Below are positions 1 through 64,000 of a stretch of DNA of 64,000 bases, piece after piece. A model generated the notes under the pieces. It searched no databases, was not told where the DNA came from, and worked only from the letters and a program-made list of their open reading frames with translations. This DNA comes from Bilabrum cf. latius (lineage: Eukaryota), in contig OZ237752.1 of assembly GCA_965178125.1 (NCBI GenBank), positions 744,001-808,000 on the forward strand, written 5' to 3'. Position 1 is the stretch's first letter, and each line of letters opens with the position of its first letter. A program made the position numbers and the translations under genes.

Positions 1-2082
1 CCAGGGACCGAGCAGATCCCTCTCCGGGTCTGCATACGCCCAAACATCGCACAGGGCGTGCACAAACCCCGTCACAAACACCCCGCAATCGCACCCGTTG
101 AGCTGCCGAGGCAGCGCCACCGAGCGCAACCTACTTCCGGTTTGCTCATAAGATCGCCTCGTTGCACGTCGCGACATTGCAGTGCCGTGCACCTCCCGCG
201 GGGCTTCCTTCGATCCGACGGCGCCTTGCCTTGCGACGGACTCTCTCGCCACCGCAGACGCGAACTCCCGCTCGATCAGGGGGGCCCGCACCCGCCCCCG
301 CCTCCGCAGCAGCAGCGCTGATTCGTTTCCCGGATTGTCGCGAGTGTTGCTGCTGCTCCTGCCTGCAGTGACCCGCCTGCCCTCCGACCCAACGGCTCCG
401 CCTGCCAGCGACAGCAGAGACGAGGAAGAGGAGGAGGAGCCTGCAGGAACAGGGCCATTGCCGCCGTGTCCACTGGAACCAGCTGCAACCGCAGCAGCAG
501 CAGGTGTACCGCTACCGTTGCTTTCAGACGTCTAGGATGGGTCGCTACGGTAGTGCAGCTTCAGGCGGCTGGCAGGTGTGTCCCGTGGCAGAGGCAGCGA
601 CCCTGCCCAGCGATAGGACATCTTCTTCCACTGCGATGCCTCCATTGGCATGACCGTTCCCGTCGTGTCTTTCGCCACCTTCTTGTCGTGCCACTCGTCA
701 CATGCCCACCGAATCAGCACGTCCCTGACCCCCCCGTCAGAGCCGCCCAACGAGTCCAGGAAGCAAACGGTGCGGGCCTGCATGTCTAGCACCGCGCACA
801 CCCAATGCGTATCAGCCTGATTGATAGGGAACACGACCCTTCGCAGTGCAAAGACGTCCGTCGCCTTGGTCCAGCGCTGTACCCTAGAGTAGTCGTAGCC
901 ATTCCTGCCACCCGTGAGCGCGGTCATGAAGAAGCTGCGGAACACGAAGGCGCCCCCTCGGCGCCGCGCATCCGCCATTGCGGCCTCTGAGGGCTGCGGC
1001 AGCGGCTGCTGATGTTGCTGCTGTTGCTGCTGCTACGCATCCCTGGGCTTCCACCTCGCAGCACCAGCCCCTGTCGTAGACTCGCTATACTCGGTTGCAG
1101 CCCCCTCCGGCACCTTGCTTGCTCCTTGTTCCCTGCCCGGATCCCCGCACATGGCGGCAGCAGCCGGGGTGCTCTGCGCGTCATCCGCTCCAGCGGTGCG
1201 CCGAGCCGCCGGCACGTCCGCAGATGAGCTTCCGCTGCTGTCCCTGGCAGTGTGCCTGGGTCTAAGCAGCGGCGGTGCGTACCACGTACCGTCCACCCGC
1301 CTGGCGAGCTCTTCCAGCTGCATTGCATTGCGGTCCGCAGCGACGAGGGCTCCAAAGATCACGGCTGGGTCGGTGAGCCACTTGCCGGGCAGCAGCCTGC
1401 CATAATCGACGAGGTGGGGGGTGCAGTGCCTGCTGGCACACGCCCTCGCTTTCTTGCCCGCGTCGCCTTGCCGCATCATGTCACCCACTCGGGCTAGCAC
1501 CGCCTGGTTCGCTGGCACCGCGGCTTTCCGTGCGGCAGACAGCACTCCGAGCTTGCGGAGTCGGCGCTTGATGGCTTCAACAACAACTTGTCTGCCGATC
1601 AGCGGGCCAATGTTTTCCGTGCGCGCGAGGGCAAATGCCTCTGCGGCTTGATCGCCAGCTCTCGAGGAAGCTTCGAGTGGGGTTGCAGTTCTGCTCCTCT
1701 TGCGGAGCATCGACAGCAGCCCCCCGCGATGAGTTGCTGTGGACTGTACCAAACTTGCACCCTGGCCTACTTTCGCTAGGGACGGCACTTGGCTGGGAGT
1801 CTGTTGCCGGAATCCGGTCGCTGCAGCCCCGACGGCGTGTTTCATCGCGCTCGTAGCCGCTGCAAGGCCCTATGGGGAGCCCGATCGAGCTACAAATCTT
1901 GTACTTAATCTCAGCAAGGAGTTCGACACATTTGCTTTCACTGAGCTGCCTGGTAGAGTTGGGGGTGTGTACTGTCTTCGTGATTCAAGTAGTTGCTCCG
2001 CGAGGTGCTTGCGTTCCGCCACTCGTTCTTCTTCCCGCAATGTATTTAAATCATGCATCCAATGAGAGCTTGAATCATTCAT
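1..2082 (-). CDS. Ulp1/SENP-family (peptidase C48) SUMO/ubiquitin-like protease, 3'-partial (runs off the window)
   Basis: ORFs 1870..2082, 1033..1845 and 532..978 share one frame and are separated only by TAG; the frame stays open to base 1. Motifs: 'RLLPGKWLTD', 'VQRWTK..DVF....VVFPINQADTHWVCAVLD....TVCFLDSLGG' (catalytic His/Asp) and, beyond the TAG at 532-534, 'PRQLNGCDCGVF' (oxyanion Gln, catalytic Cys) at ~76-111. Confidence 0.9.
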
Positions 2083-2808
2083 TGAAGGAGATCGAAGTCA
2101 ACAGAATGGGAGCAAACAGGCAAGTTTGCAGTTTCAAGCATTGTACGGTGCTGAAACTGCCAGGCCGGGCAAAAACTGGTTTTCACACCTGAATCGGTTT
2201 CGGCGGAAGTTGCAGCAAAGCGTGCTACAGGCAGGCTTACAGTGCGCTCAGGCGATCCCGCAGGCTAAATTACTTGCCAATCATGAATCTCTGCGCTTTA
2301 GTTGCGGTAAGTATTGTGCTGAATCCTAGTGACTGGCAGCACAGAGAAACGCATTAATCTAGTCGTTGAATGCGCGGTGTGCCCAGCTAACATCGAATTC
2401 CAGCTAGTCGCGGGAATTCCAGCTAGTCGCGTGCAATGAAATTCATAGCAATAGTCGTGACCGGGCTTTCTCGTCTGTTTGCTTCGGGTTTGAGCCTGCT
2501 TCAAGTCGCGCGCCAATTTGTCCGAAGGCAACTGCGTCTCCGGTTCAAAGAATTCTGCTGCCTCTTATGTGAACTGCGTGCACACTATTAAGTTGGTACT
2601 GCATGGATACTTTTGGGCCATTTGCTAACACCGGAGACGTGATCTCCGCTTTGCCTGCAATGTGAAAAACGTCTGGGTCGCCTAGATGCTCTGCAGTACA
2701 GCCATACTTCGATTTCATCACTAGCGTTGGTCCAAAGCTGGGCCAGGCGAAGTTTAGTTGTCCCGTCCATATTATTGTTGTCCCCATGTGGTCGCTTGCA
2801 CTGCGCAG

Positions 2809-5800
2809 GGCGGCATCGTGGCTGTCATCGGCATCGTGGTGCTCGCGATGGGATTCGTCGTGCCGGGCATGGTAGACGACGTGGTGGAATCCGCGCTGGA
2901 GGACAACACCTACCTCACGCGCGATTCAGAAGCATTTGAAAACCAGATAGAGCCGCCGAAGCGCGGCCTCGCGAGCGTCCGAGCCAGCGCGGTCGCTGAC
3001 CTCGACTTGGACGCTGACGAGAACGAGGACGGGGGGCTGAACTACATCATGCACATTAGCAACATCACCAACCCGGAAGCAGCGCTCTACGACGGTGCCA
3101 GACCGGAGCAATCCGATGTGGCCTACGCCTTCCGCAAGTACACCAAGTACGAGAACGCAACCTTCTCCGACAGCGAGGAAAGCCTCACGTGGGACAGCCA
3201 GGCCGAGTACATCTACGTGGATGACCCGGCCAGGCTGGACACCGAGGTCCTGGTGATTCCGAACGTGGGGTTTGCCGGGTTTGGTGCCCTCTTGCCGACG
3301 CTGGTGGGCGCGGCGCGGGGAGTCGACGCTCTGAGGGTCCAAGCCGTGTCTCTGCGCGGGAACGACCCCATCCAGATCGACGACATCGCCATCCCGATCT
3401 TCGTGTCGCAGTTCCTGCGGGACGGTCTGGCACCGCTGGTAGGACTACTCAAGGCCTCCACGCTCCCCGCGGTGATCCCGCTCAGACTGGCTCAGTTCAG
3501 GGCGGCCAACAGCACAAGCCTCGGCGACCAGGCAGAGGCGCAGGTGGGAGGCACCGTGCCTCCAGGGTACACCGTGGACTCTGCCCTTGCCCTCACCCCT
3601 GCTCTCCCCGGGGGCACCCGAGTCACCGCCGGGGTCTACATGGACCTGATGAACTCTTCCTCCACGTCAGGAGTCGCCCTCATTTCCGCAGCGGGACTTC
3701 CCAAGTGGATCGGCGTGACTCTACTCTTCGCCGCTGTAGACACCAGCGACGCGACAGAGGTGCAGGCCGCCATGGCCTCTGATACGTTCCTGGCGCTGAC
3801 CTAGGAATTCGTCACCGCCTACATCGGCCTGGACGCCTCCTACTCCAACCCCCAGGTGGCTGCGGGCCACGTGCTTCAGGTCGTCATCATGATGGGCGGG
3901 CTGATTGGGCCTGACACTGCGAGCGCGGGACAGGTTGTGCCCCAGACCTTCAGCACCTATCTAACTCTACAGGGAGAAGCGAGCGTTTCAATCCCTGCGA
4001 CGACTGACCTGGGCATGGCCGCGGCACAGTTCGGCAGCAACACCATCACGGGGTCGCTGGCCCACGCGGCGGGGCAGCTGCCCGGCACCATCACGCTGCC
4101 CATGGCAGCGGGCAGCGCCGCCACCGACGCCAACACCTGCCTGAATGGACCCGCCTCCCTCTTCGCCTCCATCAACGATCCCAACACGCTCAACAGCTTC
4201 CCCGAGTTCTCGTGTCTGGCCAACGCACCGCCCACCATCTACAGCCAGAGGGCGCACCCCTCGAGCAACGGGCTCGTGTTCGCCGGTAGCAAGCTGCCGG
4301 GAGCGACAGCAATGGCTCTCCTAGGACAGTTCTCTTCATCTCCTTCTCTCTTCAACGAGGCCGGGGCTCTGCTGGGCAGCGCACTTCCTGACTTTGGCGC
4401 GGGCAGCGAGGCGGTGTGGAGGTTCCGGGCGGTGTACCTGAAGCAGATCGCCACCGACGCGGCCACCATGGCGGTAATCAACGCGCAGGTGGCCAGGCAG
4501 TCGGCGTACATTGCGGCCCTCGGCTCGGGAGGCGATGTGGCCGCGACCCTGGGAGCCAAGGTGACGGGGTATGCCACGTCGCTGGCCGCTGATGCGGCCA
4601 TCCACGCCGCGTGCGGGCAGGCCGTTAGGGACGACGTCTCGAGCAGCATTCCAGTGATGGATTGCTTCCAGGTGCACGACGTCTTTCACTGGCTGGCGCA
4701 CAGCAGCAACGCGCTGGTGTACTTTCCTCGGCTGGTGGAGACCTACTACGGCACCGAGAACACACCCGCCACCACGCCGGGCAGGTCGAGCGGAAACCTG
4801 GGAACGGGACCGTACATCAAGGCAACTCCCCGAATGCTGCTGCTGAACGGCTTTAGGGAGTCTATCCTCACGTCGCTGGGGTTCGGCAGCGTGCCTCCCC
4901 TGGTCTCCAACTCGACCGACGGCACTAGGGAGACGGTGGGGACAGGCACTGGAGGCCGGGACACGTTCTGGGAGATCCAGGCGGTGGAGGGCCGGACGGA
5001 GCTTGAGGACTGGCAGGGCACCGTGGCCGATCCCTCCCCTGTCGAGGGCTCCTACGATGGCTTGCGGTTTCCCTACGGGGAGGATCTGCTGGACAGCGAG
5101 CCTGGCGATCTCCCACTGAGGTACAAGGTGTGGGTAGCGCAGGCAGAGAGATTCGTGTGGCTCTATAAGGCTGTGGATGAGGATACCGGTGAGCCGATGG
5201 GTGCCATCAAGGGGCCCCACGGCAAGCTGGAGAACATCCAGAGGTACTCCATCCACACGGAAGCAGTCACCACCGCCGCGTACGGCGATGATGGCGGCGT
5301 CCCGTTCACGCGGTACGCCAACGACAATCTGTTCAACTCGCCCAAGTGCATGGTTAGCGTGCGCCACCACCCAGAGTACGTCTCCGCGCAGCAGCTGGTC
5401 TCGGCCATAGGCGGTGAGGCCGACAGCACCACCGAGTTCGACCTCTTCCTCACCCAGCCTAGCGGGCTTGCCTGCAATGAGACGGTCAGGGCGCTCAGCT
5501 CTATCTACGCGCAGGCGCCCACGCAGGCGGTGCACGGCTCGCTGATTGACGTGGACCCTGTCTCGGGTCGGGCCGTGAATGCGGTGCGTCGTCTTGCCGG
5601 CGTGCTCCGCCTGCGTCCCTTCGGCATGTACCCCCGCCTGGCTGAGGGCACGGGCGGCGAGGAGGTCTACGTGCAGATTCAGTGGATCGAGGAGTCGGGG
5701 CAGGCCACTCCCGGACAAGAGGGCGACCTTTAGGATACGTACGAGCAAGGCAGAACAACTAAGTTTGCTCTGTTTGTCGGGCTCGTGGCGGGCGGTGGGG

Positions 5801-5919
5801 TGCTCTTCCTGATCGGTGTTGCGGTCATCCTGATCTGCGGAGGTCTGTGCGGCGGATCGGCGGAAGGCGGGAAGGCAGTGGCTCCCAAGCAGTACGATGC
5901 TCAGGCATAGGCAGCGTGA
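2809..5919 (+). CDS. CD36/LIMP-2 (scavenger receptor class B)-like membrane protein; 5' exon(s) unresolved
   Basis: ORFs 2758..3804 and 3856..5733 are in frame across TAGs at 3802, 5731 and 5908 and end at TGA 5917-5919. N-terminal TM (GGIVAVIGIVVLAMGFVV) follows a likely acceptor (ctgcgcag|2809). 'IDVDPVSGRAVNAVRRL' resembles the CD36 C-terminal motif. The C-terminal TM (FALFVGLVAGGGVLFLIGVAVILI) lies only after the TAG at 5731. Confidence 0.7.
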
Positions 5920-6503
5920 ATGGTGCGGAGCGAGTAGCGCGAGACGTAGCCTGGCTGTGCGTTTGCTGGACACGCCAGCGGCACGTCTCAGTGATGTCGT
6001 GGACATCACACTGGCGTGCCGCAAAAGGCATGTTAAATTTGTATGATTGCTCTAATTGCGTATCTACTGGTTTATGGTTTGCTTAGATTCGTGACCCGTC
6101 GCGTAGCAGGCATTCGGCTCACCCCCGGGGGGCGCCCACCGCCTAGTAGTACCGCCGGCCGGCGAGCACATCTGCGCGAGGCGAGCAACTTGAAGATCGC
6201 ACGCAACAAAGGGTCCAAACAGACTGAATGCCATACAGTGGTCTCTCTAGCAAAGGATACGAGGCTTCGACGAGAATAATTTAGTTATCATTGACATCGT
6301 GTCTCTGCTAAGTCGCTGGGGATACGTAGCTTCAGCAATCCACCGGGAGCTGCGGTCCGCAGCACGTCTCGACGGGCAGTCTGCCATCACCCACACGAAG
6401 ATTTGGCACAGGCTAGCACCAACACTTTACTTCGGCTTCGGTCTGAAATTGTCTTTGATAGAATAGCTCAGCTCCGAAAGTGAAACCAAACCCAGAGTCG
6501 TGG

Positions 6504-9500
6504 ATGGTTGCTCCAGGCGCCGAGCCAAAGGTCCTGCTGGAGGACTACTTGCAGAAGAAGGGCAGCATAGTTCGCTAGTGGCGTAAGAGATTCGTTCGAC
6601 TGTCTTACACGTTTGATGCCGGTCATGTCATCAGCTACTTGGCGAGCCCACTGGATCCAGTGGTGAAAGGAACGATCCACCTCGGGCGTAGTGCTACATG
6701 CGAAGCGGCCGCATCTAGCTCAAAATAGTTTGCGTTTGCAATCAAGAAAGGCGGTGGACGCGAATATGTGTTCGCAAGCGAGGACGAAGAGCAGCGGCAG
6801 GCCTGGATGCAAGCCATACAGGAAGCTATCCGGGATTCAACGGTAGTAGCGGGCTCGATCGAGGAAGTGGAGAAGCCATGGCGGGTCCGAGCAGCAACAC
6901 AACCGGTGATTCAGTCCGCGAGCGTCCGCGTGCTACGAGCCGAGGGCCTCTCGGGCGCAGGCGCGGAGGCCCAGCTCTGGGCGAGGCTGCAGTTCGGCGG
7001 CGAGGCCCGACGCACGCGAATCGGGCAAGGGATGCCGGACGCGCCGTTCTGGGGCGAGATCATCCGCTGCCATTTCAGACGGCGGCCTAGATTTTTCGCG
7101 GTGGATGTGCTGGATGAGGAAATTTCCTCCAAGGGCAGCGATGCGGCGAGCCGCCAGGGCGCGATCGTGGGCCGTGCTGTGGTGTCCCTCGCCCGGGCGT
7201 CGGAGACTCCGCTGAGGCAGTGGCACGCTCTGGTGGGGCGGGGTAGCAGCGCGGGGAGGATCTTGCTCGAAGTTTGCGTGCATGGCGACATGCAGGCCGA
7301 CGTGCTTCAGCCGCTGCTGGGAATCCAACTCGCCTGCCCCAGAATGCCGGGCGCGGAGACCTCCATGCTGTCCATCGAGCCAGGCTCAGGCTCTGGCGGT
7401 GACAGGGGCGATGCTGCGGAATCGCCGCACCCCTTTCAGCTCAAATGGCCTGTGCAGGAGGTGGTGGAAGACTGCGCTAGGGTGTTGCTGCGGCCGTTCG
7501 AGGGCAGCGAGGGCGGCGTGTTTCCCGGCTCGCTGGTGCTGACGTCCCACCGCCTCATGTTCGTGGGCGCCTATGATGTGGACGCGGCAACCGCGGCTGG
7601 GATTGCAATGGACTCGCTTGGACCGGTCTCCGCGGCAGGACATGCGCCCGGCGATGGGGCAGCAAGTGGCACCGTGCAGCAGGAGCCGAATGCAGCCATC
7701 CTTCCAACTAGCGAAGACGCCATGCGGCAGGGCGATGGAGGCGATGATGCCGATTCAACGACGTCATAGGGAAGCAAGAGCATGCTCCCCTGCAGTGCCA
7801 CCGTGGTGCAGCCTCACGGGATGCCCACGAGTCGGACCAGCGACGCGATGTCGTTCGTCATACCTCTGGGGCTGGTGGTCGGCGTGGATGCTGGAAATCT
7901 TGCTTCCGGGTCGGAGCTTGCCACCGCTGATCCTGTGGATTTCACATGGAAGTCCTAGGGCGCAGCGTCTGCCAGGTCAAGGCCCAAAGCCAGGGCCACC
8001 TCGGCAGGGGATGGTGTGGAGGAGGGCAGCGGCGATGCAGGCGCAGGCCAAGGTGGCCAAGCTCAAGGCGCCAGCGCTGCTTCTAGCCATGCGACTTCCA
8101 GCGCGGCATCCAGTGCAGGGTCAAGGCACGAAATGGGGGCAATTTTGGGAGCTGATGGAGCCGTGATCCGCGGTGCGTTGAGCATGACCACGGAAGCCGG
8201 CGCTGCGGCTGGTGGCCAGTAGCAAGGGAGCGCCTCGAACTGGTCGAGGAACGGCAGGAGAAGAACCGAGAGCGGCATGACACCATCGCTAGCAGCTTTC
8301 GCTCGCTCTGGGGCCGGGGAAGCTGGTCCTGGATCTCCTCCCGGTTAGGAGGTGCCGCTGGAGCTGTCTAAAGGCTCGCACTTCCAGCCAGACGCAGCAG
8401 AGCTGGAATCCAATGCCGCTTCCTTGAATTCATCGGCTCTCGAAGTTCCTTTGGTGGAACCGGGCAGGCACCCAAGCTCGGTGACCGCGGGTCTGCCCAC
8501 CCTCAAGTTGGTGTGTGCAGATTTCAGGTCGCCCCGCTTCGCGTTCGTCGGTGGGGACGTGCTGGGGCACCACCGTGCCGCTGCAGAGCGCAGCTGGTCG
8601 CAGGAAGGAGCAGGGGGCGACCACGGGGGCGTGCTTGGGATCGGACCCACGTATGACGACGAGACGACGAGCGGTCGCGAGAGGGCTGTGGGTGGCTCCA
8701 GGGAGGAGCCAGGTTCTGCTGCGTGCGCGAGATTCTTCTGGCGGCTCAGGCAGCACGTCGCATCTGCCGGGGTGCAGGAGGTGTCGTTCGCCCGCCTGCC
8801 TTCTGATGCTCTCGGGCTCGGGCCGAGCGAGCCACCCAGCGAAGCTGCAGGTGATGGCGATGAGGCAGCCGTCCAGCCGCCGCCGTCGTCGTCAAATCCT
8901 GGTGCGTTGGAATCGCGACGAATTGACGAGCAGCGCGCGGTCCAGCAGCTGGTGCGACGTGGCTGGCAGATTTTCGACATGGTGCGGGAGCTATCGAGGC
9001 AGGGTCTCGGCGGATCCGACTGCAGCTGGAGGGTGTCTCGAATCAACCGCAAGTTCGAGTTCTGCCCGACATACCCGCGCTTCTTTGCAGTTCCGGCCAC
9101 CGTCACGGACGCTTCGTTGGCAGAGGTCGGCCAATTTCGGTCCAGACAAAGGGTGCCTGCCCTGAGCTGGAGGCACCCAGTGAGTGGGGCCAGTCTCGTG
9201 AGGTGCGCGCAGCCCCTCGTCGGCCTCGCTGGGAGGAGGAGCAGGGCGGACGAGGCGATGCTCAGCGCCGTACGTTGCGCAGGGGCTGATAAGCGCGGGC
9301 CGCTGGCTCTCGTGGACATGCGACCGCTGCTGAATGCGCTGGCCAATCGCACAGCAGGGAAAGGATACGAAGCCACAGGGCCGGGATAGCCGTACAGCGA
9401 TTGTGCTCTGTGGTTCGGCAACATCGAGAACATTCACGTCATGCGAGACTCCCTCCGTGCGCTCCTAGCGGCGCTGGCAGGCGCGCCACAATGCATGACA

Positions 9501-11735
9501 GCGCAGCGGCTGCCAGGCGCCGTTGCTTCATCCACGGCCAGGAAGGCCATCTTAAGCGTGGGAGTGTCCTCTGCCACTGCAGCCAAGCACCCGAAGAGCG
9601 CGCAGCGAGCGGCAGTTGATGCCGTCAGGAGGCTCTCCTTTGTGAAGGCCGCGCATGCGCTCGAGGCACAGGCCGCGGGAGGAAGCACAGCGGTCGACCA
9701 GGAAGTCCCAAGCTCACCTGGCGGCGATGCTGCGAGACCTGGTGCGAAGTATGACGCTGGTCCAGCCCGTGGATAGGACGGCCCGGCTTCGCCGCTCGCT
9801 GGACCAGAATCAGCTGCATCGCTTCGGATCCGCCGGCGATCAACAGTCAGCGACCGCGCCCTGCTGCTTCCGGTGGAGCCATCCGGGACGCCAGGCGCGC
9901 AAGTGCAGCCGGCCGAACCTTTTGCGTCGGCGGATGCAGCCGCCGCCGCCCATGCGTCGAGCGTGCGAGCTGCCGCGGCTGTGGCCAAGGTGCGCATGGG
10001 CGGCGCTTCGGGCGCTAAGGGACCCAGGACGCGGCTGCCGAAGGTGAGGTCGAGGCCAAGGGCAGGTGCAGGCGCAGCGAACCCGACAAGCCAGGGCAAA
10101 GCGAAGAAGCAGAAGAAGTAGGGCATGCTGGGAGGCTTCATGTCCTCGATCTTTGGAGAGAGGAAGCAGGCCACGGAGGCTGCGCCGCCGCAGGTGGCCC
10201 GCGCCAGCACCGCACCGGCTGGACCCGCAGCTGATGAGTAGGCTTCCAAGGGCACGAGCCGGGCAGATAGGGTGCACCGGATCCGGGCTGTGCCTGAGGC
10301 TGCATCGTCCAGGCAAGGCGAGTCGGACCCAGACAAGGCATCACCGGAGGAAGTAGTACCCCTCGTGGACAGGCGCGGCTCCGTCGTGGAACGGGTGGGC
10401 CCAGACGGGTCTAGGCTCGCTGCTGGCAAGGCCGACGGAGAGGACGGCGAAAGTGTGGACGCACAGGACAGCGATGAAGATGCCTCCAGCGAGGGTGATG
10501 CTGCCGAGGCACTCGCGTCCGACTTGGGGCAGGCGCTGAAGGGCATCAATGTAGGGCCTGGTATTGATGGAAGTCCAGAAGCCATGGATGCAGCAGGTGC
10601 CCTGTCACCTGCGGGTGCACTTTTTGCGCCATCATCCGCCTCCGGCGCTTCAGCAGGCGACAAGGAAACGCACTCCTCTGGTGGCGCTGCGCTCTCCTCG
10701 GGGATCCCCGCTGCTACCGCCGACTAGTACGAGGCATCGATGGAGTCGGCGGACCCATCTACCGCCGCAGCGGCAGCAGCGGCGCAGGAGGTGAAAGAGG
10801 CCGAGACTCTAGTGGTGCGTGGTTGGACGGTTGCGCCGGTTGGGGATGACAAAGGCGTGCCCATTGCGGTGGAGAGGAGCGGCTGGCTGCAGCACGAGGC
10901 TGGGCTGCTCTCCGTGGCCGTGCGCTGCGTGCGCATGCTGGACACCCAGGGCATCTCCGCCAAGATTTCCTGCTCCGATGGGTGGGACAGGACGCCTCAG
11001 GCCGTGGCGCTCACACAGCTACTCCTAGACCCGTACTATAGGACCATTGAAGGATTCGGAGTGCTGGTAGACAAGGAGTTCGGATCGTTCGGTCACAAGT
11101 ACAAGGACAGGGCTGGGAGAGGCCTTGGTCGTGGTGCAGCCCAGGAGGCAAGCCCGGTCGTGCTGCAGTTCCTAGGCTGCGTGGAGCAGGTGAGGCGGCA
11201 ATTCCCTGATCGGTTCGAGTTCACGTCTTCTTTCGTGTCTGCGGTGGCGCGCATGTCCTTGGATCGATCATGTGGGTCTTTCTTGTTCGATTCGGAGCGG
11301 GAGAGATCGGAACAGTACGTGAAAAGTAGCACTGCGTCGGCTTGGGCTGTCCTGCTGGCGGCCTGCGGCCGCCCACTGTCTCCCGTCCCGGCAGCGCGCG
11401 GCACTGCTGCATCAGCGATTGGCAAAAGGGCGGATTCTAGCCTACCAGAGACGATTGCGGCGTCCCGTTGGGTGAACAAAGGCTACAGACGACCTCCGCT
11501 GTCAGCCATGTGGCCCGTACAGGATGATGCGGGCAGCAGCGGCCAGATCCGACGCGACTGGCTCAGGGACGAGGTCCTAGTGCCGGAGCACTCGCCCAGG
11601 GCCATGCGCCCCTGGGACCTGATGGTGGAGTGGGAGCGGCGGGTGCATGCCGCCCTGGAAACGGGGCCGGGCGCAGCGCCCCCGACGGCAGTGCCAGAGC
11701 AGGCACCTTCGCCCGTAGAATCAGGCCTGAACTAA
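6504..11735 (+). CDS. Myotubularin-related phosphoinositide phosphatase with N-terminal PH and C2 domains (~1,743 aa)
   Basis: ORFs starting 6768, 8016, 8352, 9441, 9873, 10272 and 10740 are all one frame joined by ~12 TAGs and end at TAA 11733-11735. PH motifs 'EDYLQKKGSIVR*WRKRFVRL' and 'YVFASEDEEQRQAWMQAI'; C2-like 'VRVLRAEGL..PFWGE'; myotubularin motifs 'WRVSRINRKFEFCPTYP', 'FRSRQRVPALSW', 'RCAQPLVG', 'NIENIHVMRDSL', 'CSDGWDRTPQ', 'LDPYYRTIEGF..LVDKEF.SFGHK'. The start ATG at 6504 is tentative. Confidence 0.9.
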
Positions 11736-11947
11736 GATTTTTGAGCGGATTCAGATGTTTGCATTGAATCACAAGGATTTACAGCTGGTTGTCGAACCCG
11801 GTACGACTTGAGATCGGGCCTGGTTGATTCGGAGTTGCCCCCCAGCGGCAGGGAGCCCATTTTGAGATAGCCTTCAAAAAGCGGCCATTACTGGTGCATC
11901 ATCGCATTCGCGGGCGCGTCTTGGAAGAGTGCGACCTCCCAGGCTTT

Positions 11948-13714
11948 TCACTCGTGCTTACGCTCGCCCAGGTGCACCACGGACATGTGCTTTCTCAGAT
12001 CACATGCCCGCCCGAATGACTTGCCGCATACGCTGCATTTGTGCTTGCGCTCGCCCAGGTGCACCACAGACAAGTGCATCTAGAAAAATTCCTGCCCCCG
12101 GTCCCGCGGACCCACTGGGCTTCACCCCGAACGACTGGTTCTTCACCGGTCCACCAGAATGCGGTATTCATCTGACACTACGAATGTACACACCACTTTC
12201 CCCATGCACCCGACTGGCCTCGTCGCCACATGGCTTCCTGTTCCTGTTCCCCGCCCTAGGGACCGTGTGCTTTGCTCCCAGCATCGCCACCTTGGCCCTA
12301 TCCTTTCAGCTTGCACGCGCCGGTCCTGGCCGACCTGCCGTGCGCCCCATCTGTCCACCCACCTGTTGGCCTTCTGCGTGCTGCTGGCCATGCAGTCCGC
12401 TGCCACCCGCGTCTCCCTCGTGCCTTGCACCTGGAGCCCCCATTCCTCCCGTTGTGTTCTCCCTGTTGACACCGCACTGTCGTCGCCTGTGCCGGTGTCC
12501 CCCTCTTCTTCTCCACCTCCTGTCCTCCCGCCTCGTCTTCCGTCTCACCTCTGCTCCCCGTTGCTTCAATCCTGATGTCCGAGTACATATAACATGAGTG
12601 AGCGTGCCTCCCCGAATGACTTGCCGCACACGCTGCATTTATGCTTGCGCTCGCCCAGGTGCACTGTGGACATATGCCTTCTGAGTGAGCCTGCCTCCCC
12701 GAATGACTTGCCGCACACGCTGCATTCGTGCTTGCGCTCGCCCAGGTGCACCACGGACAAGTGCATCTTGAGTGAGCCTGCCTCCCCGAATGACTTGCCG
12801 CACACGCCGCATTCGTGCTTGCGCTCGCCCAGATGCACCACGGACATGTGCCTCTTGAGTGAGTCTGCCCGCCCGAATGACTTACCGCACACGCTGCATT
12901 CGTGCTTGCGCTCGCCCAGGTGCACTGCGGACATGTGCATCTTGAGTGAGCCTGCCTCCCCGAATGCCGTCCCACACACGCTGCACTCGTGCTTGCGCTC
13001 GCCCAGATGCACCACGGACATGTGCCTCCTGAGTGAACCTGCGTCCCCGAATGACTTACCGCACACGCTGCATTCGTGCTTGCGCTAGCCCAGGTGCACT
13101 GCGGACATGTGCCTCTTGAGTGAGCCTGCCTCCCCGAATGACTTGCCGCACACGCTGCATTCGTGCTTGCGTTCGCCCAGGTGCACTGTGGACATGTGCC
13201 TCCTCAAGCTGGCCATGCTGCTCAGCACTTTCCCGCAGTCCTCGCACTCATAGCCGTCAGCTGACACACCTCCAGCTGCTTCCCTCCGCCGCCTCTTAGC
13301 CCTACCATCCCAGCAGACGTCCAATGCCTGCACATTCGAAAGTGTCTTCTGCCTGACGCGTTTCTGCCCCAGAGAGGCGCTGCTGCTATCGCCTGCCGCT
13401 GCACCTGAGCTTGCTTTCATTGATGGCTGCACCACCTGCTATGATACTGTGTTGCTGCTGCTGGATGACACAGACGCCACAGAGGATACGGGACTACATC
13501 TACTAGACCGAGGCTGGACGATGGCCCCAGCTAGATCGCGACTTGGATACCGTACTCTGCCTTTCGAATACACACCACGGTTTTTATGACTGCCACTGCG
13601 AGTCCTTTCTGTTGTTGTGGGGGCTTCGACATCACTTTCGCACGTGTCGCTCTCGCTGGAGTAGCTGTGGACGAGATCGATCACCTCCTCGGAGCTTGGA
13701 CCGGCTTGCGCCAT
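11948..13714 (-). CDS. C2H2 zinc-finger protein (9 fingers if the 513-bp insertion is removed; otherwise stops at TGA 12566 after 7 complete fingers)
   Basis: ORFs 13439..13714, 13085..13435 and 12566..13066 are in frame across TAGs. Repeats of 'HECSVCGKSFGEAGSLxxHMSxVHLGERK'. The array resumes in the same frame at 12079 and ends at TGA 11948-11950. Confidence 0.85.
11951..13255 (-). repeat. 87-bp tandem repeat array encoding near-identical 29-aa zinc fingers (interrupted at 12082-12594)
   Basis: Repeated near-identical units such as 'ccgaatgacttgccgcacacgctgcattcgtgcttgcgctcgcccaggtgcac' on the + strand. Confidence 0.9.
12082..12594. mobile_element. 513-bp foreign insertion inside zinc finger 8 (unclassified element or recently gained intron)
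   Basis: Removing 12082..12594 restores CTC AAG ATG CAC TTG (LKMHL), identical to sister repeats. The insert is unrelated to the repeat and pyrimidine-rich on +. On the minus strand it starts TGTTAT and ends GGTCC-GCG-GGACC...TTTTTCT, abutting AG. No clear target-site duplication or terminal inverted repeats. Confidence 0.55.
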
Positions 13715-14452
13715 GGCTATTGGGCAGTCGATGCTCCACGGTCGTAACTTGTATGTATATCAGGCCGACTGGCTGGCGGCTTTTCTTGTCCGAACGAAAG
13801 CCAGCGACTGACAAACAGAACGAGCTGGAAGCGACCTGGCACCCTGCAGAAGATCAGTATATTTCGCCCAACCTGGTCTCAGAACTCTTCTTGAGGAAGT
13901 CAAATACCAACGCCAAGATCGAAACTTCAAAGACGGAATGAGTTGCTCTCGAGTAGTCTACTCGCCGCGCCGCGACAGCGGAACCTGCTTGCGGCCTCCC
14001 GGCGTGCGCTGGCTGTCGCGCGGGGACGGCCAAACTGCACATGAATAGCATACAGAACTAGTTAATATAAGCAAGTGTGAAGAGAAAGCACCAAATCGCG
14101 CGCAGTAGTTCCAAATTAGTGCTCGGGGCAGACCAAAAGTCGGAACCAACTAATGGCGCATTCTGGAGGTGCGGGGACGGCCGCAAGCATATCATACAGC
14201 TACGGCTCGAGATGTATCCAGCTGGTTCGTCGTGATGACACCACTCGACTGCCGCACACTTTCAACGCGTCCCCCCGTGCTGCCCCGTGCCCATCTGTAG
14301 ATAGTGCTACTTACGGCTGCTGTGGGCCTTCTTCTAGTCAGATGGCCATCGGCGCGCTCGGAGATCACCCCACCACCCACGATCCGCAAGGCGCTCCATC
14401 CGTCCAGGACCAGTTCAGCTATAGTAGACACGGGCAGGGCGCCTGTGCAAAT

Positions 14453-15820
14453 TCACAATTTTGCTCTATCAATCATTGGCGTCTTGCGCGACTGGTTCCT
14501 CGCAGCGCGAGCAGCAGCAGCAACGCCAGAGGCATGTTGGCCTGTTCCAGTCGCACTCGCCTCACATTCACCATCCGCATCTTCCCCGTCTTCCTCCTCG
14601 TCATCTTCCAGCCCCATCGTCGCCATGGCCAGCGATGCGATGAGCGGCATCTGCTTGCCCAGCCGCTTGGCTGACGAGGAGGAGGCCACGCCGGTCGCGG
14701 CCCGCGCTGCGATTCCCTGCGCGATCACGCTGTACTTGAAGAAGAAGAACGCCTTGTAATACGACCAGCCGCCAAGTCGTGTCCTCGGGTCATCGTCGGG
14801 GTGCCGTACCCCGGCCATCTCGCAGTACTGCTTGAGTAGCTCCTCCTCCTCTGGTATGCCAGTCCCCTCCAAATCAAGTCCCTGCAGCCCAGACACTGCG
14901 CGCGACACGAGGTGCGCACTCGCGGGGCCTTTCCCAGCCATTGCTTGCCTACATTCTATGAATTTGCGGGCCGATTCGGAGGCAGCTGGCAATTCCGACG
15001 ACTCTCTCGGCCGAGCTGCCGCTGCGGGAGGTGCGGGCGGCAGCGGGGCTGGGCTCCGAGGCATAAAGTAGGCACCGCACATATTCGCCACATCTGCGAG
15101 TGGATCGCCCAGCGTGCACATTTCCCAATCCAAGACAGCGATGACCCTTGGTTCGGTGGCGTGAAAGATCAAGTTGTCAATCTTGTAGTCGCCGTGCACG
15201 ATCCGGACCCGGTCCTTAGGCACTCTGCGGCCCAGCCAGGACAGCATTCGATTCATGCCTGGTATCTTGGGGGCGTACAAGCTTTGCTTATGAGCTACCT
15301 TTGACAGCCGTGCAATCTACCTGCTGTAGTACCCCCTGCCGCTTCCTGGCGCCAGCTGGTCCAGGCCGACATCGCGAGGGTTGTAGGCGTGCAGGCGAGC
15401 AAGCTCCGCTAAAGCAGCGCGATACATCGCTGTACGCTCTGCGGGGCTAAGCCCAGGGAGGGAGGGATCGTTGAACATTCTGCCATCAACGAATCGCATC
15501 ACGTAGAAGTCGGTCCCGATGATTCCCCGATTCTCGCAATAGAAAAGAGGCTCTGGCACAGGAAAACCGGTTGGAAATAAAGACTGCAATACCCTGTATT
15601 CCCTTTTGACGTCATGCGCCGATTTTGGGAGCTTGCCGCTGGGCCTTTTGCGCAACACAAATCGAGCTGATGGCGTTCCTACGATGTAGGTAGGGCAGCT
15701 CTGACCAAACGAGACCTTGCTAAATGTACATGGTCCCACAAAGCCTGGAATTGACGCTCGAAACAACGCCACTACTTGAGAGCAGGTCTTCGCGCTTGAG
15801 AGCCATGCTTCAGTTGCCAT
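14453..15820 (-). CDS. Aminoglycoside-phosphotransferase-family (ACAD10/ACAD11 N-terminal-like) protein with peroxisomal PTS1 (~455 aa)
   Basis: ORFs 15317..15820 and 14453..15280 are in frame across one TAG. Motifs 'FGQSCPTY', 'FVLRKRPSGKLPKSAHDVKREYRVL', 'GTDFYVMRFVDGR', 'YYSR*IARL', 'IVHGDYKIDNLIFH..EPRVIAVLDWEMCTLGDPLADVA'. Ends -AKL followed by TGA. Confidence 0.92.
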
Positions 15821-16034
15821 ATTTTTTAATTGGCAGATTCAAGGTGCCCTTTGATGAGGATCAGGTAGCCGATACGTCCAAAGCAGTGACTCGAATTAAT
15901 GCCCCAGCATCAGTATCAAGCGCACGACTATACTTTGTGATAAGGGGTATGTTTGCTGGACGCAACCTGTTGCGGTTTGGCAAGGCGCATCGAATCGACG
16001 CGCCACGCAGACTCTTGATTCTTAGAAGCGTGGA
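15821..16034. promoter_or_regulatory. Short divergent intergenic region, putative bidirectional promoter
   Basis: ~214 bp, lower GC, between head-to-head ATGs at 15820 (-) and 16035 (+). Confidence 0.4.
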
Positions 16035-19000
16035 ATGCACATGTTACTGCCTATTTTGCTTGCAGCTAGTTCTCTGGCGCAATGTCCGCAACCCATGCCT
16101 GGAACGCTTGACCATCGTGCCGAAGATCGCTGGGTATTGAAGGGTAACACGTCGCGGGCATCGACTTCTAGGACTGCTGTCCAGCCATCAGATCCAGCGT
16201 TTGATTGCACAATGCGACAGCTTGCTCTTCAAGTAAGAAATAAATGCAAAATGTTCTCGGGAAAGGGGTGGTGGGCACCAAGTTGCAGCTTTGGTTCAAC
16301 TTCAATCTTTCGCAGTTCAGTATCGCATCGCGAGGGAGCCAGGGCGCATCTGTCGTTGCAGAATCTTTAAATTTGACGGATTCTGGAGATTGTTCCCCTG
16401 GCAAGCTCGAGTCCAACTCGGAGGCTGCGTGGTTGAGCCACGCAGCCGCGACCCGAGTCCTCAAGGCTCGCCTCAGATCCAACAGCGTAGCGGTGTACGT
16501 AGCCACCACCGGAAACGACAAGACGGGCGATGGGAGCAAAGGATCTCCGTTTGCAAGCCTGGCTAGAGCAGTCGAGGAGGTCTCGAGCCCGAAAGGCAGG
16601 GCGGCTCGAGCTGCGGCCGGTGGCCCTACCGATATACTGATGGAGCCAGGCACGTACTATGCCCCTGATGTGGGTACTAGAATTGGCCCTGAAGCTAGCG
16701 GTCTGAACGCTGGATCCCCGCTCAAGATCATGCCATCGACCAGCGACGGCGATGTCGTGCTCAGCGGCGGGGCGTACCTCGGCAAGCTGCCTTGGGCGCA
16801 GGCCGAGAGGGGATTCAGGCGCTTCAGCGGGCGCGTAAACGTTCCAATTAGTAGGGCACTGCTCGCCGCCATGGACCTGCCTGAAATCTCTTCCCAGTCC
16901 ACCCCGGAGATGGCCCAGCAGGTTGCGTCGGCTGTCTAGTCGTGGCAAGAGACCAGCGTGCCTTTGGCCGCCAGGCGCGCCCTGCCCACCGACCACAGCA
17001 TGTACGGTAACCTCCTCCGGCGCAGGCCAGAGGGCGAGGTACCCGGCGCGGAAGGGTCGCGCGCTCTGGGGCTCGCGGCCGATGCTACGGCGTGCGAGAG
17101 CCTGTGCCAGGCCGCGGGCCCCAGCGCGTGCCGGTCCTACTCCCATGTTGCTTTCGCTACGATCTCTCGAGCGGTTGCCTCTTTTGGTTCCTTCACCGAC
17201 CTTCACGCTAAACTCCTCGATGCATCTCGCGGCGGCCCTGCTGCTGGGGTGTGCATCGGCAGGTCGGATGGTGTGTGGAGTCCGTACGCAACCCCTGCTG
17301 ACCTGCTCGGCTTGCCCGATGAACAGGCCAGCAACGACGTGTCTGGCATTTACGTCGACATTTACGTCACGGATGTAGCGCCCTTGAAGAGCGGCAAGAG
17401 CATCTCAGGGCTGTACTTTGACGGGATCGGAGCCGGAAACCGCGGCACCGTGGCCCGGTTTCCCAACGGTAACGACACGCAGCCCATGCCCCTGGGGTGG
17501 GTCCAGGCCGATGGTGGGTGGCCAGACGTCTCGCAAGACGGTGCGGGCACTGGAAAATCTTTCGCGTACAACACAAAGGTCACCAGCAAGGGCACTGGGG
17601 AGCAGCTTTCGCAGGGCTACATCGCCGGGCGCTCTTCTTCGCAGACGTTCGCGGTCGAAGCTCCCTCTACCGAGCCGCACGCTACTTACGCCAAAGGCTC
17701 GTGCCGCGAGTTCATGGCGCTGGAAGGGGGCACCTTGGACCGGTTCAACTCTACCTACAACTACCCTTTCTGGAACTCTGCCGTGTGCGAGGGCATGCAC
17801 TTTGACAAGAGCAGCTTCACGCCGCGGTCGTGGGCCGCTTGGCCGGACACGGAGCAGCCGAGAGTGCACATGCGGTAGATGCACACGTGGGGAAGCTGGG
17901 GCATGCTGATTGCCTCTCGCACGGACAGTAACACCAGCATGGTGTTTGCCACGCAGGCCAACCAAGAGGCCAGGGGCGGCGGCATCAACAAGGTTGGAAG
18001 CGGGCACGGTCCTGAGGGCGGAGGCAACCCGTTCTACGTCGAGCGCGTGCGAGAGGAACTGGATGCCCCCGGTGAGTTCTACCACGACATCGCTGCGAAG
18101 AAGCTGTATTTCTACCCGATGCCTGGCCAGAACATCATGGAGAGCGAGTTTGTTGCTCCTGATGCCGAGGAGGTCATCACCATGCAGGGCAGGTACGCGG
18201 CCGGCAGCAGCGGCGGCTCCGACGACCTAGTTCGCTTCGTGGAGCTGCACAACCTGACGATCGCGCACTCCAGGGTGACGTACTTTAGCGACTTTGAGAC
18301 GCCACCGGGCGGTGACTGGGCCATCCATCGCGGTGCCATGCTGTTCATCGACGGAGCAGAGAACGTGACCGTGTCCAACTCGAGGCTGCAGAGTCCCTCA
18401 GGCAACGGTCTCATGCTCTCCCGCAAGGTGCGGGGCGCCGTGGTCATCGGGTGCGAGGTGGCCGACGCGGGTGAAACCGGAATTGCGGTTCTGGGTGCAT
18501 CCGACGGGATGGATGCGTTCACGCGGAAGTGGCAGCCGACAGGCAACCAGATCGTTGCGAATCACGTGCACCACGTGGGCAGGCTGGGCAAGCAGGCGGC
18601 TCCGATATTTGAGGGCGTCGCTGGGCACAATGAATATGCCTACAACACGCTGCACGACGGCCCGCGCGCGGGGTACAACGGAAACCCTGGCCTAGGTGGG
18701 TCCCAGCTGCGCTCCAACCTGATCTTCAACATGGTCTCGCAGACCTGGGACCACGGGCCTACGAACGAGTGGGGCAGGCAGGACTGGCTGCATGCTGCCG
18801 ACAACGGCAACGATGCCGGACTAAACCTATACCCGGCCCAGCAGGTATTCGCCGGGAACATGATATTGAATCGGAATTACGGCCTGGGGCACCCGAATAG
18901 TGACAAGTGCATCGACCTGGACGACGGCACGAGCGACGTGGCGGTCCACCAGAACGTGGCCGTGTACGGCGGCCAGAAATTTCGTGACGGCAGGTTTCGC

Positions 19001-19393
19001 ACGGTGAAGAACAACCTCTTTCTTTATGCAGAGACGCACAACGCGGACTTTTCGGTGGAGCCCGGTCTGTTCCTGGGCCCGATGTCGCCGTCCGTCAATG
19101 CTCACTACACTCGGTCTTCGGACGTGTTTGAGAACAACACGCTAGTGGCCAGGGGCGGTGCGTTCGTTGCATGCTCGTCCGGTTGGAACCAGGACAACTT
19201 TCCTGCTGTGGACTACAACACCTACCTCACCCCGAATGTGAGTTCCAAGCCGTTTTCTTCGTCTGGATGCTGCAAGGACTGCGGGTCGTGGGAGGGATGG
19301 CAGGCCCAGGGGCATGACACACATTCCAGCCGATCGAGCGATGTGTCGCTTGGCCAGCTTGTCAGCATGGCGGAGCGAGTGCTCGGGCTTTGA
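16035..19393 (+). CDS. Secreted right-handed parallel beta-helix protein (possible carbohydrate-active enzyme, GH141-like); exons 16035-16232 and 16316-19393 (~1,091 aa)
   Basis: Signal peptide MHMLLPILLAASSLA. Phase-0 intron 16233..16315 (GTAAGA..TTTCGCAG). 'VYVATTGNDKTGDGSKGSPFASLARA', 'VVLSGG', 'ARFPN', 'FYVERVREELDAPGEFYHD...KLYFYP', 'GGDWAIHRG', 'IDLDDGTS'. In-frame TAGs at 16937 and 17876; ends TGA. Confidence 0.8.
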
Positions 19394-19607
19394 AGCACGC
19401 GGTTGGGCTGGTGCGCTGATTGCAACCCGCTGCAGTACGGCTCCTACACCACCGCGCCCACCACCTCTGGGCAGCTGTACAGGTCACAGCCTTGATCAGA
19501 AGCTGCTGCAGAGCTTGCTTGAGCTTGTTTGAATATATAAATGCTTAAATTGTATGTGCTGCGCTTGCAAAAAAGTAAGTTGGATCTACGTGGCAACCGC
19601 AATCGGA

Positions 19608-22600
19608 TCAATCGTCTTTGCTGCCCTTGCCGCTGAGAACTGACCCTGCCGACTTGACTCGCTTGAGCAAGCCGGTGTGCATGTTGATGCCACCCGTGGA
19701 GCCCCGCCTGTTCCGTCCCTTCTTCAGTACCGGGCTAAACCCGGGGCTGCCTATATGCTTGGTCGGGGTTACGCCCGCCGCCACCGAGCTGCGCCGGATT
19801 CCTTCGAACAGCGTCTTGACACCACCGAAATGCTCGCTGCCCCTCCGCAGCCCCTGTAGCACGGTCTTGTTCCGAAAGTTCCTCCTTGCCCGCCTCTTCA
19901 TGGACAGTCTCAATACCTCAATGGATGCAATCATTAGCTTGGTGTCCAGCGACTCGCCGTCCTGTGCCCCGAAACCCACGGACCACTTGTTGCTGGGCAG
20001 GGTGAGCCACCTGATCGCATCACCCCTCACCGGCAGCAGGTGGTTCTTGATGCGGTCAATCGGACGGACGAGCAGATTCTCCACGTCCCTATTCAGCAAA
20101 AACGCGATCAGTCCCAGCAGGATGATGATCACGTGCGTCTGAGCAAAGGACCAGATGGCCTCTATCCGGTTGGAGGAGCTAACGTCCAGCCACATGGCCG
20201 TCTCGTTGGCAAGGTCGGGGTATATCCCGATGGGCACCGCCGGCCAGTCGGCCCCAGCGACAGAATGCATCGCACCGCCAGCAGCTGTGCCATTCTAGTC
20301 GATGACGGAGAGATTGCCGGCAAAGAAGCTAGCCGTTCCCAAGTTCGCTTTCTATGCAGGCAGAGTGACCTTCAGAACGTCGAACGAGCGCAGGGCATTC
20401 GATTCTGCCCTTTCTTCAACGTACACGGCACCGTGCACGGCAAAGTAGAGCAGGTTTGGATACCTGGATACCGCGTTTGACACTAGCTTGGGCTCTAGCG
20501 GGGTGCCCGTAACGTCATCCACGCTTCGCAGGGTAGCCATCTCCTCGTCGCACTCCACCGTGTACTCCAGCAGGGGTAGGAGCAGGAGGATCAACATCAC
20601 GCCGAGCATCACGTGAAGGCGGATCTTACTAGACACGATCCCTCCCACTCCGCCGCCATCAGCCCGCGTCATAGCTTTGGCAGTCTCAGGGTTCGCCCCT
20701 TTCGGCGTTGCGTACTTCTCTAAACGATGCACGAATGAATCATCCTCGTCGTCGTCGTCGCCATCGCCCGCCCTGGACTCGTCAGAGTCAGTGCTTTGGA
20801 GGCTCCCGTGAGCGAGTTCCAGGGGCATGGCACCTCCTTGATCCTGCGCCTCCTCAATCAAAGAGTTTCTCCTCTTCCTCCTGGTCTCCCTGCGCTGCTT
20901 GGCCTCTTTGCGCTTGTTGATGTCTTCCAACCGGCGCATGCGAAACAGCTCGCCTGCCAGCGGGCTGTCCTCCACTGCACTACGGCCGCGTCTCTTCTTG
21001 GAACCTGCGTCCTCCTTCGACTCTGATGATGAAGCCCAGCGCTGTATGCTTCGCTTGGAATCGCTTGGTAGTGGAGGCTTGCCGTTTCCACTGGTCGCCT
21101 GACTCGCCCGACCCCTGCCTACCTCCGGATCCTAGTCGACAGGCATCGGTGCGGCCCTGGTTGCCAGCAAACCATCTAAATTGTCAGCAGGGTGTTCCTC
21201 CACAGCACTGTACGCCGGTACGGACCCGCTCTTAGCTGTGCCAGCGTTGCCAGCTGCGCTTGTGACAGCTCCGGATGGCAAACGTGGAGCGGCAGCTCCG
21301 CTCGGCAACGCCGGCGCTGTCGCAGCATGGTTGGGAGCAGTGGCGCCCGCTGCATCGCCCGCCCCGATGCCGAGCGCGCGCGAGGCAAAATCGAGAAAGG
21401 ATCCGAAGGCCTACGACCCTTCAGCAGCCACATCAGCGCTTGCTGCTCCAACCTGGGACCGAGAACTTGATTCATCGAAAATGCCCAGCCTAGGCTTCTT
21501 GTCTTTCTTCGCCGCCTCCTTGCGCTGGGCCTGAAGCGCCATCATGTTGAGCGCTGACTTCATCCGCGGGGGTCGAGAGGGGCCCGTCATCGCGCTGCTG
21601 ATGCTGCCGAATATCCCGTTCATGGTCACAGACCTTGCCGGCCTAGGCGCTGGAGCCAGCTCGCCAAGGGCGAACTTGGACCGGATCTTGCGCAGGGCCC
21701 TGCGCCCCTTGCTGCCACGCCTCACCATGGACCGTCCGTTGCTGCCCGGCACGCCGCCAGCTGCCGCGGAAGCTGCGTGCACGTTGGAGGTGGGTGCAGA
21801 GCTCGGTCCAAACCGTGATTTCGACCTGCGTCGGCCTCTGACTCCACGGCCAGATCCCCACGTGCTTCCAGGGCCAGGAGCGGTCGATCGACCGGCTTCA
21901 TTCCTTCGCTTGCGGAACTCCTCTGCCCCTTGTATCCGCTTTCCCCTGGCTTTGTCCGCGCCGGAGCTCGCCCGCGATCTAGCGCTTTCGTTACCGTCGC
22001 TCGTGTACGACTGCGCCTCCGTGACCTTCTCCACGTTCACCTGAGCGAAGGCCCGGTCCAGCCGAGCTTGCTCCTTGGACGGGTTCGGATCCATCGCTCT
22101 CCATGTGCTGCCTAGAGAAGATCTGCTCTTCTTGGCGGGCTCCGCCTTCTCGGCTGCATCCAGCGGGTCTGCCTTCTCGGGAGCCGTCTTCTGCGCTTGA
22201 CTTGCCGCGGCCTAGTCTGCAGTAGGGAGCATGCCGCCGGCACTGCTGCTTGCCGGGCTTTTATTGCCATGTTTGCTGGCAGATGCACACAAGCTGGTGC
22301 TCTCGTGGTTCTTGAAGGCGTTGGTATCTCGTGACTGCGCGTCCGGGCGCGTGTCGGTGCGGTTGAACGGCCTCTTGGCCTGGGTGCTGCCACTGCCAGC
22401 GGGTTTGAGGGCGCTATCGTGCATTGCACCCTGTTCGATTGGCACCACTGCTGCGCGAAAGGGGCTCTTTGGCGATGGAACTTTCCCAGGCTGCAGGCGG
22501 TGCACTCCGCCGTCGCAATGTGCCTCGTGGCTGCCAGCCGACCCCGAGGAGGAGCTCGCACCGACAGGGATGAAGTCACCGTCGTCCTCCATGGAAGTCG

Positions 22601-23446
22601 GCGGCACGAAGGGATTTTCTCGGAGCATTTTGAACAGCCGGAACACCCGCACGAGCCGGAGCACCCGGAGTAGCTTGAGGAGCCTGCCGATGCGGGAGCC
22701 CGCGCGGGCAGCTCGGCCGGCCTGCGCCAGACTGGTGTCATCTCCGCTTGCAACACCAAGTGCGTTCACTAGCGGGGCCGTAATCACAGTTAGCTCCAGC
22801 AGCATGCTCGCACTCGCCAATAGATCAAGCCACCAAAACAGAGTGAATATTATCTTCCGGTCCCGGGCGGACTGTAGCGCCAAATCTGCCAGGAACACGA
22901 CAAGCGCCACGACAAAAACAGCCTACAACACCACGTCCCACGGATCTTTTGGCAGAAAGGCGATCAACAGGTCGTCGGCAGTCAGCACGACAACAGTAAG
23001 CAGTAGATTCGTTGCTACCCACCAGCGCATGTTAAGAAAGTCTTCGATTCGCTCTCGCTCGGCTGGACCGGCGACCATATAGCACGGACAGCATAAAGCT
23101 GCTGATGTAAACTGCGGTGAGTGAGCAGAGCAGCATTGTCAAGCAGCACATGTGAAGTAGTCCGTGATGACCCTTTCAGGCAGTCATCTCGAATTTGGAG
23201 TGTGCGGCGTATTGGAATTCGCACACAGATTAGGTCTTCAATGTTGAATAATCTAGGGGCAGTACTAGGGCCAGAGGCGCACATCAGGCCTGAGAGTGCG
23301 AGCTGACAGAATCATGGGTGTGACAACGGACTGATGCGACGGAAACATACCTTTGTTCGATCAGCTTCTACGGCTTGGACTACCACATCTGCAAGTCTTG
23401 GAACTTTTGCTGGGGATTTAGACACCTACTCGCTCGATTTCCCCAT
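19608..23446 (-). CDS. Ion-channel-like voltage-sensor membrane protein related to the TM region of protist adenylyl cyclase-alpha, no cyclase domain; exons 23446-23351 and 23111-19608 (~1,199 aa)
   Basis: ORFs 22212..22910, 21411..22094, 20352..20975 and 19608..20270 are one frame joined by TAGs. Phase-0 intron 23112..23350 (GTATGT..CCGCAG). S3/S4-like 'FWWLDLLASASMLLE...AGRAARAGSRIGRLLKLLRVLRLVRVFRL'; last TM 'AIWSFAQTHVIIILLGLIAFLLNRDVENLLVRPIDRI'; ends TGA. Confidence 0.7.
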
Positions 23447-23697
23447 TTGAGATCGTTCTGTACGGACGTTTCCTTGTCGGCACAATATAAAATCAGACAA
23501 GCACGATAGTAATAACACGGTACTACTATAAACTTGTGAAAGATGAAGATATAATTTTGCGACCAAAGGAATTCGACAATTCATATATTTGCAGTTCACA
23601 TAATGATTGGATCGTACTTCCATTGAAAAGATCCCCCCTTTGTTTGGCTAATTCACGTTTGAAGGCCAGGGCCCAAAGAATGTTGTTTCCATCCCCC
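23447..23697. promoter_or_regulatory. AT-rich divergent intergenic region, putative bidirectional promoter
   Basis: 251 bp, AT-rich, between head-to-head ATGs at 23446 (-) and 23698 (+). Confidence 0.4.
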
Positions 23698-26600
23698 ATG
23701 GAGAGAGCTTTCTTCCGCGGATTCGTCCGCATCATTGCAGCGGTTCTCACGTGCATTTGCTTTGCCCAGCATAGCTTTGCCGTGTGGCCTGATTTTATTG
23801 ATCTGCGTCAAGTGAACACGAGGGCTGAATCTGGTGAGCACCCACTCGACCATTGTTGGTAGACGGCGATTCGACATGCATCAGTCTCTATTCATGCTAT
23901 CAATATACAACTATGGAGCGCATGAATCATCCATTGTCCATGTTAATCATAGCTTTGGGCAATTAAGTTTGTTGAAGCGCCTGAATTTGTCAACTTGCCA
24001 ACCTCCAGTTAGCCTCCGCAGGTGCGGTGTATCTTTGGCCCACGGCTTCCAAGCACAGGACGGGGTTGGATGCCCCTGAAACTCCAGACTGGGCCCCTTA
24101 GCCGGTAACATCGATCCCAAATGCCGGCGCCTCAGCGACTTCTGCTCAACGCCTGGTGGTTCCGCCCGCAGGTGACGTCAACTCGAGGAGCAGGTTTGCA
24201 CTCGTTGTGGGTGGCAACTACAGCACAAGCATGGCAAGCAAGGCCGACAGGGAAGCCTTTTACATTTTTGATCCCGCCAGTGAGCCCTGCTACTTGCCTG
24301 AGCCCACGACAAGACCAGAAAGATGCAGTCTCACACTCTGCTGCTAGGCCTACTAGATCTAGCATGTTACCACTGGGCCAGTGAACCACCGTGCTACTTC
24401 ATTGATTTGCTTCACTGTGCATTCATCCCGCAGAGACTCAATGGATTGCTCATTACGAGACTGAGGGCCTGTCTGGCGCAGCGTTCATCCGGGATGGGCT
24501 GGTGGAGTCGGCGGGGTGTCAGGGCATCTCGCCTGACGGAAACACCGTGTTTCTGATGCACGGAGGCACGCTACTCCGAGAAAGAATCCCCGTCGTGAAC
24601 GGAAGACCGCCCGTTGAGATCGGAGAACCTCACGACATCACCACCATCCTATAGCTCTCTGGAACTGTATCAAAGCCCCCTTCGCCTTCCTACGTGGACG
24701 GCGTGCCCGACGTGCTGGCAAACCCATCCAGCTTGCAGAGGCTTACACCCACGCTAGAGGTTGCATTTCCTTACAACGAAACGCGAGAGTGGTTTGGCAG
24801 AAGGGCGGGCCATGCCATGGTAAGCGTACCAGAGGCAAACACCTGCCTCACCCTGGGAGGGTTCACCACGGGTGGCGCCCTCTTTCCGATGGATGTAAGG
24901 CAGTACGACTTCGGGGTCCTGCTTGGCGATGCAAATGATCAGTACGGGCGCCTCTCGCTGTGGGATCCTGCTCAGTCTGCGCAAGTTAAAGTGCATCCGT
25001 ACTCTGGAACAGTAGGCGCCAGGAGTAGCCCTGCGGGCTCTTTTCAGCTGCGGGAAGCAGACCTGTCCACTGCGCCGGTGCCTCGAAGATCGATGTGCGC
25101 TGTGTACGCGCGGCGGGAGCAGGCTGTCATTGTGTTTGGTGGCGTGGGTTCAAACCCCAGCGGGAGTACGGTGGGTCGTAACGGAACTTTGCTTGCAGAC
25201 GCATGGCGTTTGCAAGTCCTGAATGGCACGGGCACTCGTATATAGCCGGCTGCGGCGATGCTGTGGGAGTCTGTGCTGCCGGAAGAATCGCCCTCTGCCG
25301 GACTGTACAGCCACAGAACTAGGCAAGAGGGTCCAGTCACTAGCGGTCCCCTGCATGCATCCGAGTAGGGCGGTTTTGTGTTCCAGAGACCGCCGCCGCT
25401 TTCCGGAATGGCGTGCGCATACGACGAGGACCTGAATCGCATCGTTGTGACTGGTGGGCTCACATGTTCAGATGAAGCGATCAACTAGTTTCCTCCCACG
25501 ACAACGGCAGCCAGACTGGAGGGTGCGTACTGCAACGCTGAGAAGGCCGTGCATGAAAACAGGGCAATCTACTTTCTTGAGCTGGGCTGGCATGACATGG
25601 ATGTGCCGGGTGGTGTTGGTCGCCCTAGGGTAGTTCCAGACGAAGAGTATTGGCAGCGCTGGGAAGCTGCGGGTGGAGTCCCACACTGGTGGAAAATGCC
25701 TTTCGCTGATGTTAATGCTAGTGTCCCCGGCACCAGCCCGCTGGCCCTCCGTGGCGGCTCCTTCAGTCTGATCCCTTTCAGGCCTCAGCGTGAGATGATG
25801 GTGGTGCAGAATACAGTAGTTTGGGAGCGCGATGCAGCGCTGGAGTCCGCTGCAGGAAGCGATGGTGTGACGGCAGCGGACTGGCCCGCGACTGGGTAGG
25901 TGATCCCCCACCATTACCTGTCGATGGACTATGGCCGGCTGGTGTTTCCTGAGACCCGCTGGCTGCTGCAGCCATATCTTATGCCTGGGATCCTCATGTC
26001 TGGAGGCCTCACTGAGACTTATTACGAGATGTATCCCGTGACTGCAACTGACTATAACCTTGGAGCGTCTAGCGGCTCTTCGTCTGCCTCGCTGCAGATC
26101 GTTGGCACTGGGGTCGCCCTGGCGCAGCTATCCGATACAGGCGTTGACGACAACAGGGCAGATTTTGTCGGTGGAGGCAGCCTGAGGTTTGTGCCATCTG
26201 CTGAAATAGCAAGCCTTGATACGCCTGGTGCTGTTACCCCCTTTGCGAGAGATATAATCAACGGCAAGCAGAATTCCGACGTGTCGCCGTGGTTCGGCCA
26301 CCTGCAGTGGACTTCGCCGGTGGTGGACATTTGGGACAGAAATAGCGCCGTGGAAAAGTATCTCGGCGGGACGGACTACTTTGATGTAAGCCTCAAGAAC
26401 AGTATCTCAAATACCGTCGACACGGCAGTGGTTAGGTTCTCCATGGGTGGCGAATGCATGGCCGCGGAGCCAGGCACTTGCATCCCTTCTGCGAGGACAT
26501 TCTACGGGGACGAGGACGTGTATGCAGCCGTGTGTCATGGGCCTGGCAACAATGGAATCGGACAGTTTGGAGAAGCTGGCAAGTCATTCTGCTCTCCTGC

Positions 26601-29600
26601 GGTTGACGATGTATGTGCTATGCTAGACAAGGCGTTGCCGAGCAGCTGGAATGCCTCCAGGCTGTGCCCCGCGCCACACACTCGTTGCGTGTCGGCATCG
26701 ACCCTCGGTAGATAGTTTTCAGCATCGGATTGGATGTTAGTTTTCAATGTTTCAGGGGTGGGTTCTTTACCCTCTGGTGTGCTCGCTGAGCCGACTGCGA
26801 GCGCGGGCTACATGTGCCAATGCATGCCCTATGCGCAGTCTATGCCAGGTGCAGTGTGGAATCAAAGCGCGCCTGTCAATGACAAGTACAGGCATGTGGC
26901 CCGCCCTGTTTCGCACGTACCTATGCCTGTTTGCGTGCAGAGAAGCGATACTCTGCCGGTCCCTGTCTTGGACGCACTAGGCAGTGGGCTGTTGCAATGG
27001 CCTGGTGATGCTAGTGTTGAGCCAGCGACGCCAGGCGAGTCCATTGCGGCAACTCTTGGCATGGGGCAACAACAAGTGCTCATCGCATCGTCAAGCTCTG
27101 TGTATGTCAAGATTTTGCCATTGAACAGCAGCGACACTCGCGCGAAGTTCAAACCTTCATGGGAGCCTGTAGAGTCTGATGCTGAGTCCAGTCGGGTGTA
27201 TTGCGCACTCGTAAATGCCACTGCGGAGGCTCATCTGAGGCGAGGCCTCTGGACCGCCTGGCCGACGGACCCGCTGCTTGATCTCCCGCCATTTGCGGAT
27301 TCCCTCGAAGATGCCGCGTTTTCAAGCGCCGAATTAGGTTTGCCTGCAGTGTTGATGGCGCCCTGCTACGGAGTTGGCGTCTCTAGCAGCGATGAGCCAG
27401 AGATACAAGTTTCGGGCGAGCATGTGTAGATGCTGGTTGCTCGAAGGGTTCCGCTATCTGGGGGCAACCAGCGAGTCGCTGCGTCCGCGGTGGTGGGTGT
27501 GTCGGTAGACGCTAGATTCGGCACGTTTTCCTAGCATTTGCACTGCAACCAGCCATCGTGCACAACACTGTACGCGCGTCGAAGTGAATCTATTCGGTTT
27601 GATTTTCTCCCAGGCGTGCGACACCCATCAGGAACTGGAAAGGCTCTCCCTTCCTTTGATTTCATGCAGGTGCGATGCGCTGTGCGAGGTCTCGAGTCGC
27701 AAACTGCCAGCTAGATCGCTCTCTCGCTGCCAGAGCCCAGTGATGAGGCATTTGATTCGACATTTAAGTACCAGTGCGACGGCATGCCGCGGGCGCAAAG
27801 CCTTTTGCCCACAGACTCGAGCGGGGTGGCTGGAACTGGTCCCGATCACGTGATTTAGTTCAATACCGCTCAGGAATACGGAGTATTTGCACGGTCAGTG
27901 CCAGTGGATGGCGCGAGGTACTACATCCCAGACTAGCTCCTTCCGGGAGCATCTGAAGGCGGCATGTTAACTTGGAGAGTCGTGGCGGTGCAAGCGGGAT
28001 CTGAGCCGCCTCAGCTACCCGCACCACTCGCCTCTGTCAAGTTGGTGGGCTGGGGCACCACTTAGAGTATCGGTGTGAATAATACCATCGAGACGGAACA
28101 CGTTCTGAACCGGACCCTTGAGGTCCTTCCAGTGGAGCTCACCACACGGTTCATCGGCTCTGGGCCAGCGGCTCCCGTGCCTGGCAACCTGTTCTATGCT
28201 ACTTCTGAGGCGGCAGCGATGTCTGTCGTCGGAGAGAATAGGCCGATTGTGTCAGAGCAAGAGACATCGCTGCTGTGCCTTGCTCGTTACTACCCTGCAG
28301 ATATGGCGTTTGCGGAAGCTTAGAACACGGACTGGATTGAACGCGCCGGCGTTCCTAAGCTCAATCTATCCGCCCTAGTTTCTGGCGCTGCAACGGTCGA
28401 TCAGCTCGTTCCGATGATCCAGGACCTTTCCTCAGAGGGAGTTGAATCGCTGAGCGATGAGTTTGGTACGGTGGACAGTAGCAATGCATTCCGGTGTGGG
28501 TCGCCACGACTGAAGGGGGACAGCTCTGGCGGGGTTTACCTTGACCTTGTACGCCTAGCAGCATCCATAGCAGCTAGACAGAAAGCAGCGGATGCAGGTG
28601 CTAACTTGGACCAGGTCAGCAGGGAGATACTCCGAAATGCGGGACCCGTGAATGGTGCATTAATCCGACGCATCTATCAAGACCGTATGCGGGATGCAAA
28701 CCGCGAGTACGGACGGTTTGAAACGATGCCGATTGTGGACGACTCTGCAGATGAGGTGTCCTCTGGCCGGTTGGACGACGTTGATTCTGGGGACCTCCTA
28801 TCTCCGGGACTATGGGTGCTGCGACTTGGCACGCAGTCAGATTCTGCGACTGCGAGCCCACCAACGTTCAGCCAGCAAGCGTTAGCATTGCTAGTGTATG
28901 CCCGCCTTCCAGTGCCAGTCCTCGCTGAACCGACGAATCTGTCTCAAGCGTGGAATCGCGGGCGGCATCCTCGCGTGCCCGGTGCAAATCTCACGACACC
29001 GAACGGTGGGCCGATCTCAAGTTCGGAAAATTCCCATCTTGGTGATGTCGGACTGGTAGTCGGCGTGGATGCGCCTGGGCTGGGCCCTGCCACTGTCAGT
29101 TCCCCGGGCGGTTCTGAAAGCAATCTGGAAGTCTACGCGCCCACATCGCGTCATGGTGTATCGGTGCCGTTTGCGGTTGAGCCTTCGGCCTTTGAACTGA
29201 TGGAAAGGTTCTAGAGCGGTCCTGGCAGGCCAGAGCCTGCAATTGAGTACTATTGCACGCTGGACGGAAGCATCCCTCAGCGACCTCCTATGTTTGCAGG
29301 CCGAAGCCGGACAGCAGACGAGGTGGACGGCGGGTGGTATGATACTGCAGTCTATGGTCAGCAGTCGGAAGCTGCAGTCCTGCCTTCCCCTCACCATGCA
29401 ATGTGGGACATAGATGGGGACATGAAGTTGTTGTGGTCGGGTGGGCAGGACGTTTCGGGCACAACGTTGAGGCTGAGCATCAACGGAACAGCGCAAGGAA
29501 TGCCTTCAGATACGTGGCTAACGACAGGAAGCGGCGTTCAATCCCACTGGCAGTCGCCACAGTCGTACAAGGACCAGGTATCTCGCTACCTCGCGTTATC

Positions 29601-32600
29601 AGGGCGAGGCGTCGCCACTGCCAACTCTACGTGGGCCATGTATTTCACCGTCCCGACAGGAGGTTCGCCCTAGTCGGCTCCGCAGTACTCCCCAACCTTG
29701 GTGCAGACTCGAGCGTTCGGTGCTGCGAGCCCCAGCTCTGAAGATCCTGTATTCTCTGCCGCTGCGCGGAGGATAGATGAGCGCGCTGACGGTGAGGGAG
29801 ACACCAGGCGCCAAATGTTCGAGGCATCGCGATCGACGAGGGGCAGCTTTTACTGCGGGTCATCTGTAGACGCTGCGAAGGCCTGGTCCGCAGCGAGGAT
29901 AGCCGGCGCTGGAACCCCCATGGTTCTCACGATTGTGGCATTCCCTGCCGGAGACAGGAGCCTAGTGGTGCATGGGTCCCCACCCCTGACCGTGAGCATC
30001 TTTATGCGGCCAAGGCTTCCATCTGTATCCCGATTTGCTATTCAGGGCGGATAGCTCCGGAGCTTTATGACGTGCACGGATGCACCTGAACTAGCCTCAT
30101 CAAAGGCTCGACTTTCACAACGGCGAGTCGCGAGTAGCTCGCAGTTCTGCGCAGCACCCTCTCTGCACGTTCCGTAGACTGAACTAGGCAAAGTGGATGG
30201 AATGGAGTTTAAGCCGGGGATGCGCACGTAGTACCTGCCTTTGCCACTGACGGCCTTGACTCTCTTTCGTGCAAGCGGAAGCTTGGACGCACCTGAGACA
30301 CCAGAATTCGGTGCGAATGGCTTGAGCGTGTTCGACCGGTTTCTTGGCAGCAGTAACTTTTCTGCAACGCAGCCACTGCCTTGCGCGATCGACGGCGGCT
30401 AGCTGCCTCCACTGGTGGAGCAGCTTGTGTTCTTTGCTGAGCAGCAAGCACAGCAGGAAAGCATGCCATATGGTGTTCTCCGTGATCCCAACAGTGATGC
30501 TGTCGTTTCGCACGAACCTATCCTTCAGTACAGCAGGGGATACGTACAGCTGCCGGGCGTTTCCAATGCTACTATGCATGGATGCTCCTAGTCGTAGCTG
30601 AACTCTTGGAGGGTGGCCGGTCCCGCTGTCCGCCGCGAAGAGTCAACTCTGCCGACTGCTGGCACCTATGTTGGCCCCGGCACCGGCATGTGGGGGTCCG
30701 AAGTGTCAGCACCTGACTTGCACGCGTCAATTGCCCCTTTATGTCCCCCAGTTATCGAGGTGGTCGGCGGACAGCATTCACCCATGGACGGGCAGTCGCA
30801 GCCGTACTTTCGCACGCTGCCAGGCGATGTGACGATGTCTACTGCCGAGTTGAGCTCGGCCATCAACGACATGCACGACATGCCCAGGGCATTGGTTTCA
30901 TCAAGCAGCGGCATGTCGGTTATATTTAGCTCCGTTTTAGACCTCCAGGAGGCCAACAACAGGTATCCACCCCTTAGGCATGCGATGGAGGTCCCCGTGT
31001 TTGGACCCGAACGGCTGGCGAGAGCGCGGGCCAAGCCGGCTGGCGCAGAGCCGCTGTACTTGGAGGATCTCGAGGAGAGTCCTTCGTCCAGCGTCTATGA
31101 CCTGAAAGCTGGGTAGCTGGGAAGTGCCGTCTGCCGAAACGTGGATGCAATTTCGACCCCGTTCCGCCGTAGCTCTAGTTGCAACCTACTTATGTCAGGA
31201 GTTCAGATCAGCGAGATGGTACGCGTTGGACACTGGATCTTCGCATCTGCATCGGTTGAAAACGATGGGAATGGCCACGAGCTATACTATGCAAAAGAAG
31301 GAGAGTCGTCGTTTTCACTTGCGTGGGACGTGGATGACGCGTCGACGTCGTCCGTTCCGACGGAGCTGACCGTGGTAGAGGGCGTGCACGGCTCTGCGCG
31401 CATGCATGCCGTATGCTTTAGGGCATACAACTCCGAGACTCAGTATCGAGGCTAGGGCATTCGAGTCGAGCATGCCGACGTGTCAGTGTACTGTGCGCTT
31501 GTGAGCGATCCTACTGGGGCCACGCCGAACTTGAAGTTTGCGAGGTACGCCTCTAGCTCGGAGGCCGCAACAGGAAACTACGTGCCCCATGACCTTATCG
31601 CAGTAGGTCCAAATCTTGTATTCGTCATGTCGTCGAGGGAAGATGACACGCCTTTGGAGGCTAGAAACGCAAGAAACCTGCTGCGCGATGGCGTAAACTC
31701 GGTTTACCGGCTGCACATTGCATCAGTGTTGGACATTCCGAGCTCTGCAAACACAAATAGAAAGGTCGAGCTCCGGGTACCTACTCTCATTAGGCAAACT
31801 ACCAGCAATGGGTTGCCATTCTTGCTTCCTGTCCTTCCAACCGACACCACGCACGAGAAGGCATCTGTCGTGCAGCGTTCCCGGGACGAGTTTGTGTTCC
31901 AGTTTGTTGAGCATGCGTGGCAGGCAGACCGTTTGCTAGCCTCGACAACATCCATTGTCACAGGCACTGATCCGTGGGGAAAGAAGATGGACGAAGGGAC
32001 TGGCATGGGCGGCGGCCTCGTTTTCACTGGCCTCGTTGACCATTCAACGGACGGGTCAACGCTCGTCCGGCCTGCTTTGCTGTTTTGGACGGGTGAACTC
32101 AGCCTTGAGCCAGACGCCACTCTGTAGGCAGAGTCACCATGGAAGGCATCAAGGTCCCAGCTGGCACATCTTGGTAGCAGCAGCATTTAGATCCTCGTGT
32201 ACATTGACGACGTACTTGCGCAGCAGAACAGCTAGCTTGCGCAGAAGAGCAGGAACAATGCGCCGTGGGTGGCCCAGTCTGTACCGAGGTTCTACTCTGC
32301 CCAAAGCGTGGCAGATGACAGCGCCAAGCTGACCGCAACCCTGCCGCAGGTGTTGGAGTTTCCGTACCTGGTGCAGGACGGAGAGGTTTACTACCTTCAA
32401 GCTGAGTCACTAGACCGATCCTTGGGTCATGTGGGCGATACGGGCTCGATGTCTGCGGATACGTCAAAGGCACAGGAGCGTCTACGACCGGGCCGCAGCT
32501 GGCGACCTTCTCGGCTGCTTGCGTCCAAGCCCAGCCGTCTGCTGACTGCGCCGTTTGGCATTGTATCAAGGTTCACGGCAATCCCAATAACAGGGGGAGT

Positions 32601-35600
32601 ATTTAGTGCAGATTCTGAGGGGGTGCAATTGAGGGAGTCGACTGAGGTGTCTTGGCTCCTGGTCGTTAACGACAGAGTCATGTTTGATGGAGCGCGACAC
32701 CCGAGCTGCCCGCCAAGCAAACAACTTGATGGACAGCCACAGAGAGCAATATTTATTCGATTGCATGGCGTCCACAGCTCTACAACATGTATTGGAGCTC
32801 CACCGGTGGGAACTCAGTTGCGATTGGACCGATCTCACAGGCCTGTTGTGTCAAGAACGGCAAACGGCGACACTGTGCTCTCGGCGGTCATGTGGTCGCG
32901 AGCCCCTCGTGGGAGCTTGCCGGAGGTATATTGGCCGATCTACTTCAAGAACGTCTCACGGTCTGTATCGCGGAGTTCATCTCGATTACCTCAGGTGCCA
33001 ATGCCGCCCGGCGCAGCAGAAATCGCACAACCTGCAGAGTCCGGCAACGTCTTGGTGCACTTCGACTTCAGCTGCAGCGGGCACCGGGCTGCGCTAAGGC
33101 AACTCACGCCTGGTAGTGGTCACTCATTTGCGCCTGCATCAGCACCGAAGACGGATGCGATCGGTCGGCAATTAGCTAGCTTGACCCTGCCGCATGATCA
33201 GCTCAAGGCTTCAGCCAACATAGCGCAGGACCCCACACAGACTGAGCCCCTGACGCTGCCTGCAGACGATTCGCTGCAAGCAACGTGGCCAGCCCTGCCC
33301 CAAGGCGCGCTGCTCCCTGATCATCCGATCCGAAGGGCGAACGCCAGTACGTTCTAGACCGTGTGGGACGGTATTGTCGCCGGCTCACGCGGACTCATAC
33401 GGTCTAGCATCATAGATGGCCGTATTTCGGCGAACATCGTTAAGTCTGCGATCGTGGCCACATACTCGCAAGGAACAGGAGACATCACGCTAAGCCAGAT
33501 CATTGTGCAGAACATTCAAATCTTGGGTACATCGCCCTCTATCCCTGTTGATGTAGAGCAGCAGGTAAGCTTGCAGCTGCCTCCCATTCGGGCGATCCTG
33601 CCCATGGAACCTATGTTTGCAAACATTTTGAGGCGAGGCACAAACAAGTTCATAATTCCGGTGCCCAGGATTCATGCTGACGACATTGACATCTTTGGCT
33701 TGCCTCAGGACGCACTCAAGGTTCACGCACAGGTAGAGTCGACCGCATTCGATGACATGTCGCCTAGTGCTTTGACTGCACTCAGAGCACCAGTGGTTGT
33801 GGACAAGGCTCGTATGCAACTGACTGCTGGCAGCATCTCAGATCCTGGTGCACTTGTTTCTGGCCCGCCGTGCACAGAGGGCACTGCTGGCAGCACCCAC
33901 GATTGTGGCTGCGAGAGTGTCGAGGGCACCACGTTGGCCAATTTGCTCGATGGCGTATCACGCGGGTACAAGGACACGCTTGTGCAAGACCCAGACCAGC
34001 TAGTCGCGCTATTAGACACAATTCGAAACGAATCATCGTATGCCTTGCTGTGCGACATGCCAGGCGGTTCAACGGTCCGGATCTCAGTCGCATTGTCCAC
34101 CGATGCGAACGATCTGGCCGGCACAGCGATATCCACCTCCGCGGCCGACATTTCCAACTACGTTGACAATGAGCTCCAGCTAGTATCGGGAGTTATCGGG
34201 CCACCAGGCGGACAGCCAGTGTCAGCTGTGGTATCGTAGCAATTTACTGCCTTGGAGTCGCTGAATCGCAGGCCTCCGCTTCGCTTGGTCCGTCGGAACG
34301 ATTGGAACCAAGCCTCAGATTCCGTTCAGCTTCTTCCGGCGGCACAGCGTGCTTCAATTGTTCGAAGAGGCTCGTTGTTTATGGCTGATCTGGACGCAAT
34401 TAGGCTGGAAAGCTCAGCCATAGGACAGCCAGTGCCATCGGCCAGCTAGCAGCCGAACGGGTTTACAGCAGTAGCATCCTGTGCCATTGTAAGCGATGTG
34501 ATCGGCTTCAATCGCAGCAGCGAGCGCCCTAGCGTGCGCTCCCTTGCCACGCATGCTGCGATACAAGAAGGCGACTTTAAGTTCTTCCCGTGTGGCGTAG
34601 ACGCAGTGCTGCGGTAGGACGGCTCGCAGAGGGTACTAGCAGCTTTGCAGCACGTGAACTTGAGCACGAGATACCACCCACACCTGAGGGACGGTGATGA
34701 ACTACTTTCTGCGTTAAATCGAAGTATTTCACTGCCTGTCGTGAACTCTTCGGATGTTCTCGTTGCTGTTGCATCAAGTGTTGACTTCGACGCGACCGGC
34801 AGGCGGCTGCTCGATGCAAGCCTTGCATCGAAGCGAGCGCTTGCATGGTCGCAGGCCCATTTTGCTGGATATGTCTTCAACCGAAAAAATGACCAGGATT
34901 AGCTTGGGCTATACGAAGGGAAAGTACTGCTTGGTGGCCTTTTGACCGAGGTAGGCAACCTGACAATGTTTGTGGCTGTGGATCCTGACATTCGTACAGG
35001 CACGGCTCGGACACTCTTTGAGCACCATATCGTGACCCAGGGGCACCTTGGGAAGCCTGAAATGAGAACGTCGATCAGGCAGCATGCGGGAGACCTAGAC
35101 GACATGCAATCAGCTGCTAGTGCGAGCACGGCCGTGCAAATTTCACCTGATCTGGATTTCAGGCTATCGGGGAGCTCAATGTTCGGTGCGGTGTCGAGTG
35201 TAGCATGGCGCCAGACCTTGGGGTCTGTGGCAAGCTCAGTGGAGCAGGCAGTCGGGACCACAGGGCACATCGAGACGCTTGGGCACTGGAACGCGTCAAT
35301 CTGTACTTCAAGGGCGAAAGAATCAGCCTCTGCTATCACATCTGCAATCACTGCCCGTGGCAGCGTCGAGGTATTGTCCAATTTCGGCGCATAGCTAGGC
35401 AGCTAGATCCATCCAAAGATCCAAACTGCGATGGATCAAAGCGCCAAGCGGTTCCTCAATACCACTGGGACGTCTGTACATGGCTTGGCGCGACTTTATT
35501 TGGGGCCAACAATCGCTAGAAATGGCAACATTGCTGATGCAGTTTGCGAAGTCGGATCGACAGCAGCAGGCTACGTGGAGCCGCAGAGTCGCGTATCCTC

Positions 35601-38600
35601 GCAGCAGCTGGAAGTAGTAACTCAATTCTTGTCAATGCGGCACCAGTAGATTCTTGCTGAGCTTGGTGTGGCAGAGGCTACTAATGCAACGATGGGTCAG
35701 GCAGTTTTGGATGCAGTTGTCCAATTTGATGAGAGGTTCGCACCTAGGGTGTTGCACGCCAGCTGGGACGGTCGATTACCAAGCCGCGCATCCCCAGTGG
35801 TTGGAATTACGGGGCTAGATGATAAGCTGTAGCCGGGTGCTGGGCTCGCGTCGGCATACTGGGATGACACTACCATGCACCCGATCGCATCACGGATGCG
35901 TATGAGCGGGTCGGCATCTTGGCCTCCGCAGTGGTTCTCCACGCATGGTGGCGTTGCCGAGCTGCTTCAGAATACCACCCTTCTTGAAGCCCTCGTGAGT
36001 GGCACCAGCTCTCAAGTAGGTGATGTTTTGTAGAAGTACTTGCACCTAGACGAGCGTCCCCTTCCTGGTTCGTCTCGATTAGGCATTGCTTTCGACGTGG
36101 CTCGGGTGTACACAGTCCACGTTACGGCTTTTGGCGTCTCACTGGAGCAGTCTTGCATGTACGACGAGGACAACGTGCGGTCAATTGCTGGGTGGATGCA
36201 GTCAACGACTAGTTTGGACTGCCTAAGTGAGAACGACGTGTTTCCCACGATTTGGTAGCCTCCTGCCGAGGGCACCTCCCTTCGCTTCGACCCCAAGCTT
36301 CGGATGCTCCAACCGAACGGCACAGTGGATACGTATACGGAGGTTCCCGCAGGTGGGTGGCGAGAGAGCCCGACCACTACCACTAGGTTGGCACTATTCT
36401 CATCCATGCCAGAGCCAGCTGCTGTTGTGAAGCAGTCTCCTCAAAGCAGCGCTAATTGTACCAGCGGACTCACAGTTCGAGTGGCCAGCTTGAACAGAGC
36501 TCGCGAACCTGTGCGTGCATTCAATCTGTCTCTGGCCCGGGATAGAACGGCAAGCGTTACTGGGATTGTGCTAGGCTCTTCTAGCCTTGCTGGCTCGAAA
36601 GGCACAGCGACTCTTGCGTCTCGCACAACGAGGGTAATAGATTTCATGCGAATTGGTTCCAGCAGCCTCGCACAGCGTGCGATCGAAGAGCACGGCTTCC
36701 ACGCTGCAACGTTCGGTAGCTGGACGCCCCCGATAGACGTATCTACTAGCATGGTCGTTGTACTGTGCAGCATTGCCAATGGAGCTCCATCCAGTGCTGT
36801 AAAACCATTCCGATGTGATGATGAACGGCATGCCGACGCGTTGCTGGCTTCCAGGGCGCTTGGGCACAACCAGCGAGCGGGATACTGGGACTCTCCGCGG
36901 AGTTTGTGGAAAGGCATGGTTTGGACGGGCGTCGCCGATACCCTGCTAGGAGTTACAAACCCGCTGCAAGGAGTTGTGGCTGCTGTAGATGCAGGGTGGT
37001 TCGGTACAGGGGCTACGGCGCCCGATTGTACGATCGAGCTGTTGCAGTTGAGCGACGCGCAGCAGCCTGTCCCCAGAGCCTAGTGGATGGATTGTGAGAT
37101 GCAATCCAGGGAACAAATGGCGATGGACGCGCTGCTTCGTGAGAATTGGCCGGAGCATTTGGCTCCGAGGTCGATCGAGGCCCACAAGCTGGACGTCGGC
37201 CTATCTCGGGTTTCGATGCGAACAGCTGTTGTGTGGCCAGTCCCGCTGTCAGTAGCGAGTGCAGGGTACATTGAGTCCCCTTTCAGTAGTCTGAACAGGA
37301 GCCTGGTTCGAAGTGCATTCGAAGATTTATTCAGCACAGAAGTGGCTGAGCTTCACTTTGGCGACTCGGACCCCAATGACTTGGCCATTTCTGTCGAGGC
37401 GATAGTTGACAACCCTCAGTTTCACAGCAGAAATGCTTCGAGCGGATCAGGTTTGTCTATTGCCATCGAACCGGCTGTGGAACTGGTAAATTCATCCTTG
37501 AACTTCCATAATTTCCCCCAATTCTAGATGGATCAGCGTGGATTGCCTAGATCTACAGCCGTTGCGCTGTTGCGCAGTGCTGGCTGGCAAGCTGTGTCGC
37601 GATGCGCGAGCGCCGACCCATCTAATGCGACAGCCAGCTACGACAACGGCCTTCTGGCTACTACTTCGACCCTGCAAGACTGCAGTTTGCAAAGAATTAG
37701 CGCGGGATACGACGCTGGCACTGTGCAGAAACGCATTGCTGCATAGCTCAGGTTGAATCTGAGCTGCATGGTTGAGGTGGACAGGAATGGAAGTGCACCA
37801 ATGACAACAAGCGAGCTAGCTGCTTCTTCTGTTTGTATTACTGGCAATACGAGTCTATCACGACCCCAGGTCCACTCTATTGCAGGGTTCTCCCTGCCCG
37901 GGACTCGTGTTGAGCTTCCGAACCAACTCGCAGTCGAAGCCGAATGCAGCGAGATGGTCACCTTATCGAACGGAGACGGGTTTTCAATGCTTTCATCCGA
38001 CTGTAACTAGCTTCTAAGTGATCCGATAGCGTTGATCAGATCAAATAACTTCAGTGGAGGCGTTCATGGCGCAATTGTGGCTTCATCTGCGTGGAGCCGC
38101 ATTCAACGCTATGCAATGGCTCGGGATTCCGCTCAGGAATCATACTTGCCTCTGGCCATCTCCCCCAGCTACCCAATAGCTGCAACGGTTCTACTGTAGC
38201 CTCTTCGTTCAGTAACTATCAAGCGCCCAGACTCGTTTGAAGGAAAGCTGGTGCTTCCAGTCGAAGTGGAGATATTCCCGCCGAGCGGCAGTGACGGTCA
38301 GGCTGGCGATATGGCAGACTTTGCGAGTGGATAGCGTCCAGGCGGTTGGGATGAATCTGAATGGGAATAGTTGATTGCTTTGGCGGACGCATCGCTTACT
38401 GGAATGCCTTCCATTTCAAAGCCCTTTCCGTATTTAGACCACGGTGCCCAGCCGGCTGTGTAGGTGCGGTGTACGATGGACGGCAGCCCGCCCACCCCAA
38501 TCAGCCCAGTATGCGGCACGTACGATATGTCTCGAGAAGATTCTAGAGGGCAAGTTCCGTAGGTTTGGCAAATAACAAGAGAAATAGCGAACCAGTTCGG

Positions 38601-41600
38601 CGGCCGAATCGGGCCTGGTGAATGGAACATGTCTGTGTCGGCAAGAGCTTTCGTGGGACAGGTGCCGCTTAGCCGTTACATGAACCGTATCAGTGACTTG
38701 TCACAGGGTGCCGAACTGCACGGTGCAATTGGTGACTTCGCAGCTCCTTTGTTCGCTCCAAGTCCAGTCACATCTGTTTCGCTCGTAGTCTCTGAGCTGC
38801 GAGACTGTGAGCCACTCCAAGCACCTACTGGGGTGTTGGCGAGCTGCCAAGCCATCAGGGACCCTCTGGACGCATCCAAAAGGGTTAGTTTTTGTTCCTT
38901 GGAGTGCGATTTGACGCATGAAATTTTGATTGGGGCACGCAACACGACGTGCGACCCAGTTACTGGGACTTGGAGACCAGCACCGGCAGCTTGCATCCCT
39001 GCTGTGCCATAGCCCCCTGTGGGTGTGGTCGGTTCGACTTGTTCATTGAGAGCAAGCGTTCAATGGAGATCCCCGCCACGAATCGAAGAAACCTCAGAGC
39101 TCTTCATTCAGGCAGTTTTTGCCAACGGATCGCTTGCGCTGCCGCTTGAGGATCAGCTGCCGCTTGAGGATCAGCTGCCGCTTGAGGATCAGCTGCTGCT
39201 TCAGGAGCTGCGCTCGGATCTTGTGCAGCGATACGTGGTTGGAATTCACGTCGATGCCCAAGCGTTTTCGGCTGATGACGCAGCACAATGGGCTGCAATG
39301 GTGCAGAGGCAAAGCATTGAGTCGCCCGGCCTTGCTGCTTCGAGCAGCGTCACACCAACGGAATCTAGCTGGAGGCTACTAGCTGCAGTAGTGCTACCAA
39401 AACTGGACCAGGCTGGGACCTACATCCCAACTTCGATTCAACTATAGGCCTTCTAGGCCATTTTGGAAATCGAGGACGCACTTCAGTCCAGGGGGCTCGA
39501 TGGTACCGTTGGAGACCCCAGCACGCCCATACCTGTGCCTGCCAACACTGCCATCTAGGTCGTAATCGCGGCTGCTTCACGATACGGGGTGTCAAACAGC
39601 TCCTTGCCGTCCGAGCAGCTAGTGCTTGAAGAAGGAGAATGCGGCTTCGTGGACGTGAATGTGAACGTATCCGCAGCGGTCTCTGGCTCGGCCACTGGTA
39701 ACCCCAGCGAAGACCCCGCTCTGAGTACCCTAGTCCCTCTAGCTCCAGTCCCGTCCGAGTCCACTCCGATTCTTCTGAGTGCGTTCAGGCGATCTGTTGC
39801 GTTTTCCATTGGTTTTTGGGCAAGACCAGCGATCAGCGAGGTTCTGTCGATAACCTGTACACCGACTCTGTCAGTGGCGCGCGGGGCTGCTGCTGGTGAA
39901 CTTAGACTGAACGTCGCCCCGGCTGAAGCCCAGCTGGATGCCAGCTCTTTCGATAGTATTCTGGCAGCAACTGCTCCAGGCTCGCCTGCTCGATTAGCAT
40001 TTGAGTTATCGGCCATGTTCGGGCCATCTTCGTATGCTGGGCCATAGCTCGACGGAATGGTGGAATGCTCAGTTGAGTCCCGGCTCCAGGGGTCGGATGA
40101 TACGCAAAGCGCACAGGCCCGCAGACAGCAAATTGGTTTGGCCCAGGTTTACCAAGACGTCTAGTCTGCTATTGTGCCGGTTCGCATAGTCGGCACGGTT
40201 GTGCCATTCTTCCAGGATGTTCTGATTTGGCGGCCGGCTGTAGCCACGGAGCAGCACGGGTTTGGGTATCAGAGCCTCTGGGACGACATCGGGCTGCATG
40301 CGTCTGAATTTGGCGAAGCGCTGGTCGACCTTGATTCTGATGGATTCATTGCCCCGGAAGATTATGCCTTGGATATCGCAGCGCGCTTTCAAATAGGTAC
40401 GGTGCCAATGGGAATTGACGCTGTGGAAGTGGGTTCTGCTTCGATGCTTGGCCAGCGTCTATTGCTTGCAGCGCGATCCCCTGTCAGAAGTGCCATGGCC
40501 GTGTCCGTGAACGGAGCAACCGACATGATCATAGTTGGCGACGAATCGCAGCGCATGCGCTCCGGGCCCCACTTCGCCCCGGGAGTTAGGGTCTTCGTAG
40601 GCCAAGCTGAAGCAGACGTTCTCGCAATCTCTGTGGATGGCCGATTCTTGAGAGTGCAGTCGCCCAAGTACATCGATGTGTGCGGTCTACAAGGCAGCCT
40701 TTGTAGTGGTCCATCTGCCTACCGTCCCATTCGTATCGAAAACCCCCCAGCAGCGCGAATTGGTGCGCTACAAGACCTGCCGGCTTGGGAGGATCCATTG
40801 CTCCGGTATGATCGACCGATCGATTCGATCGATTGCAGAGCAGAGGATGCAAGCAATCCCGCCGAGAGCAGATTGGCTCGTCCAATCAATGTCACCCTCT
40901 GCGACCCGCAAGTGGCTGTTTTTGGCGATAAAATGTCTGCGCAGTTCTGGCGCGATGCAAGTTTGACGGCCTTGGCTGCTGCAGGATTGGTGACTCAGGC
41001 TGGAAATGGCGGGATTCTTGATGCGACGATGCAATTAGCAGATGATTCTGCTCTTGGTGCATCGATACAATGCCCGAGGGATTGTCCCGGCTTGCAAGAG
41101 AATGAGCTGCTGGCATTTCCACCCACTGATATCGCTAGCTTTGCCAGCAATTCGACGTCTGGCGCCCGTGGGCTCGGGGTGCAAATGACCCATGACACTT
41201 GGCTACATAGTCTAAGCGGATCTGCCTCGGAGTCTTTATTGCAAGCCCGCGGTCCTCTACAGCCTGAAGAGCTGCTCCAGGGTTTCTACTACACTTCATA
41301 GTGTGCTGGCTACGAGAACGACACCCGCGTATGCATGGACCCCCTCACTGCAGACCTGTGTGCATACGGCATCGGAGATGACTGCTAGCCGTGTTTTGAA
41401 GGAGCACTGTGCCCTGGTGGCTACCGTGCATGGTCGCAACCTGGCTACTACTCACCCAGTGAACCTGCTGGGGTAGTTCGCTGCTCCCCTCCATCCCTGG
41501 ACCGTTGCCTCAACTGGACGCAAGGGGAGACGCTTTGCGGCACAGGATACCTTCAAGGCTCGCCTGGATGCAAGGGATGCGACGACGGCTTCTTTCTATA

Positions 41601-44600
41601 TGCGGATGGTGCGTGCTAGGAGTGCCCGAGCGGAGAAGGCGCTTCCAGGCTGCTTCGTCCTCTTGGTATATTGCTCGGTGTGATGGCCGGCGTAGCCGTC
41701 ATTTTCTTTGGAATCGTTTTCCTGGCGACGCGGTAGAGTGGAGGGACACTTGTAGGCGGTTTGAAGGCTGCGGGGGAACTTGTTCTTTGGATGGTGGGAT
41801 CGCTTCAGGTTGTCGCGCAGACAGGACGGACAGCCAGCGTGCACCTCCCACCATACCTTCGAGCGATGCTGCGAGGCTTGTCCATCCTCCAGTTCGATCT
41901 TAGCGGGGTGCAGATCCATCCCGACTGTGTCGATGCGAGACCCTTCAGCATGGAGATGGTTACGTTTATCAGTGCTCTCGTACTCCTGGCGTGCATCCTG
42001 ATCACGATATCTATCAAGACTGGTGGAGCAACCAAACGACGGGACATGCGGCGGAGTACAAAGCAGCTGAATGCGGCTGCGCTCTCCACCATGGTTTTGT
42101 CCGAGCTTGCCAACAGCAAAACGGACTCCCGAAGGCAGCTGTTTGCCATGGTGACTTCTGGAGATGGTGGAAGCCATGATGGTAGATAGAACTCGACCAG
42201 AGCCCGAGACAACCCCATGCTAGCAGCCCAAGCAGTCGGCAAGCGTGCTGCGAGCGGCACTGGTGTTGGCTCGTCGTCGTCAGAAAGCGAAGATGCGCAA
42301 AGTATAATGCCAATCAACACGTCAGCAGATATAGATATAGAGCTTGACCCTCACGCAATGGAAAGGCGGCGGTCTAGCGCGACAGAGCAAAGATCCTCGA
42401 TGAAAGGTACAGGCCCTAGTGCGTCCGTGAGACGACCGCCATCTCTCGGGCAATCGCGGCAAGCAGGCACCAAGCGGCCGCCTAGTCTAGGCGCTAAGAG
42501 GCCGCCAAGCCTGGCATCAAGCGCCACCGAGAAAAAAAGGCAAGCAACTCGGCAGAAGTTCCGTGCAGCAATTCTACGTGTTGCTGCGCAACGAAGCTCA
42601 TAGCGAGCTATCTAGGCGCAGAGGTCTGGCAATGCAGGCACAATTTCGGGTAGCAGCAACCAGGACGATGACTCGGATGACGTTCCACTGTCTTAGTGGC
42701 TGGTGCCTCAATTGCGACGAGCAAGCTTCATACTTGCCTTCCTTCTCTATGCCATCATTACGAACACCGCATTGAGTACCGTGGACTGCATCAGGCTCGT
42801 GGATGAACGCCTGGAATTTGTCGTAGTTGGTGATGCATCCGGACCTACCCAGGACTCTGAAACAGATCTGCCTGCAGACGCTAGCTCTCTAGATGACGTG
42901 CCGGAGTTGCAGCAAGTCGTGCAAGAGCGGCTTGTACTTGCATCAAATACCTTCTTTGAGTGCTACAAGGGCTACCACTTGCCTGCGGGAATCCTGGCCT
43001 GGATCACGCTCGCTGCGTTCTGCGTGTTTCTACCCATTTTCTTGATCATTTGGTCAAGTCGGCGTATTCATACGATCATGTCGCGCCTTGGTGACTTGAG
43101 GCGTAAGCGGTAGTACCTGCAGGCGTCGCGCGCCATCTGGGAGGACTTCTCGGCTGCTGGGGCTTGCTCGTACATGTGGACGTGTGGTGGGGGGATGCAG
43201 TGCTGCCAATCAACTTGCTGCCCGGATGCGTACGCATGTAGGGAGTACGGATGTGGTGCGCAGATTCCACTCAGCGGCCGCGTTGTGATTCGGAACAGGC
43301 AGAGCAAGGAATCCATGTCTGTTGGAGGTTCTGCTTCGAGCATTGTGTCAGCTGATGATGTGACCAGTCCAAAGCCGTCAAACCAGAATTTGCCATGTGC
43401 AACTGGGTCCAAGGCAAGCATGAGTTTGCCCGCAAGTCCAGCTCCGCCAGCTGCGAGCACACGCGGGCTGATTGCAGCAACATCCACAGCAGGACCGTAT
43501 CGCCAAGCAGGCCGTACCTCCGGCAACACTGCCTTGCAAACGACCCCGACTCCTCCACAGTCATCGATCGACCCCGCTCGAAATTAGGTCGACAGCAAAG
43601 ACTCCCCCACTGTTTCGAGTACGCCCGGCACCCCGATGACCACGACCACGACCAACCCGCTCGCACCGGTTCGCCGAAGCGGTGATGGGTCGGACCGCGG
43701 GGCGACTTCAGCAGCAAGACAAGACCGCAGTCCTCCCGACCGAACGAAAAAGAGGAGGGGGACTTTGGCACTGGGCACCTAGTTGCACATGGCGTCCAGT
43801 GAGAAGCTAGCGGCAGTCTTCTACGATTTGTCCGCTGCAGCCAGAACAGAGCTGCTGCTTGACGAGAGTCGCGAAGTCAGGAAGGAACCTTCGATATCCC
43901 GCCTGGCGAACTCCGACTACAGACCCAGCCACTACTATGTGCACATCATGGATCTCGCCTTGCTTGCCATCCTGGCTCTGCTCGCCATCCTCTGGAAAGA
44001 GCCAGGCACGCCAGGAGAGGCTTTCGCCAGGTCCGTGACAGTCGTCGCAGTGCTCCTCGCATTTGCCCTCTTTGTGATGTTCAAGTCACCCTTCTTCATC
44101 GTCGACAGCTGGAAAGGCCCCGTGAAATCGCTTGCCCTTTTCATCGCCGCAGCCTCCGAGATCCTCAGCACGGCCATATACTGCCGTGAGGAGCTCGGGT
44201 GGCGCGGCTTTTCGAGCGAGGACGTGGGTCGGTTCGCCGTGGTAGTGTTCAGCATGAGCGTTGCCATGATCGTGCTGCTGGTGTATGCGTTCTTCTCGGT
44301 CGTTGCGCGGCAGGGAAGAATGGAGGTGGCAGGACTGGTGGACGAGGACGGCGATTTGCAGGAGCCCCCGGAGGTGTCAGAGGCGGCCAGGCGGGGCGAG
44401 AGGCCGGGAGCTTTGGCAGAGCTGTACGGCATGCTCATGCAGCCTTGCTGCGGTCACACTAGCAGTGTCGAGGCTGCAGTTGGGTCACGCTATGCAAAAT
44501 CACTGGCAGCGAAACGCGCTGAGGCAGAGGAACGGCAGGCCGGGCAGGAGCAGGACGGCAGGGGCCGAAGCGGGAGCCTGGTAGGCTCGAGTAAAACTCC

Positions 44601-45147
44601 TCTCAGCGACTTGGCTAGAGCAAGCAGCCGATCCATCCTTCTGCAGTATGCGCGTGAGGGCGCGGCAGCTGGTCTGTAGCCATCCACGCGATTGCAAGTG
44701 TCGCAACGTCATGGAGGAGACCCCGTGCTCGGTGGGGCCTAGCCAGGGAGTGGCAGCTGGGGCCGCATGCATTCTGGGCGACGACTCCTTGGGAGCGTGC
44801 CCAGTAGAACTAGGCCTGCTAGACCTAGCATTCCTTCTGATCCTGCAGAGGACAGGAAGAGAGCCAAGTCAAGGACCGGGCTGGTAAAGATTTCCGGCAG
44901 AGGGAGCAGGAGGGAAGTGCGGCAGTACAGCTCGACTGGAGCTTCAGGCACACAGCACGGCCGCAGTTCAGTGCCTGATGCCGTGTCTGCGGGCACGCAG
45001 CTTCTGCATACACAGGCACACCAGCGATCTTCCCGAGGTCTTCAGAGGCCGCTTTCCAAACCTCGGCTTGGTCCTCCCCAAGCCCAAGCCCAGAAGGCGT
45101 CGCGAAAGTCACTTCGATCACTTGGTCATGCGGCAGAGGAAATTTGA
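23698..45147 (+). CDS. Giant (~7,035 aa) cell-surface protein with C-terminal multipass TM region; exons 23698-23833, 24022-24279, 24434-45147
   Basis: Signal peptide MERAFFRGFVRIIAAVLTCICFAQHSFA. Two GTGAG..CAG introns (23834..24021, 24280..24433) with matching phases. More than 30 listed ORFs from 24694 to 44767 share one frame, separated only by TAG (~65 by hand count) with no TAA/TGA until 45145-45147. Kelch-like motifs ('RRAGHAMV..LTLGG', 'VIVFGG...LLADAW'), 'YYCTLDGSIP' and 'VRCTMDGSPP' motifs, Cys-rich 'C*PCFEGALCPGG' region, then several TM helices. Confidence 0.88.
39139..39192 (+). repeat. Perfect 18-bp x3 coding tandem repeat (LPLEDQ)3
   Basis: ctgccgcttgaggatcag three times, followed by a degenerate fourth copy (ctgctgcttcaggag). 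Confidence 0.95.
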
Positions 45148-45608
45148 TTATATTGCGAAGCTTTGTATATCTCAACAGATTGTCTTCGTTTACATCATAG
45201 TCTATTCCAGGGTACTACTAGAACTAAGTAGGCCCTAATCCTTTGACTTGTTTGCGACCAACCGATCGCCGAAACTCTGGATTTCCATACCATTGTTGCG
45301 ACTCATTTTGAGAACTCGGGATTGTTGTGTCATCGGTGAACCTCAGCAGATTGCGGTCCCACTGTCCGCATCTAGTTCAGCTAACCTTGCCCGCCTTTAT
45401 TAGGATATCTAAATAAACGCCTACGACCTGTTTCATCCAGAAACTTAACACAGATTAGAGCAAGCTTGCTAAAAGCAGGCAACGCCGATACACAAGTACT
45501 CTCCGTGCGAGCGGGAGCAGCTTATTTGGTAGAAACTAAGCATCCAATTGGATTAATATGTCAGATACAGTGCCGTAGCACACGGTATTTACCGATTTAC
45601 CGGACAAT

Positions 45609-48600
45609 ATGGCGCTTTCAGCTGGCTTCGAGGGTGTCTCAGACTTCGTGCTGTTCGTGAGATCTCCTTCCGATATTTTGTGATGAGACGCTCCGAATCA
45701 GAAATGGGTCCGAGAGTTTCATTTTATTATACGGCTCTTTCGTACGCAGGTAGCATACATGGCAATTTCGGTCCAGCTGTGGACATTTTCTCAAGCAGTG
45801 GCATCAAGCTATGAGCGACTGCCCAAGAGCCCAGCCTTTGTGCACGCCCTACTTTGTTTCGAGTGAGTGATGCCAGGTTTGCAGTGACCTGAACTTCTAC
45901 TTCCTGGCTCGTATCGGTATGTCATCTGCTGTTGCACAATTCAATACGAACCATGTCGCAGAGCTTTCATCGCGAGCTGTGGCCTCACGCACCTTGGAAT
46001 GGGTCTATCGGTCACCATTCTCCGCGGTTCTGCGACAATGCTGTGAGTGTATTGTATCCTAGTCGCTGAATGCTGCCTGATCCTTGCCGCAAGCTATGTA
46101 GCTAGAAACTATCACTGTTCCATCTCGCAGCATCGTGAACGGAACTGTTAAAACTATAACAGCAATCGTAAGCGCGTACACAGCGATGGTTCTTTGGACC
46201 CTTTTATCGGATGCATCTCGCGCTTTGATAAAGCACATCGAATCAAACTTGGTGGAGAAGGCCGAGGCGGACGAGAGCAGGGTTCGAGCAAACCAGCTCA
46301 ACAAGATCTAGATCCGACTGCAAAGTCTTGCAGACAGTATTCATGAGTCTGGAGATATCCAAGTCCTGTTTGACGCCGCTGCCAGGGGCCTCGTCAAGCA
46401 TGCTGGCTTTGGAATCGCTGGCGCGTTTTTGCCGACCGTGCTCCCTCGCCGTAAGGACTTTACCACCGGTCAAGAAGTCAGCGCCGTGAGCCAGTCGAGC
46501 TCGAACAGCAATCTTCAAAGTGGCAGCCAATCGCCTCCGTCTCGCCGCCCGCTGCTTCTGGTCGAGCCAGCCAGGCACGAGCGGGAGCCTGCCCACGAAC
46601 TCGACCGTGTGCTGGCTGGAGGAGGCCTCGCCCCGCCGCAGAATGACCAGAGCGCTGGCGGCGCTAGCAGACTCCGCAACCTCGCCAACTCTGCAGAGAT
46701 ATCCGAGGACAGTCACGATACGCCTGGTGGTATGCAGGCCGACTAGAAGAAGGCAGGCGCCTTCGCGACTGCCAAGGGCAACAAGGCCAACAACAGGAGC
46801 CCGGATGCGCTTAGTAGGGTGCTTGGCGGCCCCTCGGGTCTATTGTCCCCTTCCGGAGACGATGTGAGCAGCTCCGAGGGCGAGGCGGGGCGCGGTGATA
46901 CCTACAAAGTGTCTAATCCCGCCCGAGTCTCTGCTTCCAGCTCCAACAGGCACTCCGGGACTCGCCTCGATAGGGGCGCAGCTGCCAGCGTGGACAGCAG
47001 CGTGGGCCCTCCCGGTCCGGTGGGCTATGCTTGGGCGTCTGAACAGACTGATGGAGATCTGAACGGCTCTATTTCAGAGTCGGACGCCTCTGTCGCCTCT
47101 GTCGCCACCCAAGTGCACTAGGCAGTGTCGGAGTCCGAGTCTGGCACGGACAGCGATGTGGAGACTGGCATGTTCCTGGGCAGGGCCAGCCTGCTGCCTG
47201 GGGCACAAGCGAGGGGCAATGGCCCTTCTCACACCATTGAGATGGTAAGCCTGACTCAGTTCGACAAGGCCGACAGGCACCACGCTGCTGGCGGCAGTCG
47301 GGGCAGGAGGAGAGGAGGCGGCGCCCGAGGTGCTGGACACGGGTCTGCTTGGTCTAGGGGAGGCAGGAGGCGAGGCTCGGGGCGAGGCAGAAGCCAAGGC
47401 GTTCCCATGTCTTCAGCTGGTTTGCGGGACAAGTCGATTGGCAGCCAGCATTTCGGGCTTGCCGGCTCCAGCACAGGTCGGTCAGTGCTGCCCCCTAGAG
47501 GCGGAGACCGAACCACTGGGATCGCCGATGCAGAGACGATGGACACGGCCGAGTGCAAGGAGCGGCTTGAGAGGCTGTTGCTGTAGGACTCCATCGTGCA
47601 CGTGCCCGGGCCCCTCGTCCGAGCCCTCTTCGGCGAGGTGGCGGGAGGCCCCGCGCCTGCGCATGGCCGCAAGGAAACCGAACACTTTTTTGCGCTGAGG
47701 CTGTTTCTGCCGTCACGAGCCGCCTCTTCGATCGCGGAGCATCTCGGTCTTACCACGATTCGTCCTGCTGGCATTTCTCAGTCATCGTGGCGGAAGCATC
47801 AATCCTCTAGTGCCGGTGTCGGTGCCGATCAGGGAAGCGCAGCCGCGAGAGAGCCACCGAACCTCCCTGAAGTCCGGTCGCATGTGGTTGATCTATCAGT
47901 CCGTCAGCAGTGCGCCTAGGTTCTGGCTGATACGCAGCAGAGCCGCTCAGTCAAGACCCGCATCTTTGACCCCGCAAAGTTCCTGCAGCAGCAGAGGGAG
48001 CAAGAGGAGGAGCTCGCAGCAGCCGATGAATTCGGTGACGTCGATCCGAGCACTGGTGAGCAGCTCAAGCGTGACAGGTCAACGACAGGATCGAGTAGCT
48101 CCGGCAGCTATCAAGCAAATCGTTCTCATTCTTCATTTATGGTGAATCACCGCCCGATGGTGCGAGGGGCCCGAGGCAAGGGGTCGTCTCCGAGGGACAA
48201 GTCCCGCGAGCAATCGGCTGCTTCCGCTGGCGGTTCATATGCATCGAGCCAACACGACGAGGAGCAGGACCGCAAGACGCGGGCAATGAACAGGAAATCT
48301 TTCTCCTCCCAGGACATCGTGATCGGTTTCCTCCTTGTCAAGAGCTCGTCCGCCAGTCTGAAGCGGGGGGAGAGACAGCTGCTCGAGGGCGTCCGTGGCA
48401 CGCTGGAAATAGCTGTGCTGCGCATCGACGCTCGTGAGGCCGAAAGACATTTCCTTCTCCGTACTGCAGAACTGGAGAAAGAACGGCGGGAGGCCTCGCA
48501 GACCTTCCTCGCCATGATGAGCCGTGAGTACTCTATTGCTCTACGTCTACGCCACCCTTGCTGCACTGCCGGTGCTCGTAGACGTCTATTTGCCCATAAT

Positions 48601-51600
48601 GATAGGCACTACTGCTGTGTATTTTTCGTATTTCGATCATTTCTATTCCCTACGCAGATGAGCTTCGCACTCCATTGCACGCTGTGATCGGATTCAGCGA
48701 GCTCTTGCAGTCTGAAACGGCAGGAAGAATGTCGTCCGAGCAGCGGGAGTATCTCGGCACGATTCAGCGGAACGGAGAACACCTGCTCGGTCTGATTAGC
48801 GACCTGCTTGACCTAACCAAGGTCGACCTTGGTTTGTTAGAGCTGGAAAACAGGGCCTTTGACCTCTAGGACTCCCTGCTGGACTGCCAGCACCTGGTGA
48901 GCACCCGAGTTGCCCTCAAGCACGGTAAGGTCAGGTTGCACGTCATCAGCGACCCGGACGTCCCCAAGGAAATCGTCGGAGACCTTGCTCGATGGAGGCA
49001 GCTTCTGCTCAACCTTGCGGGAAACTCCAGCAAGTTCTGCGCGGACGGGCACATCGTCGTGCGTGCCAGGCGCTTCTCTGAGAAGGCCCTCTACGAGTAC
49101 TTCAGGCCAGGAGAGGTGCGTCAGCTCAGACGTGAGGAGAAGATTCGGAAGCGAACGGGATCTGCCCGCACGAAGTCCAGGCCGAAGATGGCCAGGCACT
49201 CTGAGATGGCGCAGGAGGCTCGGTGGCAGTAGATCCAGAATGAGTCGACTGGCAGCGGCATTATGGACCCAGTGGCGGATCGAGAAATGCACACGAATCT
49301 AGCAGACGCAAAAGAGGCCTCCACGTCGACTAATAGTCTTGAATTTAGAGGCATCCCGAGCCCTGAAGAGGATCTGGTAGGCTTCTCGCTCCGCAGCACA
49401 CGGAAGCCGCTCGTGTTTGCCGCAGGGCCGCTGGCTGAATCCAAAGACCCCTTTGCACTGCCGTATGATGACGAGCTCCCGCGCATCGACGAGGCGTCCA
49501 TCGACAGGATGGCCAAGGAAATCAGCGATTCCCAGGTGGTGCCCCCACCGCGCAGGAAGGCAGCAAGCCACGCGAATGCTGGCATTGGAGTGGATTCGGA
49601 ACAGGCGAGGTACGGCAAGTGGCAGGATGATGGTTCGATTGGAGTGCAGGGACGAAGTCGTTGGGCTGGCAAGAAACGAGAGGAGTCTCCTATGACGCAA
49701 GAATCTCTGATTGGGGATTCAACTCATGTCTCTGACAAGGGCACCTCGAGGCAGTCCGTCGGTCTCCAGCGCGTGCACAGCATGGCGCGAGAAGTGGAGC
49801 CTGCTTCTAGGAGCCATCCCGACCACGTAGTGACTTGGCTGTTACTGGAAATCACTGATACTGGCATCGGTATTGCTGCCAGTGCGGCCCGTCAGCTCTT
49901 CGAGCCATTCCAGTAGGCAGACACGAGCATTACCCGTCGATTTGGCGGCACTGGGCTCGGCCTTCCCATCTGCCTCAAGCTGATCCGCCGGATGGGGGGC
50001 ACACTCTGGCTGACCTCAAAGGAAGGTGTGGGCAGCTCTTTCCTGATCGCTCTCCCTGTCTTTGTGACCAAGAAGTCTGCGAATTCGATGAGGAAGGCCA
50101 CCTCTGCCATTGCGGCTGCACTGGCTTTAGCACGGGCCGACATCTCGCGCGGTCCGCCAGAGAAATAGGACCGAGTGACTCGCTCGCTGGCCATTGGTGG
50201 TGTCAAGCGAACGAGTAAGCCTGGTGTGTGGTCGCAGGTGCGGTCTGTGCGGAGTACTCCGTATGAAGCAGGCAGGCTCTACGCATATCCGGAAACTGGC
50301 CTAGGGAGCGGAAGGGCAGGGAATCGAGGATCAAGCACCGCTAGCTCCGGAGTGCAGGCCGTACAGATCGATCTTGCGCTTGGATCCAGCATCGTAACAT
50401 CGACTACTTCTGCTGCTGCTACTGGCGGTGCCGGTGCTTCTCCTGCGCCGCAGTGGCAGCGTGCAGCGCTTGAGCAACCGAGCGTCGGGGTAGGAGTTCA
50501 GCGACACACTCAGTCGTCAGAGGGCAACTCCAGGGAGATGTCCGACGTCATCTTGTTCCCGTTCGACGCACTAGCAGCTGGCATGCTCAAGGGCATGTCC
50601 GTGGAGGACGCGAAATGGCTGGTGCCAGGTGCCAGTCCTGGAGACCGGTTCTTGGCGGCATCGCACGAGTATCCAAAGCACAGTGCGCAAGGTACTCCCC
50701 ACAGACTTAGCTCTGGCAAGTAGAGCTCTGGCGCCCCCGATACGGAAGTAAGTAGGGAGGATTCGGACGCGGCTGCCCAAGAGCAGCTGTTGCTTCAGGG
50801 AACTTCAGCGACTAGATCATAGCAGGACGTGAGGGGATCCCCTGCCGCAGCCCACCAGGCACTCAGGGTCGCCGTAATCACGAAATCGCCTCTTCTGGCT
50901 GCTTCACTCGCATGCCAAGTTCGTGCTTGTGGCGGAATTCTGCCGTACCAGCCTCACATGGCTCCAGCAGCAGTGCAGAAGCTTCTCGTCGAATCGGCCA
51001 AATACGGTCCGGCCAGCGCAGAAACGGCCGCTCGATCGCGTCTGCTCCCCAAGGTTTAGAGGAAGCATTTGAAGTCTGGAACTAAGTCTGCCGGTAAAAC
51101 AACTCGCGCTTTGCATGCTGCTGGTCCATTGCAAATAGGGCAAGGTGGTGGTTGGGACAAGTCGCTTCATGGCCCAAACAGGTCCTCCCTTGCCAGTGGT
51201 AACTAGCTGCTGCCTGCGTTGACGCCTTCACACAACTCTCGCGCGTGGCCTGGAAGCAGCGCAAATCTCGATTCGAGATCCAGCCTCGTCCCCCGTGCGA
51301 TAGAGCACGCGGACGATGCGGCAGCCGGGGCGGCTGCGGGGCTTCCACTGATGGCTACTGCGATGCAGGTCAGAAGTTCGTCAGCAGTATCGCAGAACAG
51401 GCACGGCATTCGGGCCTCTCCTAGCCAGCGCCATCGGGCCACGCGAGAGAGCAGCGGCCAGTCAGCTGGGCGCCCTGACGTCCTGAGTGCGAGGGAATCG
51501 AAAGCGTCCCGCGAGGGCAGGGTCGCTGCGGAGAAGCTCGCAGCCTAGGCGGACTTGAGGCCTTCCTTCGGGCCCGGTCACACGCAGGAGGTGGCAGACT

Positions 51601-53312
51601 TCACGGACGCTATAAAGGCAGGCAGACAGGAGACCGTCGCGACCTTCAACTCTGACGAGCAGGACATCGGTCTCCAGGTGCAGCACGGTCCGCGGTCTAC
51701 CAGTTACACAGACCATACTGGCCACGTCGGACAGTCTATGGGCGGGTCCGTTGAGTTTGGTGGCAGTGTGACTGCATTTAGTGCCGGCGGGGCATCGACC
51801 GAGGGTCAGTCGACAGGCCAATCCAGCTCCAGCCACAACTCGCGCCGCCTTGGGATGACCACTTCACAGGCTGCACCGATTGACTTCAATTCCATGGGTC
51901 CGGGCAGCCCATTGTCCGTTCGGAAATGCATGGAGGCAGGCCAGCCTATTTCAGCCGCGGTCCAGTGGCAGGGTATGTGCCAGAGCGTGGGCCATCCCGG
52001 TGGCGGTGCTTCCGATGATCGGGCTAGTACATCCCATGACTAGGAAGCGCTTCCTCTGCTTCCGTTCCACGCCTTTATCGTCGACGTATTAAGTGCGAGG
52101 GATTTCCCAGCTGAGATTGATGCTCTTCGCGCCCTGTGCGGCAGCAGCAACGTGATTATTGTCGGGATCCCCGGCCACGGCAGCCCTCTCCAAGAGCTCG
52201 GGATAGAGCCGAACCAAGTGCTAGGCGTTGTTGCGCCGCCGCCGCGCCTGCCCAGGATGCAGGAGCTACTCTTCAAGGCAACGCTGCCTAGAAACAGCCC
52301 GCTTCGCGTGGCTCCCCCCAGGCTGAGCAGCTCGTCGTCGGAAGAGGTCGTGGAGGCGACTATGTCGTCCTCTGGCAGCCAGCCCCAAGCGCTGGATATC
52401 CAACATGCAGTACCTCTTAGGAAACGTGCCTCCCTGCCGCCGATTCCAGGAGCTGTCGCGGGGTCGAAGAAGCAGACGAAGCGGTCTGGAGCTGCCGGGT
52501 CGACCGAGCCACCCGTGGCTAGCCTTGGGCTTGGGACCGCTGCAGCGGACCTGAAGGACCTCCCAATGCACGGTATCTCGCAGAAGCAGTACATCTCCCG
52601 GCTCCGAGTGCTCGTGGTGGAGGACAACCCCGTGAACATGAAGCTGGCAATGCAGTACCTGAAGCGGATCAAGGTAAGGTCGGTACGCAACGCCGCGGAC
52701 GGGATGGAGGCGGTGAGGGCGATGGCGGAGGGTCGTGCCGACATTGCTTTCCTGGATCTGTACATGCCCGTTGCGGACGGATTCGAGGCGGCCACTAGGG
52801 CTCGTGACCCGGACCTTGTTCCACCTCTAAATGTGCCCGTGATGGTCGCAATGACTGCGAGCGTCCGTGAGCAGGACAGGCGGAGAGCAGCTGACGTTGG
52901 CATGGTCGAGTACGTCAACAAGCCCGCCAAAAAGGAAGACTTTGTGCGCGCAATGATGGCTGTGCGCCCTCGCGTTGAGGAGATGGCGAGGAAGCGACTC
53001 GCGGCAAAGGCCGAGGCCGATCTGATGACTGGCACGCTGCCTCCTGCAGGCCTTGCAATTGCGCACCAGGGGTCGTCCGCGACCACGGGGAGCGGGGGGG
53101 GCGTGGACGTGTCGATCGCCATGGATCAGCTGTCGTCGAGCGGCATGTCTGACGGGCAAGCAGCTGGGCCTGGTGGTGGTGGAAGCAATAAGACTGCTGT
53201 GGACGAGGGAACGGCCGGTGGGCTAGATCCCCCGAAGAGACAGAAGCGAAGAGTGGTGAAAAGGAAGAAAAAGAAGGCGCAGATGGATACAGGAGGAGGC
53301 GGTGCTTCCTGA
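45609..53312 (+). CDS. Hybrid histidine kinase with ETR1-type ethylene-binding sensor, degenerate GAF, HisKA, HATPase and receiver; exons 45609-45656, 45750-45862, 45962-46042, 46131-48523, 48658-53312 (~2,429 aa)
   Basis: Four GTGAG..GCAG introns with consistent phases. Spliced N-terminus 'VSDFVLFVAYMAISVQLWTF...FEAFIASCGLTHL...VKTITAIVSAYTAMVL'; H-box 'FLAMMSHELRTPLHAVIGFSELL'; N-box 'RQLLLNLAGNSSKF'; G1/F/G2 'ITDTGIGI...LFEPFQ*ADTSITRRFGGTGLGL'; receiver 'RVLVVEDNPVN...FLDLYMPVADG...AMTA...VNKP'; ends TGA. Confidence 0.92.
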
Positions 53313-53483
53313 ATGAATTGATTGTGTAGCGGACTATTTCGACAATTGAGGCGTCGCGTCAATGCTCCCCACCGTGACTTGGCGCCGCGCATTACTTAAT
53401 GTTCCGCACATGTTAAGGAAACGTCCGAATGGTGGGCTGCCACCCCAACATTCATTGGTCGTGGCGCGAAATCCATCGCGACC

Positions 53484-56400
53484 ATGTCCTAGGCTGAGAA
53501 TGCGGACGATAGCAAATCATAGAACGGATCTGATGTTGAGGACCATGGTCTCGGGGAACGCCGTGCTGATAAGTGAGGTTGGTCAACGCTGTGGTGGCTG
53601 ACTTGTGGTAGCTTTCTTGCATCAGACCATGCTTTTAGAGGGCTCAATGTGCTTGATTGAAATGATGTATATAGCAAAAATTGCAATATATTGTCCCATC
53701 TCCGACGCAGCACTGAAGACGCGACGGTCGTGAACCGGGATGAGGCGGGGACGGCGGCAGCGCGGCTAGCTCAGGATCCCAACGCGAGACGAAACGCGGG
53801 TCGATTGGCTGGAAATGCGCGTTCAACTGCCGTTGGGGCTCGTGCAGGCGGTACGACTGCGGGTCTGCAAGTATCTGGCGCAGCAGCTGCTGGGGCGGCT
53901 GCGACCACAGCGGCTGTTGCGGCCGCCCCAGGAGCTGCCGATGCTGCGGGCGACGCAGCAACCAGAGCTGCCGATGCTACCGGTGATGCTGCAACTAGGG
54001 CCGCCACTGAAGCGCGTGACGCGGCTGGCGCCGCCAGCAGCGCCGCTGGAACCGCAGCTGACGCGGTGCACGCGAATGCCCCCGCAGCAGCCGATGCGGC
54101 GGGTCGGGCTGCGAACCAGGCTGGCGCCGCCGGCTTGGCGGCAGGCGGCGCTGCCATGTCAGCTGGTGCAGCGGCAGCGAGATCTGCGGGTGGTGAAATT
54201 CCCACGATCTTTCGCCGGGGTCAGCAGGCAGCGAGGCAGGGCGTCGATGCGACGGCCGGCGTGGCGGTTCGCGCGACTACCGAGTCCAGACGCCTGGCCA
54301 CCATCGCAGTGCAGATGGGAGTGGGTCCGGGCCTCGCAGTGTTTCGTACAGCTGCGAGGCAGGGCAGAGCCGCCTTGGAGTGGACGCTCAACGGTGCTTC
54401 CTCAGCGGGCGATGCCGCCCAGCGAGCCATCGCAAGCGCGGCTCAGAACGTGGCGAGGGGCGGCGCCGTTGGCATGGCAGCCATGTCCCAGAACGCGGGA
54501 ATGATCGCGAATGCAGTCTCGGAGGGTGCACGAGGAGCCGCGGACGCTGGCCAAGCGGCTGTCCATGCCGCAGGGGAAACGGCGGGTGCGGCGGGAGACG
54601 CCGCTAGTCGCGCTGGTGGTGCCGCAATGCAGGCAGGCGGCCAGGCAGCCTCTGTTGCAGGAGATGCCGCAAGTCGTGCGGGTGGTGCTGCCATGCAGGC
54701 AGGCAGTCAGGCCGCTGATGCCTTGGGTCGCGGCGCGCAAGCCGCGGGCCAGGCGGGTGCCCAGGCCGCCGGGACTGCGGGCCAGGCAATCGGTCGTGGT
54801 GCTCAGCAAGCGGGTCGCATGGCCGCACCGGCGGCGGGGGCAGCCATGGCCGCTGGCGCTGCCGGAGCTGCCGTGGCTGGCTAGGCCGCTGGAGCCGTGT
54901 CGGACATGAGCGGGCTCGCGCGGCAACAGGCCCTCCAGATCGGCACGGCGCTCGCTCAGTCGTCGGTGGGGCGGAGGGTTGCCATGGGCGCTGCGGAGTT
55001 TGCGAGCACCAGCGGCAACCTCCTCGAGAGCTTGCCGCCGCTCTCGATCCCGTGGGACCGCGTGGGGTCAATGTACGACCAGAGCGCCGCGACACTCGCC
55101 GTGGCAGCAGCGGCGGCGCTGGGCGTGGCCCAATCTTGCGGCGGCCTGCTGCAGCTTGAGGTCATCCGCGACGTGTTCCAGCCCATCTCGCTGATGTTCT
55201 CCTCCATCCGGTCCCAGGCGCTCGAGAACGCGAAGATCTTCTACGGGAACGTGGCCTCGGTTTTCTCGCTGGACTTCAGCTACATCACCGAGGGTCTCAT
55301 TTCCCCTGTCACGATGTACATCATCATCGGGATCCTCGCCTTACTGGTGGTGATTGCTTTCATCTGGATGGTGTGGACCTCGCTTGCGAACAACCCTGAT
55401 CCTTTCGTGGACGGGCACGAGTCGAAGGACTGGGTGCAGCAAGCGGACGAGAGCAGCTACAAGGTCCTTGCCATCCAGTACATCCTTACGGCTGCCCTAT
55501 CTCTGTACCTCCCCGTGGGCCGCTCCGTGCTGCAGATCTTCGTCTGCGACGGCTCCCTCGCGAAGTTCCTTGAGGACACGATCGGCGACGCTGACCTGTC
55601 GTGCGAGGTCATCATCGAGGACCCGCTCACGTACAGGTGCGACTGCAACGCCTGGGATGGTTACGCAGGGATTCAAGCCCTTGGCGTGGTACTGCTGCTC
55701 TTTTTGATCTTCCTGCCAATTTTCTGCTGGTACATGATCACTTCCAGCGCTCCCGTGGGGTCCGACGAGGACCCAGAGAAGCGGTTTGATCCTGATTCCG
55801 AGGGGACGGGTCAGGAGGACATGGTCGAATACTCGGACGCCATGTACAACGGAGACTTGCAGAACGATCCGAGGCAGAGGGCTACCCCTTTCTTGTTCCT
55901 GTACGACGGTTACGAGCGCAAGTGGCGGTACTACAAGTGAGTCAATTGAAAGGTCTGCCCGTCCTGTTGACTTATCGCATGATTGTCTGAGTGTTTGAGC
56001 TGTGCTAGCACCAGCATGCCCCGTTGCTGTTATTGCACTCTCTTCTTGTCTCGTAGGGTCATCTAGGTAAGCCTATCGAAGAACCCTGGTTGCATTCTAT
56101 TTCGTGGAGTGGAACGAGGTAGCACGTTGATATCGCTCTGCAATACAACGATACACCCATCACAATGTTTGCCATTCGCTGTTCGTCTGCCTCGCAGATG
56201 GCCTTCAAGCTGGCCCTGATCATCCCAGTGGTCGCTCTTGTGGAGCAGCCAGTGGCGCAGTCCATCGCAACGCTGGTCGTCCTGCTCGCCTTTTCGGGGC
56301 TGTCGGCGTACTCGGCCCCTTTCATCTCGCCGCAATCAGACATGATGGATGTGAGCGGCCGGATCACAACCTTCTTCACTGTCATGTTCGGTTTCATCGC

Positions 56401-58432
56401 CGTGGACCAGGTGAGGCCCTCCTCTGCCAGCATCATGGGCATCTTCATCAACGTCGTCAACACGATCAACTTCGTCCTCATCGTGGGGCTGCTGCTGGCC
56501 ACATTCCCGGCGGTACGGTCCTGGTTCAAGAACCGGATGGGCCGATTCACCTTCTCTGACACGACCTATGACGTGCACGGGCCCGCTCGGCACATCGTGC
56601 CTAACTGGGACGTCTACAGGGAGCTCAAGCACAGGGTGTGGCAGGCATTCTGGGACTCGCTGCTTTCCAACAAGGAGGACTTCCCCGAGGACTCGGGCGT
56701 GTACAAGCGTCACTTGCAGCTGAAGCAGCGCACGAATGAGGTCGGAGTGGAGCACATCGTGGGGCACTGGGACTGCCTGACCGACCCACGCATGATGAGC
56801 GATATGAACTGGTGCATGCAAAACCTCGAGGGCATTGACGTGTACTTCCAGGGAGAGACTGACTACCAGACGGCCCCTCGCGTGTGCTGCGGGCTGTGCC
56901 GAGGTACCGCCCGGAAGGTTGAGATCAACAGCAAGAGCCACTTCGGCAAGCTGTGGATTCGCGAGTACCCGTTCCAGGCTGTCATGGTTTTCGACGACTG
57001 TGCCAGCGAATCTTTCCCGTACACGGTGATCCAGGGACACCAGCGCGAGATCTTCTGGAGACTCGTGTACCAGAACCGATTCGATCCCAACGTGGCCCGC
57101 AAGAAACAGTTCCGGGCGTCGCTGCGCGCCCTGCATGGGCAGCGCGTCAAGCTCATTTACCAGAAGGTGAAGCAGCGGACCTATCCCGACGGTACCTCTA
57201 CGGACAGCAAGGGGAAGACCAAGCAGCACTACAGTACCATCAGCATCACCTTCCACTACGAATGGGGCAACTTCAGGATCGGCAACAACAAGGGTGACCC
57301 TGCCAACTGGCCCTGGGCTGCTGGGTTCGACCCGTCTGGTACTTGGAACGGATCCGGTACTGGCCGCCTGCCGCGCACTGGGCGCACGGTGCATGCCACC
57401 GATTCAGACACGATGGGAGCCAGTGAGCTGGGCGTGCAGCCGACCATGGAACGGATCCCGGGCACCTACATCGACCGTATCTTTGGATATCCGGAGAATC
57501 AGGCCACGATGGCAACGAACGTGCCTCTGGTGCGCGCCCGCGCCGCCGAGTACCGGCGGGTCCTGATGCAGAAGCGCTTTGGAGATGCGTCCAAGCTGGG
57601 CGACGCTTTCTGGATGCACGTGTACAACGCCTTTGGGGCCCCGAGGGCGGGCGTCGAGGCCTACCTCTCTGCTTTCGAAAGGGATGAGAACGTGCGGGCG
57701 ATCCCGACCAGTCACGTCGGCGGTCTCGACTACCTGTACGCGCGCGTAAATGCCGTGTCGAGGCACCCCGTTGCGGGGTTCTGGTTCCTGTTCTGGCAGG
57801 ATCTCTGGGTCGAGAACCAGGACATGGGCCACCTAGTACCTTCCGACGAGGAGCGCAAGACCACGATCGCCAAAGCGCTCGACCCCAGGTATCCCACAGC
57901 CATCGCGTACCATCCGATGCCGAGGCCCGAGCTTGAAAAGCGGCTGGTTGAGCTGGAGCTCATGCCCGAGCCCAACGCCGTGTCTGGCCTCATGTCTTGC
58001 TGCTGCGACCCAACTGCGTCCCACTTCACGCCGCGACTGCTGGATCTCCTGTACGAGCAGATGAAGGAGAGGTCAAATCACATCGAGAAATCGCTGCCTG
58101 GGTTTGCCCAAGGTGCCGGCGACGGGGTGGATCCCGCGGTGTACCAGCGGGCGTCATCCACGATCGAGGAGAACCTGGAGTCTGGTGACGCCTCAGGAGG
58201 CGAGGGCAGTGGTGCAGCCCACCAGCTGCTCGGTCCTGCCGCGGTGCCGGGAATGGAGCACCCCTCAGAGGGGATGAAAGAGGTCAAGGAGGCTGCTGCG
58301 GTCGTGGCTCCGGCGCCCTCCAGCAGCGCTGGGCCTCCCCCGACCTCAGCGTGGTAGAGCAACAGCGGTGAGCCGGACGCAGGAACGAACGAAGAGCAGA
58401 AGTCGGACGGGGCCAACGCCATGGAGATCTGA
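53484..58432 (+). CDS. Uncharacterised multipass membrane protein with Ala/Gly/Gln-rich N-terminus; exons 53484-53572, 53711-55936, 56057-56066, 56198-58432 (~1,519 aa)
   Basis: Three GT..AG introns with consistent phases, including a 10-nt microexon. Several hydrophobic helices; 'PFLFLYDGYERKWRYYKVI*MAFKLALII'. Reads through TAGs at 54882 and 58355 to TGA 58430-58432. Confidence 0.78.
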
Positions 58433-58694
58433 ATTTTTCCTTTAACTGTCTGGCAGCACTCGAAGCTTTTTCGGGAGGAGTCACTGCTGAATCACCAAGT
58501 GACTTGACCGGATTTTCTCGGAGCATTTAAATCCGATCAGATGGATGTGTAATTCTATCTAGAAAAACATGAAAACAGCTTTAGACTAGCCTATGAAGGA
58601 TTCCAACTAACTTCCGTATTCCGAGTATGCCTCACGAGCCTTGATCTTGGTATTTCAGTCCAACTAAACACGCAGGCATGCGTCAGGATCCGCT

Positions 58695-61600
58695 TTAATT
58701 CCCGTTCCCAGCGTCATGGGCAGAGTCAGTGGGCAAACTTCCTTGCGATGAGGCAAACAATCCCTAATCTAGCTCACCAAGCATCGGCGCACCGTCCTTG
58801 GAGCTGTCTGCCTCCACACCAGCTTCAGCTTCGCCTTCCTCCAGCTAGATCGAGTTGAATAGCTGCTAGTCCCCGCCTCTCTGTCCTGGGCGGTCCCCAG
58901 CTCCGCTGCCGTTCGATGATTGAGATTCCATCCGACCTGAAGAAGTCATGCCGACGGCGCCCAGTGTTGGAACTGAGCTATTGCTGCCCTGCCCCGCAGA
59001 TCCCGCCGCTGCCGACGAGGAGGACGAAGACGAAGTGGCTTGAGCCTAGTCGACAGAGGCCCCGGTTGCCGACTGTATGTCGCCAGCACTCACAGAAAAC
59101 TACCTTCCGGATACAGGGGGTCCAAGAGGGTCGGTGTAGTGCCTATCAATTGCACCGGACAGGTCAAGGCTGCCCCCCGAGTCCTGCCTAGCCATGGATG
59201 GCCGAGCCCCGCCGCCGTCACCGGATGCACCCGCGTTGCCGCGTGGCAGCGAAGTCGAAGACGAGCTAGACGAGGACGACCTGACTGCCGCACCATCCTG
59301 CGGCTACGCAACTCCAGGCGGTAAGCCATCCGGTCCTGCAAAGAAGGCACCGCCGGTGGAAGGAGGCTAGGCGCTACCTCCAGGCGCGGATGGTGTCACG
59401 GCATCCGGAGGACCCGCGTCCGTCACGTCGGAGAGCTGCCTAGAGATCTGCAACGCCGCTGCGCCGCCGGCCACCGAGTTCTATCTCACTAACCTATCCA
59501 GAGCGGCGTTCACTTCCTGGTGCATTTCTCCCGGCACGACGATGTCAACAGGGGTATCCAGGGCGGGTTGCGACTCGCCAGACTGCTCTCTGCCCAAGTG
59601 CGCTGCTTGCAGCCCCCCACCCCACTCCTGCTGCGCCAGCATGTGAGCAGCACTGGTGCCATGGAGCTGCTGACCATGTCTGCCTGCGCCAACATGCATC
59701 GACTACATCCTACGTATCTAGTCAAAAGTGTGCGTCTGCCTGCCATGGCCCATGTTAACGGTCATTCTGAACTGCTCGCTCCTGCTGGGCCGGTGCTGCA
59801 GCTGAGCCCCGCTCGTCGCCGCGTGGCGAGGACGTCCCTGCTACCCGCTCCCGAGGGCTCGAGCGTCACCCCCTACAACCGCAGGGAGCTGAGCCGAGGG
59901 CACCGGAGTCACCCCGTCGATGGCCAGGAGGGGCTGACCCCTTCCAGGCGCGTACCCAGACCGGGGAAGGCCAGCTGCGGAGCTCGCGCGACTGTCACCC
60001 AACACAAGAGGCTGGCCGAACTGGCCCTGGCCCATCGGCTACTACCCGGTGGGAATATGAGGAACGTCGCTGGGTGCGCGACCCATGCGGTCGCCGCCGT
60101 TCATGCGCATGTGCAAGAGTAGCTCCGCGCCAGAAGTGTCGTTGCTGCCAGACCTTGCGGCGGGCCCGCTCTTCGTCGTCTCATCCCGAATTCGTCGCCG
60201 GGCTCGGGCTCGTCGGGTGGCGGCCGATTCCTCTTCCTCCTCGTCTTCATCGTACGCGTCGTCGTCCTCGTCGTCATCATGCTCCGAGCTGTACCTCGGC
60301 TTCCTTGACGATGCTCGACCGCGCTTAAATCCAATGCTGGCCTTGGAGCCACGCTTCGCTCGCTTGCCAGGTCTCGAAGATCCGCCTCCGCTGCCGCCAA
60401 CGCTAGCAAGCCTCGCGAAAACGCCGCTCGTCTCCTTGGCGTACTGCTCCGCGAGTTTCGCTGCCTCGGCAGACACGCTGCCGAGCAACCCATCCCCCCG
60501 CTGCACGTCGTAGGTGACCACGTGAGCATTCGCAACGCAAGGAATGCTGCGCAGCGTGCCGTCCTCGGCGTACTGCTTGTTCAGGCTTGGTAGAAATGAC
60601 ACGTCGAGGCTTTCAATTAGGTCGGTGTCGCCGACGGCAGTGGTGAGCGACCCGGTGTACCTTGCGTGGTGCTCGGAGTAGAGCACGACGTCGTCGATGG
60701 AGTGTCCCGTTCCTCCAAACGAGCTGCTAGATGACGAGGACGAGGAAGCAGCCGAGCTGTCTGCTGCCCTGCCGCCGCCCCTCCCACCTCGCGCGGCACC
60801 CCCAGCCCCGCCGCTGCTACCCCCGCCACGAGCAGGCGGCATCGGCAGCACGTTCCCGGCTCGCGCGTCCTTTGCCCGCTTCCGCAGAAACCTGAACCCG
60901 CTCACGATTGCGTTGGCCTGCGTCCTGTTCGCAAGCTTGACGAACACCTTGAGAGGTCCGGCTGCTCTATCTGTGGCTGCAAGGCTACGTGCTTTGCCAA
61001 CCGAGGAGGCCTCAGCGTCTGCGTCGGGCGGCAGCGCCTGATCGCTCACCGGCGTGTCACGAAACTGTGCCGGCAGCCCCGCAGTGTGGCCCTTGCTGCT
61101 CCCTGGCACGGCGGGGAGGTGGTCTACCGTAGCCAGGGGGTCCGAGGGGTCCCTGGATTCGGAGCCGGTATCCATGGGCAGGTCGCTTGCCATTCGGGAG
61201 GAGCCCCCCATGGAGCTCGGGAGCACAACTCTCACGTCGCTGATGACCACCTGCCCAGCGGCGTTCCTCGACGCTGCCGTTGGGGCCAGCCTCACAGAGG
61301 CGTGCTGGCACATGTTGATGAACCTGCGAGCTGCTTCCTCTGCGGCGTCTGCCGACTGCACCGTAACTCCGGAAGACTTGGCTGCGTGCACCAGGAGCCA
61401 CTCAGCCGGCTTGGTGCGCACGTCGAACGGGGCACCTACCAAAATGTTTTTCCCGACCCGCACGCGCACCTGCGCCAGCAGGTTTTGCGTTGTCTCTGGT
61501 GGCCGAAAAACAAATTGCCATACACCACCCCCGACCGCGCCATCTAGATCAACCCAAGCGTGATGCCCCTGAGAAAAATCCGGCTGCACAACTTTGTTCG

Positions 61601-62045
61601 GCAGCGAACCGCATCCGTTAAAGTACAGATCAACAGCTGGTGGGGCCTACCGAAATGATAACATAGCTTCTCGTTGCAAATCTGCTGACGAACTTGCACC
61701 CGTTGCTGCAGCAGCAGATGAGCCTCCTTGCGAACCTCCAGCTGAGTCGACATCGGCTGACAATCCCACAACTAGCTCAATCTGCTGATTTTTCCCACCC
61801 ATATTGAAGAAAAAATTACCAATGCAGCCAACTTGTGGGTCTGTACAAGGATAAAACGACCTTGGCCCGGAATCTGGCTCTACGAAGCGAAGCCGTGTAA
61901 CAAGTTGGAGCCCAGCATCCAGGAAACTGACCTTTGGCTCGTCATCTCCGGCAACCACATCCTCAAATGCATGCGAAGGACATACAGAAATGCCTTGTCG
62001 GACTTCCATCCCAATAACAAATTCAAGTACGCTGAAAATAGGCAA
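58695..62045 (-). CDS. Uncharacterised protein with large low-complexity (Ser/Gly/Ala, acidic, Gln-rich) regions; 5' end unresolved
   Basis: ORFs 61647..62045, 60042..61589, 59841..60035 and 59481..59699 are one frame joined by TAGs (including tandem TAG-TAG at 60039-60044). The frame stays open to TAA at 58695-58697. No family recognised. Confidence 0.65.
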
Positions 62046-62201
62046 TGAAAATCCAAACCACCATAAGATGGATTTCTTCTAATATCTGCACGTTACAAAG
62101 CTGGTGTGATGACCAGATTCAAACGGATATCAAAATGACCGCCCAGACGTCGCTTTTATCGGTATCTTGACTAATTGATGCATAGCCATCCTAATTAAAG
62201 T

Positions 62202-64000
62202 ATGAATCATGATGATGGTACTTCTAGAAGGTCGATAGACCGCAGTGATGGACCTCTATCTTCCGAGTCTTTTCGAGAGTTCGTAGATAGAACCGAGTCT
62301 GGAGCACCGTACGTGGTTTTGAATCGTATCGGAGAAGGAAGCTTTGGCAGGGTGTATCGTGGGAGACGAAAGGGGACCGGCCAAATCGTCGCGTTGAAAT
62401 TCATCCCCAAGAAAGATCGAACTGCCAAGGACTTGGATGCGCTGCGCACCGAGATAGACATTCTGCGTCGGCTGGAACATCCCAACATAATTAGGATGCT
62501 AGATGCCTACGAAACTCCAAGAGAATTTTGTGTTGTGACTGAGTATGCCCCGGGCGAACTGTTTCGCATTCTGCAAGATGACAAGTCTTTGCCGCTGGAG
62601 GTTGTGCGAAGCGTGGCCGCGCAGCTCTGCAGGGCTCTGTCTTACTTGCACGACCACAGAATCATCCACCGCGACATGAAACCTCAAAATGTCCTTATTG
62701 GCGCCAACGGTAGGGTGAAACTGTGCGACTTCGGATTCGCCAGGGCCATGAGTCTCAAGACTCTCGTGCTCACCTCCATCAAGGGCACGCCGCTGTACAT
62801 GGCCCCTGAGCTCGTTCGGGAGCAGCCGTACGACCACATGACGGACGTGTGGGCGCTTGGCGTTATCCTGTATGAGCTATTCGTGGGCGATCCGCCGTAC
62901 TACACCGACAGCATATACCGCTTGGTTCAGCTTATCGTCAAGGAGCCTGTGCGGTTTCCGAGCAGCTGCCCCGCCGAGTTCCGGTCTTTCCTCGGTCGCA
63001 TGCTCGTGAAAAATCCGCGCGGGCGGGCAGTGTGGCCTGAGCTTCTCTCCCACCCGTTCATCGATGGAGCGGTCAGGGCGCTGGACGAGGAGGACAGGCG
63101 GGTCGAGCGAGGCCTTGGGGGCGCAGAGGGCCAGGGGAGTGTGAGTGTGGGTGCAGATGGTGATCTATCGGACGGGTCAAGCCAGTTGAAGGGTAAAACT
63201 TCCCGAGTTCACGCGCTCTGCGCCCCTCAGACCCGCCTGGCTTGGTTTCTAGATCTGCACAGATCAGGCAAACTCGACCTGCACGATGGACCTGGCATTG
63301 CCTCCGGATCTCTGAGCAAGGAGGTCTGGGAGGATGACAAGCTAATCATCGTCCCGCTGCGAGATGTGCTACGGCAGCCAGTGGCCCGTCCACATGGAGA
63401 CGCACCGGGCGATGGTGCTGGTGCTGGTGCTGGTGCTGGTGCTGGTGCTGGTGCTGGTGCTGGTGCTGGTGCTGGTGCTGGTGCTGGTGCTGGTGCTGGT
63501 GCTGGTGCTGGTGCTGGTGCTGATGCTGGTGCTGGTGCTGGCGCCCAGGCAGGCCCGCCCTCCCCACCTTCGTCACCGTTTGGACATGAGATGAACTCGA
63601 ACGGTGATTCGTTGCACAGTATGGAAGACACTAAGGCGCCAGAGTTGCCGCTAGAACGCGCGAATGAAGGCGCTTTGGGTACCTCAGAATCGCGCGGGAG
63701 CCCAACTGCAACGGAGGCGGCGCGTGAAGATGCAATTGATGGATCGCGTGATGGATCTGGATCTGGATACTAGACCTCTGTGGAGGCTCGTAGCAGGTTT
63801 GAAGGCACTGGTGAAGGCAAGTTGGGGGACTCTGACTCGGATGGTGCTGCTGAAGATGATGATGACGAAGAACAGCAAGCGCTGCCTAGAACCGCCGATC
63901 GAGAGCAGCACGCTGTCGCTTCTGAGCAGGTGGAGGGTGGCGCGCTGACTCCAACACGCTCGGCTGTGAAAGCACCAGCAGGTGCCGGTGCTCTCGAGGC
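62202..64000 (+). CDS. STK36: Fused/STK36-family Ser/Thr protein kinase, 3'-partial
   Basis: '[28 protein letters not shown]', '[11 protein letters not shown]', '[39 protein letters not shown]' is the Fused/STK36/TIO activation-segment signature. The frame continues past TAG 63771-63773 to the window end. Confidence 0.88.
63414..63539 (+). repeat. (GGTGCT)21 coding microsatellite encoding poly-(Gly-Ala)
   Basis: 21 hexamer units, one variant GATGCT, in frame within the kinase C-terminal region. Confidence 0.95.

Follow-up and report, generated by a model that had tools for sequence, protein, structure and literature searches.

An expressed five-exon eukaryotic gene that reads TAG as glutamine encodes a hybrid histidine kinase with a predicted ETR1_N-type sensor domain

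The locus described here, from a GC-rich eukaryote in which TAG stands for glutamine, is a nuclear gene that has five exons and is expressed. It lies on the forward strand of a 64-kb stretch of DNA (64,000 nucleotides, referred to below as the window) and encodes a hybrid histidine kinase of 2429 residues, the N-terminal three-helix membrane domain of which appears, from its sequence, to be a divergent member of the ETR1_N family (Pfam PF25487). That the gene is real and that this domain is a homologue of ETR1_N we hold to be very probable. The whole reading, in which an expressed gene using TAG for glutamine specifies an ETR1_N hybrid kinase of this length with a putative role in copper-dependent ethylene sensing, is one that we favor with moderate confidence.

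The locus is an expressed five-exon gene

A first-pass annotation, made from the letters of the DNA, had proposed that four short coding segments separated by introns give three membrane helices. The DNA from 45609 to 46230 reads as described there; once 45609-45656, 45750-45862, 45962-46042 and the sequence from 46131 are joined, a single frame emerges that contains the three hydrophobic stretches quoted in that annotation. The three GT..AG joints (45656>45750, 45862>45962 and 46042>46131) were found exactly in one contig of X5 and in one contig of X7, which come from two studies and for which the library types are a guess only ("RNA?" for X7 and "RNA? (probably DNA)" for X5). The predicted junctions and helices were thus confirmed. 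A fourth GT..AG joint, 48523>48658, which skips 134 nt, is likewise present in contigs of X5 and X7. All five X5 records (5/5) cover exons only; none of the four joints (0/4) was seen in runs X1 and X6, the contigs of which pass unbroken through the introns. The features of the gene, all on the + strand, are as follows.

45364-45608, +: 5' untranslated part, as far as seen (X5 record 5 begins at 45364; upstream frame and ATG scan)
45609-45656, +: exon 1, with the ATG and the first part of helix 1, in which Asp12 (ETR1 D25 position) lies at 45642-45644 (joint 45656>45750 in X5 and X7)
45657-45749, +: intron 1, 93 nt, GTGAGA..CGCAG (joint in contigs)
45750-45862, +: exon 2, with the remainder of helix 1 (Tyr19, Ile22, Ser23), all of loop 1 and the first part of helix 2 (joints, translation, alignment)
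45863-45961, +: intron 2, 99 nt, GTGAGT..CGCAG (joint 45862>45962 in contigs)
45962-46042, +: exon 3, with the helix 2 core FEAFIASCGLTHL (Ile57; Cys60 at 45978-45980; His64 at 45990-45992), followed by loop 2 (joints, translation, alignment)
46043-46130, +: intron 3, 88 nt, GTGAGT..CGCAG (joint 46042>46131 in contigs)
46131-48523, +: exon 4, with helix 3 (Lys88 at 46150-46152), a Ser/Gly/Ala-rich stretch and the first half of the H-box (X5 record 5 unbroken over 46131-48517)
48524-48657, +: intron 4, 134 nt, GTGAGT..CGCAG, which splits the codon of the phospho-accepting His (joint 48523>48658)
48658-53312, +: exon 5, with the remaining part of HisKA, an HATPase_c that contains a long insert, ~820 residues of linker, the receiver and the TGA at 53310-53312 (Pfam; X5 record 8 unbroken over 48658-53237)

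Introns 1 to 3 each start with GTGAG and end with CAG. At the position of intron 4, two related protein fragments (P0244 and P0245) also continue past ..FLAMMS with "RE", which is what a GTGAG donor left unspliced there would encode. The spliced model is a single frame of 7290 nt, in which the terminal TGA is the only TGA end. The sole upstream ATG, at 45558, is in frame and is preceded by a TAA stop; its use would add 17 residues, one of them specified by TAG, for a protein of 2446 residues rather than the 2429 counted from 45609. Helix 3 sits within a long open reading frame (46081..48687), and beyond this helix exon 4 continues for ~750 residues rich in Ser, Gly and Ala (composition measured over aa 200-820).

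TAG is read as glutamine

The spliced frame carries 15 in-frame TAG codons, 5 of them in exon 4 downstream of helix 3 and 10 in exon 5, and neighboring eukaryotic genes in the window likewise carry in-frame TAG. At exon-5 residue 419, a TAG codon occupies the invariant Gln position of the kinase FEPFxQAD box, where 151 of 164 aligned kinase HSPs have Gln. The glutamine reading of TAG, which had been proposed from the letters, therefore holds at one invariant site. Because a tRNA scan and an Rfam scan of the 64-kb window both came back empty, no suppressor tRNA was seen in it.

The N-terminal domain resembles ETR1_N

We compared the spliced N terminus with a profile hidden Markov model (HMM) built from 112 bacterial ETR1_N domains; an HMM search had been suggested in the first-pass annotation. 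The match scored 54.1 bits (E 8.7e-19, for one target), and the best of 1000 composition-preserving shuffles of the N terminus reached 11.9 bits. Since the 112 sequences had been picked by a motif that the window sequence also matches, we ran a control in which this 13-residue motif was masked; the score was then 28.2 bits. Leaving out exon 3 gave 32.8 bits. The proposed ETR1-type domain was thus upheld by the full, masked and shuffled comparisons.

Other methods agree on the resemblance. In hhalign, the spliced domain aligned with the bacterial profile at a probability of 98.3% (E 2.6e-14, 88 columns); when exons were submitted singly, exon 4 gave 95% and exon 2 only 2.6%. Every one of the 112 bacterial domains was matched in BLASTP (E<0.1), the top match having 43% identity over 100 aa (E 9.5e-12). 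With the Pfam ETR1_N model, exon 4 by itself (aa 2-29) scored 17.7 bits (E 0.0044) over profile positions 68-95 of 97, against a curated cut-off of 27 bits, and exons 2 and 3, each scanned alone, gave no match. The bacterial sequences that we scanned are themselves members of PF25487 (69/69 and 73/73). The domain profile matched no solved structure at E <= 1. The coordinates of the sensor are given below; its helices line up with the three seen in bacterial domains.

45636-46206, +: ETR1_N-like three-helix sensor, spliced residues 10-106, with helix 1 at aa 10-30, helix 2 at aa 45-65 and helix 3 at aa 84-106 (HMM, shuffles, hhalign, column counts)

Mean Kyte-Doolittle values are 1.45, 1.56 and 1.13 for helices 1, 2 and 3, respectively. 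The exact helix ends are uncertain because the loop between helices 2 and 3 is also hydrophobic (1.43).

These results bear on the suggestion that the locus is no functional eukaryotic gene and that the resemblance is a product of chance, of a bacterial contaminant or of a pseudogene. We regard this as extremely improbable: contigs from two studies lack the four GT..AG introns, the frame of 7.3 kb is unbroken, its 15 TAG codons are of the kind seen in the neighboring eukaryotic genes, and shuffled sequences fall far below the real one (<=11.9 against 54.1 bits). We found no point in its support, the sole gap being the guessed library types of X5 and X7.

The predicted ligand-binding site

The residues of the window protein were matched to Arabidopsis ETR1 numbering through the bacterial columns and through spacing, an equivalence that we take as a working assumption. 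Tyr32 of ETR1 is reportedly required for ethylene binding, in work by Wang et al. in 2006. ETR1 Cys65 and His69 bind Cu(I), Asp25 is critical, and Asp25 and Lys91 are coupled (PMC10266040); ethylene binding is also reported to require residues I35, P36 and I62 (PMC6586836).

As read through the bacterial columns, equivalents of ETR1 D25, Y32, I35, I62, C65, H69 and K91 are kept in the window protein. Among the 112 bacterial domains, the same residue is found in 108 for Asp12, 111 for Tyr19 and 107 for Ile22, and at the position of Lys88 the bacterial domains have Lys in 84 cases and Arg in 24. Further along helix 3, Thr91 (110/112), Ser95 (112/112) and Thr98 (106/112) are shared as well. Ile57 (ETR1 I62 position) is kept, and helix 2 contains Cys60 and His64 at the ETR1 C65 and H69 positions, columns that the selection pattern fixes in the 112 bacterial domains. 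At the ETR1 P36 position, the window protein has Ser23; in this column, 103 of the 112 domains have Pro, 5 have Ser and 4 have Ala. The earlier count of six binding positions of seven kept, with P36 replaced by Ser and K91 retained, agrees with these family columns.

In other respects the sensor departs from its bacterial counterparts. Both of its loops are longer than theirs, by 8 and 5 residues, and several near-invariant columns are lost, namely, W..P.Y in the loop between helices 2 and 3 (108, 104 and 111 of 112) and the Pro that follows helix 3 (110/112). The window protein also lacks an N terminus of the HGxCYLW type. Plant ETR1 has an N-terminal Cys pair that forms a disulfide in the dimer. 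The window protein has no such pair: no Cys lies upstream of helix 1, and both the first 45 residues and the 17 extra residues of the 45558 start are free of Cys, so with either start a disulfide of the plant ETR1 kind is absent.

Kinase, linker and receiver

Pfam detected HisKA (2.8e-14), HATPase_c (5e-19) and Response_reg (2.1e-18), and the two-component receptor suggested at first pass proved to be a hybrid histidine kinase. The H, N, G1, F and G2 boxes of the kinase and the Asp, Thr and Lys motifs of the receiver were all located and are intact.

48520-48680, +: H-box SHELRTPLH (aa 878-886), spanning intron 4 (Pfam, motif location)
49002-49964, +: ATP-binding motifs, with the N box LLLNLAGNSSKF, G1 DTGIGI, F box FEPFQQAD (second Q specified by TAG) and G2 GGTGLGL (Pfam, motif location)
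52608-52952, +: receiver, with VLVVEDN, FLDLYMP (acceptor Asp), AMTAS and VNKPAK (Pfam Response_reg on exon-5 aa 1317-1431)

About 1900 of the 2429 residues form Ser/Ala/Gly-rich, low-complexity linker without a Pfam domain. No GAF domain was found in exon 4 in a Pfam scan at E values up to 10. On visual inspection, the sequences on either side of the low-complexity insert look to us like the two halves of a GAF domain such as that of ETR1; we rejected a GAF domain as a claim, as Pfam gives it no support.

The extent of this linker and the lack of a detected GAF domain are what might be expected if the three helices did no more than anchor the protein in the membrane and form the dimer interface, with kinase activity regulated from the long cytosolic stretches, for instance through phosphorylation or partner proteins. 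Such an arrangement seems to us very unlikely. Buried polar residues ought to be lost from helices that merely anchor the protein, and Asp12, Cys60, His64, Lys88, Thr91, Ser95 and Thr98 are all kept.

Relatives in sequence libraries

A phmmer search with exon 4 against 1.84 billion representatives returned five proteins at E <= 0.001, all of them fragments of 50-138 aa with 65-100% identity. Two of them (100% and 99% identity) derive from the window protein itself, and the other three are related fragments (86%, 65% and 72%), which hint at paralogues or near relatives. The same search, at the same threshold, reached no plant, fungal or bacterial receptor. Since it gave just five short fragments from so large a library, the lineage appears isolated. 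The kinase part, compared with 5.8 billion proteins, matched nothing but hybrid kinases of a generic kind (31-57% identity), of which those with a named source were mostly bacterial, and among the proteins of 852-2713 aa from that search there was no full-length copy of the window protein. A search for the spliced N-terminal open reading frame among longer proteins produced 34 candidates, none of which matched at E <= 10, and a scan of metagenome contigs with the alignment of helix 3 and the linker gave 130 pattern matches, none of which was confirmed.

Candidate copper and ethylene sensing

By analogy with plant and bacterial receptors, Cys60 and His64 in helix 2, aided by Asp12 in helix 1, would hold Cu(I), and the copper would bind ethylene or a small unsaturated molecule like it. 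A link between Asp12 and Lys88 could relay the resulting change to helix 3, which in turn may alter autophosphorylation at the His of the H-box. The receiver within the same protein would then accept the phosphoryl group on its Asp and hand it on to a putative HPt protein and response regulator. Whether the window protein binds copper and ethylene is a close question, and we put forward a positive answer only tentatively. No gene of the CTR1, EIN2 or RAN1 type was present among the Pfam matches of the 64-kb window.

The departures from the bacterial domains could also mean that the domain, although a genuine ETR1_N homologue with its copper retained, has drifted, so that its affinity for ethylene is weak or its ligand is another one (for example, a different small unsaturated or copper-reactive molecule, or the copper or redox state itself). 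The Ser at the Pro36 position, the longer loops, the loss of several near-invariant bacterial columns and the isolation of the lineage, with its five short fragments, are all in keeping with drift. Small changes can indeed retune binding, because a natural Asp25Asn form of ETR1 is functional with an ~100-fold lower affinity (PMC11971883; PMC10266040). Nevertheless, only one of the seven binding positions has changed and the Asp-Lys pair is retained, and Ser or Ala occurs naturally at the Pro position in 9 of the 112 bacterial members, which are known by sequence. We consider drift of this kind to be unlikely.

A more specific proposal would have a deep-branching eukaryote that reads TAG as glutamine possess a His-Asp phosphorelay receptor that is fully competent but has a retuned copper site (Pro to Ser in helix 1, altered loops, no disulfide) for a nonethylene ligand or for very different ethylene kinetics. 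We think this improbable. If it were true, the gene would offer a natural variant from which to learn what sets ligand affinity in a structurally unsolved domain.

Comparison with known ethylene receptor systems

Like the bacterial PF25487 proteins, among them Synechocystis SynEtr1 and Azospirillum AzoEtr1, the window protein has three helices with the patterns SD..AY..I, F.AFI..CG.TH and K..TA..S..TA, and its identity to the bacterial domains is 33-43% over ~100 residues for the 15 best scoring. Histidine kinase output, as found here, is also the commonest among the bacterial PF25487 open reading frames, some of which are cut by the end of the locus (HATPase_c in 46/73, HisKA in 36/73 and a receiver in 15/73). 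Unlike the bacterial genes, the window gene is eukaryotic, has four introns and uses TAG for Gln, and its product carries the low-complexity linker of ~1900 residues in addition to the changes in the sensor noted above. Ethylene binding has been demonstrated for bacterial members, including one with the seven residues (PMC11819568).

In the order of its parts, a three-helix sensor followed by a histidine kinase and a C-terminal receiver, the window protein is like Arabidopsis ETR1. It differs from ETR1 in that the region separating the sensor from the kinase gave no GAF match, and it is about three times as long as the plant protein.

ETR homologues predicted in silico are described in early-diverging fungi, in Capsaspora (CowczHK2), in Acanthamoeba (AcastHK27/28/35) and in the diatom Fistulifera (FsolaHK12-15) (PMC6324907; PMC5285503). 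They, too, are hybrid histidine kinases with three N-terminal helices bearing the ethylene perception residues. These sources report all of the essential residues in them, whereas the window protein, compared with them by description, has Ser at the Pro position. None was reached by the exon-4 phmmer search at E <= 0.001. The ETR1_N domain type is thus already catalogued in several protist lineages, and the window gene adds one more such member. It had been stated at first pass that ETR-like domains are known outside plants but barely characterized there; in view of these in silico homologues and of the ethylene binding demonstrated for bacteria (PMC11819568), the first-pass view was in part overstated.

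For kinases with an ethylene-binding domain, the gene represents a new lineage that is expressed, has its catalytic motifs located and has no close relatives in very large protein libraries. A literature search, which was not exhaustive, found no ethylene-binding test of a protist ETR-like protein, and the window gene could help to test whether the scattered eukaryotic ETR-like proteins bind ethylene. Its Ser at the Pro36 position makes it a good comparison case; by itself, the gene does not change the current picture. It is also an instance of a multiexon gene for which three exact junctions were predicted from raw sequence, even though TAG codons hide such genes from standard open reading frame calling. 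Elsewhere in the window, a neighboring STK36/Fused kinase has its best matches, at 60-68% identity, in stramenopiles, animals and plants alike.

Structure and splicing of the gene

The first-pass annotation had proposed that an ETR1-type sensor domain is assembled from four spliced exons beginning at 45609, and its description of the sequence there was confirmed when we re-read the window. The gene starts with an ATG at 45609; the sole upstream ATG within the part of the transcript seen, at 45558, shares its frame and, if used as the start, would lengthen the protein by 17 residues. GTGAG lies at the end of each of the three short exons, the introns all close with CGCAG, and the next exon stays in frame. 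The full gene has five exons:

45609-45656, + strand, exon 1
45750-45862, + strand, exon 2
45962-46042, + strand, exon 3
46131-48523, + strand, exon 4
48658-53312, + strand, exon 5

Joined, these make up 7290 nt: 2429 codons, among them 15 TAG and no TAA, closed by the only TGA in the frame.

The gene was present in nine sequencing runs from four studies, and contigs of four runs (X1, X5, X6, and X7) were compared over 45300-53500. One contig from X5 and one from X7, which belong to different studies, carried the GT..AG joints 45656>45750, 45862>45962, 46042>46131, and 48523>48658, and the three junctions predicted from the sequence are therefore exact. X5 record 5, which is 2874 nt long and shows no letter differences, spans 45364-45656, 45750-45862, 45962-46042, and 46131-48517, and X5 record 8 is unbroken across 48658-53237. 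Because the X5 contigs are continuous there, a further intron in either long exon is excluded. None of the four joints was found in the X1 and X6 contigs, which read through the introns uninterrupted. The library types of X5 and X7 were guessed rather than recorded (X7, "RNA?"; X5, "RNA? [probably DNA]"). All five X5 records compared consist of exons only, at differing depths, and in this they resemble transcripts; an intron-less DNA copy, if that is what they represent, would still have to stem from this spliced message.

The N-terminus as an ETR1_N domain

Searched alone against Pfam, exons 2 and 3 gave no match, and exon 4 aligned with positions 68-95 of 97 of the ETR1_N profile (PF25487) at 17.7 bits (E 0.0044; cut-off, 27). 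We evaluated the splice join with our own scripts and a profile made from bacterial domains. The degenerate pattern F.AFI..CG.THL, run on bacterial genomes, returned at least 120 stretches (chance expectation, ~2 by our own estimate). A complete 124-residue domain was obtained from 112 of the 120, the 8 without a complete stop-free span being excluded, and the stretches scanned were PF25487 members in 69/69 cases in a first check and 73/73 in a second.

Against an HMM of the 112 domains, the spliced N-terminus scored 54.1 bits (E 8.7e-19, one target) over residues 10-109, compared with 32.8 bits without exon 3 and at best 11.9 bits for 1000 shuffled versions. Because the motif by which the HMM sequences had been selected also matches the window itself, we repeated the search with that motif masked and obtained 28.2 bits. 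With hhalign, the spliced N-terminus matched 69 bacterial domains at 98.3% probability (E 2.6e-14, 88 columns), exon 4 alone reached 95%, and exon 2 alone reached 2.6%. BLASTP matched all 112 domains at E<0.1 (top, 43% over 100 aa). The HMM search thus bears out the proposed sensor assignment, and by its sequence the N-terminus is predicted to be an ETR1_N domain.

Among the bacterial matches listed, the pattern extends far beyond cyanobacteria, to Bacteroidota, Planctomycetota, Acidobacteriota, and Proteobacteria, and two N-terminal subtypes, HGxCYLW and WPxRWxCGxW, can be distinguished by eye.

Sensor residues

Residues kept in the spliced window protein and their occurrence in the bacterial domains
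Ser11: same residue in 92/112
Asp12: same residue in 108/112
Tyr19: same residue in 111/112
Ile22: same residue in 107/112
Lys88: Lys in 84/112, Arg in 24
Thr91: same residue in 110/112
Ser95: same residue in 112/112
Thr98: same residue in 106/112

Ile57, Cys60, and His64 are also kept, in columns preset by the selection pattern of the bacterial set. Matched by spacing, the window residues are the putative equivalents of Arabidopsis ETR1 D25, Y32, I35, P36, I62, C65, H69, and K91. A role for Y32 was reportedly described by Wang et al. in 2006. On this numbering, the column comparison with the 112 domains agrees with the earlier statement that six of the seven binding positions and K91 are kept and that P36 is Ser. 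At the position of this residue, Ser23, the bacterial domains have Pro in 103/112, Ser in 5, and Ala in 4. Unlike the bacterial domains, the window protein lacks the W..P.Y run in the loop between helices 2 and 3 and the Pro after helix 3, and each of its two loops is extended, by 8 and 5 residues. It has no Cys upstream of helix 1. PMC10266040 and PMC11819568 support the roles of ETR1 C65, H69, D25, and K91, and PMC6586836 supports those of I35, P36, and I62.

Kinase and receiver

In the remaining protein, Pfam detected HisKA, HATPase_c, and receiver domains but no GAF domain. We located the H, N, G1, F, and G2 boxes and the receiver Asp, Thr, and Lys motifs, in keeping with the two-component receptor originally proposed. 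The fourth intron (48523>48658) interrupts the codon of the phospho-accepting His. The ~1900 inter-domain residues are Ser/Ala/Gly-rich and are still present in the spliced contigs.

In the mechanism that we propose, Cu(I) would be held by Cys60 and His64 with Asp12 and would then bind ethylene or a similar ligand. The signal would pass from Asp12-Lys88 to helix 3, modulating the kinase, and phosphate would be passed from the His to the Asp of the receiver domain in the same protein and from there onward. We observed the gene, its splicing, the homology, and the catalytic motifs, and inferred all the ligand and signalling steps by analogy with plant and bacterial members.

Relatives

A phmmer search of 1.84 billion representatives with exon 4 found no full-length relative, all five matches being short fragments. 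Two come from the window protein itself, broken at TAG codons; the other three (P0243, P0244, and P0245) are related to parts of exon 4 at 86%, 65%, and 72% identity. One related fragment terminates at a TAG shared with the window protein, and two continue from ..FLAMMS into "RE," as expected if a GTGAG donor were left unspliced where intron 4 lies. The three would therefore be copies from paralogues or sister species that share the structure of the kinase gene.

ETR homologues with these residues are described in PMC6324907 and PMC5285503 from early-diverging fungi, Capsaspora, Acanthamoeba, and a diatom. Bacterial ETR1_N proteins often have kinase outputs, and at least one binds ethylene according to PMC11819568. 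Because of these fungal, protist, and bacterial homologues, the window protein is an addition to a known kind, standing out by its lineage, genetic code, size, and Pro-to-Ser change.

Genetic code

TAG had been read as Gln. When exon 5 was compared with 120 kinase homologues, 2 of its 10 TAG codons lay in alignable regions. One occupies the invariant Gln position of the FEPFxQAD box (Gln in 151 of 164 aligned HSPs), supporting the Gln reading at one conserved site; the second is at a variable column. The 12 long window frames checked end in TGA (10/12) or TAA (2/12), and in this small sample TGA is therefore a stop codon and TAA probably one too; codon meanings were thus drawn from that one site and these few frames. 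Six-frame counts over the whole window were 1096 TAG, 407 TAA, and 1680 TGA. No tRNA genes or Rfam families were found in the window scan. TAG serves as a sense codon throughout the window.

Neighboring genes

The window is GC-rich (0.54-0.66 per 2-kb step). Translating TAG as an amino acid uncovers very long frames in it, for example the one at 24406-45147. Genes and frames around the kinase gene include the following:

1-2097, - strand, Ulp1-type protease, in-frame TAG
2629-5919, + strand, CD36-family protein, in-frame TAG
6459-11735, + strand, myotubularin-like phosphatase with PH domain (9e-102), in-frame TAG
14453-15838, - strand, APH-family phosphotransferase, in-frame TAG
24406-45147, + strand, giant frame of 6913 codons, 65 in-frame TAG, TGA end
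53661-55940, + strand, frame directly 3' of the ETR1_N kinase gene, with an extremely Ala/Gly-rich repetitive N-terminal half and then hydrophobic stretches
62199-63998, + strand, STK36/Fused-type protein kinase (Pfam Pkinase, 3e-75)

The window DNA is eukaryotic, as are the four genes listed between 1 and 15838, and adjoining frames carry eukaryotic domains by Pfam (Ulp1 protease, CD36, myotubularin with PH, and STK36/Fused-type kinase). The giant frame matched no Pfam family at E <= 0.001, and the frame at 53661-55940 matched none; the former may encode a giant surface or membrane protein. By eye, its translation has a Cys-rich stretch near the end, followed by several hydrophobic stretches. 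For the STK36/Fused-type kinase, identity to the top database relatives is only 60-68%, and stramenopiles, animals, and plants are all represented among them; a long Gly-Ala dipeptide run lies in the tail of the kinase.
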